Shown here: positions 1 through 64,000 of the stretch, in pieces
Layout of the letters: each line of letters starts with the position of its first letter
How positions within the stretch are numbered: the first letter of the stretch is position 1
Position numbers and translations under genes: made by a program
NCBI GenBank assembly: GCA_938015925.1
Contig: CALLVY010000588.1
Span: 9,046-73,045, forward strand
DNA length: 64,000 nucleotides
Source of the DNA: an uncultured Saprospiraceae bacterium
Lineage (GTDB): Bacteria; Bacteroidota; Bacteroidia; Chitinophagales; Saprospiraceae
Reading direction: 5' to 3'
Notes under the pieces: generated by a model
What the model was told of the DNA's origin: nothing
The model's database searches: none
The model's input: the letters and a program-made list of their open reading frames with translations, nothing else

Positions 1-2
1 CC

Positions 3-3000
3 ACCATCCAAGCCCCCATTGCCAATCACCTGCGAGTGATGGAAGAGGAGATTGAAAACAATAAATTCGGAGGAGAGGTAACGACCTTTTATAAAACGAG
101 TACAGATCCAGTACAAATATCGGAGTCAGAAGAAATTTTTGAGCTGATTAATAATGGAGTATCTATACTTACCTTTTTCGGTCACTCCGGAGTAGGTACC
201 TTTGATTTTAACATTGATAACCCAGATAATTATTTCAATTATGGAAAATACCCACTCATGTTTTCCTTGGGGTGTTTTTCTGGAAATATTCATTCTTCCG
301 CGGTAGGGATTAGTGAACGCTTCGTCTTTTATGAAGACAAGGGAGCGATCTCTTTTATAGCTTCTACCGGGCAAGGATATATTTCTGTTCTTAGTCGATT
401 TGCAGAACGGTATTATAGCTTACTTGGAGACGAAATGTACGGAGAGGGAATAGGAGATGTAATGAAAAAAACGATTGAGACCTTTGACGCAGAGAAAAGT
501 CGAACGGTTGAAACACTGCACCAACAATTTACCCTCCACGGCGATCCTGCGATGCGCTTAAATCCAAGACCAGGGCCGGACTATGTAGTGGACGCCAGTA
601 CTGTTTCTTTTGAACCTTCTACAGTGAGTTCTCTTTTGGATAGCTTCGCAATAAACTTTGAAGTCAATAATATTGGAAGAAACGTTTCGGATTCGTTTTA
701 CATTAAAATAGAACAACAATTACCCACAGGAGATGAAGTTGTTTTGGTGTTAGAAAAAATCAAAGCGCCAGGTTTTGGAAATAAACTGACTTATAAAGTA
801 CCCAACTTTGGAGTCATTGCTTCTGGGCAAAATAGAATTTTCATCACCCTGGATGTAGAGGGAGATATTGAAGAATTGCCCAGTCCTATCGCAGAGATGA
901 ACAATGAATTGTTTAATGGAAATGGTGTAAAAGGAATCTCTCTGTTTATTACAGACAATAGTGCGAAAACCATTTATCCAGAAGAGTTTGCAATTGTGAA
1001 TAGCCCCAAAGTAACTCTAAAATCTTCGACCCGAAATACGATGGTGGGGGAACAAAAGTATATTTATCAGATTGATACGACTGAGCTTTTTAATAGTCCA
1101 TTGCTACAAACCGAAGAATTGACTCAAATTGGTGGAATCATTGAATGGGAACCCGGGTTTAATTTAGAAGATGGAAACGTTTATTATTGGCGAATCAGTC
1201 CTGATAGCATAAACACAGAAGTAGGTTATGTCTGGAATACCAGTTCTTTTATTTACCTGGAAGGCCAAAAAAAGGGTTGGAATCAGTCTCACTATTACCA
1301 GTTTAAAAAAGATCAGTTTGAAGGTATGGGAGTAGAGAAAGGAGAGGAATTTGAGTTTTGGGTAAACGGGATTTTTTATACCATAAAGAATAAGGTGAAA
1401 GAGCCTAATGGGAGCCCAGAGTTTAACTATAACTTTGATACGCCAGCCAACTCGGTAAGACCTTGGGATTATACAACTTCAGGAATGGCTGTTTTTGTCG
1501 GCGATTCTACCACTGGTCTTGGTTGGCAGAATCCTCCTGGAGGTGAGTATGGATCCATTAACCCAGTAAATGGAACTACTCGTGTTTTTGCCTTTCCTAC
1601 CTCAACAGTGGGAGAACGAGAAGCATTTATTAATTTTCTCGATAATGTTGTTCAGAAAAATAATTATGTTTTTGTTTTTTCCTTTTTACAGAATAATACC
1701 GTTGAATTTTATCCGGAGGACTGGGCGCAAGATTCGACCGTTCTTGGAACCAATATTTTTCAATATTTGGAATCTCAAGGAGCAACACTGTCACGAAATT
1801 TAGAAAACTTAGGATCGGTGCCTTACACCTTTATTTACAAAAAAGGAGGAGAAGTCTTGTCAGAAAAAATAGCCATAACAAAAGGGGAGACAATTGTTTC
1901 TGAGGTATTTCTGCCCGTTCTGAGTGATGAAGGAAATATTGTTACTGAAAAAATTGGCCCTGCTATTAAATGGGAAACTCTATCTTGGGATTATGGAAGT
2001 TTTGACCCCTTAGAAGACACGATTTCAGTATCGGTTTATGGTGTAGATCAAGCAAATAATGAGGTATTATTAATTCAACCTTCAATCGATAAAGAAATTT
2101 CATTAAGCACGGTCGACCCAGCCATATATCCCTACCTAAAACTAGTATATCAATCAAAAGATATTATTAATCGTAGTTCGCCTAATCTCAAATTTTGGCG
2201 AGTCCACTACCAAGGTATTCCGGAATCTGCGATCAATCCCAATAAAACTTTACAAGTATACAATGATACGCTCCAGGAAGGAGAAACTTTTGTTTTTGAA
2301 ACAGCAATAGAAAACATCGGCGGCTACAATATGGATAGCCTTTTAGTGAAATATACTATCACCGATAATACCAATAATAGTAAGGTGAAAACAGAAAGAC
2401 TTGCTCCATTATTGAAAGACAATAGTCTAATGGCTACTTATTCTTTTCCTACCCGTGGTCTAAATGGCTCAATCAATTTTTCTATGGAGGTCAATCCAGA
2501 TGATGATCAACCGGAGCTATATCGATTCAATAATTTTGCGAATTATCAATTTTTGGTAAAAGAGGATAAGCGAAACCCACTCCTGGATGTCACCTTCGAT
2601 GGAACCCATATCATGGATGGAGATATCGTTTCTGCAAAACCAGAAATTCTTATCGCACTCAAAGATGAAAATCCTTATCTGCGCTTGGAAGATACGGCAT
2701 TGGTAAAAGTCTACCTCACCAATCCATTGGGGGAGAAACGACAATTTTATTTCTCCAGCGATACCGCAAGTTTCTATCCGGCTACAAATGATAAAAATCG
2801 AGCAATAATAGAAATTAATCCTGAACTAAAAATGGATGGAATGTACGAATTGATCGTACAAGCTCAGGATGTTACCGGCAATCAATCTGGAGATCTGGAT
2901 TATAAAATTAATTTTGAAGTAATCACCAAGAAATCCATCTCCAACGTACTCAATTATCCTAATCCATTTTCTACTTCGACCCAGTTTGTCTATACACTAA

Positions 3001-3284
3001 CCGGAGACGAAACGCCTCACCATTTTAAGATTCAAATCCTAACGGTCTCCGGAAGAATCGTCCGAGAAATTACCGAACAGGAACTAGGCCCACTAAAAGT
3101 AGGAACGCATCGAACCGACTACACTTGGGACGGAACGGATGAGTACGGGCAGCGATTGGCCAATGGGGTTTATCTCTATCGAGTCGTTGCTAAGAATATC
3201 AATGGCGAAGATTTTGAAAAATACGAAACGAATACCAACCAGTTTTTCCAGAATAATTTTGGGAAAATGGTAATTTTGCGATAA
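3..3284 (+). CDS. Peptidase C25 (gingipain/PorU-like) family protein with T9SS C-terminal sorting domain; 5' end lies outside the window
   Basis: The frame is open from nt 3, with no stop upstream of the listed GTG at 36, so the gene enters from the left edge. 'FFGHSGVGTFDF' and 'MFSLGCFSGN' about 25 aa apart fit the C25 His/Cys dyad. The last ~80 aa ('NYPNPFSTSTQFVYTL...ANGVYLYRVVAKN...GKMVILR') look like a Bacteroidota type-IX secretion CTD. Confidence 0.7.
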   Translation, partial: TIQAPIANHLRVMEEEIENNKFGGEVTTFYKTSTDPVQISESEEIFELINNGVSILTFFGHSGVGTFDFNIDNPDNYFNYGKYPLMFSLGCFSGNIHSSAVGISERFVFYEDKGAISFIASTGQGYISVLSRFAERYYSLLGDEMYGEGIGDVMKKTIETFDAEKSRTVETLHQQFTLHGDPAMRLNPRPGPDYVVDASTVSFEPSTVSSLLDSFAINFEVNNIGRNVSDSFYIKIEQQLPTGDEVVLVLEKIKAPGFGNKLTYKVPNFGVIASGQNRIFITLDVEGDIEELPSPIAEMNNELFNGNGVKGISLFITDNSAKTIYPEEFAIVNSPKVTLKSSTRNTMVGEQKYIYQIDTTELFNSPLLQTEELTQIGGIIEWEPGFNLEDGNVYYWRISPDSINTEVGYVWNTSSFIYLEGQKKGWNQSHYYQFKKDQFEGMGVEKGEEFEFWVNGIFYTIKNKVKEPNGSPEFNYNFDTPANSVRPWDYTTSGMAVFVGDSTTGLGWQNPPGGEYGSINPVNGTTRVFAFPTSTVGEREAFINFLDNVVQKNNYVFVFSFLQNNTVEFYPEDWAQDSTVLGTNIFQYLESQGATLSRNLENLGSVPYTFIYKKGGEVLSEKIAITKGETIVSEVFLPVLSDEGNIVTEKIGPAIKWETLSWDYGSFDPLEDTISVSVYGVDQANNEVLLIQPSIDKEISLSTVDPAIYPYLKLVYQSKDIINRSSPNLKFWRVHYQGIPESAINPNKTLQVYNDTLQEGETFVFETAIENIGGYNMDSLLVKYTITDNTNNSKVKTERLAPLLKDNSLMATYSFPTRGLNGSINFSMEVNPDDDQPELYRFNNFANYQFLVKEDKRNPLLDVTFDGTHIMDGDIVSAKPEILIALKDENPYLRLEDTALVKVYLTNPLGEKRQFYFSSDTASFYPATNDKNRAIIEINPELKMDGMYELIVQAQDVTGNQSGDLDYKINFEVITKKSISNVLNYPNPFSTSTQFVYTLTGDETPHHFKIQILTVSGRIVREITEQELGPLKVGTHRTDYTWDGTDEYGQRLANGVYLYRVVAKNINGEDFEKYETNTNQFFQNNFGKMVILR

Positions 3285-3301
3285 TATTACCCTATAAAAT
3301 T

Positions 3302-3348
3302 AAAGAAGGTGCAAGTGGAGAAGTCCTCCACTTGCACCTTCTTTTTTT
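3302..3348 (+). terminator. Rho-independent terminator after the C25-like gene
   Basis: Perfect 19-bp stem (3302-3320 'aaagaaggtgcaagtggag' pairs with 3326-3344 'ctccacttgcaccttcttt'), 5-nt loop, then a T-run at 3345-3348. Confidence 0.85.
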
Positions 3349-3443
3349 GGTATATCTACTGATAAAGTCTAGCTTTACCGATCAGAAAATGAAAGACGAA
3401 GGATTTAACTTTTATACCTGAACAAAAAGAATGAGAAGACGAT

Positions 3444-4574
3444 ATGATTCCTTTTAATATCCCTTATGTATCCGGAAAGGAGATGGCCTGCATTGAAGAT
3501 GCCATTCAGAGGAAGAACCTTGCAGGTGAAGGCTTTTATACAAAGGCTTGCCAGGAAGAGTTGCAAAAAATCACCAAAGCTAAGCGGGTATTATTGACAC
3601 CCAGTTGTACCCATGCGCTGGAATTGACCGCCTTATTACTTGATTTGAAAGAAGGAGATGAGGTAATTATGCCTTCTTTTACTTTTGTCTCGACAGCCAA
3701 TGCCTTTGTTTTACGAGGTGCGGTTCCTGTATTTGTAGATCTCCGGGCAGATACCATGAATATTGATGAAAGATTAATTGAAGCGGCCATTAGTCCTAAA
3801 ACCAAAGCTATTGTCGTCATGCACTACGCTGGAGTAGCCTGCGAAATGGAGGAGATTATGGCCATCGCCAATCGCCACAATATAAAAGTAATCGAAGATG
3901 CTGCGCAATGCCTGGGAGGTTATTACCGTGGAAAACATTTGGGAACAATCGGTCATTTTGGGACTTTCAGTTTTCATTCTACCAAGAATATCCATTGTGG
4001 AGAAGGAGGTGCTTTATTGATCAATGATCAGAGTTTGATTGAACGGGCAGAGATTATCCGGGAAAAAGGAACCAATCGGAATCAGTTTTTATTGGGAATG
4101 GTCGACAAATATTCTTGGGTAGATGTTGGTTCGAGTGTTTTATTAGGAGAATTGAATGCTGCTTTTTTATTTGCTCAACTGCAGGAATTAGAAACACTAA
4201 CCCAAAAGCGACAACAAATTTGGGAAAGGTATTTACAAAAATTAGCAGGACTAGCAACTGAAATCGGGCTTCCCAAAGTACCGAAAGATTGTAAACACAA
4301 TGGACATATTTTTTACCTCAAATGTCGAAATACCGAAGAGCGAAAAGATTTGATAGATCACTTAAAGAAACAGGAAATATCTTCGGTTTTTCATTATGTG
4401 CCTTTGCATAGTTCTTTGGCTGGACATAAATTTGGTTATTTTCATGGAGCAGACAAATATACAAGTATAGAGAGTGGTCGCTTATTGCGATTGCCATTAT
4501 TTCCCGACCTTGAAGAAGAAAGCCAAGATAGAATTACGACCTTGGTTTTGGATTTTTATCAAAAGTCTCTATAA
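3444..4574 (+). CDS. wecE: dTDP-4-amino-4,6-dideoxyhexose (WecE/RffA-type) aminotransferase, DegT/DnrJ/EryC1 family
   Basis: Near-collinear with E. coli WecE as I remember it: 'MIPFNIPYV', 'VLLTPSCT', 'GDEVIMPSFTFVSTANAFVLRGA', 'FSFHSTKNIHCGEGGALLIND' (PLP lysine), 'ERAEIIREKGTNR', 'RLLRLPLF'. Confidence 0.85.
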   Translation: MIPFNIPYVSGKEMACIEDAIQRKNLAGEGFYTKACQEELQKITKAKRVLLTPSCTHALELTALLLDLKEGDEVIMPSFTFVSTANAFVLRGAVPVFVDLRADTMNIDERLIEAAISPKTKAIVVMHYAGVACEMEEIMAIANRHNIKVIEDAAQCLGGYYRGKHLGTIGHFGTFSFHSTKNIHCGEGGALLINDQSLIERAEIIREKGTNRNQFLLGMVDKYSWVDVGSSVLLGELNAAFLFAQLQELETLTQKRQQIWERYLQKLAGLATEIGLPKVPKDCKHNGHIFYLKCRNTEERKDLIDHLKKQEISSVFHYVPLHSSLAGHKFGYFHGADKYTSIESGRLLRLPLFPDLEEESQDRITTLVLDFYQKSL

Positions 4575-4576
4575 AT

Positions 4577-5620
4577 ATGCGTGTCATTTTTGGAGTAGGG
4601 CATTTATCAAACTTTGGTATGGAGGTGCTCCGGAACGTATTGGATCATCCTTATTTTCAAATCGATACCATCGTCATTGCGGATTGCGACCGTTGGATCT
4701 TTTTTGAGAAAAAACTGGCTCCCAACAAGAGGTTTAGTCTGCGCAGTTTTAAAAAAACATACAAAAGAAAGACCAGAGAGGTACAACAATTATTGCAAGC
4801 AGGTAAAAAGGAGATAAATATAATTTCAGTAGGAAATATGGAGGAGCTGAAAGAAAAAGGGATCGCGGAAAAAGGTTATTATTTATTTACAGCTGCATAT
4901 CCCCAAATATTTTCCAAAGCTCTATTGAATGCTTTCGACGGCCGAGCGGTGAATTTCCATCCGTCTTATTTGCCACGATGCCGCGGAGCAGATCCCGTTT
5001 ATTGGACGATTGCGACTAGAGAAGATTTTGGAGGAATTAGCAGCCATTTTATGCTGCCCCAAATTGATACCGGACCAATCATTGCCCGACTAAAGATCGC
5101 TTTTAATCCCCAACAAATCACCTATGATTTATTATACGGTGAGGTCTATAAACATATTTTTCCCTTGCTCGATGAGATGGAGACCTTTTTTAAAAACAAT
5201 CAAGAAGCGATCCCACAGGAAGATAAGGACGCTACCTACTTTCGACAAAATACAAGGATACATCATCGAATATATTGGGGAAAAGAATCGATGGAAGAGC
5301 TTTGTGCAAAAATTAGAGCAGGCAGTGCTTTAGCCTACCTGGATACAGGGCAGGAATTGAATTTTTTGCCGCCAGTAAATAAGGTTGCACTTGTAAATCT
5401 ATCTTCAGAGGAAGCGATAAAAGAAGACCAGCCAGGGATGATTGTCAAAAAAGAAGGAGCAATAATTTATGTTCGTTGTCTCGATGGTTATATAAAATCA
5501 AGACAAGCACTAAAGAAAAACAAATGGAGTCGATTGTGGGATAAAATTCCAGGTTTGAATTTATTCGCGTCTCCCTTTTTGGCAATATCTAAAATTAAAG
5601 TGGGCACTAGATTACATTGA
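4577..5620 (+). CDS. Sugar N-formyltransferase-like protein (Fmt/ArnA-type formyltransferase fold with extra C-terminal domain)
   Basis: 'AVNFHPSYLPRCRGADPVYW' matches the N-x-H...'HPSLLPxxRG' formyltransferase core, and the downstream 'QIDTGPIIA' matches the catalytic Asp motif. The start lies 2 nt after the wecE stop. Confidence 0.6.
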   Translation: MRVIFGVGHLSNFGMEVLRNVLDHPYFQIDTIVIADCDRWIFFEKKLAPNKRFSLRSFKKTYKRKTREVQQLLQAGKKEINIISVGNMEELKEKGIAEKGYYLFTAAYPQIFSKALLNAFDGRAVNFHPSYLPRCRGADPVYWTIATREDFGGISSHFMLPQIDTGPIIARLKIAFNPQQITYDLLYGEVYKHIFPLLDEMETFFKNNQEAIPQEDKDATYFRQNTRIHHRIYWGKESMEELCAKIRAGSALAYLDTGQELNFLPPVNKVALVNLSSEEAIKEDQPGMIVKKEGAIIYVRCLDGYIKSRQALKKNKWSRLWDKIPGLNLFASPFLAISKIKVGTRLH

Positions 5621-5642
5621 GCTTAAAAACAATCATTCAACT

Positions 5643-6458
5643 TTGATCAGGAAAATCATAAAAAAGGGATTGAACACTTTGGGATATGAATTAAAACGCA
5701 TTGCCCCAGAAAAAAAGCATGGCCTTGACTTATTAGAAGAAGCGGAGCTTGCTGCTCAAAAAGTAGCGGAATATACCATGCTTTCTTTTCTAAAATTAGG
5801 CAGCTTATATGAACAGGTGGCCTACTGCGAAAAAAATAATATTCCCGGTGCTTTGGTAGAATGTGGTGTTTGGAAAGGAGGAGCAGTTGGGGTAATGGCT
5901 CTGGCTAATTTGAAATACGGTAGCAAGAGAAGGCCAATATATTTGTTTGATTCCTTTGACGACATTTGCGAACCAGATCCGGAAATAGATGGCGCTTTAG
6001 CCGTCAAAGATGTAGAAGATTTATTGGGTAAAAAAGTAGAAAACCTAAGCGGACGAAGCACCCCGATTAAAGGAGTCTATGATAGTAGGGGAGGGCACGG
6101 CACCATTGCTATCTGCAAAACCTTATTAGTAGATCAGTTGAAATACGAAGAATCCATGATTCGCTTTTGTAAAGGCTGGTTTGAAGATTCTCTACCGAAA
6201 GAAGCTCCGCAAATCAATCAAATTGCGGTACTACGATTAGATGCAGATTGGTATAAATCAACCAAGATTTGTTTGGATTATTTATACGACAAAGTAGTCC
6301 CCGGAGGCTTTATCATCATTGATGATTACGGCCGTTATAAAGGTTGTAAAAAGGCAGTGGAAGATTTTTTTGAAGAAAGAAAAATTCGCCCTTTTTTGTA
6401 TTACGCAGATCACCAACACGGAGAATGTCGATTTTTTATTAAACAAAATCAATACTAA
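5643..6458 (+). CDS. TylF/MycF-family (macrocin-type) SAM-dependent O-methyltransferase
   Basis: 'GALVECGVWKGGA', 'LRLDADWYKST' and 'GGFIIIDDYG' are TylF-family signatures. TTG start. Confidence 0.75.
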   Translation: MIRKIIKKGLNTLGYELKRIAPEKKHGLDLLEEAELAAQKVAEYTMLSFLKLGSLYEQVAYCEKNNIPGALVECGVWKGGAVGVMALANLKYGSKRRPIYLFDSFDDICEPDPEIDGALAVKDVEDLLGKKVENLSGRSTPIKGVYDSRGGHGTIAICKTLLVDQLKYEESMIRFCKGWFEDSLPKEAPQINQIAVLRLDADWYKSTKICLDYLYDKVVPGGFIIIDDYGRYKGCKKAVEDFFEERKIRPFLYYADHQHGECRFFIKQNQY

Positions 6459-6462
6459 AAAT

Positions 6463-7143
6463 TTGTTCGGGATAGTCAATAGTCAAGCACATAATGTTTT
6501 GGTTCAGGGGATTATTCAAAAGAACCTGCTGATTGCTGCAAAGCAATACCTTAAAGGCGATATGATTGATATCGGTTGTGGGAAAAAACCCTATGCGGAA
6601 GTATTAAGTCCTTTTCTAAATCGACACGTTGGTCTGGATCATGAAGAAACTTTTCACGATCTCGGCAATATTGATTTATTTGGTACCGCTTATGAAATTC
6701 CTACGGATTCTAATGTTTTCGATTCCGCCCTTTGCAGTGCCGTTTTAGAACATTTGGAAGAACCAGAACAAGCTTTGCAAGAATGCAACCGGGTACTAAA
6801 AGTTGGTGCTTATGCCGTTTACTTTATTCCCTTCATTTGGCACATCCACGAAGAACCAAGAGATTTTTATCGATATAGTAAGTACGGCATTAAATACCTT
6901 TTTGAAAAAACTAATTTTGAAATAATAGAGTTAAAAGCCCTCTCCGGATTTTGGGTCACCTTTGGTCAATTATTCGTCTACTACCTTTATCGATTCAATC
7001 GTGGGCCTTTGCGTTGGTTTAAAATAATAAACCTGTTGGGTTTACTGATTCAAGGTTTTGTTTATTTAATCAATAAAATAGATCGGACCGAAAAATGGAC
7101 CTGGATGTATATGGTCGTCGCAAAAAAGAAAGATGAGTCTTAA
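6463..7143 (+). CDS. Class I SAM-dependent methyltransferase (Methyltransf_11-like) with hydrophobic C-terminal tail
   Basis: 'MIDIGCGKKPY' (motif I) and 'VLEHLEEPEQAL'. The listed ATG at 6319 would overlap the TylF gene by 140 nt. A TTG at 6463 sits in the same frame, 5 nt after the TylF stop, and is the more plausible start. This start choice is unverified. Confidence 0.55.
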   Translation: MFGIVNSQAHNVLVQGIIQKNLLIAAKQYLKGDMIDIGCGKKPYAEVLSPFLNRHVGLDHEETFHDLGNIDLFGTAYEIPTDSNVFDSALCSAVLEHLEEPEQALQECNRVLKVGAYAVYFIPFIWHIHEEPRDFYRYSKYGIKYLFEKTNFEIIELKALSGFWVTFGQLFVYYLYRFNRGPLRWFKIINLLGLLIQGFVYLINKIDRTEKWTWMYMVVAKKKDES

Positions 7144-8608
7144 AGCAAAAGTAGTAAGCGGTATAAAATGGACCTCTCTCGGAGCCGTGTTGACTACGGG
7201 TATCCAGTTTTTCCAAAATATCGTGATGGCTCATTTACTAAACCCAACAGATTTTGGACAAATGGCATTGGTCGCACTTTGTGTAGGTTTACTTTTTCCT
7301 GTTTTTGATTTTGGCTTGAGTGCCGCCGTGATTCAAAGCAAAGAAATTAATCGACTACAACTTTCTACGCTTTATTGGATCAATATTTTTTTGGGATTTT
7401 GTTGTTCTTTATTATTGTTTTTGGCTGCACCTTTTATCGCTACTTTTTTTGAAGATGAAGCATTGAAATGGTTTTTACAAGTAGCTGCTATCCATTTTAT
7501 CTTAGTAGGCTGGGGCACTTTATATGCAGCATTGATTGCTAAAAATTTATTATTTGATTTACAAAATAAAATTGCCATTGCAGCAGCAATCCTTGCATTT
7601 ATCACTGCGGTCTTGTTGGCCCTAAATGGCTATGGAGTCTGGTCTTTGATTTTTGCTTTTTTGGTACAAAATGTAACAACTAGTTTGTTAAACATCTTAG
7701 CAGGGTTCCGACTTTTCCGACCTCAATTTTCTTATCAATTTTCTGCCGTTTCCAAATTACTCAATTTCGGTTCTTTCTACGCGGCCAATAATATCATCAA
7801 TTTTTTAAGTGCCAATCTGGACAAAATTGTCATTGGCAAATTTTTAGGTACAGAGGCTTTGGGCTTATATAGTTTGGTTTGGAATTTGGTCTTGATGCCT
7901 GTTCGAAAACTCAATCCAATCATTACCAATGTTGCCTTTCCCGTATTTTCCAAAATTCAGGACGACCCGAAATCTGTGAGTAAATATTATACCCAGATGA
8001 TTAGTAGCCTGATGGTGATTACCTTACCCTTGCTTTTGATTCTGTCCTTATTGGCCGAAGATTTTTTGTTCTACTGGTATGGCGAAAAATGGATGGCCGC
8101 ATCGATGACGCTGTCTATCTTGGCTTTTGTGGGAATATTAAAAAGCTTTGCTAATCCTGGAGGAACCTTATTTGTCGCTAAGGGCTGGGCCAATTTATTG
8201 TTTTACTGGAATTTGGTTTGGACGATTGCTTTATTTGCTTCGCTTTATTTGGTACTGGAATATTGGCCGAGTATAGAATCCATTGCCATCATGCAAGTAG
8301 GCCTAGGCTTGACCTTGGGTTTGGTTTGGCATTGGATGATTATTAAATATGGAAGAATTGATTATCGACCCATTCTAAAAAAAGTATTAGGCTTACTGCT
8401 TTTTATTATTCCACTTTACTTGACCTATTTGGGGATAGAAAATTGGCTGACTTGGGATTCACTACTTACTTTTTTTGTAAAAATATTTATTGGTTTAAGT
8501 CTGTATTTGCTTTATTTATTCCTTTTCTTTAAGGGAGAAATTTTGGTCTTTAAATCTTTATTTTCTTTGACCACGGAAAAATCAAAGAATCAATCTTTAC
8601 CTAAATAA
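7133..8608 (+). CDS. wzx: Wzx-type oligosaccharide flippase (MOP/PST family), copy 1
   Basis: 491 aa and about 12-14 hydrophobic segments. The N-terminus 'VVSGIKWTSLGAVLTTGIQFFQNIVMAHLL.P.DFG' is typical of PST-family flippases. It overlaps its neighbours at both ends. Confidence 0.75.
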   Translation: MSLKAKVVSGIKWTSLGAVLTTGIQFFQNIVMAHLLNPTDFGQMALVALCVGLLFPVFDFGLSAAVIQSKEINRLQLSTLYWINIFLGFCCSLLLFLAAPFIATFFEDEALKWFLQVAAIHFILVGWGTLYAALIAKNLLFDLQNKIAIAAAILAFITAVLLALNGYGVWSLIFAFLVQNVTTSLLNILAGFRLFRPQFSYQFSAVSKLLNFGSFYAANNIINFLSANLDKIVIGKFLGTEALGLYSLVWNLVLMPVRKLNPIITNVAFPVFSKIQDDPKSVSKYYTQMISSLMVITLPLLLILSLLAEDFLFYWYGEKWMAASMTLSILAFVGILKSFANPGGTLFVAKGWANLLFYWNLVWTIALFASLYLVLEYWPSIESIAIMQVGLGLTLGLVWHWMIIKYGRIDYRPILKKVLGLLLFIIPLYLTYLGIENWLTWDSLLTFFVKIFIGLSLYLLYLFLFFKGEILVFKSLFSLTTEKSKNQSLPK

Positions 8609-10368
8609 TGCCTGGAATAGTAGGATGTACCAAAAGAACGGCGTCTATCCATGAAGTGGAAAGGGCCAGAGGTCAGCTGAGATACGCGGAGTCCTACTCG
8701 AATGATTTGCTTTTTGAAGATGAGCAGATTTGTTGTACCCGTACCCACCTCAACATCATCGGCGAATCCCACTGCCCGGTAATCAATGAAACCAGAAAAA
8801 ATTATTGTTGGATCGAAGGAGAGTTTTTTAATAAAAAGGAACTAGTTAAAAATCAGCAAGCGACCAAATTTTCAGAAGCGACTCTTCTACTGGAAGCTTA
8901 CCGTAAGCAATCTTTAGAAGCCCTGCTACAAAAAATAGATGGTTATTTTACTGCAGTGATTTATGATTCGGAAAAACAAATTTTACTAATTTTCACAGAT
9001 CGATACGGATTCAAACCCATGTACCTTTGGGAAGATTCTAAAAACTTTGCTTTTTCTTCTGAGTATAAAACTTTTTTGTCTTTCGATCAATTTAAGGTAA
9101 GGATCAATAAAGAGGCTTTGGCTTGTTTTCTAAATACGGATCAAATGCTCGGCGATTTGACTTGGTTTTCTCAAGTACGGCGATTAAATGCCGCGACCAT
9201 TTGTACCTGCGATCTAAAAACCAATACCCGAACCGAAAAAAGATACTGGACTTGGGCGAAGGTTCAACAACAAGAAATTTCTTTTGCGGAAGCCAGTAAA
9301 AAAACCGCCACCTTATTCCGGGAGGCCGTAGCGAAAAGAATAGATCAAGAAAAAATTTACATTGGATTAAGTGGTGGTTTAGATTCCAAAGCCATTCTTG
9401 CGGCAGCTCCAGGCGAACCACCCCTCGGTGCCTATACTTTTGGACAAAAGGGAGCAGAAGATATTCGCATCGCAAAAAAAATTGCTCAGTTTAAAAACAT
9501 GGATCACCAGGTTTTTTTATTGAACAAAAAGAATTGGTTAGATAATCGCCTGGAAGGGGTTTGGAAAACAGAAGGCTTATTGAATTTATTTCATCTGCAC
9601 GCTGCGCCTTTTGAACAAAAAATGCAAGCACTTGGGCCAATCAATCTCAATGGTGTAGCGGGAGGTTTGATATTGGGGGGTAGGGGAATTAACAATGAAA
9701 ATCGTCGGGTGAGGGAGGCAGATGTAATCCAGGAATTTGGCGACTTCGCTCACTTACAAAAATGGGAGGACCCTTTTTATGAGGTGGAGTCTAGCGGGCC
9801 CTATTTTTTAGATGCGAGAATGAGGCGCTTTACGCAATGTGGTTTGGAAGAGTTGGGAAAAAGAGTAGAGCAAAGAGCTCCTTTTTTAGACAATGATTTA
9901 TTGGAATTTATTTTTTCGATTCCGGAGGCTTATAGAAAGGATTCACGATTATTTAGTAGCTTGTATAAAAATGAGTTTCCTGCGTTTTATAATACCCAAC
10001 CTTGGGAAGCAACAGGATTTCCTTTGGACAATAGTCGCCGTTTTTATTTTTTTGGTAGAAAAATTTTTCGAGCGGTCCGGAATAGAATTAGAAAGGGAAA
10101 TGCTTTTTCTCTGGCCAATTATGCAAATTGGTTGGAAGGGGAATTTGGGTGGATACAACGTTTACTGGAATCGCCGGAGGCATTGTATCGACAATTGACA
10201 CCGATTGATTTTTATCAGAGCTATGTGTTGCCACATCGGCAAAAAAAAGCCAATTACACATGGGAGATTGGCCGGGCAATTACCTTGGAAATTTGGTTGC
10301 AACAAGTTTTCCATAATCGCTTCAAAAATTCGAAAGAACTTTTTCAACTAAAAACAAATTTAAAATAA
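8608..10368 (+). CDS. Asparagine-synthase-family (AsnB-like) ATP-dependent amidotransferase/amide synthetase lacking the N-terminal nucleophile Cys
   Basis: PP-loop 'GLSGGLDSKA' is present. The N-terminus reads 'MPGIVGC' instead of the Ntn 'MCGI'. The start overlaps the wzx stop (TAATG at 8606-8610). Confidence 0.7.
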   Translation: MPGIVGCTKRTASIHEVERARGQLRYAESYSNDLLFEDEQICCTRTHLNIIGESHCPVINETRKNYCWIEGEFFNKKELVKNQQATKFSEATLLLEAYRKQSLEALLQKIDGYFTAVIYDSEKQILLIFTDRYGFKPMYLWEDSKNFAFSSEYKTFLSFDQFKVRINKEALACFLNTDQMLGDLTWFSQVRRLNAATICTCDLKTNTRTEKRYWTWAKVQQQEISFAEASKKTATLFREAVAKRIDQEKIYIGLSGGLDSKAILAAAPGEPPLGAYTFGQKGAEDIRIAKKIAQFKNMDHQVFLLNKKNWLDNRLEGVWKTEGLLNLFHLHAAPFEQKMQALGPINLNGVAGGLILGGRGINNENRRVREADVIQEFGDFAHLQKWEDPFYEVESSGPYFLDARMRRFTQCGLEELGKRVEQRAPFLDNDLLEFIFSIPEAYRKDSRLFSSLYKNEFPAFYNTQPWEATGFPLDNSRRFYFFGRKIFRAVRNRIRKGNAFSLANYANWLEGEFGWIQRLLESPEALYRQLTPIDFYQSYVLPHRQKKANYTWEIGRAITLEIWLQQVFHNRFKNSKELFQLKTNLK

Positions 10369-10377
10369 AACACGAAG

Positions 10378-11568
10378 GTGCAAAAAATAAAAATCCTCCA
10401 TCTCTTCAATCAATACCTCCCACAAACCGAAAACTGGAGTTACAAATTGATAAAAAATACTCCGGATGTGGACGTTTTTATTGGAGCAAAAGCTTATTTA
10501 AAAAATAATTTTTACGACCCCCAATTTAGCATAGCCGAACATCCTTTTAGCGACTTAGATCACTTGAATGCCCGTTTAGATAAAAGATACTTTTTCCAGG
10601 CGTTACAAAAAATTTGGATCAAAGGGCTAAAATTTGGTTTGGGAACTCCAGAAAAATATATTCTAAAGTTTGCGAAAGAAAAAGAGGTAGAGATTGTCCA
10701 TGCGCATTTTGCAGATGTTGCTTGGCATTTTAAAAGTATTCCGGAAAACTTGGGAAAACCATTTGTTATTTCTTTTTACGGTTGGGATTATGAGCAACTG
10801 CCGACTATCCAACCTGCGTTTCAAAAGCATTATCAGGAGTTATTCAAAAAAGCGGACTTGATTGTTTGCGAAGGAAAGCATGGCGCACAAATTTTAGAAA
10901 AAATGGCTTGTCCACCAGAGAAATTAAAAGTGATCTCTTTGGGAGTAGAACCCCAAAATATTCCCTTTCATCAACGCCACAAAGAAAAAGGAGAACTCCA
11001 TCTTTTACAGTTAGCCACCTTCAATGAAAAAAAAGGCCATATTTATTCTGTAAAGGCTTTCGCCAAAGCTTTAAGGAACTGTCCCAATATGACTTTGACT
11101 TTAATTGGCGGAGCAGGCACTGGCGGGATCAAAAAAGAAGTAGTCGATTTTATCGAAGCCAATGACCTTGGTGATAAAATAAAAATCTTAGGCCATCTGG
11201 ATTATTCACAATTGTATACTTACCTAAAAGATTTTCAGATTTTTATTCACCCCAGTTGTTATTCAAAAGATCGAGATTGTGAAGGGGGCGCACCCATTGT
11301 CATTTTGGATGCCCAGGCTACGGGGATGCCGGTGATTTCTACTTATCATTGTGATATTCCAGGAGAAGTGAAGGATGGTCAAACGGGTTTATTGGCGCCC
11401 GAAAAAGATATAGCCGAATTGGCCAGACACATCCAAAAGTTTTATGAAATGGGGGAGGAGGAATACGGTGTTTTTGCTCAGGAAGCCCGAAAGCATGTTT
11501 GCCAGTATTTCGATAGTAGCCAAAATGCAGCTCAAATGCGCGCGCTCTACGAATCTCTTTTAGAATAG
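10378..11568 (+). CDS. Glycosyltransferase family 4 (GT-B)
   Basis: C-terminal 'EGGAPIVILDAQATGMPVISTYHCDIPGEVKDGQTGLL' is the GT4 E-x7-E type nucleotide-sugar motif. GTG start. Confidence 0.7.
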   Translation: MQKIKILHLFNQYLPQTENWSYKLIKNTPDVDVFIGAKAYLKNNFYDPQFSIAEHPFSDLDHLNARLDKRYFFQALQKIWIKGLKFGLGTPEKYILKFAKEKEVEIVHAHFADVAWHFKSIPENLGKPFVISFYGWDYEQLPTIQPAFQKHYQELFKKADLIVCEGKHGAQILEKMACPPEKLKVISLGVEPQNIPFHQRHKEKGELHLLQLATFNEKKGHIYSVKAFAKALRNCPNMTLTLIGGAGTGGIKKEVVDFIEANDLGDKIKILGHLDYSQLYTYLKDFQIFIHPSCYSKDRDCEGGAPIVILDAQATGMPVISTYHCDIPGEVKDGQTGLLAPEKDIAELARHIQKFYEMGEEEYGVFAQEARKHVCQYFDSSQNAAQMRALYESLLE

Positions 11569-12489
11569 GTTTTTAAAAAAAACGATACCCCAGCGCAAGA
11601 GATATTTTCCATAAGCCATCGTTAACCAAGCTCTTTTATTGTGCTTCAAGGATTGATTGAAGTATCTCCAGGAAAGAGCGGTGCGCTTTACTTGCAAAGC
11701 ACCATTGGCATGATCCAAATATTTTTGACAAACCAAAAAATCTTCCATATGCGAAGGGACTAGGGTTTGTAGTTTTTGGCCACCTTGCTCAAAAAGATCG
11801 CGGATGGCAGACACATTATTGGCCGTCCGAGCTTCCGCCTCCTCACCTCTAAAAACACTGATGGAACCCATGTTTTCATAACGTACATAAACACAAGTAT
11901 AAGTATCCAATTGGTAAAAAGGAAATTCCAAAAGCGCTCGAACCAATAAATGCGTATCCTGAAAATGAAACCAGCGCGGATCAAAAGAGAAGGTCTGAAT
12001 AATTTTTTGGTGAAAGCAAAGGGTATGAATACCAGCCATATTTTTTAGAAAAAACAAGATTGGGTTGGAGAATTGCTCCGGATCAAAATTAGGAGTCTTG
12101 GTGAATTGTCCCTGGCGTTCTATCAACATACCCGTTCTAAAAACAGCTATTGGATAAGCCTCCTTTTTGATGCTTTGTTCCAATAACTCAAGGTGTTCCG
12201 GAAAAAAATAATCGTCGTCATCTAGAAAACAAAGGTATTGGCCTTTGGCCATTTCGATGCCTTTGTTTCTGGCGACGCTTCGTTCTTGATGTTGTTGGAA
12301 GGAATAGTGAATCCTGGGGTCTGTAAAACTTTTGACCACTTCTTGGGTATTATCTGTCGAACCATCATCTGCGATACAAATTTCCCAATCCTCACAACGT
12401 TGTTTCAGCACACTTTCAATAGCTCTCCGGAGCAGCTTCGCGCGATTAGCCGTAGGGATTATGATGGTAAAAAGTGGATTGACAGCCAT
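11560..12489 (-). CDS. Glycosyltransferase family 2
   Basis: 'FTIIIPTANRAKLLRRAIESVLKQ', 'ADDGSTDNT' and 'FLDDDDYF' (DxD). Confidence 0.75.
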   Translation of the reverse strand: MAVNPLFTIIIPTANRAKLLRRAIESVLKQRCEDWEICIADDGSTDNTQEVVKSFTDPRIHYSFQQHQERSVARNKGIEMAKGQYLCFLDDDDYFFPEHLELLEQSIKKEAYPIAVFRTGMLIERQGQFTKTPNFDPEQFSNPILFFLKNMAGIHTLCFHQKIIQTFSFDPRWFHFQDTHLLVRALLEFPFYQLDTYTCVYVRYENMGSISVFRGEEAEARTANNVSAIRDLFEQGGQKLQTLVPSHMEDFLVCQKYLDHANGALQVKRTALSWRYFNQSLKHNKRAWLTMAYGKYLLRWGIVFFKNLF

Positions 12490-12495
12490 ATTATT

Positions 12496-12503
12496 TATAT
12501 TTG
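12496..12503 (+). promoter_or_regulatory. Candidate Bacteroidota -7 promoter box (TAnnTTTG) for the 12585 gene
   Basis: 'tatatttg' lies 82 nt upstream of the ATG at 12585, in a divergent intergenic region. This is a motif match only. Confidence 0.25.
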
Positions 12504-12584
12504 AGTTTTAATCGACAGAATTAGTTACTTCCGTCAAATTACGGATACTCAAACCACAGTATTTATTTATGCGGGCCTAAATAT

Positions 12585-13754
12585 ATGCAAAAAAAACTAG
12601 CCCTAATAGAACCCCATCACCACAGCGAAGTGCTCCGCACTTTTGCTCAACTTTTCTTACATCTAGGCTGGCAAGTTAATGTCCTCACCAATCAGCAAGT
12701 GAAGGAAGATTGTTATGAATTGGAAACTGCAGTTGCGATCAAATGGTACATCCAACAAGAGGAAAAAGTACCCCAATTTATCAATCAGCAGCATTCAATC
12801 ATCAATGATTGCGATCTCGCTATCTTTGTCACCTTCCTTTCCTTAGATGGTTTGACGATCCAACTCCGCGACCTAAAACCAAAGACCATTTTGGTCATTC
12901 ACAATGGCAATACTTTTTTTGCTGCAAAGGCTAACTTTACTTTGACTAGCGTATTGGCAGGAGGACTAAAGAACGTGGCTCGATGGCTATTTTTTTACTT
13001 GCGGAATGAAAATCAAGGAAGGCAAAGATTATTAGATAGCTTTGATTTTCTAAGTTGGGCAGCTCCCTCGATGAGCGATTATTTTACCCAACAAAAACAA
13101 TTGCCAAGTCATTTTGATTTTATCCATCCATTGCCTTTTGCTTTTTTTGAGGGGCTACCGAAGGAAGAGAAAAAAGGAATAAAAATTGGAATCACCGGGA
13201 CGATAAGAGGAGAGGGGAGAGATTATAAAAAAGTATTGCTTGCCTTTCGGGAAATGGTTCCGGAATTGCAGGAGTCGGTAGAATTGACTTTTCTGGGAGG
13301 AGCACAAAGTAAATATGCCAAAGATTTGCTTAAAGCTTTTCAGGAAATTGAAAATGACTTTTTTAAGATTCGTTATGCTTCGGATTTTATTACGCAAAAA
13401 GAATTTGATAAGCAGTTGCGGGAAGTAGATTTTCTAATTTTACCCTTAAAGAAATCTTATCAACTGGGAATCATTCGCGAGGTCTACGGCCATACCAATA
13501 TCTCCGGAGGTATCAATGATATGATTCGCTTTGGAATTCCAGCATTGATTTCTCCTCACTATCCTTTAAGCCTTCCTTTGCAGGAAATGAGTGAACGCTA
13601 TGATTCTGCCAATGACCTGGCGCTTTTATTGTCAAAATGGATTAAGGGAAAAACTTTTCTGAAAATACGGGAAAAGGTTCCCGAGTTATTGGCCTCTTAT
13701 CAAAAAGAAATCTTAGCGAGACGCTTGGAGAAAGAACTAGGAACTATTTTGTAG
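12585..13754 (+). CDS. Hypothetical protein, possibly a divergent GT-B-fold glycosyltransferase
   Basis: It has a two-Rossmann-like layout ('LALIEPHHHSEVLRT...', 'IKIGITGTIRG...LTFLGG...VDFLILPL...SGGINDMIRFGIPAL'). No clear E-x7-E motif, and I do not recognise a family. Confidence 0.35.
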   Translation: MQKKLALIEPHHHSEVLRTFAQLFLHLGWQVNVLTNQQVKEDCYELETAVAIKWYIQQEEKVPQFINQQHSIINDCDLAIFVTFLSLDGLTIQLRDLKPKTILVIHNGNTFFAAKANFTLTSVLAGGLKNVARWLFFYLRNENQGRQRLLDSFDFLSWAAPSMSDYFTQQKQLPSHFDFIHPLPFAFFEGLPKEEKKGIKIGITGTIRGEGRDYKKVLLAFREMVPELQESVELTFLGGAQSKYAKDLLKAFQEIENDFFKIRYASDFITQKEFDKQLREVDFLILPLKKSYQLGIIREVYGHTNISGGINDMIRFGIPALISPHYPLSLPLQEMSERYDSANDLALLLSKWIKGKTFLKIREKVPELLASYQKEILARRLEKELGTIL

Positions 13755-14490
13755 CAATGATTTTTCCAAAGCTCAAATTCTGAAAAGAATAATCAACTTC
13801 ATGTTCGTACTTCACGATACTAAAATCATTTTTCTTCAAATGCTCAATCAGTTGCAAAGAAGTATATCCCTCTTCTGGCAAATCATGAAATTCCATAGAA
13901 ATGGTTTTGATCTTATCTAGAGTGGCCGCCTCCGAATTTAATAGAATCGGAAATTCCGCGCCTTCACAATCCACCTTTAAAAAATCAATCGTCTCCAAAT
14001 CTTGTTCCACCATAAAGTCTTTCAAGGATAGGGTAGGAATGGCCACGGGGTTCTTTTTTTGTTGGCTAAAAAAAGAATGATTAAAAGAAGGGCCTCCATA
14101 AAAAATCCGTTCTCCGCTTTGGGCATCCAATGCAATATTGAGCGATTCAATATTGGAAAAAGAATTGCGAGTTAGATTTTTTTGGAAAACAGCAAAATTA
14201 TCTTGGGAAGGTTCTAAGGAAATAATCCGAGCATCTGCTGTTAAATTTAGCGACGCAAAGAAAGAGAAAAAACCAAAATGAGCGCCAAGGTCTACAACCG
14301 TTGCCGATTGCTGCATCGGAAAATAATCGGCATATTCTCGGCGCATAAAAATAGCCACTAAGATATCGGTGGCTTCTTTATTGAGCGAATAATCCAAAGA
14401 TAGTCCCGTCCCCTCACAAATTTTGCGATGCAAATATCGGTTGACTGGGAAGATTTTTTTGACTAGGTTTTCTATTTTCTTTTGAATCAT
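13744..14490 (-). CDS. FkbM-family SAM-dependent methyltransferase
   Basis: 'VVDLGAHFGFFSFF' and 'IDFLKVDCEGAEFPIL' are FkbM signatures. The ORF track starts at a TTG at 14520. The ATG at 14490 ('MIQKKIENL') is preferred because a TAatTTTG box sits at 14526-14533, only 6 nt from the TTG. The start choice is uncertain. Confidence 0.65.
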   Translation of the reverse strand: MIQKKIENLVKKIFPVNRYLHRKICEGTGLSLDYSLNKEATDILVAIFMRREYADYFPMQQSATVVDLGAHFGFFSFFASLNLTADARIISLEPSQDNFAVFQKNLTRNSFSNIESLNIALDAQSGERIFYGGPSFNHSFFSQQKKNPVAIPTLSLKDFMVEQDLETIDFLKVDCEGAEFPILLNSEAATLDKIKTISMEFHDLPEEGYTSLQLIEHLKKNDFSIVKYEHEVDYSFQNLSFGKIIATK

Positions 14491-14525
14491 TGCTGATACA
14501 CGCTGGTCTGAATTTGTCAAAGGAC

Positions 14526-14533
14526 CAAAATTA
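14526..14533 (-). promoter_or_regulatory. Candidate -7 promoter box (TAatTTTG on the minus strand) for the FkbM-like gene
   Basis: Plus-strand 'caaaatta' gives 'taattttg' on the minus strand, ~36 nt upstream of the ATG at 14490. Motif match only. Confidence 0.25.
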
Positions 14534-14605
14534 TTAGAGCATTCCTGATCCCTTTCCCTAAAATAGTCTTTTCTTTAGCCTTGACTTTTATTTTTACTTT
14601 TATCC

Positions 14606-15565
14606 ATGTCGAATAACAAGGCACAATATAAACAATTCTGTGAAGGAGCTAAAGAACTCCCGCTTTTCCTCCAGGCCTGGTGGCTCGATCTCGTGTGTGC
14701 CAATGGCAGTTGGGAGGTCGCCCTTGCTTTTGATCAAGGTGGCCAAATCACCGGAGTTTTGCCCTATTATTTGACCAAGTCTTATGGCCTTTCTATCATC
14801 CAGATTCCTAAGTTGACGCCTTATATCGGAGTTTGGCTCTGCTATCCAGACAACCCCCAAAAACGCACCAGCAAGTATGCCTTTGAAAAGAAAGTAATGA
14901 CGGAGCTTCTTGGACAATTACCCAAAGTCAGTTTTTCCGCTCACCATCATCCGATAGCGGTTGATAATGGTCTCCCATTCTATTGGCAAGGCTACGAAAG
15001 GAACAACTGGTATACCTATCGTTTTGCCTCCGGAACACCTTTGGAGGAGATAAAAATGGGAATGAAAGCCAGTGTGCGAAATAAGATCGACAAGGCGGAG
15101 CAAAATTTGCTATTGACCGAAAGTTTTTCCGCTACAGCCTTCTATGAACTCAATAAATTAACTTTCGATCGGCAAGAAATGAAAATGCCTTATGGTTTGG
15201 AATTTTTCCAAAAACTAGATAAAGTATTGTCAGAGAAAGGACAACGTAAAATATTGATAGTGAGAGATCAAGAAGGAATAGCTCATGCAGGGATTTATCT
15301 GGTTTGGGATCAAAAAACCTTGTATAATCTGGCTTTGGGAGGAGATACGACGCTGAGGAAGAGCGGAGCGATTCAGTTATTGCTTTGGAAAGGCATACAG
15401 CTGGCGATGAAGAAAGGGTTGACTTTTGATTTTGAAGGGTCGATGATTGAGAATATTGAAGGAGTGTTTAGGGATTTTGGTGGGGAAAGGGTGCCTTATT
15501 TAAGAACGACGCGGTATGGGAGTCGATGGTGGAAGATTTTGAGTTTGATTATCAGGGGGAAATAA
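14606..15565 (+). CDS. FemAB-superfamily / GNAT-fold (Acetyltransf_6-like) protein
   Basis: The ~320-aa size and the N-terminal 'FLQAWWLDLVC...VLPYYL' and C-terminal 'GLTFDFEGS' regions resemble the FemAB/BioF2-like acyl- or aminoacyl-transferases found in EPS loci. Assigned from memory only. Confidence 0.45.
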   Translation: MSNNKAQYKQFCEGAKELPLFLQAWWLDLVCANGSWEVALAFDQGGQITGVLPYYLTKSYGLSIIQIPKLTPYIGVWLCYPDNPQKRTSKYAFEKKVMTELLGQLPKVSFSAHHHPIAVDNGLPFYWQGYERNNWYTYRFASGTPLEEIKMGMKASVRNKIDKAEQNLLLTESFSATAFYELNKLTFDRQEMKMPYGLEFFQKLDKVLSEKGQRKILIVRDQEGIAHAGIYLVWDQKTLYNLALGGDTTLRKSGAIQLLLWKGIQLAMKKGLTFDFEGSMIENIEGVFRDFGGERVPYLRTTRYGSRWWKILSLIIRGK

Positions 15566-15601
15566 TTACTTATCTTTACCCAACATAGAAATACTATAAA
15601 A

Positions 15602-16456
15602 GTGGCCAAGAAAAAGACTTTAAACGTACAAGGGATAAGCATCCAGATCGAAATCGGAGATAGCAAGGATTATATCTCTCTGACGGATATCGCGAAGCAG
15701 CGGGACGATGAAGCCCGTTTTGTGATCCGCAACTGGATGAGCAATCGAAATACCATCCAATACCTGGGGGTTTGGGAAGAACTGCACAATGAAAAGTTTA
15801 ACCGTGCGGGATTCCGCACGGTTAGAGAAGACTTCTTTGATACGGGTTCTCTGACGCCTAAAAAATGGATTGAAAACACCGATGCGATGGGAATCGAATC
15901 CCGCGCAGGTAGATATGGTGGCACCTATTCCCACAGCGATATCGCATTAAATTTTTGCTATTGGTTGAGTCCTGCTTTCCAGGTCTATTTTATTAAAGAG
16001 TTTCAACGATTGAAACAGGACGAAATGCTCCAACTCGGGCAGGAGTTTGATGTCAAACGCTTTGTATCGAAAAGTACCTTTTCTCTACTAACCTCCGCAA
16101 TCAAAGAAAACCTCGTTCCGGACGATTTATACACGAGCAAAAACGAACGAATCACTTTTGCCAGTGAAGTGGACTTATTGAATGAAGCTTTGTTTGGAAT
16201 GACTGCTAAGGAGTGGCAACAGGCCAATCCGACGAAAAAAGGAAATATGCGGGATCAGGCAAGTGTAGAAGAATTGATTGTCCTCAATGTATTGCAGGGG
16301 GTACATGCACTCTTGATTAAATGGGATACGGATAAAGCGGAGCGGAAAAGAATTCTTAAAGAAGTGGTTAGCGATTTTCTTCCCATTATTAGCGATACTC
16401 GCCTCAAGTCAGTGCGTGATTTGAAAAAGAAGATTGGGGGGAAAAAGAAAAAATAG
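15602..16456 (+). CDS. KilA-N domain-containing protein
   Basis: 'LNVQGISIQIEIGDSKDYISLTDIAK...VIRNWMSNRNTIQYLGVWEELHN.KFN' and 'GRYGGTYSHSDIALNFCYWLSPAFQVYFIKEFQRLK' match Bacteroidota KilA-N proteins. GTG start. Confidence 0.8.
   Translation: MAKKKTLNVQGISIQIEIGDSKDYISLTDIAKQRDDEARFVIRNWMSNRNTIQYLGVWEELHNEKFNRAGFRTVREDFFDTGSLTPKKWIENTDAMGIESRAGRYGGTYSHSDIALNFCYWLSPAFQVYFIKEFQRLKQDEMLQLGQEFDVKRFVSKSTFSLLTSAIKENLVPDDLYTSKNERITFASEVDLLNEALFGMTAKEWQQANPTKKGNMRDQASVEELIVLNVLQGVHALLIKWDTDKAERKRILKEVVSDFLPIISDTRLKSVRDLKKKIGGKKKK
15799..15826. repeat. Internal copy of a 28-nt palindromic sequence, inside the KilA-N CDS
   Basis: 'taaccgtgcgggattccgcacggttaga' differs at one base from 16481-16508. 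It encodes 'NRAGFRTVR'. Confidence 0.8.
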
Positions 16457-16476
16457 AGCAATTTAAATTAGGCTTA

Positions 16477-16510
16477 ATTCTAACCGTGCGGAATTCCGCA
16501 CGGTTAGAAT
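16477..16510. terminator. Perfect 34-bp palindrome, likely a bidirectional terminator between convergent KilA-N and asnB genes
   Basis: 'attctaaccgtgcggaa|ttccgcacggttagaat' forms a 15-bp stem if 'aatt' loops out. It lies 20 nt after the KilA-N stop, and its last base (16510) is the first base of the asnB stop codon. Confidence 0.6.
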
Positions 16511-18360
16511 CAAGCTTTTATCTTAGCAATCTCTTTTCCAAGAAACAATCTTCCCCAGCGGCCAAAGCTAATCGCTCGCCAGAGCAAAGGATAATGCACT
16601 CTTTGTTTATTTTTTAAAACTTCGCCAGACCAAGGCAACCACTTTTCTCCGAAAATCTCTGGAAAACTTTGTTGCGTTTCCTCTAGCATCTTTGAGAACC
16701 GTTCCGGAGCTTCTTCTATCCATGCTTCCTGAGGAGTTGCAAAGCCCAATTTGTTGTAGCGCCGATAAACAAGGTCTGGCAGAAATGGCCGCATTGCTTC
16801 TCTTAAAATATGCTTGCGTCGAGCTTTATTGATTTTTAATTGATCGGGTAAATTGAGGCAAAATTCCACAAGGCGATAATCCAAAAAAGGAAGTCGGGAT
16901 TCTACCGAAGCGGCCATAGAATTGCGATCTTCATAATGCAATAAAATGGGCATCCCAATTTCTGAAAGCAAATTGATAGAGGTCTGGGTCAAAGAATCAT
17001 CAGCGCTGCGAGTAAATAAATGCTCCGGATCAATTGGCCAGGTTTCTTTTAACCAATCGATCTTTGTCAAATGATCTTTTTTTCGAAAACGCTGGACCGA
17101 ATTAAGCGCTTGCAAAGGACCGATCTGATGCAAATAGAAAAAACGAAAAACATCGATAATTGCACCTAGTGGATTTTTCTTTATGTTACTTTTAAATAGG
17201 GGCGCATAAAATTTTTCATACCCAGCGAGTATCTCATCTGCTCCTTGTCCATCCAGCATAACCGTTAAGCCTTTGTCTTTGGCGGTCTTAAAAACCTGAT
17301 ACTGGGCGATCACACTAGCACTAGCAATAGGTTCATCTTGCATCCAAATGACTTTATCCCAATCGGCCAACATTTGTTCTAAGGAAGGAAAAACCTTGTG
17401 GTTTTTATGTCCTGTCTTTTCAACTACCGCATCAATAAAAACGCTTTCATCAATCGATGATCCAGGGAAACAACAAGAGACACTTTCCGGAGAAATAGTC
17501 TGCCCTTCTTTTTTCAATAGTTCCTGCATTCCGCAAAGGATGGCAGAACTATCTAAGCCTCCTGATAGGGCAGTTCCTACCGATACGTCCGATCGCAAAC
17601 GCAGGCGAATGGCATCCAGTAATTTTTCTTGAAATAAAGCCACCGCTTCTTCTTCGGTGAGGCTAGGCAATGGCGAGAGCTGTTTTTTAATTTGATAGTA
17701 AGCTTGGATTTGAAAAGTATGATCCTGGAGATTATAGAGCAGGTGATGTCCGCCTTTTAATTGGTGAATGCCTTGGAAAAAAGTAGCGCTTTGGTGATCA
17801 TGATAGCCTTTGATGAGAAATTCATAGGCCATGGTTTTATTCAGCTGAGCGGCCCAATTGGGGAGGCTGGTAAATTGTTTGATTTCTGAGGCGAAGCAAA
17901 ATTGCTTTTGGAAAATGGTGTAATAAAAAGGTTTGATGCCAAAGCGATCACGGGAACAAAAAAGTTGATTTTTTTGAGGATCGTAGATGGCGAAGGCCCA
18001 CATGCCATTGAGGTGGTTTACACAATCTGTTCCCCAAAAATCATAAGAAGCGAGGAGGACTTCGGTGTCGGATTGGGTAGCAAAAGAATAGCCTTTTTGT
18101 TGGAGTTCACTGCGGAGTTCGAGGTAATTGTAAATCTCTCCATTATAAGTGATGACGTGCCCTTTGTAGTGCATGGGTTGTACACCATCCTTGCTCAGGT
18201 CAATGATGGCCAGGCGACCATGTGCGAAGCCCCAATGATCCCGAGTGTAAAAGTCTTGGCCATCCGGTCCACGATGTTTGACCAATTCAATGGCCTTTTG
18301 TAGCAGCTCATTAGCTACAGGTTTATTATCTTGCCGAACGATTCCGAATATGCCACACAT
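16510..18360 (-). CDS. asnB: Asparagine synthase (glutamine-hydrolysing) family amidotransferase
   Basis: Canonical Ntn start 'MCGIFGIV', with 'HRGPDG' and PP-loop 'ALSGGLDSSAI'. 616 aa. Confidence 0.85.
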   Translation of the reverse strand: MCGIFGIVRQDNKPVANELLQKAIELVKHRGPDGQDFYTRDHWGFAHGRLAIIDLSKDGVQPMHYKGHVITYNGEIYNYLELRSELQQKGYSFATQSDTEVLLASYDFWGTDCVNHLNGMWAFAIYDPQKNQLFCSRDRFGIKPFYYTIFQKQFCFASEIKQFTSLPNWAAQLNKTMAYEFLIKGYHDHQSATFFQGIHQLKGGHHLLYNLQDHTFQIQAYYQIKKQLSPLPSLTEEEAVALFQEKLLDAIRLRLRSDVSVGTALSGGLDSSAILCGMQELLKKEGQTISPESVSCCFPGSSIDESVFIDAVVEKTGHKNHKVFPSLEQMLADWDKVIWMQDEPIASASVIAQYQVFKTAKDKGLTVMLDGQGADEILAGYEKFYAPLFKSNIKKNPLGAIIDVFRFFYLHQIGPLQALNSVQRFRKKDHLTKIDWLKETWPIDPEHLFTRSADDSLTQTSINLLSEIGMPILLHYEDRNSMAASVESRLPFLDYRLVEFCLNLPDQLKINKARRKHILREAMRPFLPDLVYRRYNKLGFATPQEAWIEEAPERFSKMLEETQQSFPEIFGEKWLPWSGEVLKNKQRVHYPLLWRAISFGRWGRLFLGKEIAKIKA

Positions 18361-18447
18361 GCTAAAAAAGATTTAAAGAAGAGGAGTCCAAGATACCAGA
18401 ATTCTTAGTTTCTTTCATTTATGTATCAATAAAAATGCATTGATTTA

Positions 18448-19800
18448 ATGTCGAAGCAAGTTCTTCATTTTTTTTATAAACCCAATCCGTTTAATTCACG
18501 GATAGATTATATTCTGGATTTCCTGGAAAAGCATCCGCTATGTCCTGAGGGGCTTGGTTTTAGAAAGAATGAGAGATTGGAAAAAGGAGAGATTGGTATT
18601 TATTATGGAATAGAAAAAGAAGCAACTGGATTTTATATTCCTGCGCAAAGAATCGCTTTTAATAGGGAGTTGCCAACGTTTTCCAAACTATGGCCAGGAA
18701 AGTACCGGTTTGAAGAAATGCTGTTGTATTCCGTAGAGAACAAAGCTAGTGAGGGAGAAAGTGTTTTTTGCAAAAATCAAGAATTTGGTTTTGATCTTAT
18801 CGAAATGATTTTTTTTCATATTACGCGTATGGAAGAACATCACTGTACAGCGGATCAAATGGATCAATGGGACATGATGAAAAACACGGAGCAATTTTTG
18901 TCGAAACATGGTTTGCATCGACAGCCAGTGGTGGATCATTTGGTAAAATGTTTTTTTAAGGCTTTAGGCTTAAAAGTAAGCAAGCGTAAGACGAAATACC
19001 GAATGAGTCATGATATTGATGCTATTGAAAAATTCCCTTCTTTTTATAAATTACTACGGGCATCTTTTAGACTTTTGTTGGATAATAAAAGTTGGAGGGG
19101 ACAATATGAATTATGGCAATTTTACAATAAAGTGAAGAGAAAAGAATTGAAAGATCCTTTTGATACTTTTGATTGGTTATTGCGATTATGTCCTTGGGAA
19201 GAGAAGCTGATTTATTTTATGACTGGAGGGATTACCAGGTACGATAATTTTTTCAACATTGAGGGGAAAAAGGCCAGAGGAATAATTGATTTAGCGAAAA
19301 CCTATAATTACAAAATAGGGATCCATCCTAGTTACCTGGCGTGGAAAAGAGAAGATTTGTTTTTGGAAGAATTAGAAAAGTTGGAAAGGGTAGTGGGAGG
19401 GGAAATAGAAAATAGCCGGCAACATTTCTTACATTTTGACTTTGCTCAAACTTCTGCAATCATCGAAAGGCAAAAAGTAAAGTATGATTCTAGTTTGGCT
19501 TATCAAGACCTGATTGGATTCCGGTGTGGGACCGGATTTGCTTATCGCTTATATGATTTTAAGCAGGAATGTTCTTATCATTTCTTGGAGTTGCCATTGA
19601 TAATAATGGATACTGCCTTGCTTTGGGAAGTGGATAATAAGGTCGCTTTATTTGAGGAAGAAGTACTGGGTTTTTTGGAGAGGAATCGCTTTGATACTGA
19701 AATTACTTTTAATTTTCACAATAGTACTTTTGATGAAACTCGATTGGATGGGACTTCTATCAAAAGCGTGTATGAAAAAATTTGCACGAAATTTATTTAA
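18448..19800 (+). CDS. Hypothetical protein, possibly polysaccharide-deacetylase-like
   Basis: 'MSHDIDAIEKF', 'IGIHPSY' and 'SRQHFLHFDF' loosely recall the Asp/His motifs of carbohydrate-esterase-type deacetylases. Weak, motif-only call. Confidence 0.3.
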   Translation: MSKQVLHFFYKPNPFNSRIDYILDFLEKHPLCPEGLGFRKNERLEKGEIGIYYGIEKEATGFYIPAQRIAFNRELPTFSKLWPGKYRFEEMLLYSVENKASEGESVFCKNQEFGFDLIEMIFFHITRMEEHHCTADQMDQWDMMKNTEQFLSKHGLHRQPVVDHLVKCFFKALGLKVSKRKTKYRMSHDIDAIEKFPSFYKLLRASFRLLLDNKSWRGQYELWQFYNKVKRKELKDPFDTFDWLLRLCPWEEKLIYFMTGGITRYDNFFNIEGKKARGIIDLAKTYNYKIGIHPSYLAWKREDLFLEELEKLERVVGGEIENSRQHFLHFDFAQTSAIIERQKVKYDSSLAYQDLIGFRCGTGFAYRLYDFKQECSYHFLELPLIIMDTALLWEVDNKVALFEEEVLGFLERNRFDTEITFNFHNSTFDETRLDGTSIKSVYEKICTKFI

Positions 19801-21085
19801 ACGACAATTGATTCCAAAAATGCACGAATTGATTTTTCCAACTAAATTGAGTCAATAGTTGTTCTTGTATTTTGGGTCTAATGGTTCCCTCTTTTTCCCA
19901 TTCCAGATATAAATCCAGTATATAATTTTTTATTCTTTCTTTTTGTTCCGAGTCATTATAAGCAACGATACCCGCATTTAAATCTTTAAATATTTTTTCA
20001 AATTCCAAGTCTGGTGTACCATTAATAATAAGTAGAATTGGATTTCTGGCCGCTAGGTATTCATAAAATTTTGCAGTAAGGATACCACTTAATTTTGGAC
20101 TTGACCAAGAAAGCAATAAATTAACCTGGGCCATTTTTTGGATTTTCTGAGCTTCCTCTTTGGCGATAAATCCTTTATTGATAAAAACATTTTGCAGCTC
20201 CTGCTGATTGATCCATTTTGTCCAGGCAAGACCGTCTTTTCCAGCATAAACGATTTGTACTTTTTCTCGATCGACAATCCCTTCTTTAATTAATTCTTGT
20301 AGACCTTCTAATAGAATTGCTGGTGTTTGGAATCCTTGGTAAATACTCCCGGTATAAGCAAAAGTAAACTTTGAAAAAGGAGCGGTTACTTCCTCTTGGT
20401 CATAGACAGGCATTCCACTCCGCAATACATAAACCTGCTTGCGGTATTGACGCAGGTTTTTCGCCAGACCCTCAGAAACGGTAAGCACCTGGTCTGCTTT
20501 GCGAATGATTTTTTTATTAACCCAAGCTTGAAATTTTGGAAAAACGGTGTTCCCTCTGTTTTGGTCAATAGGTAAATCTCTAAAGTCGGCTATCCATAAA
20601 ATAGAAGGAAAAAATGTTTTTAGAAGGAAGGCGATAAAATGATCTGAGAATGGGCGAAAAGAGGAATAAATGATTTTTACTTTTTGCTGGCGAATAAGGA
20701 AGACGCCTCTTAAAAATCCAAGTAGAATATATAAAAAACCGCCTTCGCCAAAAAGAATATTAAAAGGGAAACTATCTAGCAAGCGGATAACAAAACGAAT
20801 GAAAGGGTGATTTTTTTTTTCCTCTCCATGATGAGCTGTAGGAGTACCTTTTAAACTTAAGAAGGTTCGGTAATCAAAGGTAAGGATGGAAATAAGTCGA
20901 ATGGGAAGCGGAGGAAAGGACTCTTGTGGTAATGACTTGTAATTGGAGGTAGTAAGAACAATGACCTGGTTACAATAAGAACAAAACTGTTTGGCTAGAT
21001 TGTAATTTCGGATAACTCCGACGGATTGGATAGGGGGGAAATAATAAGAGATAAAAAGAACAGTACCAGACGCCTTATCCTTCAT
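19793..21085 (-). CDS. Glycosyltransferase (GT4-like, GT-B fold)
   Basis: The N-terminal 'VLFISYYFPPIQSVGVIRNYNLAKQF' is typical of GT4 N-domains. The C-terminal Rossmann half reads 'FAYTGSIY...VYAGKDG'. Confidence 0.55.
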   Translation of the reverse strand: MKDKASGTVLFISYYFPPIQSVGVIRNYNLAKQFCSYCNQVIVLTTSNYKSLPQESFPPLPIRLISILTFDYRTFLSLKGTPTAHHGEEKKNHPFIRFVIRLLDSFPFNILFGEGGFLYILLGFLRGVFLIRQQKVKIIYSSFRPFSDHFIAFLLKTFFPSILWIADFRDLPIDQNRGNTVFPKFQAWVNKKIIRKADQVLTVSEGLAKNLRQYRKQVYVLRSGMPVYDQEEVTAPFSKFTFAYTGSIYQGFQTPAILLEGLQELIKEGIVDREKVQIVYAGKDGLAWTKWINQQELQNVFINKGFIAKEEAQKIQKMAQVNLLLSWSSPKLSGILTAKFYEYLAARNPILLIINGTPDLEFEKIFKDLNAGIVAYNDSEQKERIKNYILDLYLEWEKEGTIRPKIQEQLLTQFSWKNQFVHFWNQLSFK

Positions 21086-22283
21086 CTAAAACATTCTTTA
21101 TGATGTCAAAAAATTGTTGAGAAATTTTTCGATCATCAAACTCATTTTTTGCTTTTTGACGACCATGATCCCCCATTATTTTTTTCTGCTCTGGAGATAA
21201 GTTATAAAATTTTTGCATGGCAATGGAAAGAGCAGTAGCGTCTTTAATGGGAACAAGAAAACCATTTTTACCATCTTCCACAGCTTCTCTACAACCAGGA
21301 CTATCAGTAGTAATGATGGGGGTTCGCATGGACATTCCTTCTTGTACTACCCGAGAGCTACCTTCTCTATAAGAGGGCAATACAATGCAGTCAGATTTCT
21401 TAATAAAGTTGCGCACATCGTCAGTTGGTCCAAAATACCTGATGGTTCCATCTTGCATCCACTTTAAAAGTTGATCATTGGTAATCGCTGCGGGATTTTC
21501 GGAATCCACTTCTCCTACAATCCAGAATTCGACATTGGGATATTTTTTTTGAACGATTGTTGCAGCCGTTACAAATTCTTTAATCCCTTTATCATAAAGT
21601 AAGCGACCGATAAAAGTGTAGATTACCTTATCGTCATTTTTTATATATCCATTAGGAGAAAAATGCTCAATATTGACACCGCAACCCTTAATAGAAATAC
21701 CCTCTTCTGGACGAATGATATTTTCTTTTATAAAAAGAATTCGATCATCTTGATTTTCGAAGATTACTTTTTCGCTATTGCGGAAAGCCATTTTATACAA
21801 GCGTTGAGTAATACTTTGAATCAAGCCATTATGAAGAAAAGTGTATCCCAAGCCGGTAATGGTTGACAGGTATTTGATTCCACATAGTCTTGCTGCAAAG
21901 CCTCCATAAATATTTGGCTTTATCGTATAGTGGATTACCAAACCAGGATTTTCTAGTTTATATATCTTATATAACTCTCTGGTGAGCGATAAATCATTGA
22001 TGGGATTGGTGCTTTTCCTATTGAGGGTTTTGAGAGGAATATGACGGACATTTTCAAAATTATTGAGATAAGAAATATAGTGATCAACAGGAGCAATAAC
22101 AATAACTTCGAAATTATTTTCTTCTAATATTTCAATAACGTTGAGTCGGAAATTATAAATATTCCATGTTGAATTGGCGACAATAGCAATCTTGACTCTT
22201 TTTTGATGCACGTTTTTCTTTTTAAGGGGCCTATTAGGAATAGGCTTTAAGGTATAGTCTTGTGTGTAGGTTGATCCCAGCAT
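21075..22283 (-). CDS. Glycosyltransferase family 4
   Basis: 'KIAIVANSTWNIYNFRLNVI', plus C-terminal 'PSYREGSSRVVQEGMSMRTPIITTDSPGCREAVEDGKNGFLV' (E-x7-E). The first ~30 aa may be an over-extension. Confidence 0.7.
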   Translation of the reverse strand: MLGSTYTQDYTLKPIPNRPLKKKNVHQKRVKIAIVANSTWNIYNFRLNVIEILEENNFEVIVIAPVDHYISYLNNFENVRHIPLKTLNRKSTNPINDLSLTRELYKIYKLENPGLVIHYTIKPNIYGGFAARLCGIKYLSTITGLGYTFLHNGLIQSITQRLYKMAFRNSEKVIFENQDDRILFIKENIIRPEEGISIKGCGVNIEHFSPNGYIKNDDKVIYTFIGRLLYDKGIKEFVTAATIVQKKYPNVEFWIVGEVDSENPAAITNDQLLKWMQDGTIRYFGPTDDVRNFIKKSDCIVLPSYREGSSRVVQEGMSMRTPIITTDSPGCREAVEDGKNGFLVPIKDATALSIAMQKFYNLSPEQKKIMGDHGRQKAKNEFDDRKISQQFFDIIKNVLDEG

Positions 22284-22335
22284 CTCAGAGTGAGTTTTTA
22301 TTGGATAATCCTTAAAGTTAAACTTTTTTTATATG

Positions 22336-23442
22336 CTATAAGAAAGTATCTCCATTCTTCTCCCGAATCTCTGCCGTCAGTGCCTTAATCTCTTGTTCTT
22401 TAGACTTGGGATAAATCAACAAGACATCTCCTTCATCTACAATGATAAAATTGTCGATATCTCGCAATACCAGCAGTTTACCTTCTGGCGCACGAACCAA
22501 AGTATTCGTCACATCATTGATCATCACGTTGCCACTAGTGATGACGTTACCATATTCATCTTTATCTCCTTCTGCGTGGAGAGAGGCCCAGGTGCCGAGA
22601 TCTGACCAACCAAAATCCGTAGGGATGGTATAGATGTTTTCGGCTTGTTCCATAATAGCGTAATCTACGGAAATACTTGGAGTAGTGGGATAATGCTGGT
22701 CAATAAAATTCTGCTCTCCAGAGGTATTATAAGCAGAACCTCCTTTCTCGAGAATGGTATAAATTTCGTTGGCGTGTTTTTCAAAAGCAGCTAAAATACT
22801 CTTGGTCCGCCAAATAAAAATACCTGCATTCCAAAGATAGTCGCCACTCGCTAAAAATTCTTTGGCTTTATCCTGTTTTGGTTTTTCCGTAAATTGAATG
22901 ACTTTATGAACGCCTCCGATATTGTCATTTTCTGCTGGAGGTTCAACGGTACTTTGGTTGAAATTGATATAACCATAGCCCGTATCGGGACGGGACGGGC
23001 GAATACCCAATGTTAAAAGGGCATCGTTTTCTTGTGTAAAAGTCAAGGCTTTTTCTAATGCTTCTACAAAAACATTTTCTTTTAAGACGATGTGATCGGA
23101 AGGTGCAATAATGAAATTAGCCTCCGGGTTGAGGTGGTGCAATTTGAACGCCGTATAAGCCACACATGGCCCCGTATTGTTCCGCGATGGTTCGCAAAGA
23201 ATTTGATTGTCACTGATTTCTGGAAGATGTTCTTTTACCAGATCTTTATAAATTCCGTTAGTGACGATAAAAATATTTTCTGCCGGACAGAGGGCTAAAA
23301 ATCTTTCGAAGGTCAAACGGATTAAAGATTTTCCAACTCCTAGTATATCTAAAAATTGTTTAGGGCGGGCGGTTCGACTGGACGGCCAGAAGCGGCTACC
23401 GATTCCACCAGCCATTATTGCTACATAGGTATTATTGGACAT
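22336..23442 (-). CDS. manC: Mannose-1-phosphate guanylyltransferase
   Basis: 'VAIMAGGIGSRFWPSSRTARPKQFLDI' and 'APSDHIV'. The ~368-aa single-domain form is typical of Bacteroidota. Confidence 0.85.
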   Translation of the reverse strand: MSNNTYVAIMAGGIGSRFWPSSRTARPKQFLDILGVGKSLIRLTFERFLALCPAENIFIVTNGIYKDLVKEHLPEISDNQILCEPSRNNTGPCVAYTAFKLHHLNPEANFIIAPSDHIVLKENVFVEALEKALTFTQENDALLTLGIRPSRPDTGYGYINFNQSTVEPPAENDNIGGVHKVIQFTEKPKQDKAKEFLASGDYLWNAGIFIWRTKSILAAFEKHANEIYTILEKGGSAYNTSGEQNFIDQHYPTTPSISVDYAIMEQAENIYTIPTDFGWSDLGTWASLHAEGDKDEYGNVITSGNVMINDVTNTLVRAPEGKLLVLRDIDNFIIVDEGDVLLIYPKSKEQEIKALTAEIREKNGDTFL

Positions 23443-23483
23443 AGAGACTGTTGTTTAAAGTATTTTTGTTGTATATTAGAAAG

Positions 23484-23491
23484 CAAAAGTA
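23484..23491 (-). promoter_or_regulatory. Candidate internal -7 promoter box (TActTTTG on the minus strand) upstream of manC
   Basis: Plus-strand 'caaaagta' lies 42 nt upstream of the manC start, in a 212-nt gap. Motif match only. Confidence 0.25.
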
Positions 23492-23654
23492 ATAAGAGTG
23501 AATGCAAAAAAGTTGTAGGTAAGGCCAAAAGACTACGGAACTAAGCAAGAGGTATTATTTATGCTACTTAACATAAGAAAGATTATAGGTATTTAATTTT
23601 TAAGTTTTTAATTCCTAAAAATCACCCTAAAAGAAGGAGTTTAAACGAACAAGA

Positions 23655-24599
23655 TCATACGGTCTGTTCTTCCCAAACGGTATCCTTAACTTCCTCATAT
23701 ACAGATTGCAATCCTTGCTCCAAAGAAATAGATTGTTTCCAACCCAGGGCGGTCAACTTACTGACATCCATCAATTTTCGTGGGGTACCATCGGGCTTAC
23801 TGGTATCCAGTTTTATTTCCCCTTCATAAGCAACCACTTTTTGAATGGCTCGAGCCAAATCGATAATAGCAATGTCTTCACCACATCCAATATTTACCAA
23901 TCCTTCACCACTATAAGTTTCCATTAAAAAACAACAAGCATCTGCCAGATCATCAGCGTGTAGAAATTCCCGCTTAGGGCTACCGGTTCCCCACATCATT
24001 ACATACGGTGTATTATTGCGTTTGGCTTCGATAAACTTGCGCATCAAAGCAGGAAGTACGTGAGATTTTTTTAGATCATAATTGTCATTCGGACCATAGA
24101 GGTTGGTCGGCATCACGGAAATAAAATCACATCCATATTGGGCACGATAAGCATCACACATTTTGATCCCTGCAATTTTAGCAATGGCATAGGGTTCATT
24201 AGTAGGTTCCAAAAGCCCGGTCAGCAAGTATTCTTCTTTCAGTGGTTGAGCTGCCATTTTTGGATAAATACAAGAAGATCCCAGAAACATCAACTTCGTC
24301 ACTCCGGAACGATAGGCCGCATGGATCACATTGCTTTGGATCATGAGGTTGTCGTATAAAAATTCTCCTCGGAAAGTATTGTTAGCGAGAATGCCTCCGA
24401 CTTTTGCTGCCGCTAAAAAAACATAATCTGGTTTTTCCTGATCGAAAAAGTCATTGACGGCTTGTTGATTCCTAAGATCGAGTTGGGAGGAAGTACGGGT
24501 TAGGAAATTGGTAAAGCCTTTTTGTAGGAGTTGGCGGTGGATGGCGGATCCTACCATGCCTCGGTGTCCGGCTATGTATATTTTTGAATCTTTTTTCAT
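23655..24599 (-). CDS. fcl: GDP-L-fucose synthase (GDP-4-keto-6-deoxymannose 3,5-epimerase/4-reductase)
   Basis: '[15 protein letters not shown]', '[11 protein letters not shown]', '[10 protein letters not shown]', 'YAIAKIAG' and 'NLYGPNDN' are classic Fcl/WcaG motifs. Confidence 0.9.
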
Positions 24600-24611
24600 G
24601 GTATAGAGTTT

Positions 24612-24912
24612 TTATTGACCGCAAAGGCGCAAAGGGCGGAAAGTTCTTTTTCGTAGAAGATGGTGTGCTTGTAAATAAAATACCAAGACTCCATCTAAAA
24701 ACGACCTTCGCGTTCTTCGCGTCTTAGCGGTAAAATAATTCGTGTTATTGACCGCAAAGGCGCAAAGGGCGGAAAGTTTTTTTTTCGTAGAAATGGTGCG
24801 CTTGTAAATAAAATACCAAGACTCCATCTAAAAACGACCTTAGCGTTCTTCGCGTCTTAGCGGTAAAACTTAATTCGTGTTATTGACCGCAAAGGCACAA
24901 AGGGCGCAAATT
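24612..24912. repeat. ~134-bp tandem repeat array, left block (about 2.2 units), each unit carrying a long imperfect hairpin
   Basis: Units start with 'ttattgaccgcaaagg' at 24612, 24745 and 24880. 'gaccttagcgttcttcgcgtcttagcggt' pairs with 'accgcaaaggcgcaaagggcggaaagtt' across a ~19-nt loop. Confidence 0.9.
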
Positions 24913-24917
24913 TTTAA

Positions 24918-25301
24918 TTAATAATTATTAACAAAACGATTGATACCATTCTTGATCAAGGGAACATTAAAGTTAATTAAGAAGCCCAGTCGTATGTCAG
25001 CAAGTTTCAAGTAAGTTATTAATTGAGCTTTATGAATAGGATGAATTTCTTCAACAGCTTTTAGTTCTAATATTATTTTATTCTCGACTAAAATGTCTAG
25101 CCGGTATCCACAATCTAGCTTTGTATCTTTGTATATCACAGGAATGGATTTTTCGCATTCTACTTTTATTCCCCTTTCCCTCAATTCAAAGGCCAAACAA
25201 TGCTGGTAAGTAGATTCTAGTAAGCCTGGTCCTAATTCTTTATGTACATGGAAACAACTATCTACTATTTGGGTAGCCAAACTTTCGATTTTTGCTTTCA
25301 T
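24918..25301 (-). CDS. GxxExxY protein (PD-(D/E)XK nuclease-like superfamily)
   Basis: 127 aa. 'GPGLLESTYQHCL' carries the G-x-x-E-x-x-Y motif, and 'YRLDILVENKIILELKA' fits a D...E-x-K nuclease-like core. Confidence 0.8.
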   Translation of the reverse strand: MKAKIESLATQIVDSCFHVHKELGPGLLESTYQHCLAFELRERGIKVECEKSIPVIYKDTKLDCGYRLDILVENKIILELKAVEEIHPIHKAQLITYLKLADIRLGFLINFNVPLIKNGINRFVNNY

Positions 25302-25335
25302 GGACTTTACTTTTAGGTTACTGATGATGTTGTCA

Positions 25336-25637
25336 AAATAGACCTTGGCGTTCTTCGCGTCTTCGCGGTAAAAAAATTCGTGTTATTGACCGCAAAGGGG
25401 CAAAGGGCGGAAAGTTTTTTTTCGTAGAAATGGTGAGTTTGTAAATACAATACCAAGACTCCATCTAAAATAGACCTTAGCGTTCTTCGCGTCTTCGCGG
25501 TAAAAAAATTCGTGTTATTGACCGCAAAGGGGCAAAGGGCGGAAAGTTTTTTTTCGTAGAAATGGTGAGTTATGTAAATAAACTACCAAGATTCCATCTA
25601 AAAACGACCTTAGCGTTCTTCGTGTCTTAGCGGTAAA
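25336..25637. repeat. ~133-bp tandem repeat array, right block (about 2.3 units) of the same family
   Basis: 'ttattgaccgcaaagg' occurs at 25383 and 25515, with a partial unit at each end. Units look more than 90% identical to the left block by eye. Confidence 0.9.
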
Positions 25638-25651
25638 ACATCCTTAGAAAA

Positions 25652-26764
25652 TCACTCATACTCATTCCTAATCTCAAACCCCGCATCCCGCAGCAACTGA
25701 TCCTTCCTAAAAATTTCAATATCAGAGCGAACCATCTCCGCACACATCGTTTCCAAATTATACTTCGGTTCCCAGCCCAATTTAGTTTTAGCCTTGGTGG
25801 CATCACCGATCAGCAGCTCTACCTCCGTTGGCCGAAAATACTGAGGATCTACGCTCACCACAGCTTTTCCAATCTCGACAGGATAATCAGGATTAGAAGA
25901 GCTGGCGACATAAGCGACCTCCTCTACACCTTCTCCCCTGAATTCCAACTCTACGCCAATTTCTTTAAAAGACATTTTTACAAAATCTCTTACACTAGTC
26001 GTTACTCCCGTAGCGATCACCCAATCCTCCGGTTCATCCTGCTGAAGGATTTTCCACATACATTCTACGTAATCTTTAGCATGGCCCCAGTCGCGTTTGG
26101 CATCCATATTCCCAAGATAGATTCTCTCTTGCAGACCTAAAGCAATTTTAGCAACAGCTCTAGTAATTTTTCGAGTTACGAAAGTCTCCCCTCTTAATGG
26201 CGATTCATGATTGAAAAGAATTCCATTACAGGCAAACATATCATAGGCTTCCCGATAATTTACGGTAATCCAATAGGCATACATTTTGGCAACTGCATAA
26301 GGAGATCGAGGATAGAATGGGGTTGTTTCTGACTGCGGGACTTCTTGCACCAAGCCATATAATTCAGAAGTAGAAGCTTGATAAATTTTAGTCTTTTTCA
26401 TCAATCCTAAAATACGAACCGCTTCCAAAAGTCTTAAGGTTCCGACTCCATCGACATCTGCGGTGTACTCCGGAGCTTCAAAGCTCACTTTTACATGCGA
26501 CATGGCGCCGAGGTTGTAGATCTCATCAGGTTGAACTTCCTGGATTATTCGGATGAGATTTGTCGAATCGGTTAGATCTCCGTAGTGGAGAATGAAGCGA
26601 CGACTGTCTACATGTGGATCTTCGTAGAGGTGATCGATTCGTGCTGTATTGAAAGAAGAAGCGCGGCGTTTTATCCCGTGTACTTCATATCCTTTTTCTA
26701 GTAGGAATTCGGAGAGGTAGGCTCCATCTTGGCCGGTGATTCCGGTGATTAGTGCTTTTTTCAT
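25652..26764 (-). CDS. gmd: GDP-mannose 4,6-dehydratase
   Basis: '[39 protein letters not shown]', 'QASTSELYG', '[12 protein letters not shown]' and 'NHESPLRG'. Confidence 0.95.
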
Positions 26765-26798
26765 TATGAATAATACTTTTACTTAAGCGGGTAATTTG

Positions 26799-27491
26799 TT
26801 AAGAAATGCCGTCTGATACCAGGTCTAATTCCTTTGGTTTACGAGGTAAGTCTTTTAGCAATCTATGAGGCAAATCGCTTTTAGAAAATAAAATCACCCA
26901 AGCAGTAAGAAAAATTAAAAGAATATCTGTTATCGTTGATTTATTTTTTTGATACCACATTTCCAGGGCTCCTTTATATGGAGCAACATGGGCAGCATAA
27001 AAAGCATGTGGTTCCATGTCTGAATTGGAAATTAAGCTTTCTTCGTCTCGAAAAATAATAGATCCTATTCCCGTAATTCCTGGTTTTGAATGATAGACTT
27101 TTTCCTGGACTTCTTTGGAATAAGCATTAAAGGTTCGGTCTACTAAAGGTCTTGGCCCTACAATACTCATGTCTCCTTTGAGGACATTGATGATTTGTGG
27201 AAATTCATTGAGTTTAGTAATTCTTAAATACTTTCCAACGATGGTTACTCTTGGATCATCTCTTAAGGTAATAGAACCAGAGCCCATGTTAGGGCTATTC
27301 TTGAGCATGGTAGCAAATTTCCAGATATCGAAGTATTTGTTTTTTAATCCAATTCTTTTTTGGAAATAAAATACTTCTCCTTCTCCAGTCAGTCGCAGCG
27401 CGATAACTATTGGGAGGAATATAGGGAGCATGATCAGAAAAGTGATCCCTGCTATCAATAGGTCTATTATACGTTTGGTTAGTTTGTACAT
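26799..27491 (-). CDS. Small monotopic phosphoglycosyl transferase (PglC/WbaP-C-terminal type 'bacterial sugar transferase'), likely the initiating enzyme
   Basis: 'KRIIDLLIAGITFLIMLPIFLPIVIAL...GEVFYFQKRIG', 'FKFATM' and 'LNEFPQIINVLKGDMSIVGPRP'. Confidence 0.85.
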   Translation of the reverse strand: MYKLTKRIIDLLIAGITFLIMLPIFLPIVIALRLTGEGEVFYFQKRIGLKNKYFDIWKFATMLKNSPNMGSGSITLRDDPRVTIVGKYLRITKLNEFPQIINVLKGDMSIVGPRPLVDRTFNAYSKEVQEKVYHSKPGITGIGSIIFRDEESLISNSDMEPHAFYAAHVAPYKGALEMWYQKNKSTITDILLIFLTAWVILFSKSDLPHRLLKDLPRKPKELDLVSDGIS

Positions 27492-28702
27492 TACATACTT
27501 TGGTCTAAATTTTTACCTTTTTCAATATGACTAAATTCTGGTAAAAATCCGGTTAATACTTCTACAATTTGAGTTTTAGAAATAGAATCGCTTGCAAAAA
27601 TACGACGCAATTCTATGAAAATATCATCAATAACTTTTATATCCTTTTGTGGCGCATCTTTTATTATTCCTAAGCCAGAAAAGGATTCGAAATCTACGTC
27701 TTCAGTAGCAGTGAAAAACTCTTCAAAAGATTTTTCTCCTGAGGTATTTGATTGGAAGAAATAAACAGGATAATTATTAGATCCTTGTTTGATCTTTTTG
27801 TTTTTTGCTTCTTCTTCCGTCGTGCAATAATCTGGTTCGAAGCCCATTTCTTTTAAGAGATTCTCGGCAATACTTGAAAAGGTTTTCATCTTTTCTTCGT
27901 TCAATTTTGGAAAGAATATTTGGCCGGACTTCCCTAGTATACAAGCCAGAAGACAAATCTGTCCGGACTCCTCAGGAGAAACAAAATACCGTTTAATATC
28001 AAGTGGACTTGAAAAGGGTTGCTTCTTCATCAAGCGTTCTAAAAATCCAAACAAAAGGCTGCCATTAGAAAAAGCGACATTGGCAAAACGAGCAGTGGTG
28101 ATTGGAATTTTCTTAGAATAGGCTAAAATAACTTCTTCCATCAATTTTTTACTTGCCCCCATAATGTTCACCGGATTTGCTGCTTTGTCTGTCGAGACGC
28201 AAAAGAAATGATTGGGTGGATTTTCTGCGAGTAGGTCAAGTAGTCTGCGAGCTTTGAAAACATTATTTTCAATCATTGCCTCAATAGAGAAATGATCTTT
28301 CTCGCTGCGAACATGTTTGTGTGCTGCAAAATTTGCGACAATGTCAAATGGTCCATCGGAAGTCAGCATTTTTTCAAAGACAGGTTGACCAAAATCAATT
28401 GGATAGGTTTTATAGTTTTCCGGAACATTAAGCGTTGGGTTACTTCGAATATCCCTGGTTAGTTCTGTTAAATTATTTTCGTTGATATCTACTACATATA
28501 AAGTAGCTGGTTTGAACTTTAGCAGAGCCTTGATATAAGAAGATCCAATCGTACCCGCGCCACCAATGACGAGGACTTTTTTGCCGTCTATTTCTTGACG
28601 GAGTTCACTATCGTATCGTTGCAAATCATTTGCAAAGAGACTGGTTTGTCTTTCAATGACAAATGTTTTTATAAAGGCCTCTAGATCAAATGTTTTATTC
28701 AT
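27491..28702 (-). CDS. WbpM/PglF/CapD-type nucleotide-sugar 4,6-dehydratase (soluble, Polysacc_synt_2-like)
   Basis: 'VLVIGGAGTIGSS', 'FCVSTDKAANPVNIMGASKKLME' (Met replaces the SDR Tyr, as in WbpM/PglF). The stop shares nt 27491 with the next start. Confidence 0.7.
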   Translation of the reverse strand: MNKTFDLEAFIKTFVIERQTSLFANDLQRYDSELRQEIDGKKVLVIGGAGTIGSSYIKALLKFKPATLYVVDINENNLTELTRDIRSNPTLNVPENYKTYPIDFGQPVFEKMLTSDGPFDIVANFAAHKHVRSEKDHFSIEAMIENNVFKARRLLDLLAENPPNHFFCVSTDKAANPVNIMGASKKLMEEVILAYSKKIPITTARFANVAFSNGSLLFGFLERLMKKQPFSSPLDIKRYFVSPEESGQICLLACILGKSGQIFFPKLNEEKMKTFSSIAENLLKEMGFEPDYCTTEEEAKNKKIKQGSNNYPVYFFQSNTSGEKSFEEFFTATEDVDFESFSGLGIIKDAPQKDIKVIDDIFIELRRIFASDSISKTQIVEVLTGFLPEFSHIEKGKNLDQSM

Positions 28703-29576
28703 TATTGTATTGTTTGTACCATTTTGCCATTTCTACTAATCCGTATGCTGTCGTATATGGAGGATGAAAATTTAAGACTTTATTCGTTTGTTTATTTTCG
28801 ATAATTAAAGAATCGAAAAGTCGATAATATAATTGAGGTTTTAAAAATTTAATAATTTTTCTAAAAATACCAGGCAATTTTATCAGGTTCTTTTTTCCTC
28901 CTACCCCTTCCTGTAAAGTGCTTATCAAATAGCTAGTAGAAATAGGTTCTTGGTCACCCGCTAAAAAAATTCCGGAAGATTTATTTTTCTGGACATGGAG
29001 CATTAACGCTATCAAATTACCCAAATAGACCATACTCCGTTTATTGTTAATTCCTCCAAAAGGAAGCGGAAGGTTTTTATCAATCAAGTTTAATAAATTA
29101 ATCAAATTCCCTTTTACTCCTGGGCCATACACTAAAGGTGGTCGAATGATTGCTACTTTAAAGGTAGCATCTTCCATCTCTTGCAAGGCTATTTCTGCTT
29201 TTCGTTTACTTTCTCCGTAGGCATCATCTGGCAGGCACTCCGTTGTTTCATTAAAAATTTTACGTGTTAAATTTTCCCCAAAAACCTTGATGGTACTAAT
29301 GAAAATAAAATGATTGACGCCTGCTTTTTTTGCTGCTTTCGCTAAATTAATAGTGAGCTCATGATTGACCTGGAAATAAATCTCATCATCAATGGGCGTC
29401 ATCTGGTGGGCTTTGCCCGCGAGGTGAAAAATACTGCCACAGTCAGTGAAGTCGATATCCTCTGGAGCTACAGTTCTTAAAGAAACCGGAACAAGTTGAA
29501 TTTTTTCTTTGCAATATTCCCTGAGCGCAGATCCTACAAATCCAGTGCCGCCAGTGAGTAGTATTTTATGCGACAT
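28695..29576 (-). CDS. NAD-dependent epimerase/dehydratase family protein, possibly a UDP-4-keto-6-deoxy-HexNAc 4-reductase (WbpV-like)
   Basis: 'KILLTGGTGFVGSAL' and 'DAYGESKRKAE' (Y-x3-K). It sits just upstream (in transcription) of the WbpM-like dehydratase gene and overlaps it by 8 nt. The specific activity is inferred from context only. Confidence 0.5.
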   Translation of the reverse strand: MSHKILLTGGTGFVGSALREYCKEKIQLVPVSLRTVAPEDIDFTDCGSIFHLAGKAHQMTPIDDEIYFQVNHELTINLAKAAKKAGVNHFIFISTIKVFGENLTRKIFNETTECLPDDAYGESKRKAEIALQEMEDATFKVAIIRPPLVYGPGVKGNLINLLNLIDKNLPLPFGGINNKRSMVYLGNLIALMLHVQKNKSSGIFLAGDQEPISTSYLISTLQEGVGGKKNLIKLPGIFRKIIKFLKPQLYYRLFDSLIIENKQTNKVLNFHPPYTTAYGLVEMAKWYKQYNNE

Positions 29577-30328
29577 TAATTGATTTTGTATTCAAATAAT
29601 TTCTGGAAATATTTTAGCGACAACATGGCCAAATTTGTTTTTATTCCATATTGTTTGCACGCTCTAATAATTTCCTTATTAAGCGTAAGTCGACTTCTAA
29701 AAAAATTCTCATTACTCACCCCACCAGTCCTCATGGTTACAAATTGAAAATTTAAGTATTTGTAAGTCAATTTATTTTTAAATAAAAAGCGGATTAATAA
29801 TTCATAATCTGCAGCAATTTTGTAGTCCGTTTTATAAAGGCCGTATTCTTTATAAAATTTCTTTCTAACATAGAAAGATGGATGAGCAGGCATAAAGCCA
29901 TACTTGAATTTATTGGGATTCCAGGAGGCAGAAGAATAGTATCGAACCACCTTCTCCAGATTATTTGGGTTAACAAATTCGATATCTCCAAAAACAGAAT
30001 CTAAAGTTTCCTCTGCTTGAAACTCGCGCACTATTTTCTCAATGACATTTGTAGCAGAAAAAAAATCATCGGAATTTAAGATGCCAATAACATCCCCGGT
30101 GGCCAGGTTGATGCCTTTATTCATTGCATCGTATATCCCCTTGTCTGGTTCAGAAATAGCTTTGGAAACATGGGGAAATTGTTTGACAATATCCATCGTA
30201 TTGTCTTTAGATTTACCATCGACAATAATATGTTCAATGTCCGGATAGGTTTGTGCTGCGACGCTGCTAAGGGTATCAAAAATAGTAGCACTGCTATTAT
30301 AGGTAATTGTAATAATAGAAATCTTCAT
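29576..30328 (-). CDS. Glycosyltransferase family 2
   Basis: 'KISIITITYNSSATIFDTLSSVAAQTYPDIEHIIVDGKSKDNT' and 'GILNSDDFF'. Confidence 0.75.
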   Translation of the reverse strand: MKISIITITYNSSATIFDTLSSVAAQTYPDIEHIIVDGKSKDNTMDIVKQFPHVSKAISEPDKGIYDAMNKGINLATGDVIGILNSDDFFSATNVIEKIVREFQAEETLDSVFGDIEFVNPNNLEKVVRYYSSASWNPNKFKYGFMPAHPSFYVRKKFYKEYGLYKTDYKIAADYELLIRFLFKNKLTYKYLNFQFVTMRTGGVSNENFFRSRLTLNKEIIRACKQYGIKTNLAMLSLKYFQKLFEYKIN

Positions 30329-31806
30329 TAAAATTGGAAATAAATAAACTGACTAATTGGGCGAAAGAAAGTGAAAACAAGAATGAAGATTACTGCATAT
30401 TTCACCACATTAAAAGAGGTAATCCACCAAGTGGGTTGATCTGTTTTCTCCGATTCGATATTTGTTGCTAAATAAGAAAGACTGGTAAAAAGGAACAATA
30501 AGGCAGTCACTAAATAGGTGTTTTCTCTCATCGAATAAAACGTGTATTTCAATGGATTGATTACTTTAGAAAGCATGATAAAAACATCCGTTAAAGATTC
30601 TGCCCGAAAGGCAATCCAGCCTAACATTGCTAAGGGCAGGGTAATACACCAACCGATAAAAGGCTTTGAGAAAAAACTAAATTTGTCTCTGAAAGGTTTA
30701 AAAAGTCGTTCTAAATAAATCATTCCGGAATGATAAACGCCCCAGAAAACAAAAGTCCAATTGGCACCATGCCAGAATCCCATAATCACCCAGGTTAAAA
30801 ACAAAGCTCTATTTTTTTTGCCTTGAGTGATTTCATTTTTTCCCAGAGCGACATCAATTCCTCCTCTTGATTTTAAATTTGGATCTATTACATCAGCACC
30901 TGCAAGAGGAAGGTATAAATAATCTCGAATCCAGCTGGACAATGAAATATGCCATCTTTTCCAAAAAGATTTAAAAGATTTAGCGGCATAGGGGAAGTTG
31001 AAATTTTCTGGAAAATCGATCCCCATCATCTTTGCACAACCGATGGCGATATGCGAATAACCTGCGAAATCAAAATATATTTGAAATCCAAAAATAAAGG
31101 CTAAGGTCCACACATCTATGGCACTTAAAGAACCTGGTGGTAAAGCATAACCAGCATCTACCAGAGGAGCAATATTATCCGCCAAAACGACTTTAAGAAA
31201 AAAGCCATACAAGACCCTTTTCAAACCTTCGACAATAAGGTCTGGATTAAATTTGGGTCGATGGTCCAATTGATTAACGACTTCCTCTGCTCTTAAGATT
31301 GGGCCAGCTACAAGTTGAGGAAAAAAAGTAACATAGCTTCCGTACAAGGCAAAATCCTTTATTGGCTTGGTATGATTACGATATACATCAATGGTGTAAC
31401 TTATCGTTTGAAAAGTATAAAAGCTAATACCCAGCGGTAGAATAATATTTAGGGCTGGAGATTCTATGGCTACGCCTATCGACTGTAGAAAGAAAGTTAT
31501 ATTGTCGGTAAAAAAAATTAAGTACTTAAAGTATAGTAATAAGGAGAGGTTGATGAACAAACTCGTATAGAGTAGTAATTTTCTTTTCCGCTCTTCTGAT
31601 TTTTCCGTTTTACCTAATTCTAATGCCACAAAGTAATCGGTAAAAGTAGAAAGTAAGACAATGGATAAAAATTCCCATTTCCAAAATCCATAGAAAAGTA
31701 AACTACTTAGAAATACCATCCAGTTTCTGATATTCCTTGGTAACAGCCAGTACAGGCAAATGACAATTACCAAAAAGAGTAGGAACGTAATAGAATTAAA
31801 AATCAT
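30328..31806 (-). CDS. MBOAT-family membrane O-acyltransferase (AlgI/DltB-like)
   Basis: 'FWKRWHISLSSWIRDYLYLPL' contains the invariant MBOAT His. Multi-pass membrane protein, 492 aa. Confidence 0.85.
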   Translation of the reverse strand: MIFNSITFLLFLVIVICLYWLLPRNIRNWMVFLSSLLFYGFWKWEFLSIVLLSTFTDYFVALELGKTEKSEERKRKLLLYTSLFINLSLLLYFKYLIFFTDNITFFLQSIGVAIESPALNIILPLGISFYTFQTISYTIDVYRNHTKPIKDFALYGSYVTFFPQLVAGPILRAEEVVNQLDHRPKFNPDLIVEGLKRVLYGFFLKVVLADNIAPLVDAGYALPPGSLSAIDVWTLAFIFGFQIYFDFAGYSHIAIGCAKMMGIDFPENFNFPYAAKSFKSFWKRWHISLSSWIRDYLYLPLAGADVIDPNLKSRGGIDVALGKNEITQGKKNRALFLTWVIMGFWHGANWTFVFWGVYHSGMIYLERLFKPFRDKFSFFSKPFIGWCITLPLAMLGWIAFRAESLTDVFIMLSKVINPLKYTFYSMRENTYLVTALLFLFTSLSYLATNIESEKTDQPTWWITSFNVVKYAVIFILVFTFFRPISQFIYFQF

Positions 31807-32928
31807 TTAGAGGTGGTTATCTATGGCTTCGCTTAAATTTTGAAATAATATCTGGTGGCCTTTGGCTTTGAAGTGCATAAAATCTAATTCTTTTTCACCA
31901 AATAAATTTGTCGCACTTTTGACGCCCCATAATTCGCCGGGAATTAGGCCCTCAAAGTTATAAAAATGTATCAGACTATTGGATGATGTTTGATGCTCCA
32001 TTTCTTTTTTGAAACTATCGTATTCCAATGCATCGTAAGGGATGGTTACGTCACTTCGAATAGGAGGAATATACAAGAGTAGTTCTATTTGAGCATTGCT
32101 TGCAGAAGAAATAATATCCGATACTGCGCTGAAATTTTTCTTGTACAGCTTAGGAATCATTTTCCGTTTAGTCTGTGCAGAGATCCCTAAAATAGTGTTT
32201 CGGAGATAATAGAGATTGGTGAAAATTTGACCTCGCAAATTGGGTCGATTTTCCCAGACAGAGAATCTTTTATTAAGCTCATCATTCAATGCTCTTTCTG
32301 AACGCTCTTGCACGGTTTTATCCAATGCCTGGAAATTATCGTTTTCGGGTATTTCCCTTGTACGGATTTTTCCTAAATCATTATTGATCGCTGAACTAAG
32401 CTCATAATCATCCTTAATCTGGAAATCCTGATTTGCTAAAAAGGAGAACCAATTTACTCTAATTCCATTTTCTCTCATATCGTCCATAAACGTTGGAACG
32501 ATAAGCATTTTTATAGGCAATTGAGTTTGCCAATATTCGAAGGCAAGAAATAATTCTTGCAGACTAGCATTAGGCAGACTTTGGGTAATTACATCATATT
32601 GCCCCTGATAACGATCAAATAATAAATGATTGTAGGATTTTTCGCCATCCTTGTATTGGTTTACCCCGTGGGTTTGCGAGTTTCCAAGAACGAGAATCAC
32701 TTCCTTTTTTCCTCTACTTTCCCAACCACTAATTAATGCTTCTATTTCGGTGTCCACCATCTTTCCTATGTGGATAGGAACTTCCTGGTCTTTTGCATAA
32801 TAAGAGCTGGTTTCTTTCCCTAGAGCAAAATCAGCAAAGTCCTTCTTTTCTTTTGTTAAAGAAAAAACTACAAAGAATCCAATGATGCACCCCAATGAAA
32901 TTTCAAATAAAAGAACTTTTGATTTCAT
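31807..32928 (-). CDS. Membrane-anchored SGNH-like protein, probable extracytoplasmic partner of the MBOAT (AlgJ/AlgX/DltD-like role)
   Basis: It has an N-terminal TM segment. 'ILVLGNSQTHG' resembles SGNH block I, and 'LDFMHFKAKGH' resembles the D-x-x-H block V. It directly abuts the MBOAT gene. Confidence 0.45.
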   Translation of the reverse strand: MKSKVLLFEISLGCIIGFFVVFSLTKEKKDFADFALGKETSSYYAKDQEVPIHIGKMVDTEIEALISGWESRGKKEVILVLGNSQTHGVNQYKDGEKSYNHLLFDRYQGQYDVITQSLPNASLQELFLAFEYWQTQLPIKMLIVPTFMDDMRENGIRVNWFSFLANQDFQIKDDYELSSAINNDLGKIRTREIPENDNFQALDKTVQERSERALNDELNKRFSVWENRPNLRGQIFTNLYYLRNTILGISAQTKRKMIPKLYKKNFSAVSDIISSASNAQIELLLYIPPIRSDVTIPYDALEYDSFKKEMEHQTSSNSLIHFYNFEGLIPGELWGVKSATNLFGEKELDFMHFKAKGHQILFQNLSEAIDNHL

Positions 32929-32984
32929 GATTTTGAAATTAAATTCATCGACTTTTTTGAATGAAGTTGTTTAAAAACTACTTA

Positions 32985-34712
32985 CTATCTTTCGATAACG
33001 CAATTTTCAATAACGAGCATATCCATCTTCGTTCTCAAAAAGCATTCGAGGGCGTGCTCCGGAGTGTTTACTATCGGTTCATTTTCATTGAAGGAAGTAT
33101 TAAGCAAAATGGGAATTCCAGATTTTTGATAAAACTTAGTAATCAAAGAATGGTACCTCGGATTGGTTTCGAAATCAACGGTCTGCAATCGTCCGGTTCC
33201 ATTGACGTGAGTGACTGCCGGGATTTTTTCGTGTTTCTCTGGTTTGATATCATAGACCTTTTCCATAAAAGGAACTTCATCTACCTGGACAAAATATTCG
33301 GGTACAAATTCATTCAGGATAGAAGGAGCAAAAGGCCTGAAACTTTCTCTTTTTTTAATTTTATCATTCAATAAAGCTTTCGCATCGTCTCTACTTGGGT
33401 CTGCCAGAATAGATCTGTTTCCGAGTGCTCTAGGACCAAATTCGGCCTTGCCCTGGAACCATCCAACCACCGACCCTCCATGGAGGGCACTTGATACATG
33501 TTCAAACAATTCTTCATCGGTCAGTTCTTTAAACTCTACTTCTCGTGTATTCAAATATTCTTTAACCTCTAGATTCGTAAAAGCGATACCAGTATAAGGT
33601 TCTGGCTTAAACGGCATTCTTGGATTACCCAAAACGTGGTGATAATAGTAGAGCGCCGAACCGGTAGCCGTACCCGCATCATGTCCTGCTGGTGGTACAA
33701 AAAGTTTTTCAAAAGAAGTGTTCTCCAACAACTTCCCATTGGCTACAGAGTTTTGAGCGCAGCCTCCGGTAATACAAAGATTTTTGAGTCCCGTCTTTTT
33801 AAATAAATCTTCCGCCATGTGAAAGATAACAACTTCCGATACTTTTTGAACAGAAGCGGCTAAGTCCATATGATATTGGCTGAGTTTTTCGCCTTTCTTT
33901 CTTAATGGCCCAAATTTTTCAATCATCTTTTCGGAGAAAATCGCATCCACATCGGGAATACCACCATTCCAATTCATGTTTACACCTTCCTTAAAATGTC
34001 GGAAATAATCGCCATTTAATTCAAAAAGGCCATTGGATTTTAAGTGAATGACTTCTCCTAAAATATCATCCGCATATTTGGGTGTTCCGTAAGGGGAAAG
34101 TCCCATCACTTTATATTCATCACCGTAATGGGGAAACCCTAAATACTGAGTAAATGTCGTATAAAAAATACCAAGGGAATGCGGATAACTAACACTATCG
34201 ATCACCTCAAGTTTATTGCCCGTACCGATACCTCTCATCGTTGAAGAAAAATCGCCCATTCCATCTATAGATAAAATTGCAGATTTTTCAAAAGGAGAAA
34301 TGTGAAAAGCAGATGCCATATGAGAACGGTGGTGTTCTATAAATTGGACTTTAGCTTTCAGCTTAGAAAATTCAAGACCAAATTCTTTTGCAATTTCTTC
34401 TCCGATACTGTTTATCTTTAGAGAATTAGATCCTCTGTTGAGAAGTGCTTTAATAGAAACTCTGTTCTTTAGCGTGTGGAGCAGCTTAGATCCAAGTTTA
34501 GCTTTAGGATCTCTGGAGACGGTAATGTGATCAACATCTTCCAAGCCTATATTGGCCTCACCAAGACAAAACCGGATGGCTTCAGTAGGCAATCCAGCCC
34601 AGTGTTTGATTCGACGAATTCGCTCTTCTTCGGTTCCTGCTATCAGAATTCCATCTTTATAAATACACGCGGAAGAATCGCCATGGTATGCATTAAGACC
34701 TAGGATGTACAT
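32985..34712 (-). CDS. Carbamoyltransferase (NodU/CmcH family)
   Basis: 'MYILGLNAYHGDSSACIYKDG', 'ERIRRIKH', 'LCITGGCAQNSVANG' and 'ILLNTSFNENEPIV'. Confidence 0.85.
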   Translation of the reverse strand: MYILGLNAYHGDSSACIYKDGILIAGTEEERIRRIKHWAGLPTEAIRFCLGEANIGLEDVDHITVSRDPKAKLGSKLLHTLKNRVSIKALLNRGSNSLKINSIGEEIAKEFGLEFSKLKAKVQFIEHHRSHMASAFHISPFEKSAILSIDGMGDFSSTMRGIGTGNKLEVIDSVSYPHSLGIFYTTFTQYLGFPHYGDEYKVMGLSPYGTPKYADDILGEVIHLKSNGLFELNGDYFRHFKEGVNMNWNGGIPDVDAIFSEKMIEKFGPLRKKGEKLSQYHMDLAASVQKVSEVVIFHMAEDLFKKTGLKNLCITGGCAQNSVANGKLLENTSFEKLFVPPAGHDAGTATGSALYYYHHVLGNPRMPFKPEPYTGIAFTNLEVKEYLNTREVEFKELTDEELFEHVSSALHGGSVVGWFQGKAEFGPRALGNRSILADPSRDDAKALLNDKIKKRESFRPFAPSILNEFVPEYFVQVDEVPFMEKVYDIKPEKHEKIPAVTHVNGTGRLQTVDFETNPRYHSLITKFYQKSGIPILLNTSFNENEPIVNTPEHALECFLRTKMDMLVIENCVIER

Positions 34713-35865
34713 ATTCTGTATTTTTTATTTGTGTGTTTAAAATTTCGTGATAAAAATCGGAATGATTTTTTGCACATATCTTTTTATCAAAATTATTTAC
34801 TGCGGTTGCTCTTGCATTATTTTTTAAAGTCTCCTTTAGCTTTTGATCCTCTATCAATCTTAGAATAGCCTGAGCCATTTTTTCAGCGTCTTTTACCGGC
34901 ACTACCAAGCCACAATTATTTTGCTCGAAAATATCTTTTACATCTCCCACGTCTGTGGATACAACTGGCTTGGCCATCGCCAAAGCTTCCCAGACGGAAA
35001 TCGGAGAAGCTTCAAAGTCAGAACTACATACATATATATCCGCGGCCTCCAATATTCCTTTGACATTATTGCTCTGCCCAAAAAAATGCGCATTTTGAAC
35101 TTGCTGTTCTTTACATAAATCTTCAAGGGATTGAATGTATTCTTTTTGGTTTTCCAAGCGTTTTCCAACCATGATAAACTGTGCTTCAATATTGGAAAGG
35201 CCATTAAATTTCGCGGCGGCTTCAATAAACGTTCTGTGGCCTTTCACTGGATTTAGGTTCCCAACCATGACCATTTTGATTCCTTTATATTTATTGATTT
35301 CAGGATCCGCTTCGACCTGATGAGGAGCAAAAATAGTGGTATCTACCAGAGATTGAATCACCTTCACTTTTTTATTTTGAGGAAGGTTGGACAAATAAAA
35401 ATCTACGGTTCTTTTACAAGCTCCAATGAAATTATCACAAGCCCACTTCGAGGTGAAGTTATAAATCAATTTGATATAGGAAGGCATGTAGGTATCGTTG
35501 AGATGCCAAACATTGGGGATGCCCGCCAGCTTAGACGCAATAATACCTTTTATCTGCCAAGAACCATTGCAGTGAACCAGATCAGGTTTTGTTTTCTTTA
35601 AAAACTGAGTAATTAAATATATTTCATAGAAAAAAAAGAGCAGGTATTTTAAGAGGTGCAGAGGATCTTTTGTCAGTCGGTGCAAAGGCAAGGTTTTATA
35701 AGCAACTCCTTTTTCTTGCATCATTAATTGCATCCGCTCAGAGTCCATATCAGGTATTAAAACAGTCGTTTCAATATCTGATAATTTAAGTATTTCCGCT
35801 ACCTCTACGACTCGTTTTTGTGGTCCTCCAAAACGGCCTTCTTCCAAAATATTAATAACTTTCAA
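34693..35865 (-). CDS. Glycosyltransferase family 4
   Basis: 'SSDFEASPISVWEALAMAKPVVSTDVGDVKDIFEQNNCGLVV' (E-x7-E). TTG start. It overlaps the carbamoyltransferase start by 20 nt. Confidence 0.7.
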   Translation of the reverse strand: MKVINILEEGRFGGPQKRVVEVAEILKLSDIETTVLIPDMDSERMQLMMQEKGVAYKTLPLHRLTKDPLHLLKYLLFFFYEIYLITQFLKKTKPDLVHCNGSWQIKGIIASKLAGIPNVWHLNDTYMPSYIKLIYNFTSKWACDNFIGACKRTVDFYLSNLPQNKKVKVIQSLVDTTIFAPHQVEADPEINKYKGIKMVMVGNLNPVKGHRTFIEAAAKFNGLSNIEAQFIMVGKRLENQKEYIQSLEDLCKEQQVQNAHFFGQSNNVKGILEAADIYVCSSDFEASPISVWEALAMAKPVVSTDVGDVKDIFEQNNCGLVVPVKDAEKMAQAILRLIEDQKLKETLKNNARATAVNNFDKKICAKNHSDFYHEILNTQIKNTEYVHPRS

Positions 35866-35906
35866 AACTCGGTATTGTGTGTTTTTGTAAATCCCAATTA
35901 GGATAT

Positions 35907-37307
35907 TTAGTTCGACGGTTCCATCAATAAGTTCTTACTCTGTGGCCTTTCTTTAAAAATAGTGGTCAGTAAGAGATAGGCGATGAATGTAAAGTAAAGT
36001 GCTTTTGGAAGGAAAATGGGTTCATACCAAAATCCTTTTATAAAGTAAAAGACAATAATTAGCGTGACGTATTTTTTGAGCCCTGTTGATTCAAAGTAAG
36101 ATTTATGTAGCCAGGCCATAAGTGCCCCTAAAAGATAGGCGAAAAAGAAAAGCCCGACAATTCCAAAATTAGCGTAAATGGGTGCGAAGATAAAACAGCC
36201 GCCATGATATCCAGCGGAATATTTATATAAATCATCACTGAAAAAATGAGGCCGTTTAAGTCCAAGTATTTTAAGTACATCTGAAGGAATCAAACTATAG
36301 GAATAGCTCTTAAAAATTTCGCCGCGTTGAAGTCCATAAAAGGGTTGATCTACCAAGTATACCGCCGACAACATGGTCGTATAAATATTTCCAGATCCAG
36401 CAGGAGCAGAAACAATATACTGGCCTACATCTCTTTCCGAAGCAGAATTAAAAGCATTCGAAATTTGTTTAAAGCTTGCATTCGTTATTCCTCCTTTCGC
36501 ATTTCTAAGACTACCGAGCAAGAATAACATCAGCCCCAAAGAAAGCCCAAGAAGTAAGGAAGGTATTTGTGCTCTTAACTTTTTCCCAAAAAATAAATCG
36601 ACAAATAAAATTGAAAATATCCCAATGAGCTCTGTTCTACGAGAGTGAAGCAATAGGTATACAGATCCAAAAATCGTAAAAGCCCAGAAAAGAGCCACCT
36701 TAATTTTATGTGTAGAAAGTCCTTGATATTTTTTATAACACATAAACAAACCCACCCAGGTAATGGACATAAAAACGCCTGCCAGAGTCCCTCCCATTTT
36801 CGCTCTACCCTTAATGGTGTCGGTATAGCTCCCTGCCAACAAAGATGGTCCTGGTTCTGCGATATAACAGCAGAACAAAAAAAGGACTCCAAATAGAAAG
36901 AGCGGAATTCTAAATTTATCGAGGCTATGCCTGACGTGTGATTTATATACTTTTGCCTTAGCAATGAGTGTCGCGGTAAAAATAGCGATCGAAACAAATA
37001 AAATTTTTGTTGTAAAGATCACCAAAGGTAAATCCTCTTGTAATTCAATATCGACCCAAGAGTAATAGATAGAATCGACAAAAAATAATGCAAAAAAAGG
37101 TAAGGCGGTAATAAAGATTATAAACACGCCCGCAAAAGAGGGAATGCTAATGAGCCCGAAATTCACAAAAATTAGAGCTAGAAAAAAGAGCGTTCCTCCA
37201 CTATACCATTTTATTAAGGCTCTCTCCGTTCCTGGAACGTTGAGTACCATTAAGGAGAAAAAGAATATCGCGAAGAAAAAGAATAATTTTTTTTTGTTAA
37301 ATTTCAC
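35907..37307 (-). CDS. Polytopic membrane protein, putative Wzy-type polymerase / O-antigen-ligase-like protein
   Basis: 466 aa, at least 10 hydrophobic segments, and a larger loop near residues 270-340. It is the only such protein in the locus. No diagnostic motif, so the call rests on context. Confidence 0.45.
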   Translation of the reverse strand: MKFNKKKLFFFFAIFFFSLMVLNVPGTERALIKWYSGGTLFFLALIFVNFGLISIPSFAGVFIIFITALPFFALFFVDSIYYSWVDIELQEDLPLVIFTTKILFVSIAIFTATLIAKAKVYKSHVRHSLDKFRIPLFLFGVLFLFCCYIAEPGPSLLAGSYTDTIKGRAKMGGTLAGVFMSITWVGLFMCYKKYQGLSTHKIKVALFWAFTIFGSVYLLLHSRRTELIGIFSILFVDLFFGKKLRAQIPSLLLGLSLGLMLFLLGSLRNAKGGITNASFKQISNAFNSASERDVGQYIVSAPAGSGNIYTTMLSAVYLVDQPFYGLQRGEIFKSYSYSLIPSDVLKILGLKRPHFFSDDLYKYSAGYHGGCFIFAPIYANFGIVGLFFFAYLLGALMAWLHKSYFESTGLKKYVTLIIVFYFIKGFWYEPIFLPKALYFTFIAYLLLTTIFKERPQSKNLLMEPSN

Positions 37308-37364
37308 AGGAAAAAAGAAAAATCAAGTTTTGTATAAAAGATACTTTAAGTGATCCGGAGTAGA

Positions 37365-39122
37365 TTAATTCGTAAAATTATTCTCTATGCGTATTTGGCT
37401 ACTCTTTTTGTTCGCTGTTTGTTGAATCCCCATAAGTGTTCCATCAATTAAAAAATTAGAATGAATACTTACAGATCGAAGTGTTCCGATATTTCCGGTA
37501 AAAGCTTTTTTAGATTTAAAAGTATTACCTGAAATTAAAGAATTACTTAAACCCACTGATAGATTAATCAAATCATTGGGACTGGACAATTCATTATTAA
37601 TAATTTTCAAACCATTATTTTTTCCGGAGATCATGATCTTTCCAGCTTTGTTGTTGGAAATAGTATTTCCTGTTCCTTTTCCTAAATTTATAAAAGTAGG
37701 GATGGGAGTAATTTTATTAGGATCCTGAAAAGTATTTTGAGAAAAGATACAATGATTGGCAAGGTTCATTTGGATGGCATAATTTTTACAATTAGAATCT
37801 CCAAAAACACTATTGTCTGAAAAATTTAAATTTTCAATGGCATAGTTTCCTTTCCACAATAATACTGGTTGATCAAAACAAAAAAAGGAGGTTCTCAAAT
37901 CATCTCCCTGTTGAGAATTCTTTAAAATAAAAGAATTATTTTTTATGATCGTATTGGCATTTTTTCCTGCGGCTCCCTTGGATTCTTTTTTCCTGTCAAT
38001 GATTTCAATTTGAGGCCCGTTAACTCTGTAATAAGTATTGCCAATCACTTTTGTATTATTAGAATATTCAATCAAACATCCACGAGGTCTTTGTCCTTTT
38101 ATTTTTTGGTGAACATAGAAGATGGAATTATTGCTAAAGGTATTCCCATAAGAATAAACACCTCCCCCATCAGCAGCATCCGTATCTCTAACGATCATAC
38201 CATAGTGGACATCTTTTATGATATTCCCGGAGACAATACAAAACTGGGATCGGTTCAATATTGGCCCATTACACGCTGCATTATTTTCTCCATCAAAAAT
38301 ACAATCCGTAATAAAGCATTGGGTAGAAGATTCGATAACCGCCAACTGTCTTGCTTTTTCTCGTCCGGTGAAGGTGCAATTAACGAATCCACACCTTTCA
38401 TTCTTTCCATACATCGTGGCATTTCCATCTTTACAACCTCCAATTTTGCACAAAGATGCAATGCAGTTTTTATTGGTGTTTGTAAAATTCAGTCCGGTAT
38501 CTTTACAATCATACACGGTACATTCTTTTACCAAAGAATTGGCAGAGCTAATAAATTTAATGCCAGAACCCAGCCTTTCAATTTTAATATTATCTATGGT
38601 AATATTATCAGATTTATTTACCAAAACCCCCGCGACCAGCTCTGCCTTAGGGATTGATTTTTGAAGACTTTCAATTGAAATATTCGATATGTTTATGCTG
38701 TTAGAATTATTTATACTAAAAACACTTCCATAAAAATTAATCGCGGTATGCGCATCCACAATAATTTGGCTTCCTGCTTCTCCTGATATGGAAAAATTAT
38801 TTAGGTTATCAATTTTTATACACGCATTTACTTTTTTGTTTTTTCCATTTATTTTTAACTGGTAATTTGCAGAATAAATGGGTTTTAGCAAATAGGTGCC
38901 TTTTGGAAAAAACAAATTTTTATTGTTCTTTTTACAGAAAGATAAGGCACTTTCTATGGCTTTGGTGTCATCCGTTTTTCCATCGCCTTTCGCTCCAAAA
39001 TCTGTAACGGAGGTCACATAAGAAGAAGAATTTAATGGAGCCTTTCCCGCTGTTTTGCAATTGCAGGCACTCAACATTAAGAGGATCCAGGTAATGTTAT
39101 TTATAAAAAAAGTTAACTTCAA
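37365..39122 (-). CDS. Right-handed parallel beta-helix (pectate-lyase-superfamily) lipoprotein
   Basis: Lipobox-like 'ILLMLSAC'. 'VTDFGAKGDGKTDDTKAIESAL' is the N-terminal signature of the pectate_lyase_3/GH28-like family. Many Asn/Gly-rich ~22-aa turns ('NITIDNI', 'ISNNS', 'IKNNSF'). TTG start. Confidence 0.65.
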   Translation of the reverse strand: MKLTFFINNITWILLMLSACNCKTAGKAPLNSSSYVTSVTDFGAKGDGKTDDTKAIESALSFCKKNNKNLFFPKGTYLLKPIYSANYQLKINGKNKKVNACIKIDNLNNFSISGEAGSQIIVDAHTAINFYGSVFSINNSNSINISNISIESLQKSIPKAELVAGVLVNKSDNITIDNIKIERLGSGIKFISSANSLVKECTVYDCKDTGLNFTNTNKNCIASLCKIGGCKDGNATMYGKNERCGFVNCTFTGREKARQLAVIESSTQCFITDCIFDGENNAACNGPILNRSQFCIVSGNIIKDVHYGMIVRDTDAADGGGVYSYGNTFSNNSIFYVHQKIKGQRPRGCLIEYSNNTKVIGNTYYRVNGPQIEIIDRKKESKGAAGKNANTIIKNNSFILKNSQQGDDLRTSFFCFDQPVLLWKGNYAIENLNFSDNSVFGDSNCKNYAIQMNLANHCIFSQNTFQDPNKITPIPTFINLGKGTGNTISNNKAGKIMISGKNNGLKIINNELSSPNDLINLSVGLSNSLISGNTFKSKKAFTGNIGTLRSVSIHSNFLIDGTLMGIQQTANKKSSQIRIENNFTN

Positions 39123-39160
39123 ATTGATTTATTATTTTAAGGATGGATTAGCAAAAGTTT

Positions 39161-39949
39161 CTAAAACCAGTTCTTATCTTTTTCGTATCCCGCAAGAATT
39201 AATTCATTTCCGCCAAGTTTGTTAAAGACTTCACAAGCTTCTTGATTGAAATTATTTTTCCAATCCCCTGCGATTCCTTTACGCAGAAAGCTTTTTTTAT
39301 TTTCTGTACCAGGCTCTCTTTTAGTTTGATTTTTGAAAGAGTATTTTTCTACAATCTTTCCAATTTGTTCCCGATCGTGATTGATGCCAAGGAAAGTCAT
39401 CGAAGCAGACAATTCTGCCTGAGCATCTTTTAATAAATTTTCGTAAGTAACCAGATATATATTCTCATTTTGAAGGTAGGAATTTACAAAATCACTCCAC
39501 GAAAAATGAAATCGTCCTGCAGCATAATCTGTGAACATATATTCAATAAACCGAGGCATATTAGATTGTATATCTTCATATTCTTCAAAGTGCAGGCGCG
39601 ACCTATGATATTGGATGCTGTAGGATGGATTTCTATCGTGCTCAAAAAGAAAATGATAATAAGCCGAAACCATTACATCTCGTCCATCCCGAAGAACCGC
39701 TAAGGTTTTTCCAAACGAAGGTTTATATAAAAAATGGCCATGTATAATGCATCTTTCAAAATTGGGACTGACATTTCTTGGAAAAGGAATGCTCGTCGCA
39801 TCGGAAAACATCTGACAAAACCAGGAGCCTCCTGATTTTGGAAACTCTGGCACTAAAACCAGATCGAGAGGCTTTCTAAGGTATTGCCTCATCAATAAGC
39901 GTTTCGCTGCAGCTAGCCTAACTTGGGTTTTGGAACGAGTATCTTTCAT
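39161..39949 (-). CDS. PAPS-dependent sulfotransferase (Sulfotransfer_1-like)
   Basis: 5'-PSB 'FPKSGGSWF', 3'-PB 'VLRDGRDVMVSAYY', and C-terminal 'RKGIAGDWKNNF'. Confidence 0.8.
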   Translation of the reverse strand: MKDTRSKTQVRLAAAKRLLMRQYLRKPLDLVLVPEFPKSGGSWFCQMFSDATSIPFPRNVSPNFERCIIHGHFLYKPSFGKTLAVLRDGRDVMVSAYYHFLFEHDRNPSYSIQYHRSRLHFEEYEDIQSNMPRFIEYMFTDYAAGRFHFSWSDFVNSYLQNENIYLVTYENLLKDAQAELSASMTFLGINHDREQIGKIVEKYSFKNQTKREPGTENKKSFLRKGIAGDWKNNFNQEACEVFNKLGGNELILAGYEKDKNWF

Positions 39950-40018
39950 ACAGCTTATAGTTTTTCCTTGAGTCTACGTTTTTTATATAATTCGAACAGT
40001 CAAATATTATCACAACAA

Positions 40019-40957
40019 TCAGAAAGCGTGTCGGATTTTTTTAAAGAAGAAAGTAATCGCTTTATAGAAAAAAAGTTGAACAGAATATTTACTTTCTCTT
40101 TGTTTGCAAATCAGGTAAGACTCCACCTTTCTTAATTTCATAAGCGTATTGTACTTCCCATCAAAGAAATCATTTACCGTATTATAGTAGTACAATCTAT
40201 TTTTATACCTGCGTTGAGGATTTCTTTTTTGGTTAGATACGCTACCAATATTCCTCCTATAGGTGGCAAAAAAATCGCTATGGAATTTTATTTTTGAATC
40301 TTTGGCAGCCAATACCACTACTGCCTGATCTCCAAATGGAATATCCGAAAACCATTCTGGTAAAGTAAAATTATTTCTAAATACAAAGGTGGAGGTGTGA
40401 GAAAAAAGTTGTCTTAAATAATCTCGAATAGAATAAGTATCGTTTTTTGCAGGGTCTACTATTTCTTTTTTCTCTGTCGTTTTTCCTGTTTTATCTTCTA
40501 AAACGGTTACTCTGCCCACCGATAGACCATAGTCTGGATGAGCTTCTAAAAAATCAACCTGCTTTTGTAATTTATCAGGATCCGTCCAAAAATCATCTCC
40601 TGGTAATAAAGCAATATATTTTCCCTTGGCCGCTTTAAAATTTTCAATAAAATTAAATCGACCGGTCGGATGATCATTGATATAAATCACATCCTCTCGT
40701 CTTCTCAAATGAAGGTTTATTTTTTCGGGAAACTTATCTGCATAATCAATACAAATCTGACGCGTATCATCTGTACTATTATCTTCCCCAATAATAATCT
40801 CTATTGGGAAATTCACTTTTTGTGCAAGAATGCTATCTAAGCAGGGACCTATAAATTTTCCATGATTATAAGTCGGTACGCAAATGGAGACGATAGGATT
40901 TGATGGCGTTGTTGGATTTCCGTAAAGTGGATTAAAGACACTCTCTTCTCTGTTCAT
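40019..40957 (-). CDS. Glycosyltransferase family 2
   Basis: 'VSICVPTYNHGKFIGPCLDSILAQ', 'GEDNSTDDT' and 'LLPGDDFW'. Confidence 0.75.
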   Translation of the reverse strand: MNREESVFNPLYGNPTTPSNPIVSICVPTYNHGKFIGPCLDSILAQKVNFPIEIIIGEDNSTDDTRQICIDYADKFPEKINLHLRRREDVIYINDHPTGRFNFIENFKAAKGKYIALLPGDDFWTDPDKLQKQVDFLEAHPDYGLSVGRVTVLEDKTGKTTEKKEIVDPAKNDTYSIRDYLRQLFSHTSTFVFRNNFTLPEWFSDIPFGDQAVVVLAAKDSKIKFHSDFFATYRRNIGSVSNQKRNPQRRYKNRLYYYNTVNDFFDGKYNTLMKLRKVESYLICKQRESKYSVQLFFYKAITFFFKKIRHAF

Positions 40958-40971
40958 TAACTAATTCATTT

Positions 40972-41805
40972 CTAGTTTTGAAAATTTTCATCTAAAAAGA
41001 CAGCCAAAGATGGTTCACTTAGACTTGCCTTGATTTCCTCTTCTATTTTTGGATGAAGTTTCCCCTTCCATTTCGTCACTACCGATTTATCTTTAAAAAC
41101 GGAGTAATCGCTGGTATCGTTTTTCTGATTAGAGGATAATAAAAATTGCTTCGTATTCTCGTCCATTTCAAGATTAGAAAACTTCAAAAGTTTGGAAACT
41201 TCTTCCAATGGATTCAATACCATTTTATCATAATGAGCGATGTAAACCTGATCCGGATACTGCTCGCTGAGACGGAGGTATTTTTTTGTCAGAAGAAGCC
41301 AATCTTTAAATCCCCAATATTCATGTCGGTTAATTTTCCTGCAATCCCCTGTATACCATTCTTCTAAAGGATCTGCATCTTTAGGAAACTCCTTGGCGGA
41401 TTTCAACCAGGAATAAATAGCGGCACATGGATTCCTGACGATATAAACTACTTTGGGTTTTGATGGAAGTTCCAATACTTTTTCCAGTACTTCATGGTAG
41501 CGAACATCTTTGATCACCAAGTGCTCAGGGATCCTTGCTTTGTCTTTAGTGAGTGGAAAGTCTCCTTTTTTTCTACGCTCCTCCTGAAGCAAAAATGCAT
41601 CTTTAGAATTATAAACATTTACAAAAAAATCCTGCCACTCCTCATTCGATGAATCCTCGTTCACTGCATTTTTAAACGCATAGGAGAAAAGAGGAGCCAT
41701 TCTGAATGTCGTGGTAGAAACACTATCGAATATTTGACTTACCCAACTCGTACCAGATCGAGGTAATCCACATAACCAAACAACATTGAAGGGTAAGCTT
41801 TCCAT
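40972..41805 (-). CDS. Sulfotransferase-family protein (P-loop-like PAPS site)
   Basis: 'CGLPRSGTSWVSQIF' (5'-PSB) and 'YIVRNPCAAIYSW' (3'-PB-like R...S). Confidence 0.65.
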   Translation of the reverse strand: MESLPFNVVWLCGLPRSGTSWVSQIFDSVSTTTFRMAPLFSYAFKNAVNEDSSNEEWQDFFVNVYNSKDAFLLQEERRKKGDFPLTKDKARIPEHLVIKDVRYHEVLEKVLELPSKPKVVYIVRNPCAAIYSWLKSAKEFPKDADPLEEWYTGDCRKINRHEYWGFKDWLLLTKKYLRLSEQYPDQVYIAHYDKMVLNPLEEVSKLLKFSNLEMDENTKQFLLSSNQKNDTSDYSVFKDKSVVTKWKGKLHPKIEEEIKASLSEPSLAVFLDENFQN

Positions 41806-41822
41806 CTATTTCTAAAGTATTC

Positions 41823-42728
41823 TTAATTTAATAATCTAAGTGTTCCGGTAATAAAGACAGGCAAGTCAAACTGCTCGGTCAGAAGGTTTGCTTTCTGCTC
41901 AACTTCTTCTCCCGAGAGAGACTTAGGAAAAATATAGCCCACACAAGTTCCACTATGGGTATTCAAAAGGCCAATAGCTCCTGTATCCTTATAGGTCTTT
42001 AGTATTTTCGTTCGAAAAGGATCCTTAGCCCGGTTGTTGAAAATCTCAAAAGATTTAGTTGCACACTTGGCTATTCCAATATCATCTTTATTCTTGAAGC
42101 TTTCAATGAGGTCATGATAGAGGAGATCATATTCCTGAGAACACTGTGGGGTGAAGTTTAGATTATGATTAAAAGAAACGGTATCTACTACTCCACCCAA
42201 GTCTACTGCAACCACCCAATAAGATGGAATGTATTCCAAATCTTTAATCAAATGCCCTTTACGGTGATTATAGATGATACACGATTTATACATTAATCCA
42301 TCATGAGGTTCTATGGAAATAAAAACTTCAGAAATCGTTTTGTTGCGTAATAAAAAACCAAAAATTTCTTGTAATGCTCTAACCGTTGAAAGCATATCAG
42401 CAGTACTAGAACTCAAGCCTTTTCCCACAGGAATATTTCTGCTAAAAGATATCGTCAATTCTACATCTTGGGTGATTCCTAATTTTTCGAGCAGCCTTAA
42501 AGCGACATCCTTTGATTTATATAAATCACAGTTGATTACTAGTGGCCCTTTTCTCTTGACGCAAGTCAAATTGCAGATAGACCAAAGGTCTATAGGCAGG
42601 GTAACCAGAAAATCTTCTCCCGAAGATAATCGCCCTTGAACAATCTCTCCAAAGCTAGAATGAGATTTGCCATAACCTACAAAAATAGGGGTATTGTATA
42701 CGGTGGTTTGGTAGCTATTTCTAAACAT
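41823..42728 (-). CDS. GHMP-family kinase of the PduX (L-threonine kinase)-like branch
   Basis: 'SSFGEIVQGRL', 'NIPVGKGLSSSTADMLS' (GHMP motif II), 'ISIEPHDG' and 'LLNTHSGTCVGYIF' parallel the Salmonella PduX segments as I recall them. Confidence 0.65.
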   Translation of the reverse strand: MFRNSYQTTVYNTPIFVGYGKSHSSFGEIVQGRLSSGEDFLVTLPIDLWSICNLTCVKRKGPLVINCDLYKSKDVALRLLEKLGITQDVELTISFSRNIPVGKGLSSSTADMLSTVRALQEIFGFLLRNKTISEVFISIEPHDGLMYKSCIIYNHRKGHLIKDLEYIPSYWVVAVDLGGVVDTVSFNHNLNFTPQCSQEYDLLYHDLIESFKNKDDIGIAKCATKSFEIFNNRAKDPFRTKILKTYKDTGAIGLLNTHSGTCVGYIFPKSLSGEEVEQKANLLTEQFDLPVFITGTLRLLN

Positions 42729-43693
42729 TATTTCTTAATTAATTTCTGAAGCTTTTCCATATTTTTCCATCCTGAATCTCCCATGATTGCAACCACATCT
42801 CCTTCGATATTATGTCGTTTACAACACGCTAAAGCAGCATGAACAACTCCCCCACCCTGGAAACCTACGAAGATTCCCTGATCTGCCAATTGGATTGTTT
42901 TTTCTTCCGCTTCGTGTTGATGCACTTTCTCCGTATCATGATACAATCCAGTATCCATCATCTTCTGAATAAAGGGAGTGATATAATCTCCATCGTCAAA
43001 TCCTCCTGTTCCTGGAATCTTTGTGCCTGCGGCCGCTTGCGAAGTAAATATTTTTGTATTTGGACTTTGCTCTCTCAAAAAGGTAGAGGTACCCAACATA
43101 CTTCCTCCAGATCCCATTGATCCAATTACCGCAGCTACCTTTGGAAATGCCTTGAGAATTTCTGGTCCTAATGTTTCGTAAGAGGCTTTAGGGTTTGCCC
43201 AATTATGCAACTGGTCCAAAAAGCAATATTTCTCTTGCCCTTCTTTTGTTTTCATGATTTCCGCACAACGTCGGTTTCCCTCCACCGTAATATCTCCATG
43301 TACCGTACAGGTAGCACCAAAATATTCGATGAAATTTTTCTTGTCTTCCGTGAGCTTTGTATTACAAATCACTTCTACTTTGTACCCTAGCTGGCGGCCA
43401 TAGTACGCCAAGGCGCAAGCCATGTTTCCACTACTGGCATCCAAAATTGTTTTCCCTTTTACTAAGTCTCCATTTTCCTCTGCAGCTTTAATATTATACG
43501 TTGCTGCCCGATCCTTGATACTTCCAGAAGGATTTAATCCTTCGTGCTTTATATATAAATTTACATTTGGAAGTTCCTCCTGTTGGAAAAGGAAGTATGG
43601 GGTATTGCCTATAGAATCCATAATTGATTGATAGATTCGAGGCTTCTCATCGCTTTTGAAGTTTGAAGAGGGTTGTTTTGTTAAAAGATCCAT
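42728..43693 (-). CDS. Fold-type-II PLP enzyme (cysteine synthase / threonine synthase / SbnA-like, PALP family)
   Basis: 'NPSGSIKDRAA' (PLP lysine), 'DASSGNMACALA' (Asn loop) and 'SMGSGGSMLG' (phosphate loop). The stop overlaps the kinase start (TAATG). Confidence 0.75.
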   Translation of the reverse strand: MDLLTKQPSSNFKSDEKPRIYQSIMDSIGNTPYFLFQQEELPNVNLYIKHEGLNPSGSIKDRAATYNIKAAEENGDLVKGKTILDASSGNMACALAYYGRQLGYKVEVICNTKLTEDKKNFIEYFGATCTVHGDITVEGNRRCAEIMKTKEGQEKYCFLDQLHNWANPKASYETLGPEILKAFPKVAAVIGSMGSGGSMLGTSTFLREQSPNTKIFTSQAAAGTKIPGTGGFDDGDYITPFIQKMMDTGLYHDTEKVHQHEAEEKTIQLADQGIFVGFQGGGVVHAALACCKRHNIEGDVVAIMGDSGWKNMEKLQKLIKK

Positions 43694-44561
43694 GTTGATG
43701 AAGGTATTTGAAAAGATTCCATAATTCGTTCAAATTTTCTTCTATTTCTTCTATTTGAACTTGATTTTTACTTCTAAGTATATTTAAAAATTGGTGAAAA
43801 ATAGTAATCCCTTTTTCGTCCAGGATCTCTAAATTTAATTTTTCCCAATTCTCTCTAATTTCAGCTTTTTTCTTAACCGGAAACCAAAAATCATCTGACT
43901 GATCGGTTTCCTTAAACTTTTGTTCGGTCGCCACTTTCATAAATCCTTCCAGGCCATTGAACATTAAAGCTCTAAGTAAAATGGCTTCGTAATTATGCTC
44001 TGTAATTATTGCAATGGCATTTTGCTTAATAAGCGCAATGGCATTTTGCATGGAAGAAAAAGTTTTTTCTCCCATATAGTAAAAAACATTGATTGCTAAA
44101 AGGGCATCCAGTTGTTCTTTTTCAATAGGAATGTCATCAAGACTAGAATGAATCAGTAACACTTTTTCTTCTAGTTGATGTTTCTTTAAATATCCGGCCA
44201 GGGATTGCAAAGGAACATGATGGGCATCCAAGGCGATTACTTTTTGAAAACCCTGCTCTAATAAAAACTGGGTGAATCTACCGTCGCCACAACCTAAGTC
44301 TGCGACTACTGCATTTTGGGGATCGAGATGTTCAAGATAGGTACTAATGATTTCTTGATAAAAAGGCGTCTCCCAACCTGCCTGGTGTAGTTCAAATTGA
44401 CTTAATTCCCGAAGGTTCGCACCTTTAGGTTTGCTATCATGAAACTCAATTCCGGAATTCTTTTCTACCTTTCCCTGGTAGATTCCAAATTCATCTGGCT
44501 CTGATTGACTTAGTAAATCATTATTAAGAAGCTGGTGTTTCCAATTCAAGTCTTTCAGCAA
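43647..44561 (-). CDS. Class I SAM-dependent methyltransferase
   Basis: 'VVADLGCGDGRFTQFLLEQGF' (motif I) and 'DALLAINVFYYM'. TTG start that overlaps the ATP-grasp stop. Confidence 0.65.
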   Translation of the reverse strand: MLKDLNWKHQLLNNDLLSQSEPDEFGIYQGKVEKNSGIEFHDSKPKGANLRELSQFELHQAGWETPFYQEIISTYLEHLDPQNAVVADLGCGDGRFTQFLLEQGFQKVIALDAHHVPLQSLAGYLKKHQLEEKVLLIHSSLDDIPIEKEQLDALLAINVFYYMGEKTFSSMQNAIALIKQNAIAIITEHNYEAILLRALMFNGLEGFMKVATEQKFKETDQSDDFWFPVKKKAEIRENWEKLNLEILDEKGITIFHQFLNILRSKNQVQIEEIEENLNELWNLFKYLHQHGSFNKTTLFKLQKR

Positions 44562-45777
44562 AATTGTTCTTTTTTAATTTAATTAAAATATCGTCTTTTA
44601 AGTTCGTTCCTAGTAGTTCTTGCATTTCCTCAAAGCTATCATACTTAAGCAGTAACAAACCAAGTCGGCATCCAGAGTTGATAAACTTATTTACCGGGTC
44701 TCCTGGTTTAACCGATAATACGGACTGATAAATTATTTTTTCTTTGATTCTTTCTGAAATATCTAAACTTTCAAAAACGCCACTTTTATCAGAATGAATG
44801 ACATAATGAGAATAACATGCTCCTAAGCTTGTCCCTTCAACTGCTAAAATTGGATCGCCCATGCATTGCAAAATAGAAGAAGAAATCAGATCATAACCTG
44901 TATGATAATGAATAATATCATTGAGCATGTTTCCTCCATTGCGGGCCCCGATATCAATAACCATTGGGCGGCCATCTTCACATTCGATCACATCAACATT
45001 AAAGGTGCCCAATTTAATATCTACTTGAGCAAAGATTTTCTTTAAATCTTCTGATACCTCTTTGAAAAATTCTTTTGGCTTTGATGCTGGTAGAGAAATA
45101 GATCTTGGAACCAGACCATTAATCGAATCGTTAAAGTGAACATCTCCAAAACAATTGAAGACAATTTCTCCATCCTGAACCAATACATCTCCTGACATCA
45201 AAAATCCGTCTCTTTGAATGTGTTCTTCCAGAATAACTTTATCAATTCTGGAAAAAGAAACGCTATCCGTAAAATGCGCTTCCACCTGATCAATATCTTC
45301 TTTACCCAAAATGGTCACTCCTTTGCTACCGGAAGAATCAACAGGTTTTATAATGAATCGCTTTTGTTCTCTGTTCAGAATTTCAGCAATGTCAGCTCCA
45401 CTTTTCACTTCAAAAAAAAGTGGATAAGGTACTCCCGCATCTTTTTGAATTTGTCGAAAGGTTACTTTATCCGACAATAATTTAATGGCTTCAAAAGAAT
45501 TAGAAGGAATCCCCATTTTTTCTCCTACATAGGCTGCGGTAAGTGCTCCAGGATCGGAAGCATAAGAAGAGATACCGTCGATTTGTAGTTTTTGAGCGAG
45601 TTCGTAGATTTCCTCTAAAACGGTGGTGCTTACATTGTGGTACTCATCAGATATTTGATGACCCGGATTGTCCGGTTTATAATCTGCGGTAATCACATAG
45701 TAACCCAATTTTTTTGCTGCTTCGATGGCGGTCACCTGAATATCTGCACCACCAAGCATCAATAATTTTTTCTTCAT
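44524..45777 (-). CDS. ATP-grasp domain ligase
   Basis: 'KKLLMLGGADIQVTAIEAAKKLGYYVI', 'FIIKPVDSSGSKGVTIL', 'ILEEHIQ' and 'VIDIGARNGGN'. The ATG at 45777 is preferred over the listed TTG at 45825, which would overlap the DegT gene by 38 nt. Confidence 0.65.
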   Translation of the reverse strand: MKKKLLMLGGADIQVTAIEAAKKLGYYVITADYKPDNPGHQISDEYHNVSTTVLEEIYELAQKLQIDGISSYASDPGALTAAYVGEKMGIPSNSFEAIKLLSDKVTFRQIQKDAGVPYPLFFEVKSGADIAEILNREQKRFIIKPVDSSGSKGVTILGKEDIDQVEAHFTDSVSFSRIDKVILEEHIQRDGFLMSGDVLVQDGEIVFNCFGDVHFNDSINGLVPRSISLPASKPKEFFKEVSEDLKKIFAQVDIKLGTFNVDVIECEDGRPMVIDIGARNGGNMLNDIIHYHTGYDLISSSILQCMGDPILAVEGTSLGACYSHYVIHSDKSGVFESLDISERIKEKIIYQSVLSVKPGDPVNKFINSGCRLGLLLLKYDSFEEMQELLGTNLKDDILIKLKKNNFAERLELETPAS

Positions 45778-45787
45778 TATGGATCTA

Positions 45788-46909
45788 TTAAGTATTTTGT
45801 TTAATGATGCGACAGATAAGCTCAATATCCTCTAATTCCAACTTGTGATAAAGCGGCAAGCAAAGAACTGATTTGGACGTTTTATCCGCCACAGGAAGGT
45901 CATAATTTTTCTCTACATAAGGAAGTTTGGCCAAGGATGGATAGAAGTACCTCCTAGGTTTGATTCCCATTTCTCCGAGCTTTTCAATTACCTTAAAAAG
46001 TATATTTTCAGATTCGAAGACTACTGGGAAATAAGAAAAATTATAGTCTGTCTCATTCCTTATTTGCTGAAATTTCAGATTGCTATCCTGGAGTAATTCC
46101 AAGTAGGTCTGATATTGCTCTTTTCTTTTGGCTTTAATGTCATCGATGTATTTCAAATTGCAAAGTCCCATAGCCGCGTGGAATTCTGAGTTTTTTCCAT
46201 TCACTCCTAAATTTGCAAATCGTTCTGGTCCATCGTGTCCAAAATTTCTGAGATAAAGCATTTTGGCTTGAAGCTCTTTATTTGCGGTGACAACCGCTCC
46301 TCCTTCAACCGTGTGGAATAACTTTGTGGCGTGGAAACTAAGCGTACTTATATCGCCATATTCCAGAAGAGACATGCCTTTATAGTTGACGCCAAAACAA
46401 TGGGCAGCATCGTATATAACTTTTAAGCCATTTCGATTCGCGATATCCTGGATGGCTTCCACATCACAAGGATTTCCAAAAACATGTGTTGCTAAAATCG
46501 CCGTGGTATTTTTGGTGATGGCTTTTTCAATTAACTCTGGGTTTACATTAAATGTTCCGGGATCAATATCAACGAAAACGGGGGTGCAATTTTCCCAGAC
46601 CAGACTTGAGGTCGTCGCCACATAAGAAAAGGGGGTAGTAATTACTTCTCCTTTTAATTCCAGTGCTTTGATGGCTATCTGGATAGCTATTGTTCCATTG
46701 GTTAAAAAAAGAAGATTCTGGATATCCAGATGTTTTTCTAATTTTTTCTCTAAGTCTTTGACGTTGGGGCCATTATTTGTTAGCCAATTGCGATCCCAAA
46801 TTTTTGATAAATATTCGAGGTATTCTTCTTTAGGAGGAAGAAATGGTTTGGTGACGGGAATATTCTTTTTTAAAACTCCCGTATCTTTTTCAGTCGAAGG
46901 ATACAGCAT
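45788..46909 (-). CDS. DegT/DnrJ/EryC1-family nucleotide-sugar aminotransferase (PglE/PseC/WecE-like lysine context)
   Basis: 'IPVTKPFLP', 'GEVITTPFSYVATTSS', 'DAAHCFG' and 'STLSFHATKLFHTVEGGAV' (PLP lysine). Confidence 0.8.
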   Translation of the reverse strand: MLYPSTEKDTGVLKKNIPVTKPFLPPKEEYLEYLSKIWDRNWLTNNGPNVKDLEKKLEKHLDIQNLLFLTNGTIAIQIAIKALELKGEVITTPFSYVATTSSLVWENCTPVFVDIDPGTFNVNPELIEKAITKNTTAILATHVFGNPCDVEAIQDIANRNGLKVIYDAAHCFGVNYKGMSLLEYGDISTLSFHATKLFHTVEGGAVVTANKELQAKMLYLRNFGHDGPERFANLGVNGKNSEFHAAMGLCNLKYIDDIKAKRKEQYQTYLELLQDSNLKFQQIRNETDYNFSYFPVVFESENILFKVIEKLGEMGIKPRRYFYPSLAKLPYVEKNYDLPVADKTSKSVLCLPLYHKLELEDIELICRIIKQNT

Positions 46910-46923
46910 TAGTTAATTTTTTA

Positions 46924-48399
46924 TTAATTAGAAAATTCTTCCATTTTGGGCTTCTTATCAAGCAACACTTTAACAAAATTCAATATTCTTAGGAGTTGCT
47001 CATTATTGAAAAAATAAGAGAAGCCAAAGAATAGAATTGTCCATACAGACCAATATAGAAACAGTGCTACGGAATGGGTAAAATCACTAATAAAATGACT
47101 AAAGGAAAATAGTAAAAATCCGATAATCAGAGCTATGATCAAGTTCTTAAACAAAGGAAAGTAATGTGGGAAAAAATTCAATTCAACAACCTTGTTTATT
47201 GCTCGTTGTCTAATAAAAAAGATAACAATCGAGTTTATCGTTATTCCCAGGGCTACCCCTTTTAATCCATAAAAATGTCCTAGCGTCAAAAAGAAGAAAA
47301 CTTTGAGTCCTTGCGCCAATAAACCATAATTAAAGATCATTTTACTTTTTCCAAGTGCTAAAATGATGCTATTGGAAATTGGCGAAAGACTAATCATTAA
47401 GCCTTGGATACAGAATATCTGGAACAAAGGAATCATGGGTAACCATTTTGTCCCAAAAAGTAATTTAACGATAAGGTCTGCAGAAAAAAACAATCCTAGC
47501 AAACCAGGAAAAATAAAAAAGGAAACCATCGCCATCGCCTCTATGTAAGTACTCTTTAATTTTTCGGTGTCCTCACTTATCTTGGAAAAAGAAGGAAATA
47601 AGACATTGAAGAAAGTTCCTGAAAAACTCGAAACTGGTTTTGTCATTAAGCGGCTGGCATTTTCGTAAAACCCGAGCGAAGCGACGCCTAAAAACTTTCC
47701 AATATAAATTCGATCAAATTTTGCAGCCAATTTATTTAATAAATTAAAGCCTAATACATTAATACTAAATCCATAAAGAGTACTCAAAGAAGCTTTGCTA
47801 AAGACAAAGGAGGGTCGCCATTTATTAGAAAACCATAATCCGATAGCCATGATGCTATAATTGATGATTTGTATGGCTACCAGACTCCAAACACCAAAAT
47901 CTCTATAGGCCAGCATCAGTCCCGTTCCCTGGGCACAAATTAAAGCTGAAATATTAATGATAGATAAAGCTTTAAAATTTAGCGATCTCTTAATTAATGT
48001 TCTTTGAACAACATTCAAAGAAGCTAATAAAAAAGAAAAGGCAAGAACTCTGGCTAATGGTGTAAGCTTTGGTTCCCCATAGAACATCGCAATCAAGGGT
48101 GCTAATAACAGACCTAAACAAAACAAGGCAATCCCAATAGCGATATTAGCCCAAAAGACCGTAGATAAATCTGTTTGACTAACCTCTTTCCGCTGAATCA
48201 ATGCATCTCCAAAACCACCATCAATGATAGCTTCCGAAAGGCCATAAAAAACAAGAATCATCCCCATCCAACCATAATCCTGAGGACTTAGTATCCTCAA
48301 TAGAAAAACGCTGAAAATCAAGGTCAAAAGTTGTATTCCAAAACGATCTAAACCTTGCCAAAAGAACCCTACTAAAACCTTCTTCTTTAATGAACTCAT
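46924..48399 (-). CDS. wzx: Wzx-type oligosaccharide flippase (MOP/PST family), copy 2
   Basis: 491 aa. 'GFFWQGLDRFGIQLLTLIFSVFLLRILSPQDYG', multi-pass membrane protein. Confidence 0.75.
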   Translation of the reverse strand: MSSLKKKVLVGFFWQGLDRFGIQLLTLIFSVFLLRILSPQDYGWMGMILVFYGLSEAIIDGGFGDALIQRKEVSQTDLSTVFWANIAIGIALFCLGLLLAPLIAMFYGEPKLTPLARVLAFSFLLASLNVVQRTLIKRSLNFKALSIINISALICAQGTGLMLAYRDFGVWSLVAIQIINYSIMAIGLWFSNKWRPSFVFSKASLSTLYGFSINVLGFNLLNKLAAKFDRIYIGKFLGVASLGFYENASRLMTKPVSSFSGTFFNVLFPSFSKISEDTEKLKSTYIEAMAMVSFFIFPGLLGLFFSADLIVKLLFGTKWLPMIPLFQIFCIQGLMISLSPISNSIILALGKSKMIFNYGLLAQGLKVFFFLTLGHFYGLKGVALGITINSIVIFFIRQRAINKVVELNFFPHYFPLFKNLIIALIIGFLLFSFSHFISDFTHSVALFLYWSVWTILFFGFSYFFNNEQLLRILNFVKVLLDKKPKMEEFSN

Positions 48400-48481
48400 T
48401 AAAAGATAATCTTGTTTTTCCTCATTATTCCATTTCTCTCATGATCAAGGCCGTTTGCTTGAATGCTAATTCCCTTCTTTT

Positions 48482-49468
48482 TCAAAGTTTGACTTTAACT
48501 AAATCTTTAACCGTGAGTTTAAGTCCTTTCTTTAAATCTATTTGATTATCCCATCCCAATACTTCTTTCGCTTTACTGGTATCCGAAAAGTTTCTCATCA
48601 CATCTCCTACTCTTTTTGGACCATGAACCAATTTCACATCACTGGTACCAAAATCTTTCAAAACTTCCAATAACTCTTCTGTTACTTCCAATACAGTTGT
48701 CTCTCGATTGGTTGCTATTTGGAATATCTCCCCTCCTATTCCTTCTTTTGTTCCTGCTAACCAAATAGCATTTACTAAATCTCCGGTATAGATGAAATCT
48801 CTGGTTTGGGAGCCATCGCCATAAATTTCCAAGGTTTCTCCATTCATTGCCTGGCGAATAAACTTAGCAACTACACTACTCTTATGCGTAGATCCCGGGC
48901 CATAAACATTTCCAAACCTCAAGGCAATAGTATTCACTCCATAGGATCGAAAATAAGCGGAACAATAGGCCTCTCCGGCTAGCTTGCTTGCTCCATAAGG
49001 GGAAACCGGATGACAGGGCATCTCTTCGTGTATCGGTGGAATACATTCGCCGATAGGAGCGCCGCTAGAAGCAAAAACAAAACGGTCGACTTTATTTTTT
49101 CGACAACCTTCGAGGTAATTAAACGTTCCAACCACATTGGTCATACAATCCATTCTTGGGTTTTCTACAGAAGGACCTACTCCTGTATTGGCCGCTAAAT
49201 GGACAATCACATTTGCTCCGGATGTTACTTGCTTTGCCAGATCTGCATCCATAATATCCCCCTCTATCACTTGCACTTTATTGCTTGCCCAATCGGCATC
49301 CTCCATAGAAACCTGTTCAATGGCATCCGTAGCATAAAATAAATCTTCTTTCTTGCCAACGGAAAAATTATCAATGACTCTAATCGAAAGATTTTCTTCT
49401 TTCTGAAGAAGTTCTTTTATTAGGTTTTTTCCTAAAAATCCGCAGCCGCCTGTTATTAACCAATTCAT
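48482..49468 (-). CDS. SDR-family NAD-dependent nucleotide-sugar epimerase/dehydratase
   Basis: 'WLITGGCGFLGKNL' and 'SPYGASKLAGEAY' (Y-x3-K). The start shares nt 49468 with the sqdB stop. Confidence 0.7.
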   Translation of the reverse strand: MNWLITGGCGFLGKNLIKELLQKEENLSIRVIDNFSVGKKEDLFYATDAIEQVSMEDADWASNKVQVIEGDIMDADLAKQVTSGANVIVHLAANTGVGPSVENPRMDCMTNVVGTFNYLEGCRKNKVDRFVFASSGAPIGECIPPIHEEMPCHPVSPYGASKLAGEAYCSAYFRSYGVNTIALRFGNVYGPGSTHKSSVVAKFIRQAMNGETLEIYGDGSQTRDFIYTGDLVNAIWLAGTKEGIGGEIFQIATNRETTVLEVTEELLEVLKDFGTSDVKLVHGPKRVGDVMRNFSDTSKAKEVLGWDNQIDLKKGLKLTVKDLVKVKL

Positions 49469-50619
49469 TATTTACTCCATTTTACTCGTGGAAAAATTTT
49501 AGCTTCATCGATATTGTCTCGATATTTTAAAGCTAATTTCATCATATCTGCCAATACTTCGGGAGTCATAAAGTTCGGTTGCAATCCTAGCTCTAATAAT
49601 CCGGTGTTAGCAGGGTTGTAATAATGATCTTCTGGTTCTCTTCTTGGATTCGGAATAGATTTAATTTCTACGTCAATTCCAACTAGTTTACCCGCCTCCT
49701 GAACCTTATCGGCCAATTCGTTTACTGAGAAGGTCTCAGTCAATTGATTATAAATTTTTAGTTCGCGTTTCTCTGCTGGGTTATTTAAAGCAAGATCTAC
49801 ACATTGCAAAGTATCTTTCAAATTAAGGTAACCTCTAACCTGTCCACCTTTTCCATAAACCGTCAAAGGAACACCCGCTACAGCTTGCACTAAAAAGCGA
49901 TTGACAACGGTACCAAAAATATCATCGTAGTGGAAATTAGGCAATAGTCGTTCATCCAAATCAGATTCGGCAGTAGAAAGACCATAAACGGGACCTTGCA
50001 TAAGGTCAGTAACTTTAAGGTCGTAGGTTCTTACATAGAACCAAAGTAAATCCGTATCTAAAACTTTCGTGGTATGGTACAAACTTCCAGCTGCTCTAGG
50101 AAACAAAAATTTATCTTTACGACCTTTGTGTTCTATTTCTAACCAACCTTCTTCAATATCAATATTGGGACATCCATATTCTCCCATCGTCCCTAATTTC
50201 ACGATGTGGCACTCTGGTTTGTTTTTTAGAATTGCCCAAATTAAGTTATGAGTAACTTCCAGGTTATTTTTCAAGGTATAGTGGGCCTCTTCATATCCTT
50301 TAAGAGAATACGGTGCAGAAGGTTGTTCTGCATAATGAACCACTGCATCTGGCTGAAATTCTTTGATATGGTTTTCTAAAAAACGATAATCTTTCAAATC
50401 TCCAATTGCGACATTTATGGTCTTTCCCGTCAGTGATTTAAATAGCTTTGCTTTATCCTCCAGGTTAGGAGTAGGAATCAAAGCCTCAGAAGACGTTTGC
50501 ATCGCAATTGTTCTTCTAGAGTAGTTATCTATAGATAATACTTCATGACCTTTTGCGGCAAGGTCCATTGATGTAGGCCATCCAAGATAACCGTCACCGC
50601 CTAAAATGATTATACGCAT
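49468..50619 (-). CDS. sqdB: UDP-sulfoquinovose synthase (SQD1/SqdB family)
   Basis: Collinear with plant SQD1 as remembered: 'ILGGDGYLGWPT', 'KLGTMGEYGCPNIDIEEG', 'YHTTKV', 'PLTVYGKGGQVRGYL', 'FSVNELA' and 'PNPRREPEDHYYN'. Confidence 0.85.
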   Translation of the reverse strand: MRIIILGGDGYLGWPTSMDLAAKGHEVLSIDNYSRRTIAMQTSSEALIPTPNLEDKAKLFKSLTGKTINVAIGDLKDYRFLENHIKEFQPDAVVHYAEQPSAPYSLKGYEEAHYTLKNNLEVTHNLIWAILKNKPECHIVKLGTMGEYGCPNIDIEEGWLEIEHKGRKDKFLFPRAAGSLYHTTKVLDTDLLWFYVRTYDLKVTDLMQGPVYGLSTAESDLDERLLPNFHYDDIFGTVVNRFLVQAVAGVPLTVYGKGGQVRGYLNLKDTLQCVDLALNNPAEKRELKIYNQLTETFSVNELADKVQEAGKLVGIDVEIKSIPNPRREPEDHYYNPANTGLLELGLQPNFMTPEVLADMMKLALKYRDNIDEAKIFPRVKWSK

Positions 50620-50740
50620 GTTAAAGATAGATTTGTGGAAAATTGATTTTTCTCCGGCTTAGTAATTTGACGGAAATCGAAGATTCACCTAGTAAATAAA
50701 ATCATCAATTTTTTTCCGTTCCTTATTTAAAAGTATTAGA

Positions 50741-51787
50741 CTAATTAAGTACTTCCGTTTTGTTGTATAGTAATTCTTCTTCAATCAAATATTGTTTCAA
50801 TTCCTCTACATTCATAGAAGGCTCGAGATCAGATCTATAGATTCGATCCACTGGTTTTTGTTCCACTCCGTTGAAAGTATATTCAATGTCTTTGTATACA
50901 GATTTGAAAGCAGGTAATACCGCAAAGAAATCATCAATCTCAACGGTCCGTCTTATCTCTTCCTCATTGATGAGTTCCTCATAAACTTTCTCTCCTGCTT
51001 TTGCTCCAATGATCTTTAATTCAATCTCCTCGTAAATTTCTTCTTTCTCCTTGATGATTTCAATCATTGAAGTCGCCAGATCTTTGATTTGGATAATTGG
51101 CATTTTGGTTACAAAAACTTCTCCTCCGTGAGCGAGAAAAACAGATTGTAGTACGAGTTTGGCCGCTTCTTCGATGGTCATCACAAAACGGCTCATTCTT
51201 TCATCGGTTAAAGTAACCGGTCCTCCATTTTGTATTTGCTTCTTAAAGAGTGGAATTACAGATCCATTAGATCCTAAAACATTTCCAAATCGAGTGGAAG
51301 CAAAGATGGGGTATTGTCCTTTTCTAGAAGCATTCGCAGCGGTCATTAACCGTTCGCCCATCAGTTTGGACGTTCCCATTACATTCGTTGGGTTTACTGC
51401 TTTATCAGAAGAAGTAAAGATGACTCTTTCCACCTCCATTTCTAAGGCTACATCAATGAGTGTTTGCGTACCAAGGATATTGGTACGAACCGCCTCCGAA
51501 GGGGATTTTTCACAAAGGATAACATGCTTGCGCGCTGCTGCATGCAATACGATGTCAATTCCTTTAAATAATCTCCTCAATTCAGATTTATTGGTAATAT
51601 CACATAGGTAAAAATTGATATCATCGTTATTTCTGTATGGCTGTGTAGCAAAGAATAATTCGCTTTCATTGCTATCGACACCCACAATTGATTTAACATT
51701 TAAATCTACTAGTTGTCTAAGTAGTTCTGTCCCTACTGTTCCACAAACACCAGTGATTAAAACTTTCTTGTCTTGCCAAGGATTCAT
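50741..51787 (-). CDS. WbpM/PglF/CapD-type nucleotide-sugar 4,6-dehydratase (short soluble form), second copy
   Basis: 'KKVLITGVCGTVGTEL' and 'FTSSDKAVNPTNVMGTSKLMGE' (S-M-K triad variant). Confidence 0.7.
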   Translation of the reverse strand: MNPWQDKKVLITGVCGTVGTELLRQLVDLNVKSIVGVDSNESELFFATQPYRNNDDINFYLCDITNKSELRRLFKGIDIVLHAAARKHVILCEKSPSEAVRTNILGTQTLIDVALEMEVERVIFTSSDKAVNPTNVMGTSKLMGERLMTAANASRKGQYPIFASTRFGNVLGSNGSVIPLFKKQIQNGGPVTLTDERMSRFVMTIEEAAKLVLQSVFLAHGGEVFVTKMPIIQIKDLATSMIEIIKEKEEIYEEIELKIIGAKAGEKVYEELINEEEIRRTVEIDDFFAVLPAFKSVYKDIEYTFNGVEQKPVDRIYRSDLEPSMNVEELKQYLIEEELLYNKTEVLN

Positions 51788-51814
51788 AATTTTGATTTTA
51801 ATAAATAATAAGAA

Positions 51815-52891
51815 TCAAACCATTGCATCTCGATAGATTTTTCTACCGATGATGATTATTATTGCGAGGAAACTTCCTAAAAAGGCTCCTAATATTATTG
51901 CTTTAATTTTAGATTCCCTGTTGGGTCTAAGAGGAGAAAAAGGTTCATCAATGACTTGGAAAAAGGGCATTGCAATTTTTAAATTAAAGGCTGCCATTTC
52001 CGTGTTTTTTACGATTTCCGCATAAGCGACACTAAGCATTTGTACATCTCTTTGCAATCGATCAATTTTCAATTGAGCAGATCTGGAAACCAATCCAATA
52101 TTGCTGTCAATAGCTTTTGCGAGTAAAGATTCCTTCCTCGCAAGTTCTTGACTTATAGAGTCTCTTTTTTCCTTTAATTTGTCAAAAGTAGCTTTGGGTT
52201 TATCTGTACTTTCTTTGATGTAAAACTGACTGACTTTTTCGTACAATTCTTTTAAAAAGAGAATAGATAATTCTTCCGATTGGCTTTCAACCTCCATCGT
52301 TAATATAGAAGTTTCCTTTTCGTAATACACAAGCATTAGTGGCTCTATATTTGGATTTCCTTTTACTTGGTTATAGACAATTTTCAATGCCCTTCTTTCT
52401 GTCTTACCAAATTTTTCTATTTCACTATTGGTAAAATAAAAGTCTTTTAACCCCGTCGTATCTTTTTTCCACTTTTCGTGAATTTGTTCTGCCTTTATAA
52501 TATGATTGGCAAAATAATCCAATTTATTTTTCACTACTGCTTTTTCAAATAGAGCCTCTTTGGTAATCCGCAAAGACTTCGATAGCTCTGCGATTTTATC
52601 AAGATTGAATTCTCCACCACCGCCGCCGCCAAGTCCAAACTGTCCTAAAATAGAACCCATGCCGCCGTTGCTACCGCCGCTTTCTTCATTGACCATAAAC
52701 GTCATGTCCGCTACATAAGTTACCGGAGTAGTAATAGCAGTGTATAAAAAATAAGAGCCTCCTAAAACGAGGAATACCGCTACAATTTTCCAGTTCCTAA
52801 GTACCTCTCGATAAAATTCCTGTACCTTAAGAATTAACTCCTTAAGTGTGATTTCGTCCTCTTTTACTGTTATTTGATTTCCTTCCTTCAT
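51815..52891 (-). CDS. wzz: Wzz/PCP-type chain-length determinant protein without a tyrosine-kinase domain
   Basis: N-terminal '[14 protein letters not shown]...[17 protein letters not shown]' (Wzz motif plus TM1), a coiled-coil middle, and a C-terminal TM '[19 protein letters not shown]'. No Walker motifs. Confidence 0.7.
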
Positions 52892-53748
52892 TCAACAATA
52901 CCTCTTAGATATTCTCCATATCCACTCTTAACCAAAGGTTTCGCAATTTCCAACAACTGCAATTTATCTATATACCCCATCCGATAAGCAATCTCCTCTA
53001 TACAACCGATTTTATAATCCTGTCGTTTCTCAATCACTCTGACAAATTCCGTCGCATCATGCAAAGAATCAAAGGTTCCAGTATCCAACCAAGCCGTTCC
53101 ACGATCCATAACCCCTACACTCAATTCCCCTTTCTCCAGGTACACTCGATTCACATCGGTGATCTCATATTCTCCCCGAGCAGAAGGAGCTATATTTTTT
53201 GCAATCTCTACGACCTGATTATCATAGTAGTACAATCCAGGCACTGCAAATTTTGATTTGGGTTCTGCTGGTTTTTCTTCGATGGAAATAACCTTGTTGT
53301 CCTCATCAAATTCCACTACGCCATATCGTTCCGGATCCGAAACGGGATAAGCAAAAACTTTTGCACCTTTTACGTCTACACTCGATTGCAATAATTTACT
53401 TAAACCTGAGCCATAAAAAATGTTGTCTCCCAAAACGAGTGCTACTTTATCATTTCCGATAAACTCCTCTCCTATTACAAAAGCCTGCGCTAATCCGTTG
53501 GGTACATGTTGAACTGCATAGTTAAAGCTACAGCCCAATTCTTTTCCATCTCCTAAGAGCCTTTGGAATTGAGGGCTATCTTCAGGTGTGGTGATGATTA
53601 AAATTTCTTTAATTCCCGAAAGCATCAAAATCGACAAGGGATAATAAATCATTGGCTTGTCGTAGATTGGCATTAGCTGTTTAGAAATAGCTTTGGTTAT
53701 AGGGTAAAGGCGAGTGCCGGATCCGCCGGCGAGGATAATTCCTTTCAT
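52888..53748 (-). CDS. rfbA: Glucose-1-phosphate thymidylyltransferase
   Basis: '[39 protein letters not shown]' and 'LGDNIFYG'. The stop overlaps the wzz start (ATGA). Confidence 0.95.
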
Positions 53749-53850
53749 TGTTAGTCTTAAGTTATGAGTAAATCAGTTTTTCAATCAGATAAAACAATTC
53801 TTTTCTTGTGCATCTGTACTGTCTCTCGTAGTATTTATTCTTGTGTGATT

Positions 53851-53896
53851 AAAAAGCCTCCCGGAGCGGGTTGGGTAAAAACTAGCTCCGGGCTGC
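53851..53896 (-). terminator. Candidate intrinsic terminator downstream of cysN, inside the minus-strand gene string
   Basis: Minus-strand RNA: 'gcagcccggagc-uaguuuuuacccaaccc-gcuccgggaggc' followed by 'uuuuu'. The 8-bp GC-rich stem is 53860-53867 with 53885-53892, plus 2 outer pairs. Confidence 0.5.
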
Positions 53897-53920
53897 TTGA
53901 TCACCTATTAGTATTTTTAT

Positions 53921-53945
53921 GCGGTATGCGGTTGACGAAATATCG
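53921..53945. repeat. Solo copy of the 'cggtatgcgg...ttgacgaaata' motif, downstream of cysN
   Basis: 'gcggtatgcggttgacgaaatatcg' closely matches 55273-55315 once a 14-nt internal duplication there is removed. Confidence 0.6.
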
Positions 53946-53993
53946 TGTGCTAAAATTGGTTTACACGAATTTTCAGCAAAGCTACACCGTTTC

Positions 53994-55259
53994 CTAAATC
54001 ACCATTCCTGCAGCCACCGTTTCATTCGTTCCTTCATCTACCATAATCACACTACCTGTAATTCTATTTTTTCGATAAGAGTCAACGAATAATGGTTTGG
54101 TAGATCGGATGACGATACGCGCAATTTCATTCATCTCAATATTTTTATCCTCCAGGTCTCTATGGAGGGTATTGATATCTAAGCGGTAACGCACCTCTTT
54201 CACTACACATCTTGCTTCTTGGGTCGTATGCATGATTTTATATTTCCCATTCAGCTTAAGCGGCTTTTCATTGAACCAGCACACCATTAGTTCTAAGTCC
54301 TGTGTGGCATCCGGTTGATTGTTTTGCCGAACGATCATATCTCCTCGACTAATATCTATTTCATCCTCTAATAAAATAGTAGCAGACATTGGAGGAAAGG
54401 CCGCATCAACTTCTCCGTCGTAAGTATCTATCTTTTTAATTTTTGAGGTAAATCCAGAAGGCAATACGACTACCTTGTCTCCTTTTTTCATAACCCCTCC
54501 TGCTACTCGTCCGGCATAGCCTCGATAATCGTGATGCTCATCCGTATTTGGTCTAATCACATATTGAACAGGGAAACGTGGATCAATAAAGTTATGGTCA
54601 CTGCTGATGTGTACATTCTCTAGATAGTACATCAAGGTGGTGCCACCATACCAATCCATGTTCATAGATTTATCAACCACATTATCTCCATTCAAAGCAG
54701 AGATCGGAATGAAGGTCATATCATTGATATCTAACTTAGAAGAGAATTCTGTAAAATCATTTTTGATTTTTTCATAAACCTCTTGAGAGTGATCCACCAA
54801 ATCCATTTTGTTGATACATATAACCAAGTGAGGAATTTGCAATAAGGAAGCAATAATAGCATGCCTTTTGGTTTGCTCTCCTACTCCTTTTCTTGCATCA
54901 ATCAAAACCAAAGCAACATTTGCCGTGGATGCTCCGGTTACCATATTCCTGGTATATTGAATATGGCCTGGTGTATCTGCAATTATAAATTTTCTCTTTG
55001 GGGTCGAGTAATACCGGTAGGCTACATCAATAGTAATTCCTTGTTCTCTTTCTGCTTTTAAACCATCGGTAAGTAAGGCTAGATTTACTTCCGTCTCTCC
55101 CCGACGTAAGCTACTTGCTTCCATCGCTTCATATTGATCTTGAAAGATAGATTTACTATCGTATAAAAGTCTACCAATAAGCGTACTTTTTCCATCATCT
55201 ACACTACCTGCGGTAGTAAAGCGAAGGAGTTCCATTTTTTGATATTCTTGATTATCCAT
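53994..55259 (-). CDS. cysN: Sulfate adenylyltransferase subunit 1 (GTPase subunit; no fused APS-kinase domain)
   Basis: 'GSVDDGKSTLIGRLL' (G1), 'IIADTPGHIQYTRNM' (G3) and 'INKMD' (G4). 421 aa. Confidence 0.9.
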   Translation of the reverse strand: MDNQEYQKMELLRFTTAGSVDDGKSTLIGRLLYDSKSIFQDQYEAMEASSLRRGETEVNLALLTDGLKAEREQGITIDVAYRYYSTPKRKFIIADTPGHIQYTRNMVTGASTANVALVLIDARKGVGEQTKRHAIIASLLQIPHLVICINKMDLVDHSQEVYEKIKNDFTEFSSKLDINDMTFIPISALNGDNVVDKSMNMDWYGGTTLMYYLENVHISSDHNFIDPRFPVQYVIRPNTDEHHDYRGYAGRVAGGVMKKGDKVVVLPSGFTSKIKKIDTYDGEVDAAFPPMSATILLEDEIDISRGDMIVRQNNQPDATQDLELMVCWFNEKPLKLNGKYKIMHTTQEARCVVKEVRYRLDINTLHRDLEDKNIEMNEIARIVIRSTKPLFVDSYRKNRITGSVIMVDEGTNETVAAGMVI

Positions 55260-55272
55260 TTTTTTTATTTTA

Positions 55273-55315
55273 ACGGTATGAGGTTTGCGGTGTGGGGTTT
55301 GCGGTTGACGAAATA
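55273..55315. repeat. Left arm of an imperfect inverted repeat filling the cysD-cysN spacer
   Basis: 'acggtatgaggtttgcggtgtggggtttgcggttgacgaaata'. It contains the 14-nt tandem duplication 'ggtttgcggtgtgg' / 'ggtttgcggttgac'. Confidence 0.6.
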
Positions 55316-55581
55316 CCGCAGATCATAGACCGCTAAGCTCCTATCCTGTGTTGAATTAATTTGTATAGCATTGCAGATATTTTTTCTGCTTTATCAATTA
55401 AAAGGTGTTACCACTTCGGTACTAAGCTATCCGAAGTCTTTGTTAATTGCGCCAGTGTTTGTGATTTTGTAAATTGTACCGGCTAAGCCTTTCGCTTTTT
55501 GCTATATCTTGAGTTTTCGAAAATCTCCCATGGTTTTAATAGGTTTTAGTGGACGGTATGCGGGGGAAGAGATTTATACAA

Positions 55582-55616
55582 TATTTCGTCCACCCAAACC
55601 GTAAACCATATACCCT
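55582..55616. repeat. Right (inverted) arm of the cysD-cysN spacer repeat
   Basis: The reverse complement 'agggtatatggtttacggtttgggtggacgaaata' aligns with the left arm, with an 8-nt indel and a few mismatches. It ends 1 nt before the cysD stop codon. Confidence 0.6.
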
Positions 55617-55617
55617 A

Positions 55618-56520
55618 TTAAAAATACCCTTGCTTCTTTCGATCTTCCATAGAAGTTTCAGATCGTTTATCATCAGAACGTCCGCCTCTTTCTGTAATTC
55701 GAGTGGTGGCTACTTCTTCGATAATGGCTTCCAGCGTATCTGCCTTGGAAGGAGAAACTCCGGTACAAGTCATGTCCCCAATAGTCCGACAACGCACCAT
55801 TAGTTCTACCACTTCTTCGGTAGGTTTTTTAGGAATTACAGGAGTGTCTGCGAGTAGGATTCCATCTCTCCAAAAACATTTTCGAGTGTGTGCAAAATAT
55901 AGAGAAGGTAATTCTACCTTTTCCATTGCAAGGTATTGCCAAACATCTAGCTCGGTCCAGTTACTAATTGGGAATACTCGAAAGTGTTCTCCCATACGTT
56001 TGTCCCCATTAAAAAGATTCCACAATTCAGGTCGTTGGTTTTTGGGATCCCACTGACCGAATTCATCGCGGTGAGAAAAGAAACGTTCTTTTGCTCTTGC
56101 TTTTTCTTCATCTCTTCGGGCACCCCCCAGAGCAGCGTCGAATTTACCTTTTTCTAATTCATTCAGTAATACAGCTGTCTGTAATCCATTTCGGCTAGCA
56201 TTAAACCCCTTCTCTTCTGTAACCATTCCAGTATCAATGGCTTCTTGTACAGAACCCACGATAAGTCTAGCTCCCATTTTTTCAACGAGATCGTCTCTAA
56301 ATTTAATGGCTTCCGGAAAATTATGTCCTGTATCTACATGGAGTAAGGGAAAAGGAATTCTTGCAGGGTGAAATGCTTTTTGGGCGAGGTAAACCATGAG
56401 AATGGAATCCTTACCTCCAGAAAACATTAACACTGGATTTTCGAATTGAGCAGCAACTTCTCTCAATATAAAAATTGATTCGGCTTCTAATTCTTTTAGA
56501 TGATTGAGGTGATAATTCAT
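55618..56520 (-). CDS. cysD: Sulfate adenylyltransferase subunit 2
   Basis: 'LKELEAESIFILREV', 'VLMFSGGKDS' (PP-loop) and 'RRDEEKARAKERFFS'. Confidence 0.95.
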   Translation of the reverse strand: MNYHLNHLKELEAESIFILREVAAQFENPVLMFSGGKDSILMVYLAQKAFHPARIPFPLLHVDTGHNFPEAIKFRDDLVEKMGARLIVGSVQEAIDTGMVTEEKGFNASRNGLQTAVLLNELEKGKFDAALGGARRDEEKARAKERFFSHRDEFGQWDPKNQRPELWNLFNGDKRMGEHFRVFPISNWTELDVWQYLAMEKVELPSLYFAHTRKCFWRDGILLADTPVIPKKPTEEVVELMVRCRTIGDMTCTGVSPSKADTLEAIIEEVATTRITERGGRSDDKRSETSMEDRKKQGYF

Positions 56521-56637
56521 TTTATATTTCGTTTGCTAATAATCAAATATTTCATCTTGAGATACGGCTTCGCCAACGATAAGTCGCACTTATCCCCCGA
56601 TGAAAGAAAAAATATGAATTCAAAAAACTAGTAATTC

Positions 56638-57201
56638 CTAATTTTTTGAAGCAATTAAAAATCCATTGTTTACTTTACGAAGTAAGCTTGGATCAATATT
56701 TATCTGTAAAGTATATCCCAAAAATTCGAGATCTACCAAAAACTGCTTTCTGCCTTGGATGGAACACAATCTGCCTTTTGTTCCAACTAAGTTTCCACTA
56801 ATCACTTCTACTTCATCTCCCTCCTGATATATTTGCTTCTCCGCATTAATTTCTAATCCTTCTCCCAAAATACGTTTCATCAATTCCATCTCTACATCTG
56901 GAATAGCAATTAAATTTCCAGAGAATTTCACAAAGCCCATGACTTGTTCCGTTTCCAATACCCGGATATATTCTTTTTTGGTAATTTTTACAAAGACGTA
57001 GCAACTAATCAAGGGAAGTTCTACTTTACGAATTTTACGCGTATAGCGACGTACTAATTGTTGTACCGGTAAATAAGCGGTAATTCCTTTTTTCTGTAAT
57101 TGACGGCATACGAGTTTTTCCCTTTTATAAGGAGTATAGATAGCAAACCAACGGGAGTCATTGGCATCAAGGTGGTTTTCGTATGTGGTGCTGTTAGTCA
57201 T
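56638..57201 (-). CDS. upxY: UpxY-family (NusG/RfaH-like) transcription antiterminator
   Basis: NGN-like 'WFAIYTPYKREKLVCRQLQKKGITAYLPV' and KOW 'EGDEVEVISGNLVGTKGRL'. The ~187-aa size is typical of Bacteroidota capsule-locus UpxY proteins. Confidence 0.8.
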   Translation of the reverse strand: MTNSTTYENHLDANDSRWFAIYTPYKREKLVCRQLQKKGITAYLPVQQLVRRYTRKIRKVELPLISCYVFVKITKKEYIRVLETEQVMGFVKFSGNLIAIPDVEMELMKRILGEGLEINAEKQIYQEGDEVEVISGNLVGTKGRLCSIQGRKQFLVDLEFLGYTLQINIDPSLLRKVNNGFLIASKN

Positions 57202-57256
57202 TAAAAACTGTGTGTCTCCTTAATTATATATAAGGTGTTCTTCGTTTAGTATTTTT

Positions 57257-58546
57257 TTACAATCGCCAATATACCATCCCATTTTTGGAGGGTTCATAAA
57301 TGGCTTTGATGTCCATTAGGATTGGGTTTTCCCCCATAATGGATTTAAAGTACCTTTCATCTAATGAAAGATATTCTTTGTGATTAACAGCTACAACTAC
57401 TGCATCATAATCGTCTGAAAGTTTATCAATCAATGATAATTTATATTCTCTTGCCACCTCATTTGGTGACGCATTTGGATCTGCGATATGAACGTTGATA
57501 GAATATTCCATTAGTTCCTGGATCAGATCTACGACTTTTGAATTTCGGATGTCGGAAACATTTTCTTTAAAAGTGATACCCATTACCAAAACTTTGGCTT
57601 GCTGTGGGCTTTTTCCTTTTTGTAATAAAATTTGCACCAGTCGTTTGGCAACAAAAGCAGGCATCTGGTCATTGATTCTTCTCCCACTTAAAATCACTTG
57701 AGGGTCGTATCCTAATTGCTTCGATTTATAAAGTAGATAATAGGGATCAACCCCTATACAATGTCCTCCTACCAAACCAGGATAGAATTTTAAGAAATTC
57801 CATTTGGTTCCGGCGGCCGCTAAAACTTCTTGCGTATCAATGTCCATTCTGTCAAAGATGATCGATAATTCATTCATTAATGAAATATTCAAATCTCTCT
57901 GGGTATTTTCTATCACCTTTGCGGCTTCTGCTACTTTTATAGAAGTTGCTTTATAAATTCCAGCAGTGATTATACTTCCATAAACTTTGGCGATTTCCTC
58001 TGCTGACTCTTCATCACATCCCGAAACAATCTTTACTATTGTCGTCAGTGTTTTGACTTTATCACCCGGAACGATTCTTTCCGGAGAGTATCCTATTTTA
58101 AAATCTTCTCTTCCAATTAGCTTAGAAAATTTTTCTAATACTGGCAAACAATCTTCTTCAGTACATCCAGGATAAACGGTAGATTCATAAATTACATAAT
58201 CTCCCTTTTTTAGATATTTCCCAACAGATTCAGAAGCACTTAAAACTGGTTTTAAATTAGGTACCCGATGTTCGTCTACAGGGGTAGGTACTGCTACGAT
58301 GTGAAAATGAGCTTTCGCTAAATCTGCTGCATTACTTGTAAATAATATATCGGTACCCTCAAATGCCTTTGCATCCAATTCGCGAGAAGGATCTATATGC
58401 TGTTTCATCTGCTCCACCCTTTCCACACTAATATCAAAACCTATTACACTGTATTTTTTTGCAAGCTCTAGTGCTAAAGGAAGCCCCACATAACCCAATC
58501 CGATAACGGAAATTTTCTTTTGCTTTCTTTGTATCTCTAAAAACAT
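57257..58546 (-). CDS. Nucleotide-sugar 6-dehydrogenase (WbpA/TviB/WbpO-like UDP-HexNAc dehydrogenase)
   Basis: 'KISVIGLGYVGLPLALELAK' and the catalytic-Cys context 'GLVGGHCIGVDPYYL'. Confidence 0.8.
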   Translation of the reverse strand: MFLEIQRKQKKISVIGLGYVGLPLALELAKKYSVIGFDISVERVEQMKQHIDPSRELDAKAFEGTDILFTSNAADLAKAHFHIVAVPTPVDEHRVPNLKPVLSASESVGKYLKKGDYVIYESTVYPGCTEEDCLPVLEKFSKLIGREDFKIGYSPERIVPGDKVKTLTTIVKIVSGCDEESAEEIAKVYGSIITAGIYKATSIKVAEAAKVIENTQRDLNISLMNELSIIFDRMDIDTQEVLAAAGTKWNFLKFYPGLVGGHCIGVDPYYLLYKSKQLGYDPQVILSGRRINDQMPAFVAKRLVQILLQKGKSPQQAKVLVMGITFKENVSDIRNSKVVDLIQELMEYSINVHIADPNASPNEVAREYKLSLIDKLSDDYDAVVVAVNHKEYLSLDERYFKSIMGENPILMDIKAIYEPSKNGMVYWRL

Positions 58547-58601
58547 TCCTAGGGTATTAATTTTTGTTTTGGGTATTACTAAATGCTTGGGCAGAAATAA
58601 T

Positions 58602-59627
58602 TTATTCTTTCAGGCTATAGATTCGTTCGATTATATCCACCACTTTTAATCCTTCCATTGCATTGGTTTTGATGTTTTTTCTATTCCTTAAAACATCAAC
58701 CACGTTTTCAATTACATAATGATGATTCGCAGCTGAACCTTTGTAGGTTCCATAATCATTTGGTGGATTCGCTTCCTTTAGTTCTGGCATTTCATAATCC
58801 TGAATATTGCAATAAACTACCTCATTCATATATTGCCCGCCAATCTTAATCGTTCCTTTGGTTCCAATGATCGTAAGACTGCTTTCAAAATTAGCATTCC
58901 ATACTGCGGTCGAATAATTCAAGCATCCCATTCCTCCATTGACAAAATCAAACTGTACGACGCCGGAATCTTCAAAGTCTGTAGATGCTCCATGTGTAAA
59001 ATCTGCAAATCTTGCCTTGATGTTTTTAATATCCCCAAACAACCAATACAAGGTGTCTACAAAATGGGAAAACTGCGTAAATAAGGTTCCACCATCTAAA
59101 TCTTTTCTTCCATGCCAATCATGTGGTTTACCTCCTTGTAAATAATAACGGTCATCTCTATTCCAAAAGCAGTTGACTTGTACCATTAAAGTATCTCCTA
59201 ATATTTTTTGCTCTATCAAGTCTTTTATCCAGACTGATGGCGGGGAGTAACGATTTTGCATCACACAAAAAACCTGCTTGGATTCATTCAATGCTTTATA
59301 GATAATCGCCTCACAATCTTGTCTGGTTAAAGCCATTGGCTTTTCACACACCACATGCCATCCGGCATCCAAAGCTTGCAGTGATTGCTGCGCATGCAAA
59401 CCATTTGGTGTGCAAATACAAACCACATCTATGTCTGGTTTAGCTAAAATCAATTCTTCAAAAGAAGAGAAAAACAGTCTATCAAATTTTTCTAAAGCCA
59501 AATCTTTTTTTGGCTTGATATCACAAAGAGCTACTAGTTTGCACTCTGGGTTTTCTTGAATTATTTTTGCATGTCGCTTACCGATATGACCGCAGCCGAC
59601 TACAGCAAACTTTATCGTATTTGCCAC
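58602..59627 (-). CDS. Gfo/Idh/MocA oxidoreductase, WlbA/WbpB-type (UDP-GlcNAcA 3-dehydrogenase-like)
   Basis: 'KFAVVGCGHIGKRHAKII' and 'VVCEKPMA'. It is adjacent to a WlbB/WbpD-like acetyltransferase. The specific activity is inferred from that pairing. Confidence 0.6.
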   Translation of the reverse strand: MANTIKFAVVGCGHIGKRHAKIIQENPECKLVALCDIKPKKDLALEKFDRLFFSSFEELILAKPDIDVVCICTPNGLHAQQSLQALDAGWHVVCEKPMALTRQDCEAIIYKALNESKQVFCVMQNRYSPPSVWIKDLIEQKILGDTLMVQVNCFWNRDDRYYLQGGKPHDWHGRKDLDGGTLFTQFSHFVDTLYWLFGDIKNIKARFADFTHGASTDFEDSGVVQFDFVNGGMGCLNYSTAVWNANFESSLTIIGTKGTIKIGGQYMNEVVYCNIQDYEMPELKEANPPNDYGTYKGSAANHHYVIENVVDVLRNRKNIKTNAMEGLKVVDIIERIYSLKE

Positions 59628-59629
59628 TA

Positions 59630-60208
59630 TTACTTTTTATTAAGCTTTCTCACAAAATTGTTTTCTAAAACGTATTGATCTTTACTTTCTTCACAGGTTG
59701 CTTTTTTATTGATAAAATTCAAGCGACAACCTCTTTCACTCATCCAACCTATCTGTTGGCCAGGGTTACCAACTATAAGTGCGTAAGCTGGGATATTTTT
59801 GGTTACTACTGTTCCTGCACCGATAAAGGCAAAGGTTCCGATTTCGTTTCCACAAATGATCGTTGCATTGGCTCCAATCGTTGCTCCTTTTCGGATTATT
59901 GTTTTTTGGTATTCTTCCTTTCTAATTACTGCGGCTCTAGGATTGATGACATTGGTAAAAACCATTGACGGTCCTAAAAAAACATCCGCTTCGCAAATCA
60001 CTCCGGTGTATAGGGAAACATTGTTTTGTACTTTTACATTATTTCCTAAAACGACTCCAGCCGCTACAAAAACGTTTTGACCTAAACTGCAATTCGCCCC
60101 TATTTTACTCCCTCCCATTAAATGGCAAAAATGCCATACTTTGGAATCCGCTCCTATTTCACACCCTTCATCAATGATCGCTGTTTCGTGAGCGTAGTAT
60201 TTGTCCAT
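59630..60208 (-). CDS. Left-handed beta-helix N-acetyltransferase, WlbB/WbpD-type
   Basis: 'YAHETAIIDEGCEIGADSKVWHFCHLMGGSKIGANCSLGQNVFV' shows hexapeptide repeats and the typical WlbB N-terminus. 192 aa. Confidence 0.7.
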   Translation of the reverse strand: MDKYYAHETAIIDEGCEIGADSKVWHFCHLMGGSKIGANCSLGQNVFVAAGVVLGNNVKVQNNVSLYTGVICEADVFLGPSMVFTNVINPRAAVIRKEEYQKTIIRKGATIGANATIICGNEIGTFAFIGAGTVVTKNIPAYALIVGNPGQQIGWMSERGCRLNFINKKATCEESKDQYVLENNFVRKLNKK

Positions 60209-60264
60209 TTGCTAAAGAATCTTTATAGAATAGGAAATGCTTTTCCAATTCCCTACACTCCTAT

Positions 60265-60798
60265 TTAATCGTTAGACCAGATCAATAAAGGCTCTGGCTT
60301 AAAAGTTTCCCAATTGATATTCTCCAACTCCTCTTGGCTATAAATCAAATAGCGCACTTTCCGTTGTATTAATTTTTCTGCTTTTCCGATCAAATTAATT
60401 AAATACGTTTGATCAATATCTCCGATAAAGATCAAATCAATAATTTCGGAATCTAATCCACGAGAAAATTCGCCGACTAAGTAGACTTTATCTACATCGC
60501 CCAAGCGCTCGACAACCGTCTCTATGACTTTGTCTAGTCCTATATGTTTTCGAATGATATTGTGAATTTCTTTAAACAGGGGATGTTTGGTATTAGCAGT
60601 AAAGACTTTTTTGTTGCCTTCTAATTCTGCATTAAGCATCCCTGCTTTTTCCAACTTATTGAGTTCTAAGCGGATAGCATTGGTGGATTCACCAAACTCT
60701 CCTTCCAAACTACGCAAATACGCCTTTGTGCTACTATTGAGAAAGAACTTCAATAGTAATTTGATGCGTGTTTTGGAAGAAATAAGAGTTTCAATCAT
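60265..60798 (-). CDS. Winged-helix (ArsR-like) transcriptional regulator with a C-terminal nucleotidyltransferase-like half
   Basis: 'SSKTRIKLLLKFFLN...AYLRSLEGEFGESTNAIRLELNKLEKAGML' (wHTH). The C-terminal 'VYLVGEFSRGLDSEIIDLIFIGD' loosely resembles a minimal NTase motif; that part is tentative. Confidence 0.55.
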   Translation of the reverse strand: MIETLISSKTRIKLLLKFFLNSSTKAYLRSLEGEFGESTNAIRLELNKLEKAGMLNAELEGNKKVFTANTKHPLFKEIHNIIRKHIGLDKVIETVVERLGDVDKVYLVGEFSRGLDSEIIDLIFIGDIDQTYLINLIGKAEKLIQRKVRYLIYSQEELENINWETFKPEPLLIWSND

Positions 60799-60815
60799 AA
60801 TTCAATAATGAGTAG

Positions 60816-60823
60816 CAAAGTTA
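60816..60823 (-). promoter_or_regulatory. Candidate -7 promoter box (TAacTTTG on the minus strand) for the wHTH regulator gene
   Basis: Plus-strand 'caaagtta' lies 18 nt upstream of the ATG at 60798. Motif match only. Confidence 0.3.
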
Positions 60824-60911
60824 CTCATTTTATCTGTAACAGTGTGTCTATTTATTGAATATGACGATATTTTTTTAACAAAGTAACCAATTAAGTAATT
60901 GGTCAAAATAA

Positions 60912-63629
60912 TTAATTTAGTCTTTGTACTAATAAAATCACAGTAAGTATCGCTGTAGCTTGAGCAATAGAATCAGCCAAAACCTTACCCCAATCTATGT
61001 CTTCTTTATCTTTTTTAGCTTCTTTTTGAGGATCTACGGGTTTACGTCCCACGGTTATCACAGATCCTTTTCGTACAGAGGGATATTTATTGAATATAAA
61101 ACCATTTGTTTGTTCAATTTGTCCATTTGGGTGTTCAACCGTTATCAAGGTTTTTTTACCATTTTCTCCAATACCTGCAGCGTAATTATCAATATACCAT
61201 TTGGCATTTTTTCCATTATAGTAAGCGACATTGAGTTTTCCTTCTTCTAGTAATTTATTCGGATATAAATCTGAAGCCAGTGTGGCATCTAGCTGAATTG
61301 TAACCAAATCCCTTCTCTTTGGTATAACAATAACATCTCCCTCTCTTAAAATAAAATTATATCGAGATGATTTATTTTTTTCTACTTCATCTAATTTCAT
61401 GATGACATAGCCTAAGTTTCCTTTTTGTCTATAAAGTGTCGCTCCTTCAGTAAATGCCTCCTGTGTCAAACCACCAGCTCTTTTGAGCACCGACCAGACT
61501 TTCTCATTTTTATCAATCAGAGTATAGGTTCCTGGAAAAGAAACCTCTCCATTAATAATTACATTCTTTTGTAATTCAAATTCTGGGGCAGCTCTGACAA
61601 TGATTTGGTCGAAAGGTTCTAACTGGAAATTATTGCCTTCTAGATTGCTTAAATCTCTATCCACTTCTACGGTAGCTATTACCGTTTTGGTAGGTTCATT
61701 TTCGGTTATGATAATTCTGGAAATGTCTATCCGGCTAGCAGAAGCCTCTAGTTTTAATCCGCCAGCTAAAGTTAAAATATCGGACAAACCTAGTGATTGA
61801 TCATATCGATACTCTCCAGGATTCCTTACCGCACCACTTATTCTTACAAACGATTGGTCTGTAAAAGTAAACTGTGACAAAACCTGAATTCGATCTAAAG
61901 GTTCCAAGATAAGGTTATCAGAAGATTGGGGATTTTCCAAAGCATTTTTCAGGTTGACCCGAATATATTCTTTCTCTTTTCTATTGGTTGGATCTACCCG
62001 ATAGATATAAGCAAAGTCAGTGGCATCCTTACGTACTCCTCCCGAAAGGATAATGGCTTCATCCAGTTTCAACTCTTCTCCGAAATCCAAGTCTTGTTCT
62101 CCCGGGTTTCTTACGGCTCCACTTACTGTAATCGTAGTCTGATCTACATAGACTCCTTGAGATAAAATCCGGAGTCGATCTTTAGCTTGTAGAGTGAAAT
62201 TACTTACAGAATTAGGGTTTTGTAATGCATCTTCTAAGTTTATTTTTTCATAGCCAGTGGTTCCGTCAGTACGGGTTCTTAATAAAAACGCTACATCCGT
62301 TCGAGCCCCTTCCAATAAAACTCCCTTTTTTGTTAAATCAGAAATTTTCATTCCATTGACGAGTTCGAATTTCCCTGGTAATTCAACGGCACCATTGATT
62401 TCTACAAAATTTTTGTAAGCCTTGGGAATCTCTTGTACTACTACTTCATCACCACTTTGCAAATCAAAGTCACTTCCTCCATTACTCAGGTTCCGAAAAT
62501 TAACATCAATGATTTTTTCTGAATCATTTACAAATCGTTTTACCTGTATATTTCCTTGATAGGCATTGTCTTTGAGTCCACCAGAATATTCAATCAATTT
62601 CTTAAGATGTTCCCCTTGCTTCAATTCAAAAATTAGGGCGCGCCTAACGGCTCCGGATATTTTTACCGTTTTCCCGATAGTCCCTACATGGATAATATCA
62701 TTGTCTTGCAGATAAAACTGCTCTCGAACAGTAGGATCATTCATAAATTCATAGACATCAATTTGTCGAGTCGATTCTCCACCACGGATAAGCCGAATAT
62801 TTCTGACACTTCCAATATTGGAGGGCCCTCCAGCTGCTACCAGTGCATTAAAAGCGGTATTGGTAGCCGGTAGGGTAAAACTTCCAGGATTAAAGACTTC
62901 TCCTAAAATATTTACAGTGATGGTTCGGGAATAAGTGATGGTTACTTCAAATTCCTCTTTACGGAAATTGTAGTATTGGGAATAGCGACTACGAAGGAGT
63001 TCTTTGGCGACTTTGAAGGTTTTTCCTTTTAAGCTAATTCGTGGCATTTGGCCAGGCTTAATGTAACCTTCTGTACTGATTTCATAAGTAGCATCTTCTT
63101 GAGAAGCTCCCCAGATAGATATATTAACCTGATCTCCAGGGCCGAGTATATAAGAAGCAGAAGGACGAACATCCTCGGCAGTAGAAAAGACACTAATGGT
63201 TTTATCTCTAAAAATCTGTTGCCCATAAATTCGTGTTGGAGGGCTTGGCTCTGCTTCATTTTTGGCATCAATTACCTCTTCCGCAATTGCTTCATCTAAG
63301 GCCTTACCATCTTCTACCGCATCCTTGATATCTTCAGCCGATTCAGCAACTACCGTTTCTAATACTTCTTCCGTTTCCTTAATGGCCTCTGCCTCAATTT
63401 CCTTGATGACTTCATCTAAAGCTTGTTCTGCTCTTAGAACCTGAGCGGGATCAGTAGGATTAATATTATCAATATCGATTCCTCGATCCAACATTCTCTT
63501 TTTCACTTCATCTTCTTCCAATCCTCTATTATTTAATTCTTTGCGTGCAGCACCTGGGTCCATGACTTGGCTAAATACAGGATTTATAGTAATCGCTAAG
63601 AGAAATATTATCGGCAATAATCTTTTCAT
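60912..63629 (-). CDS. wza: Wza-like polysaccharide export protein with multiple SLBB (beta-grasp) repeats
   Basis: Signal peptide 'MKRLLPIIFLLAITINPVFSQ'. There are at least 6 repeats of the type 'I.GAVRNPGE..L....LSD.L..AGGL', and a C-terminal hydrophobic helix 'LADSIAQATAILTVILLVQ'. Confidence 0.8.
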   Translation of the reverse strand: MKRLLPIIFLLAITINPVFSQVMDPGAARKELNNRGLEEDEVKKRMLDRGIDIDNINPTDPAQVLRAEQALDEVIKEIEAEAIKETEEVLETVVAESAEDIKDAVEDGKALDEAIAEEVIDAKNEAEPSPPTRIYGQQIFRDKTISVFSTAEDVRPSASYILGPGDQVNISIWGASQEDATYEISTEGYIKPGQMPRISLKGKTFKVAKELLRSRYSQYYNFRKEEFEVTITYSRTITVNILGEVFNPGSFTLPATNTAFNALVAAGGPSNIGSVRNIRLIRGGESTRQIDVYEFMNDPTVREQFYLQDNDIIHVGTIGKTVKISGAVRRALIFELKQGEHLKKLIEYSGGLKDNAYQGNIQVKRFVNDSEKIIDVNFRNLSNGGSDFDLQSGDEVVVQEIPKAYKNFVEINGAVELPGKFELVNGMKISDLTKKGVLLEGARTDVAFLLRTRTDGTTGYEKINLEDALQNPNSVSNFTLQAKDRLRILSQGVYVDQTTITVSGAVRNPGEQDLDFGEELKLDEAIILSGGVRKDATDFAYIYRVDPTNRKEKEYIRVNLKNALENPQSSDNLILEPLDRIQVLSQFTFTDQSFVRISGAVRNPGEYRYDQSLGLSDILTLAGGLKLEASASRIDISRIIITENEPTKTVIATVEVDRDLSNLEGNNFQLEPFDQIIVRAAPEFELQKNVIINGEVSFPGTYTLIDKNEKVWSVLKRAGGLTQEAFTEGATLYRQKGNLGYVIMKLDEVEKNKSSRYNFILREGDVIVIPKRRDLVTIQLDATLASDLYPNKLLEEGKLNVAYYNGKNAKWYIDNYAAGIGENGKKTLITVEHPNGQIEQTNGFIFNKYPSVRKGSVITVGRKPVDPQKEAKKDKEDIDWGKVLADSIAQATAILTVILLVQRLN

Positions 63630-63681
63630 ATCAGTGTTGTGTGTTTCTGGTATAATCCAGTTGGATTATAGGAAATTTCGA

Positions 63682-63689
63682 CAAATGTA
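63682..63689 (-). promoter_or_regulatory. Candidate -7 promoter box (TAcaTTTG on the minus strand) upstream of wza
   Basis: Plus-strand 'caaatgta' lies 53 nt upstream of the wza ATG, in a 281-nt intergenic region. Motif match only. Confidence 0.3.
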
Positions 63690-63910
63690 CTCAGATTCTT
63701 AAAATCTGAGGTAATTCACCTAGTTAATATATGAAATAAGGTTAACTTTTGGCTTGGGCCAAAAACAGGAAAAGATGTGGATAATTTTGAAAGATATAAA
63801 ATGGAGGAACACAAAATAGAACGAAACCTTTAGATATTCCTCTCCTGGGTCTTAATACTATTTCCACAATATTGAGACTCAGAAGAGGAACACTTTATAA
63901 AATCAAGAAT

Positions 63911-64000
63911 TTATACGTCATAATTTAACACGGGTGCCAGCCACCGCTCTGCATCTTCCAAAGACATTCCTTTACGAACAGCATAATCTTTTACCTGATC
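63911..64000 (-). CDS. metH: C-terminal 29 codons of a cobalamin-dependent methionine synthase (MetH)-like gene; the rest lies outside the window
   Basis: The minus-strand translation 'DQVKDYAVRKGMSLEDAERWLAPVLNYDV*' resembles the E. coli MetH C-terminus as I recall it ('...YARRKGMSV.EVERWLAPNLGYD..'). The fragment is very short. Confidence 0.55.
   Translation of the reverse strand, partial: DQVKDYAVRKGMSLEDAERWLAPVLNYDV

Follow-up and report, generated by a model that had tools for sequence, protein, structure and literature searches.

The closest precedent for the cassette described here is dabABC (2024), whose products are an ATP-grasp/lyase protein, a PLP enzyme resembling cysteine synthases and a PduX-like threonine kinase (PMC10906522), and DabAB is the only characterised pairing of a PduX-like kinase with a CysK-like PLP enzyme. 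A kinase of this type marks threonine-derived Dab pathways as opposed to serine-derived Dap pathways (PMC10906522). On the glycan side, N-(N-acetyl-aminoacyl) 4-amino-4,6-dideoxyglucose residues occur in bacterial glycans (PMC3210612). A sequence-only reading of the present locus had held that no characterised pathway has this gene set; this is valid for glycans, where none of the characterised pathways is of this kind, but the related dabABC genes were overlooked.

Organization of the locus

In the window, that is, the whole stretch of 64,000 nucleotides that was analysed, five co-directional minus-strand genes that overlap or nearly abut are found between positions 41823 and 46909, and all five open reading frames of the sequence-only reading are present where it had placed them. 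In gene order, these encode a DegT-family PLP sugar aminotransferase (45788..46909; Pfam DegT_DnrJ_EryC1, 1e-90), an ATP-grasp ligase resembling L-amino-acid ligases (44524..45777; weak matches to ATPgrasp_ST, ATP-grasp_3 and LAL_C2), a class-I SAM methyltransferase (43647..44561; Methyltransf_25, _11 and _31), a fold-II PLP enzyme of the CysK/CysM/SbnA superfamily (42728..43693; PALP, 7e-50) and a GHMP kinase of the PduX/DabA (L-threonine kinase) family (41823..42728; GHMP_kinases_N). The earlier domain calls were thus borne out by the Pfam and NCBIfam searches, and so were most of the gene junctions. The stop codon of the PLP gene and the start codon of the kinase gene share one base (TAATG at 42730..42726, minus strand). 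The ATP-grasp reading frame extends to a TTG at 45825, and the homologues and the public gene call begin at the ATG at 45777 (MKKKLLMLGG), which leaves a 10-nt gap after the DegT stop. The 38-nt overlap of the methyltransferase and ATP-grasp genes (44524-44561) is real, since the stop codon of the latter comes only after the codons for the NWK that is conserved at the N-terminus of the methyltransferase. The proposed 47-nt overlap of the PLP and methyltransferase genes requires that the former starts at the ATG at 43693, and is likely but not certain since the homologues start about 18 residues further in, a position at which the window has no start codon.

The cassette is preceded directly by a Wzx-type flippase gene (46924..48399, minus strand; Pfam Polysacc_synt and Polysacc_synt_3) and followed by genes for a PAPS-type sulfotransferase with a PRSGTS motif (40972..41805, minus strand; Sulfotransfer_1 and _3) and a GT2 glycosyltransferase (40019..40957, minus strand; Glycos_transf_2), which closes the cassette and is predicted to transfer the decorated sugar; both immediate flanks had been correctly recognized before. 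The same gene string carries cysD, cysN, an sqdB-like gene, two sulfotransferase genes in all and a gene for a TviB-like dehydrogenase. The window further encodes a hexapeptide acetyltransferase as well as a GFO/IDH oxidoreductase. As already noticed in the sequence-only reading, no cobalamin genes are present near the cassette.

Conservation of the cassette

Synteny of the cassette extends to 13 further loci of Bacteroidota (Saprospiraceae, Flavobacteriales, Vicingaceae, Chitinophagaceae and Bacteroidia), with three gene orders and 43-74% protein identity; all hosts are uncultured and represented by MAGs. Because synteny is maintained while the flanking genes differ, the five-gene block, for which co-occurrence in other genomes had been suggested as a check, is not a chance neighbourhood. 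Natural fusions in 2 of the 13 loci join WbqC to the ATP-grasp protein and the ATP-grasp protein to the methyltransferase (P0342), respectively. The usual extension of the cassette is a GT2 gene, often along with a sulfotransferase gene. Homologues of the GT2 protein (30-47% identity) are encoded after the cassette in most loci, and those of the sulfotransferase (45-50%) after the kinase in L004/L011, L008/L019 and L018, the latter gene directly following the kinase gene in one gene-order variant and missing from the other. Homologues of the flippase (31-33%) are found upstream of DegT in L004/L011 and L008/L019. With the flippase gene upstream and the sulfotransferase and GT2 genes downstream, the five-gene block appears to make up a portable sugar-decoration module.

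The kinase and the PLP enzyme

The only Pfam match of the kinase is the generic GHMP_kinases_N domain, and its JGI homologues are named 'L-threonine kinase' or PduX-type. It shows end-to-end homology to a kinase encoded in a dabABC-like operon (31% identity, 8e-38), its closest annotated relative, and to a cobalamin-operon kinase (29%, 5e-22), and the motifs GE(I/L)xQG, GKG(L/M)xSSTAD, IEPxD and HSG(T/S) are common to all three. The motifs that the sequence-only reading quoted for the kinase and the PLP enzyme are present, and the PduX motifs that it gave for comparison are matched nearly letter for letter by the cobalamin-operon homologue (SCGELLQG, GKGMASSTAD, SIEPTDS, AHSGS). In a simple neighbor-joining (NJ) tree without support values, all PduX-like kinases are monophyletic and far removed from E. 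coli ThrB and GalK. On these sequence grounds, the kinase is assigned to the PduX/DabA L-threonine-kinase branch of the GHMP kinases rather than to sugar kinases, in agreement with the earlier proposal, and is predicted to make O-phospho-L-threonine or, possibly, O-phospho-L-serine. The sub-clades of the kinase tree follow the identity of the partner enzyme. A different clade has a CobD-like enzyme and a HAD phosphatase as its partners; the amino-alcohol-phosphate product that had been considered for the cassette belongs with that clade and was rejected here.

The PLP enzyme retains the catalytic lysine, invariant within SIKDRA, and the PLP-binding loops, and its AF2 model (pLDDT 87.6) superimposes on CysM with TM values of 0.8-0.89. 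Its substrate loops are altered (SSGNMAC vs TSGNTG; Q(G/A/T)GG vs SSG(G/A)), and it scores below all NCBIfam cut-offs (bits/cut-off: cysKM 193/344, CysM 177/413, SbnA 141/350, CapA 116/600), which argues against an ordinary cysteine synthase even though its homologues are publicly annotated as such. In a similarly simple NJ tree, the family forms a clade of its own, apart from the DabB and SbnA clades. The enzyme is closer to sulfur-using CysM enzymes than to SbnA or DabB; its profile scores are 189 bits for E. coli CysM and 176 bits for the O-phosphoserine-dependent CysM of Mycobacterium tuberculosis, and identity to a DabB-like protein is 27%, in the N-terminal half only. The cassette enzyme shares a C-terminal DxGWK motif with M. 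tuberculosis CysM, whereas Arg220, which the latter uses for O-phosphoserine, aligns with an invariant glycine; phosphate recognition would therefore rest on putative family-specific lysines, with K113 and K225 being invariant in the family. Consistent with the earlier assignment to the beta-replacement type within the CysK superfamily, we predict that this enzyme acts on an O-phospho-amino acid.

The PLP gene always adjoins or overlaps the kinase gene, with the exception of the cassette in JGI 3300072015, in which no GHMP kinase accompanies the PLP enzyme. In a Pyrinomonadaceae locus, the PLP enzyme is encoded beside an apgM-like 'proposed homoserine kinase'. These pairings therefore do not fix the phospho-donor amino acid.

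The kinase and the PLP enzyme, whose genes overlap or abut, are inherited together in three phyla and in three kinds of ligation context, between which the ligation machinery is swapped. In NeuB (nonulosonic-acid) loci, the kinase and a PLP enzyme of the same clade are accompanied by an AAC(3)-like N-acyltransferase, an adenylating enzyme that resembles acyl-CoA ligases and a carrier protein of 80-96 aa in which a GWDS(L/M/F)GW motif is present. In cultured Chryseobacterium gallinarum, the pair is embedded in an NRPS cluster that also encodes a 2,4-diaminobutyrate transaminase and a thioesterase domain of the ordinary GxSxG type, not the monobactam-forming one. The NeuB and NRPS settings suggest that the product of the pair is most likely a free non-proteinogenic amino acid, which would be formed by beta-replacement on O-phosphothreonine or O-phosphoserine.

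Predicted ligation, methylation and sugar supply

The AF2 model of the ATP-grasp protein (pLDDT 90.4) retrieved, with Foldseek, 4dim first and then the L-amino-acid ligases 3vot, BacD/YwfE and RizA, which outrank biotin carboxylases and PurK/PurT. The conserved motifs are KPxDSSGSKG, EE(F/Y)I and (D/E)IGARNGGN. The protein is predicted to form an amide bond between the new amino acid and the 4-amine of a sugar; it could instead synthesize a dipeptide or amidate a carboxylate with the amine of the amino acid. The family, with more than 2,694 matches, far exceeds the kinase family in size, so the acceptor or donor could vary among its members. The methyltransferase belongs to a cassette-specific family of 300-aa proteins and shares 39% identity, along its whole length, with the methyltransferase whose gene follows that of the kinase in the other gene-order variant; the PDB matches of its profile, 2avn and only the Rossmann part of CARM1, were of little informative value. 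Our guess is that it modifies the amino-acid moiety. The cassettes of L013/L014 include a gene for a GNAT of the type that acetylates alpha-amines, in keeping with an aminoacyl group whose alpha-amine is free.

The best PDB sequence match of the DegT protein is DesI (2po3, 2.9e-52). It contains the lysine motif SFHATK and scores 254 bits, under the cut-off of 650, against the NCBIfam DesI model, and is predicted to make an NDP-4-amino-4,6-dideoxyhexose. In the wider locus, outside the cassette, RmlA glucose-1-phosphate thymidylyltransferase (52888..53748, minus strand; NCBIfam rmlA 478 bits, cut-off 361) probably furnishes the precursor dTDP-glucose, and a candidate RmlB-like SDR 4,6-dehydratase (48482..49468, minus strand; 192 bits against the dTDP-glucose 4,6-dehydratase model, below the cut-off of 365) would provide the 4-keto-6-deoxy substrate of DegT.

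Proposed pathway and alternatives

From the family assignments, gene order, co-conservation, fusions and the swap of ligation machinery, we infer the substrates, the order of the steps and the acceptor as follows. The kinase would phosphorylate the side-chain hydroxyl of free L-threonine or, less likely, L-serine; the CysM-like enzyme would eliminate the phosphate to yield PLP-bound aminocrotonate or aminoacrylate and add a nucleophile at C-beta, from which a non-proteinogenic amino acid with a beta substituent would result. Candidate nucleophiles are ammonia or an amine (leading to 2,3-diaminobutyrate or 2,3-diaminopropionate), sulfide, thiosulfate and sulfite. In parallel, the DesI-like aminotransferase would convert an NDP-4-keto-6-deoxyhexose, which RmlA and the RmlB-like dehydratase would supply in this locus, to NDP-4-amino-4,6-dideoxyhexose. 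The ATP-grasp enzyme would then activate the amino-acid carboxylate as an acyl phosphate for transfer to the sugar 4-amine, and the methyltransferase would methylate the acyl group, the free amine being the probable site, with the GNAT acetyltransferase taking this place in sister loci. Finally, the GT2 enzyme would place the sugar into the repeat unit, the sulfotransferase of this variant would modify it and Wzx would flip the unit. The general logic of the sequence-only reading (activation by the kinase, replacement of phosphate by the PLP enzyme, attachment by the ligase) remains the best one, and we give about even chances to the whole scheme, in which an amino acid derived from O-phosphothreonine (or O-phosphoserine) is linked by the ATP-grasp enzyme to the 4-amino sugar made by DegT.

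The nucleophile had been proposed to be sulfite, which, added to O-phosphoserine or O-phosphothreonine, would give cysteate or 3-methylcysteate for methylation and ligation. The closeness of the PLP enzyme to sulfur-using CysM, the sulfotransferase following the kinase in one variant, and CysD, CysN, the SqdB-like enzyme and two sulfotransferases in the wider locus agree with this proposal. However, homologues of CysD, CysN and SqdB are absent within 10 kb of the cassette in every other locus, and without such co-conservation the cysteate idea loses its support; furthermore, neither the other gene-order variant nor the NeuB and NRPS contexts contain sulfur genes, the PLP enzyme scores far under the cut-off of the capnine cysteate-synthase model, and sulfotransferases use PAPS, not sulfite, as the donor. 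We consider this route quite improbable. A Dab-type reaction of O-phosphothreonine with ammonia or the amine of Asp or Glu, yielding a 2,3-diaminobutyrate acyl group that might be N-methylated and N-sulfated, would agree with DabAB, the sole characterised precedent, and with the Chryseobacterium NRPS cluster and its transaminase, diamino acids being typical NRPS building blocks. Against it, no argininosuccinate-lyase or SbnB-like gene was found in the window or beside any cassette, the PLP enzyme branches outside the DabB and SbnA clades with limited similarity to DabB, and the Chryseobacterium thioesterase is of the ordinary type, so that this particular product is conceivable but doubtful. 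The Dab-type route is itself one specific outcome of the favoured scheme.

The attachment could also run in reverse, as in Campylobacter Cj1438, with the ATP-grasp enzyme activating the carboxylate of a uronic acid, from GlcNAcA-type sugars that 57257-60208 would provide, and the newly made amino acid amidating it through its amine. In favour of this, some ATP-grasp amidoligases reportedly use glucuronate, the window encodes the TviB-like dehydrogenase, the GFO/IDH oxidoreductase and the hexapeptide acetyltransferase, and a UDP-sugar dehydrogenase fragment is located upstream on one cassette contig. Nevertheless, none of the fetched loci encodes a TviB homologue at a distance of up to 10 kb from the cassette, and no uronic-acid dehydrogenase is co-conserved. 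By contrast, all cassette loci with enough sequence have a DegT gene at most 3 kb upstream of the gene for the ATP-grasp enzyme. A uronic acid is therefore disfavoured as the acceptor and the amino sugar is favoured, so that only the latter of the two acceptors originally envisaged is retained. Moreover, the nearest structural relatives of the ATP-grasp enzyme activate amino-acid carboxylates, and the adenylating enzyme, carrier protein and N-acyltransferase of the NeuB context activate the amino acid's own carboxylate, which makes the reverse orientation unlikely. Finally, the pair might be a housekeeping cysteine synthase and an unrelated sugar or small-molecule kinase that merely reside in a sulfur-rich glycan locus, as the public annotations of the former and the generic Pfam match of the latter would allow; this is highly improbable, given the co-inheritance of the pair across phyla and ligation contexts, the altered substrate loops and sub-threshold scores of the PLP enzyme, and the clustering of the kinase with threonine kinases.

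Organization of the cassette and the surrounding locus

The five minus-strand genes that the sequence-only reading had placed within positions 41823-46909 were confirmed as open reading frames. These encode an aminotransferase of the DegT/DnrJ/EryC1 family (45788-46909; 373 aa; best model DesI), an ATP-grasp protein (44524-45777; 433 aa, or 417 aa from the ATG) with weak matches to ATPgrasp_ST, ATP-grasp_3 and LAL_C2, a class I SAM-dependent methyltransferase (43647-44561; 304 aa), a fold-II PLP-dependent enzyme of the PALP family (42728-43693; 321 aa) and a GHMP kinase (41823-42728; 301 aa) in which Pfam and NCBIfam models match the N-terminal domain only. The tight spacing of the genes holds at nearly every junction: the stop codon of the PLP enzyme and the start codon of the kinase share TAATG (42730-42726), the 3' end of the ATP-grasp gene overlaps the methyltransferase gene by 38 nt, and 10 nt separate the DegT stop codon from the ATP-grasp ATG at 45777, a start that agrees with the N-termini of homologs and with the public gene call. 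The 47-nt overlap between the PLP enzyme and methyltransferase genes is correct if the ATG at 43693 is used, but the homologs start about 18 residues further in. As described previously, the cassette is flanked by a Wzx flippase on one side and by a sulfotransferase on the other; a gene for a GT2 glycosyltransferase comes after the latter.

The wider minus-strand locus encodes many sugar enzymes, including RmlA, an RmlB-like SDR protein, an SqdB-like enzyme, a PseB/FnlA-like dehydratase, a TviB-like dehydrogenase and a GFO/IDH oxidoreductase, along with CysD, CysN, an UpxY antiterminator, a hexapeptide acetyltransferase, a Wza-like exporter, an MBOAT protein and a carbamoyltransferase. Given the G+C content of the window near 37%, the presence of UpxY and the nearest relative, a Saprospiraceae MAG, this is a Bacteroidota surface-polysaccharide locus. 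The SqdB-like UDP-sulfoquinovose synthase (453 bits versus a cut-off of 575), CysD, CysN and two sulfotransferases (49468-50619, 53994-56520, 39161-39949 and 40972-41805) are all encoded in one UpxY-controlled polysaccharide locus, which suggests that this Bacteroidota organism makes a glycan that contains sulfoquinovose or is heavily sulfated. A second glycan cluster, on the plus strand (3444-8608), has a DegT paralog of its own, 29% identical to that of the cassette, and likewise a separate Wzx flippase (33% identity). Finally, the biosynthetic locus also encodes (37365-39122) a right-handed beta-helix protein of 585 aa, which is pectate-lyase-like, starts with an N-terminus resembling those of lipoproteins and could be a glycan-modifying or glycan-depolymerizing enzyme.

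The cassette is a recurrent module in Bacteroidota

A scan with the kinase alignment, taking one genome per species, yielded 53 loci, in which the cassette gene content was assessed by tblastn with the window proteins; metagenome contigs supplied further cases. Co-occurrence of the five genes elsewhere, which had been left as a check, was found: the block recurs across loci of Saprospiraceae, Flavobacteriales, Vicingaceae, Chitinophagaceae and unclassified Bacteroidia, all of them uncultured, and the genes outside it vary from locus to locus. The recurring order is DegT, ATP-grasp, (methyltransferase), PLP enzyme, kinase, (sulfotransferase or methyltransferase), GT2, with three variants. In the window and in L011, L018 and L019, the methyltransferase gene lies between the ATP-grasp and PLP enzyme genes and a sulfotransferase gene follows the kinase; in L007, L012, L015-L017, L023 and L072, the methyltransferase gene follows the kinase and the sulfotransferase is missing; and in L013/L014, a GNAT acetyltransferase gene precedes the ATP-grasp gene and a different methyltransferase gene follows the kinase. 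The 300-aa methyltransferases of the first two variants belong to one family (39% identity over the full length). When the profile of this family was compared with PDB for a relationship to PRMT-like N-methyltransferases, the match was limited to the Rossmann part.

Two gene fusions were found inside cassettes, WbqC with ATP-grasp (664 aa; L072, 8001-9995) and ATP-grasp with methyltransferase (691 aa; JGI 3300072015 contig), indicating that the fused activities share one pathway. The cassette of the JGI contig encodes a PLP enzyme without a GHMP kinase, and a 157-aa uncharacterized protein occupies the kinase position. Together with phylogeny and the parallel contexts described below, synteny and fusions strengthen the general logic proposed originally, in which the kinase is followed by the PLP enzyme and then by ligation.

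The PduX-like kinase

The motifs SFGEIVQG, PVGKGLSSSTAD and THSGTC of the kinase, which correspond to GHMP motifs I-III (GE-x-x-QG, PxGKGxxSSxA and HSG-type), show no variation among 15 homologs, and the protein matches Pfam GHMP_kinases_N with an E-value of 2.9e-10. A fourth, family-specific motif, IEPHD in the window, is aligned with IEPSD in a dab-like operon and IEPTD in a cobalamin operon, and all four motifs align across the kinases of the three contexts. None of the NCBIfam models for mevalonate, homoserine or galactose kinases exceeds 29 bits, and JGI names for the homologs are 'L-threonine kinase' or PduX-type.

The annotated anchors for the family came from a plasmid search. The Peptoclostridium kinase (29% identity, 5e-22) is encoded between the cobyrinate a,c-diamide synthase and precorrin genes of a cobalamin operon, near threonine-phosphate decarboxylase and CbiB, and reproduces the PduX motifs cited in the sequence-only reading. 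The Sinorhizobium meliloti plasmid kinase (31% identity, 8e-38) heads an operon that further encodes a cysteine-synthase-family protein and an 899-aa 'lyase family' protein, which is the dabABC architecture. In a neighbor-joining tree of 60 kinases with E. coli ThrB and GalK as outgroups, computed without support values, the PduX-like kinases including that of the window form one group far from both outgroups. The tree, the four motifs and the low scores of the models for other GHMP kinases thus concur with the original placement of the kinase in the L-threonine kinase branch.

Sub-clades of the same tree track the partner enzyme. The partners are cobalamin genes in the first sub-clade; a DabB-like PLP enzyme and a DabC-like lyase in the second; a CobD/HisC-like enzyme with a HAD phosphatase, in Chitinophagales glycan loci, in the third; a ThrC/cysteate-synthase-like PLP enzyme with NeuB in the fourth; an SbnA-like PLP enzyme, or none, in sulfur-oxidizing Gammaproteobacteria in the fifth; and the CysM-like PLP clade, to which the window enzyme belongs, in the sixth. 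The family is small, with 1,575 members at E <= 1e-3 and 234 at E <= 1e-30 among 1.84 billion representatives, or about 1,200 clusters at 50% identity and E <= 1e-10. Across glycan, nonulosonic-acid and NRPS pathways, its members are paired with no fewer than five kinds of PLP enzyme. The remark that cobalamin genes are not nearby holds, with none found in the window, and tblastn matches of CbiB, CobD, CobU and CobS over the loci are confined to the separate cobalamin clade. The window kinase is a predicted L-threonine kinase; serine and allo-threonine may be considered as other candidate substrates.

A CysM-like clade of PLP enzymes

The PLP enzyme retains the fold-II core, with the Schiff-base lysine in SIKDRA and the PLP-phosphate loop GSGGS, both invariant in its family, but misses every CysK/CysM-type NCBIfam cut-off (cysKM, 193 of 344 bits; CysM, 177 of 413 and 173 of 394; CysK, 158 of 351) and also scores below the curated cut-offs for SbnA (141 of 350), CBS and CapA cysteate synthase (116 of 600). 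The best superpositions of its AF2 model (pLDDT 87.6) are with CysM structures (TM 0.8-0.89), and SbnA structures take Foldseek ranks 41-44. Likewise, in a comparison with the family profile, enterobacterial CysM reaches 189 bits and the O-phosphoserine-dependent CysM of Mycobacterium tuberculosis 176 bits. CysM enzymes (M. tuberculosis; E. coli/Salmonella) are therefore the top matches by both sequence and structure, and the catalytic lysine and PLP loops are shared, as is the C-terminal DxGWK in the case of M. tuberculosis CysM. The differences are nevertheless substantial. The position of the Asn-loop is kept, with SSGNMAC where CysK and CysM have TSGNTG; in the Ser272 region, SSG(G/A) is replaced by Q(G/A/T)GG, which lacks the canonical serine at the pyridine nitrogen; NTKLT is found instead of (N/T)MS; Arg220 of M. 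tuberculosis CysM corresponds to an invariant glycine; and the segment GTKIPGTGxFxDGDYxTPFI is peculiar to the family. No sulfur carrier of the CysO/MoeZ type is encoded nearby, a further difference from M. tuberculosis CysM. In a neighbor-joining tree of the PLP partners, again computed without support values, the window clade occupies its own branch, apart from both E. coli CysK/CysM and the DabB-like/SbnA-like group. The family-invariant lysines K113 and K225 may bind the phosphate of the substrate, and the clade is a candidate for a new O-phospho-amino-acid-dependent branch of the cysteine-synthase superfamily.

A same-clade enzyme (54% identity; 90% cluster of 103 members) is encoded in a Pyrinomonadaceae MAG (L071, 3982-6269), followed by an apgM-like gene annotated as 'proposed homoserine kinase' in place of the GHMP kinase, of which it may be a non-homologous replacement.

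Predicted product of the kinase-PLP enzyme pair

PLP enzymes of the window type (49-62% identity) accompanied by the kinase recur in two settings beyond the cassette. One of these consists of nonulosonic-acid loci of alpha- and other proteobacteria that encode NeuB, a CMP-transferase and PseB/PseC-like proteins; here, the neighbors of the pair are an acyl-CoA-ligase-like adenylating enzyme, an AAC(3)-like N-acyltransferase, a different methyltransferase, a Cj1295-like protein and a carrier protein of 80-96 aa with the phosphopantetheine motif GWDS(L/M/F)GW. The stand-alone adenylating enzymes are acyl-CoA-ligase-like and lack the NRPS motifs FDxS and NxYGPTE. The small proteins adjoining the kinase were considered as CysO-like sulfur carriers, a possibility rejected on account of the phosphopantetheine-type DS(L/M) motif and the AMP-binding neighbor. 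The other setting is an NRPS cluster of cultured Chryseobacterium gallinarum (CP050995.1, about 1,985,524-2,006,426), which encloses the pair (62% identity for the PLP enzyme) and also contains genes for a diaminobutyrate transaminase, a TonB-type outer-membrane protein and a type II thioesterase. Because three unrelated carboxylate-activating systems, namely ATP-grasp, the adenylating enzyme with the carrier protein, and NRPS, interchange beside the pair, the simplest reading is that it would supply an amino acid in free form, to be activated at the carboxylate and transferred to an amine.

The closest precedent, overlooked in the sequence-only reading, is dabABC, which produces (2S,3R)-2,3-diaminobutyrate in Burkholderia and has relatives in other Dab operons. 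Genetic evidence shows that its PduX-like kinase supplies O-phospho-threonine, the phosphate of which is replaced by the amine of L-Asp by the PLP enzyme DabB, and kinase presence marks diamino-acid pathways that start from threonine rather than serine (PMC10906522). The cassette shares with dabABC a PduX-like threonine kinase beside a PLP beta-replacement enzyme of the cysteine synthase family, an ATP-grasp domain in the operon and, by prediction, a free non-proteinogenic amino acid as the product, passed to a ligating enzyme. It differs in that the argininosuccinate-lyase domain is missing, the PLP clade is CysM-like rather than DabB/SbnA-like, the ATP-grasp protein is only 23% identical to the DabC-like N-terminal ATP-grasp domain, and the context is a glycan locus with DegT, GT2 and a flippase as opposed to NRPS. 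A lyase or SbnB-like partner that would complete a Dab or Dap pathway was detected neither in the window nor beside any cassette locus, and the same is true of the DabC lyase domain. Since the pair is nowhere accompanied by such enzymes, an adduct of the DabB/SbnA type that needs trimming is not indicated. The Chryseobacterium cluster was also examined as a monobactam (Dap/Dab) cluster and rejected; its thioesterase is of the ordinary GYSFG type, in contrast to the published Gln-Cys-Asn criterion for SulTE, so no diamino acid can be deduced from it. Its two readable NRPS codes, about DALQLGNVIK (Leu-like) and DILSLGMIWK (Gly-like), do not reveal the charge of the product side chain.

The sequence-only reading named sulfite as an attractive candidate nucleophile, citing CysD, CysN, SqdB and two sulfotransferases. 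In the other loci, no homolog of CysD, CysN or SqdB is encoded less than 10 kb from the cassette, and these proteins are thus features of the window locus, not of the module; the sole sulfur gene that travels with the cassette is the sulfotransferase, in one gene-order variant. A sulfur nucleophile is possible given the CysM-like character of the PLP enzyme, and nothing points to sulfite specifically. An amino-alcohol phosphate route was rejected for the window cassette, being proper to the kinase clade with the CobD-like partner. The kinase family and its motifs are common to the cassette and the PduX/CobD cobalamin system, but the partner in the window is a fold-II beta-replacement enzyme, whereas CobD is a fold-I decarboxylase, and the cobalamin-context kinases form a separate clade. 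The glucuronamide pathway of the Campylobacter jejuni HS:2 capsule (Cj1435-Cj1438) employs a PLP decarboxylase/aminotransferase, a phosphatase and an ATP-grasp amidoligase; its PLP enzymes are of fold I (CobD/HisC-like), and an amino-alcohol phosphate is the unit attached to the carboxylate of a uronic acid. By description, it resembles the cassette in the glycan locus, the PLP-made phosphorylated unit derived from an amino acid and the ATP-grasp amide bond, but its nearer parallel is the Chitinophagales clade that combines a PduX-like kinase with a CobD-like enzyme and a HAD phosphatase.

The ATP-grasp ligase and the predicted acceptor

The AF2 model of the ATP-grasp protein (pLDDT 90.4) is closest to an uncharacterized Anaerococcus protein, followed by the L-amino-acid ligases BL00235, BacD/YwfE and RizA, with biotin carboxylases and PurK/PurT ranking behind. 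The ATP-grasp fold, nucleotide-binding lysine (K144), glycine-rich loop (SGSKG) and acidic metal ligands (EE and D/E-IGARN) are all conserved. In the window protein, the LAL_C2 match (24.8 bits) falls short of the cut-off of 29.4, and many homologs carry a match to this domain. The L-amino-acid ligases are the nearest characterized structural relatives and are also matched by sequence (3vot, 3.4e-10; 4wd3, 6.7e-8), but identity is only 16-19%, the metal motif is (D/E)IGARNGGN versus ExNxR, and a nucleotide amino sugar would take the place of the second amino acid as acceptor.

For the DegT enzyme (Pfam 1e-90; catalytic-lysine motif SFHATK), DesI is the top profile model, at 254 bits (cut-off 650), and also the best match in PDB. 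In all cassette loci with sufficient sequence, a DegT gene with 52-63% identity to that of the window is found no more than 3 kb upstream of the gene for the ATP-grasp protein. The constancy of this neighbor, together with the finding that no TviB-like dehydrogenase is encoded within 10 kb of any other cassette, speaks against a uronic acid, one of two acceptors proposed originally. DegT adjacency, the lack of a co-located TviB, the DesI match and the presence of RmlA and an RmlB-like enzyme in the window instead point to an NDP-4-amino-4,6-dideoxyhexose, and we favor the prediction that the ATP-grasp enzyme N-acylates this sugar, presumably at C-4. The GNAT acetyltransferase of L013/L014 fits a free alpha-amine that would be acetyl-capped in those loci and perhaps methylated in the window cassette.

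N-aminoacylated 4-amino-4,6-dideoxyhexoses with ordinary amino acids are known from O-antigens (PMC3210612). The predicted product is comparable to N-(N-acetyl-aminoacyl) sugars of O-antigens and capsules, such as Qui4N(D-AlaAc) and Qui4N(GlyAc), in which an amide bond joins an amino acid and the 4-amine of a 6-deoxyhexose; what sets the cassette apart is a dedicated kinase-PLP enzyme pair that would make the amino acid. WbqC-like domains are fused to, or encoded next to, the ATP-grasp and DegT genes of cassettes. To our knowledge, the ligases for such sugars are largely uncharacterized, and the enzymes that join amino acids to O-antigen and capsule amino sugars in general are mostly unknown.

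With functional assignments based throughout on homology and context, the cassette is best described as a predicted threonine kinase/PLP enzyme 'amino-acid generator' coupled to an amino-sugar N-acylation module, assembled from known kinds of enzymes. A literature search for this gene combination in glycans found nothing. A more specific proposal, which we advance tentatively and regard as somewhat short of an even chance, is a previously uncharacterized class of glycan decoration in which a threonine-derived, beta-substituted amino acid, produced on site by a new O-phospho-amino-acid-dependent clade of the cysteine-synthase superfamily, would be N-acylated onto a 4-amino-4,6-dideoxyhexose by the L-amino-acid-ligase-like enzyme. 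Examples of such an acyl group would be a beta-methyl sulfur amino acid or a 2,3-diaminobutyrate that is N-methylated and perhaps also sulfated at N or O, and the generator would be portable, also feeding nonulosonic-acid N-acylation and NRPS assembly lines.

Amino-acid decorations of surface sugars shape antigenicity and recognition by phages or hosts, and the cassette is a compact, widespread candidate for amino-acid attachment to amino sugars. Beyond their established places in the biosynthesis of cobalamin and Dab, PduX-like threonine kinases appear from these contexts to be a general entry point to unusual amino acids. The chemistry is directly testable in C. gallinarum, a cultured host of the same pair.

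Other pairings of PduX-like kinases

Several other gene sets include PduX-like kinases. In the nonulosonic-acid loci L040, L042, L044 and L046-L049 (e.g., L042, 9992-12098), from Syntrophaceae, Hyphomicrobiales, Nitrospirales and others, a separate kinase clade is combined with a threonine-synthase/cysteate-synthase-like PLP enzyme beside NeuB; this is a second uncharacterized pair of a kinase and a fold-II PLP enzyme. Chitinophagales glycan loci (L043, 4996-13873; also L045 and L041) encode a DegT enzyme 62% identical to that of the window, a WbqC-like protein, a GNAT, a MaoC dehydratase, a GT2 and a PduX-like kinase, with a CobD/HisC-like enzyme and a HAD phosphatase on the opposite strand. 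The set has the appearance of a threonine-phosphate decarboxylase (aminopropanol phosphate) route and resembles the logic of Campylobacter Cj1435-1438. In large sulfur bacteria (L064, Candidatus Albibeggiatoa, 5529-10924; L024, L027, L029), the kinase belongs to a gene set that also encodes an SbnA-like PLP enzyme, an adenylating enzyme and a carrier protein and that adjoins an NMT1-type ABC transporter. For many related kinases of Gammaproteobacteria, among them that of cultured Leucothrix pacifica (L031), no PLP partner is encoded nearby. A further uncharacterized set is present on the Bacillus thuringiensis plasmid pBtoxis (NC_010076.1, locus 6947-11144), in which the kinase gene is accompanied by genes for an AlaX-like editing protein, a cysteine-synthase-family enzyme, a MalY-PatB C-S lyase and an EamA exporter.

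Follow-up and report, generated by a model that had tools for sequence, protein, structure and literature searches.

A possible sulfite-dependent cassette pairing an SQD1 homologue with a Pen/PglF/CapE-like dehydratase in bacterial polysaccharide loci

Sulfoquinovose is usually viewed as a product of phototrophs that is also present in a few archaeal N-glycans. Its activated form is produced by the extended SDRs SQD1, SqdB and Agl3 (EC 3.13.1.1); of these, Agl3 supplies a glycan rather than a lipid and releases UDP-Glc-5,6-ene, whilst its R101A mutant is inactive, with the UDP-Glc-5,6-ene half-reaction abolished. A related type of chemistry is known from Pen, a UDP-GlcNAc 5,6-dehydratase. Together with Pal, Pen forms a pair of SDRs in Bacillus thuringiensis that split the dehydratase reaction via UDP-6-deoxy-GlcNAc-5,6-ene: one SDR forms the 5,6-ene, the second re-oxidises C4 and completes the reaction (PMC8987622). 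The 4-epimer of sulfoquinovose, 6-C-sulfofucose, has been described from the N-glycan of Thermoplasma acidophilum and from glycolipids of Fucaceae, with its biosynthesis stated to be unknown (PMC12421959). A full-text literature search returned no description of a sulfoquinovose-containing bacterial CPS, EPS or LPS, nor of a cassette such as the one reported here, and bacterial polysaccharides go unmentioned in a 2026 review on how bacteria cycle sulfoquinovose in aquatic ecosystems.

The locus analysed here lies in a 64,000-nucleotide stretch of contig CALLVY010000588.1 from an uncultured Saprospiraceae bacterium (hereafter the window), in which every gene between about 19.8 and 63.6 kb is encoded on the minus strand (Table 1). 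As reported in a first-pass annotation of this DNA, the genes for a 383-aa SQD1 homologue and a 328-aa SDR are located between a Polysacc_synt_2 dehydratase gene (called WbpM-type there) and the gene for a Wzx flippase; no terminator-like site is found between the three SDR genes. The TAA stop of the 383-aa gene and the ATG of the 328-aa gene share a single base, nt 49468 (...AAA TAATG AAT...), just as that annotation had described. UpxY-family antiterminators are usual at the head of Bacteroidota polysaccharide operons, and the one encoded here is accompanied by Bac_transf, Wzx, GNVR/Wzz-like and Wza components, the Wzy polymerase being a candidate only. Both PAPS-type sulfotransferases would O-sulfate the same polymer, and the GT4 enzymes of the window match EPS-type GT4 models best, with none of them reaching the cut-off. 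These features support a large UpxY-controlled polysaccharide locus of the Wzx type and speak against a lipid locus. With CysD and CysN encoded in the operon of the SQD1 homologue, the supply of APS lies inside the transcription unit. A search of the window for CysH gave none, CysD being the sole and weak match, and a second SDR type (SDR-B, ~28% identical to the 328-aa SDR) was likewise not found in the window.

Table 1. Features of the polysaccharide locus, with window coordinates and the basis of each assignment.
Feature	Coordinates	Strand	Basis
Wza-type polysaccharide export protein	60912..63629	-	Poly_export + SLBB repeats
UpxY-family transcription antiterminator	56638..57201	-	125 bits, cut-off 100
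CysD, sulfate adenylyltransferase small subunit	55618..56520	-	445 bits, above cut-off
CysN, sulfate adenylyltransferase large subunit, without fused APS kinase	53994..55259	-	592 bits, above cut-off
Wzz-like chain-length protein	51815..52891	-	GNVR domain, two TM-like segments
Pen/CapE/PglF/PseB-family dehydratase, short, soluble, 348 aa	50741..51787	-	Pfam Polysacc_synt_2 (PF02719), 320 bits
SQD1-family extended SDR, 383 aa, Pro-type	49468..50619	-	ORF call, Pfam Epimerase, phmmer
TAATG stop/start overlap of the SQD1 homologue and the 328-aa SDR	49466..49470	-	sequence
GalE/WbpP/WbgU-like extended SDR, 328 aa	48482..49468	-	ASSGAPIGE stretch + YGASK
Wzx/MOP flippase	46924..48399	-	Pfam Polysacc_synt_3, 287 bits; Wzx model, 268.8 bits against a cut-off of 273
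DegT aminotransferase gene	45788-46909		
Two PAPS-type sulfotransferases either side of a GT2	39161-39949, 40972-41805 (block 39161..41805)	-	
Candidate Wzy polymerase, 466-aa membrane protein	35907..37307	-	at least 8 TM-like segments, no family hits
GT4 genes	34693-35865 and 21075-22283		
Initiating polyprenyl-phosphate sugar-phosphate transferase	26799..27491	-	Bac_transf

Membership of the 383-aa protein in the SQD1 family is unambiguous: in a phmmer search against the PDB, Arabidopsis SQD1 (1qrr) was matched with 419 bits and an E-value of 1.7e-124, far beyond chance, and residues 2-383 of the query align without a gap to residues 3-384 of the 1qrr chain at 48% identity. The collinearity with SQD1 proposed earlier is thereby upheld, and the four peptides quoted in its favour all occur in the translation (IVKLGTMGEYGCPNIDIEEGW, LYHTTKVL, PLTVYGKGGQVRGYL and PNPRREPEDHYYN). 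The extended-SDR fold, the length and the GxxGxxG, T-M-G, E-Y and Y-H-x-x-K residues are common to this protein and SQD1/SqdB/Agl3, and a need for sulfite is predicted to be shared as well. Individually, GGDGYLG, His95, Thr144-Met145-Gly146, Glu147, Tyr148, Tyr181, His182 and Lys185 are kept, with T144-M145-G146-E147-Y148, Y181-H182 and K185 invariant in 120 + 79 relatives, and counterparts were found for all of the Agl3 residues H95, M145, E147, Y148, Y182 and K186. The protein also displays the [ST]MG...Yx3K fingerprint of UDP-SQ synthases (PMC8987622), together with the His after the catalytic Tyr and the Glu and Tyr after TMG.

However, the homologue and every close relative differ from SQD1/SqdB/Agl3 at three places: Arg101 of SQD1 is replaced by Pro (Pro100 in the 383-aa protein), Asn208 by Met (Met207), and YHLSK by YHTTK. 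Pro is found at the Arg101 site in 199/199 close relatives (120 + 79), the exchange of Asn208 for Met co-varying with it, and across the SQD1 family Pro instead of Arg is present in most representative clusters (68 of 94 aligned sequences). Arg101 itself, located in the EQRSAP loop, is retained in SQD1, Agl3 and those representatives that carry GTMGVYG and HQG, which we take to be the motifs of Rhodobacter-type SqdB. The structural role that we assign to Arg101 is based on the Agl3 mutant and on its presumed alignment with the NAD-contacting Lys84 of GalE; by the same analogy, the Arg101 and Asn208 segments are taken to line the sugar pocket. The score against the NCBIfam equivalog model NF041015 (453.2 bits) is below the threshold of 575, and the annotation of relatives is inconsistent, with JGI using "UDP-sulfoquinovose synthase" and NCBI "NAD-dependent epimerase/dehydratase family protein". 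In an NJ tree of 50%-identity representatives, star-like and poorly resolved and hence used for coarse grouping alone, the query clusters with other Pro/Met sequences, apart from the Arg/Asn (SQD1, cyanobacterial-like, Agl3-like) and Arg/His (Rhodobacter-like) groups; the phylogenetic comparison suggested in the first-pass annotation did not, at this resolution, place it with the proven SqdB/SQD1/Agl3 clades. The protein is a divergent member of a separate Pro-type clade and no canonical UDP-sulfoquinovose synthase, and because Arg101 is absent and the NCBIfam cut-off is not reached, the earlier assignment of a UDP-Glc + sulfite to UDP-SQ activity to this enzyme is not established.

The protein encoded upstream has a Polysacc_synt_2 domain, the S/T-D-K acid/base pair and the Y/M-x3-K motif of this dehydratase family. 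Its sequence SSDKAVNPTNVMGTSK contains S-D-K plus MxxxK (SSDK...MGTSK), and SDK or TDK together with M is found in 120/120 homologues. Pen is the closest solved relative (240 bits), followed by CapE (205), FlaA1 (190) and PglF (189), whereas the scores for the named equivalogs PseB (260 bits, cut-off 407.75) and FnlA (219.6 bits, cut-off 730) fall short. Thus, although the domain, the S/T-D-K pair and the MxxxK of CapE and PglF are shared with PglF/WbpM/CapE/FnlA/PseB, this enzyme has no membrane domain, and its association is with an SQD1 homologue and APS reductase instead of aminotransferases or reductases. The Asp-Lys pair was considered as a feature separating 5,6- from 4,6-dehydratases and was rejected: the 6bwc crystal is that of a mutant, and wild-type Pen carries D128/K129, so that the SDK motif of the partner is compatible with either 4,6- or 5,6-dehydration (PMC8987622). 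The enzyme could simply make UDP-4-keto-6-deoxy-HexNAc, since it has kept the S-D-K and MxxxK residues of genuine 4,6-dehydratases.

Amongst proteins of solved structure, the 328-aa SDR most resembles T. maritima GalE (183 bits), WbgU and WbpP, in agreement with its earlier description as epimerase-like; Pal is a further solved relative (123 bits). The ASSGAPIGE stretch is without the TDE of RmlB, and all NCBIfam matches are below cut-off (GalE 143 vs 262). These similarities make it a candidate 4-epimerase or, perhaps, a 4-ketoreductase of the same fold.

We then compared gene neighbourhoods at 79 genome loci, using simple longest-ORF calling and BLAST thresholds. A dehydratase homologue (45-87% identity) is present in 72 of the 79, which span more than 10 phyla; in 70 of these 72 it lies no more than 3 kb from the SQD1 homologue, with a median gap of 9.5 nt (usually <50 nt), and 53 loci have it on the same strand, upstream of the SQD1 homologue. 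Amongst the 51 well-flanked loci, defined by at least 5 kb on either side, the dehydratase is found in 48 as against 24 for the GalE-like SDR, which occurs in about 45% of loci. The dehydratase, not the 328-aa SDR, is therefore the best-conserved companion of the Pro-type SQD1 homologue and a near-obligate one, and the 328-aa SDR is an optional third component, translationally coupled to that homologue. The first-pass annotation was correct in naming the dehydratase as a neighbour, but its treatment of this gene as mere context does not hold. The pairing is also specific to the Pro-type: Arg-type SqdB genes lack a dedicated Polysacc_synt_2 dehydratase, as neither a dehydratase partner nor CysH was found at any of the 80 loci of Arg-type SqdB-like genes taken as controls, all of them from one clade in high-GC soil/peat genomes with housekeeping contexts. 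The classical sqdB-sqdX pairing was not seen at these control loci.

At about 12 loci, no SDR or aminotransferase gene other than the pair itself is present within ±10 kb (confirmed by Pfam for L011 and L043), so that a 4-keto sugar leaving the dehydratase would have no other enzyme there to process it. Genes resembling DegT are rare, occurring at 12-15 loci, and show little conservation (~27% identity). No conserved glycosyltransferase stands beside the SQD1 homologue across the 79 loci, the GT families varying from locus to locus, and the caveat raised earlier that a GT4 enzyme might be SqdX-like finds no counterpart in this comparison. Every context that was inspected contains Wza, Wzz, Wzx, Wzy or ABC-2 transporters, and carriers of the cassette belong to Bacteroidota, Rhodothermota, Chloroflexota, Verrucomicrobiota, Planctomycetota, Actinomycetota, Gemmatimonadota and many Proteobacteria.

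A link to sulfite, the product of APS reductase, is provided by CysH. Genes for APS/PAPS reductase lie inside the cassette in Akkermansiaceae, Rhodocaloribacter, Caldilineaceae and Salinibacter ruber, and CysH occurs at 12 of the 79 genome loci (about 15%). Furthermore, six homologues of the partner are CysH::dehydratase fusions of 584-591 aa; the CC...CxxC...ECGLH motifs are intact in the sole fusion inspected (P0345), and at locus L088 such a fusion is directly followed by the SQD1 homologue. The fusion partner of CysH is thus the dehydratase, not the SQD1 homologue. The occurrence of APS reductase in, or fused to, related cassettes strengthens the proposal of the first-pass annotation that a C-S sulfonate sugar is a constituent of the glycan, which we regard as plausible. 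In the window itself, sulfite would have to come from a housekeeping CysH using APS from CysD and CysN.

The explanation that we prefer, and that we believe somewhat more than we doubt, is a sulfite-dependent cassette in which a Pen/PglF/CapE-like dehydratase and an SQD1 homologue lacking Arg101 together generate a C6-sulfonated UDP-sugar for a polysaccharide. Its fixed core would consist of the UDP-HexNAc dehydratase and the SQD1 homologue as the sulfite-adding component, with the GalE/WbpP-like SDR and a sulfite-producing assimilatory APS reductase as optional members. The dehydratase would oxidise C4 of a UDP-sugar, most likely UDP-GlcNAc, eliminate water across C5/C6 and pass the 5,6-ene on, as Pen does to Pal; the SQD1 homologue would regenerate the 4-keto-5,6-ene, add sulfite to C6 and reduce C4 to afford UDP-6-deoxy-6-C-sulfo-hexose(NAc). 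Sulfite addition by the Pro-type clade would be an extrapolation from its characterised relatives, and this order of the two core enzymes is proposed because of the Pen/Pal precedent (PMC8987622), which is also reflected in the relationship of the partner to Pen, its best solved relative, and of the 328-aa SDR to Pal. The systems differ in that Pen has Tyr in its Yx3K motif where the partner has Met, like CapE and PglF, in that the second enzyme here is SQD1-like with sulfite instead of hydride as the proposed nucleophile, and in that pseudaminic-acid genes do not follow. Where present, the GalE-like SDR would epimerise part or all of the product to the galacto (sulfofucose-type) form, and variable glycosyltransferases would build the sugar into an undecaprenyl-linked repeat unit, which Wzx would flip before polymerisation, O-sulfation and export via Wza. 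An SQD1-like and a GalE-like enzyme would in this way give the sulfoquinovose 4-epimer in a glycan, as in 6-C-sulfofucose, but in a bacterial repeat-unit polysaccharide rather than in an archaeal or algal source. The cassette sugar is possibly HexNAc-derived and 4-epimerised, the HexNAc assignment being made because the characterised Polysacc_synt_2 enzymes use UDP-GlcNAc. A more specific form of this scheme, offered tentatively, is a two-component synthase of a sugar without earlier description, in which a Pen-like dehydratase would form the UDP-GlcNAc 5,6-ene and the Arg-less SQD1 homologue would turn it into UDP-N-acetyl-sulfoquinovosamine, with sulfite from a dedicated, sometimes fused APS reductase and the sulfofucosamine epimer formed by the GalE-like SDR.

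The cassette points to an undescribed, widespread route for carbon-bonded sulfonate sugars into bacterial polysaccharides. Fed by sulfite, it would make heterotrophic bacteria producers of C-sulfonated sugars, and a new functional split within the SQD1 family would follow, between stand-alone Arg-type and partnered Pro-type enzymes. Were UDP-N-acetyl-sulfoquinovosamine indeed the product, C-sulfonated amino sugars would be expected in capsules, EPS or O-antigens of many phyla, constituting an unrecognised pool in the organosulfonate cycle. Several carriers are cultured, which makes the cassette directly testable; they include the Salinibacter ruber strain of GCA_024808775.1 (L087), Rubrobacter marinus SCSIO 52915 (NZ_CP045121.1, at about 634-656 kb), Neptuniibacter sp. 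PT8_73, Roseovarius nitratireducens TFZ and Wenzhouxiangella sp. 15190. For sugars of the sulfofucose type, the cassette would also offer a first set of candidate biosynthetic genes.

A different division of labour, which follows the first-pass annotation in its view of the SQD1 homologue and which we consider possible but rather unlikely, would have the 383-aa enzyme convert UDP-glucose and sulfite to UDP-SQ alone, the 328-aa SDR turn this into UDP-sulfofucose, and the dehydratase make an unrelated 4-keto-6-deoxy-HexNAc for use, for example, by the DegT aminotransferase or as the initiating sugar. The enzyme could be self-sufficient because all residues implicated in dehydration are kept except Arg101; the catalytic-triad and [ST]MG residues are complete, its identity to SQD1 (48%) is above that of the representatives with the motifs assigned here to Rhodobacter-type SqdB (39-47%), and the prevalence of Pro at the Arg101 site in the family (68/94) would fit a dispensable Arg. 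The essential nature of Arg101 in Agl3 speaks against this, and whilst the DegT gene of the window could take up a 4-keto sugar, the scarcity of DegT-like genes next to a dehydratase adjacent in 48/51 loci, and the roughly 12 loci with no other 4-keto-sugar-processing enzyme at all, are difficult to reconcile with a separate pathway. A fixed two-sugar motif would be left unexplained in the absence of any conserved glycosyltransferase, and the CysH::dehydratase fusions connect the dehydratase too, not the SQD1 homologue alone, to sulfite.

These fusions, and the APS reductase within cassettes of at least five phyla, also have no place in a scheme without sulfur chemistry, where the Pro-type protein would serve simply as a 4-ketoreductase or epimerase for what the dehydratase makes (yielding, e.g., UDP-QuiNAc or UDP-FucNAc) and its similarity to SQD1 would reflect ancestry only. 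In loci of this kind no two-gene scheme is more common than a dehydratase with a reductase, the equivalog cut-off is not reached, and both Arg101 and Asn208 are lost from what are presumed, by analogy to GalE, to be sugar-pocket segments; nevertheless, the strict retention of the SQ-synthase-specific TMGEYG and of the His after the catalytic Tyr in 199/199 relatives renders this scheme improbable. Least credible of all is a supply of UDP-SQ for the membrane lipid SQDG via an SqdX-like GT4: there are two GT4 genes in the locus and a GT4 gene is sometimes the next gene in relatives (e.g. L011, L083), but the adjacent GT4 families change between loci, those of the window fit EPS-type models best with none above cut-off, and the gene resides within a UpxY/Wza/Wzz/Wzx operon, with flippases, polymerases or ABC-2 exporters in the related loci.

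Relatives of the 383-aa protein were found in at least 564 species-level genomes. Amongst the long (>650 aa) representatives of the family, no fusion of an SQD1 homologue to a dehydratase was detected; most of them contain inteins or LAGLIDADG domains, and two are fused to a class-V aminotransferase domain.

Arabidopsis SQD1 (PDB 1qrr) aligns with the 383-aa protein over residues 2–383 without a gap (E 1.7e-124, 48% identity), which bears out the collinearity proposed in the first-pass annotation, and all four peptide strings quoted there are present in the translation. The NCBIfam UDP-sulfoquinovose synthase model scores 453 bits, below its cut-off of 575, and relatives carry the names 'NAD-dependent epimerase/dehydratase family protein' (NCBI) and UDP-sulfoquinovose synthase (JGI). 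The SQD1/Agl3 fingerprint [ST]MG...Yx3K (PMC8987622) is retained in the protein, as are His95, Met145, Glu147, Tyr148, Tyr182 and Lys186, the residues probed in work on Agl3 (PMC4388408). Arg101 of Agl3, whose alanine mutant is inactive in the conversion of UDP-Glc to the 5,6-ene (PMC4388408), corresponds to Pro100, and proline occupies this position in 120/120 of the closest database homologues and in 79/79 from species-representative genomes; these 199 close relatives also differ from SQD1 in exhibiting YHTTK and MQGP in place of YHLSK and NQGV. The 383-aa protein is accordingly an SQD1-family member that departs from the canonical synthases.

The family was aligned using 92 full-length representatives (50%-identity clusters) together with the window protein and SQD1. 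At the Arg101 position, 68 of the 94 sequences exhibit Pro (Pro-type) and 21 Arg (Arg-type): Arg is combined with Asn in SQD1/cyanobacterial-like and Agl3-like sequences and with His in sequences containing GTMGVYG, which we take to be the motif of Rhodobacter SqdB, while Pro is mostly accompanied by Met. Both synthases with a checked sequence, SQD1 and Agl3, are thus Arg-type, and the window protein belongs to one of many Pro-type clades. Many representatives of 680–1160 aa are interrupted (P0127, P0129, P0154, P0231, P0247), several by intein, Hint or LAGLIDADG domains between the N- and C-terminal enzyme halves. In two further proteins, P0226 and P0258, an SQD1-like domain is followed C-terminally by a domain of the class-V aminotransferase type, resembling cysteine desulfurase/sulfinate desulfinase; they have Cys or Ser at the Arg101 position, neither Arg nor Pro; this fusion may be a further means of coupling a sulfur donor to the SQD1 family.

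Profile matches across the window, which is part of a metagenome contig, reveal a single large polysaccharide locus on the minus strand (~19.8–63.6 kb). It begins with Wza, nucleotide-sugar enzymes, an antiterminator of the UpxY family, which is a hallmark of Bacteroidota, CysD and CysN, RmlA and a Wzz-like protein, continues with three SDR genes and Wzx, and then encodes a DegT aminotransferase, a ligase of the ATP-grasp type, a methyltransferase, a PLP enzyme resembling CysK/CysM and a GHMP-kinase-like protein; these are followed by two sulfotransferases, by glycosyltransferases of the GT2 and GT4 families, and by a beta-helix protein and a candidate Wzy, and the locus ends with a carbamoyltransferase and an MBOAT protein, a small Bac_transf initiating transferase and GDP-fucose genes. 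The gene arrangement described in the first-pass annotation was recovered: the stop of the 383-aa gene overlaps the start of the 328-aa SDR gene (TAATG), and the two lie between the upstream Polysacc_synt_2 dehydratase gene and the downstream MOP/Wzx gene. No terminator-like sites were found between the three SDR genes. The opposite strand carries a 150-aa ORF (51159–51611, +) that falls wholly within the dehydratase gene and almost certainly represents a shadow ORF rather than a gene.

Features of the polysaccharide locus, in order of transcription
Feature	Position	Strand	Remarks
CysD and CysN	53994-56520	-	inside polysaccharide operon
RmlA	52888-53748	-	478 bits, above cut-off
Polysacc_synt_2 protein, 348 aa	50741-51787	-	Pfam; first of the SDR run
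SQD1 homologue, 383 aa	49468-50619	-	ORF; 121-nt gap after 348-aa gene
SDR, 328 aa	48482-49468	-	ORF; directly downstream of 383-aa gene
MOP/Wzx flippase	46924-48399	-	Pfam; 82-nt gap after 328-aa SDR gene
DegT aminotransferase	45788-46909	-	
ATP-grasp ligase	44524-45825	-	
SAM methyltransferase	43647-44561	-	
CysK/CysM-like PLP enzyme	42728-43693	-	below cysteine synthase cut-off
GHMP-kinase-like protein	41823-42728	-	
Two sulfotransferases	within 39161-41805	-	same operon as CysD/CysN
Carbamoyltransferase (NodU/CmcH type) and MBOAT O-acyltransferase	32985-34712 and 30328-31806	-	same operon

A one-genome-per-species scan confirmed at least 564 relatives of the window protein, the nearest among the matches listed stemming from Saprospirales/Saprospiraceae (88–77% identity). 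We fetched 80 loci from such contigs, encoding proteins 64–88% identical to the window protein and covering Bacteroidota, Planctomycetota, Chloroflexota, Gemmatimonadota, Actinomycetota (Rubrobacter marinus), Nitrospinota and Alpha-, Beta-, Gamma- and Deltaproteobacteria, among others; 79 were analysable, with simple ORF calls and BLAST thresholds as the basis of the neighbour counts. The conserved partner of the SQD1 homologue is the upstream dehydratase: a homologue 45–87% identical to the 348-aa protein was present at 72 of the 79 loci (within 3 kb at 70), at a median distance of 9.5 nt and upstream on the same strand in 53, and where at least 5 kb was available on both sides (n = 51) it was found in 48 loci, in 38 of them no more than 50 nt away. 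The 328-aa SDR type occurred upstream or downstream at 33/79 loci (24/51 of the well-flanked), DegT-like genes were rare and only ~27% identical, and no glycosyltransferase family was conserved beside the gene pair in the 79 loci. The partner subfamily is uniform (335–372 aa; S/T-D-K and MxxxK in 120/120 closest homologues), and roughly a dozen loci have no SDR or aminotransferase gene within ±10 kb other than the pair, as confirmed by Pfam for a gammaproteobacterial (L011) and a Rubrobacteraceae locus (L043). Since constant nucleotide-sugar genes amid variable glycosyltransferases are the usual sign of a cassette making one activated sugar, we read the dehydratase and the SQD1 homologue as one pathway.

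As control, 80 metagenome loci with Arg-type SqdB-like genes were used, all R/YHLSK/NQG and representing one Arg-type clade only; neither the dehydratase partner nor CysH was found in them, and sulfotransferase-like ORFs occurred at 1/80 versus at least 12/79 Pro-type loci. These control loci (L089–L168) come from peat and soil metagenomes, encode proteins 66–99% identical to protein P0124 and lie in high-GC housekeeping neighbourhoods, with no adjacent GT4/SqdX-like gene or polysaccharide genes.

A link to sulfite emerged from the related loci. Protein look-ups in Akkermansiaceae, Rhodocaloribacter, Caldilineaceae and Salinibacter ruber gave the order PAPS_reduct (219–244 aa), a second-type SDR, an optional small GT2, dehydratase, SQD1 homologue and an optional SDR, and CysH was present at 12/79 genome loci, within 3 kb in nine. 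The second-type SDR (~306–343 aa, ~28% identical to the 328-aa SDR) usually lies between CysH and the dehydratase, at position -2 from the SQD1 homologue in L083–L087, L003–L006, L009 and L014; Salinibacter ruber and Rhodocaloribacter additionally carry the small GT2 (203–218 aa) at this site, whereas the window has neither this GT2 nor the second-type SDR. Six close dehydratase homologues (P0345, P0352, P0375, P0382, P0387, P0388) are CysH::dehydratase fusions of 584–591 aa with PF01507 and dehydratase domains; P0345, the one checked, exhibits in its N-terminal half CC...CxxC...ECGLH, the assimilatory APS reductase signature. In a Mariprofundaceae locus (L088) this fusion (10001–11776) directly follows Wza and Wzz, overlaps the SQD1 homologue by 4 nt and is succeeded by another SDR. 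APS/PAPS reductase is a source of sulfite and would draw on the activated sulfate that sulfotransferases also need. A polysaccharide operon has a use for this enzyme only if sulfite serves as a substrate in it; the SQD1 family comprises, to our knowledge, the only sugar-nucleotide enzymes that use sulfite. CysH adjacency and fusion are the strongest argument that the Pro-type clade carries out sulfonate chemistry.

Among solved relatives the partner matches Pen of B. thuringiensis best (240 bits), with CapE (205), FlaA1 (190) and PglF (189) next. Pen produces UDP-6-deoxy-GlcNAc-5,6-ene; another enzyme of the SDR type, Pal, then re-oxidises this intermediate and finishes the reaction (PMC8987622), and Agl3 without sulfite forms UDP-Glc-5,6-ene, discussed by its authors in the course of UDP-SQ synthesis. 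From these precedents we propose a division of labour: the dehydratase would oxidise and dehydrate most likely UDP-GlcNAc, a substrate suggested by characterised family members, the Arg-less SQD1 homologue would add sulfite at C6 and restore the 4-OH, and the GalE/WbpP/WbgU-like SDR, where present, would 4-epimerise the product. Loss of Arg101 would fit an enzyme freed from dehydrating, given that the Agl3 mutant loses the dehydration half-reaction. Equally compatible are the reverse order, with the SQD1 homologue acting first and the dehydratase-family enzyme then epimerising, and a complex of the two; as D-K is found in wild-type Pen too, S-D-K/MxxxK in the partner does not discriminate between 4,6- and 5,6-dehydration. 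All functional assignments for the cassette we infer from sequence and gene order.

That the protein is instead a stand-alone UDP-SQ synthase beside an unrelated dehydratase would agree with its high similarity to SQD1 and with the frequency of Pro at the Arg101 position in the family; we nevertheless consider this rather unlikely, since the pairing is nearly obligate and specific to the clade, some loci are so minimal that the pair are their sole SDR or aminotransferase genes, and CysH::dehydratase fusions exist. A sulfur-free reductase or epimerase role would leave the APS reductase unexplained and is highly improbable. Least credible of all is SQDG synthesis, to which we give hardly any weight: the polysaccharide-operon context contradicts it and no transferase is conserved beside the gene at the 79 loci, which likewise lent no support to the earlier caveat that a GT4 enzyme of the locus could be an SqdX-like lipid glycosyltransferase.

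Sulfoquinovose is documented in the Sulfolobus N-glycan, where it is made by Agl3. Its 4-epimer sulfofucose occurs in Thermoplasma N-glycans and Fucaceae lipids, with 'no biosynthetic or catabolic pathways' known before 2025 (PMC12421959), and a 2026 review on SQ cycling by bacteria refers to SqdB/SqdX in phototrophs only. The full-text literature searched, which mostly excludes subscription carbohydrate-chemistry journals so that a structural report may be missed, contained neither an account of this cassette nor any SQ-containing capsule, EPS or LPS of a bacterium. We therefore rate the dehydratase partnership and the polysaccharide context as new, probably together with the substrate of the Pro-type cassette, while the enzyme family and its chemistry are already known.

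Five consecutive minus-strand genes (41823–46909) lie directly downstream of Wzx; their PLP enzyme also matches SbnA (141 bits) and the cysteate synthase CapA (116 bits), and together the genes resemble a pathway that would make an amino sugar bearing a non-standard, possibly sulfur-containing, amino acid as its N-acyl group. Homologues of these genes were found at none of the 79 related loci. Neither APS kinase (CysC) nor CysH was found in the 64-kb window; the remaining steps to PAPS and sulfite must therefore depend on genes outside it. Similarly, rmlB, rmlC and rmlD were not found in the window, and a dehydratase for the dTDP-glucose from RmlA would have to be encoded in another part of the genome, unless this sugar nucleotide is used in the DegT branch in some different manner. 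With a carbamoyltransferase and an MBOAT protein in the operon, the polymer is predicted to be carbamoylated and O-acylated besides sulfated. A second, divergently transcribed polysaccharide-type locus (3444–19800, mostly +), preceded at the window start by a Peptidase_C25-domain protein, encodes a further DegT aminotransferase, a protein with a formyltransferase domain, another flippase of the Wzx type (7133–8608), two AsnB-like amidotransferases and a GT4.
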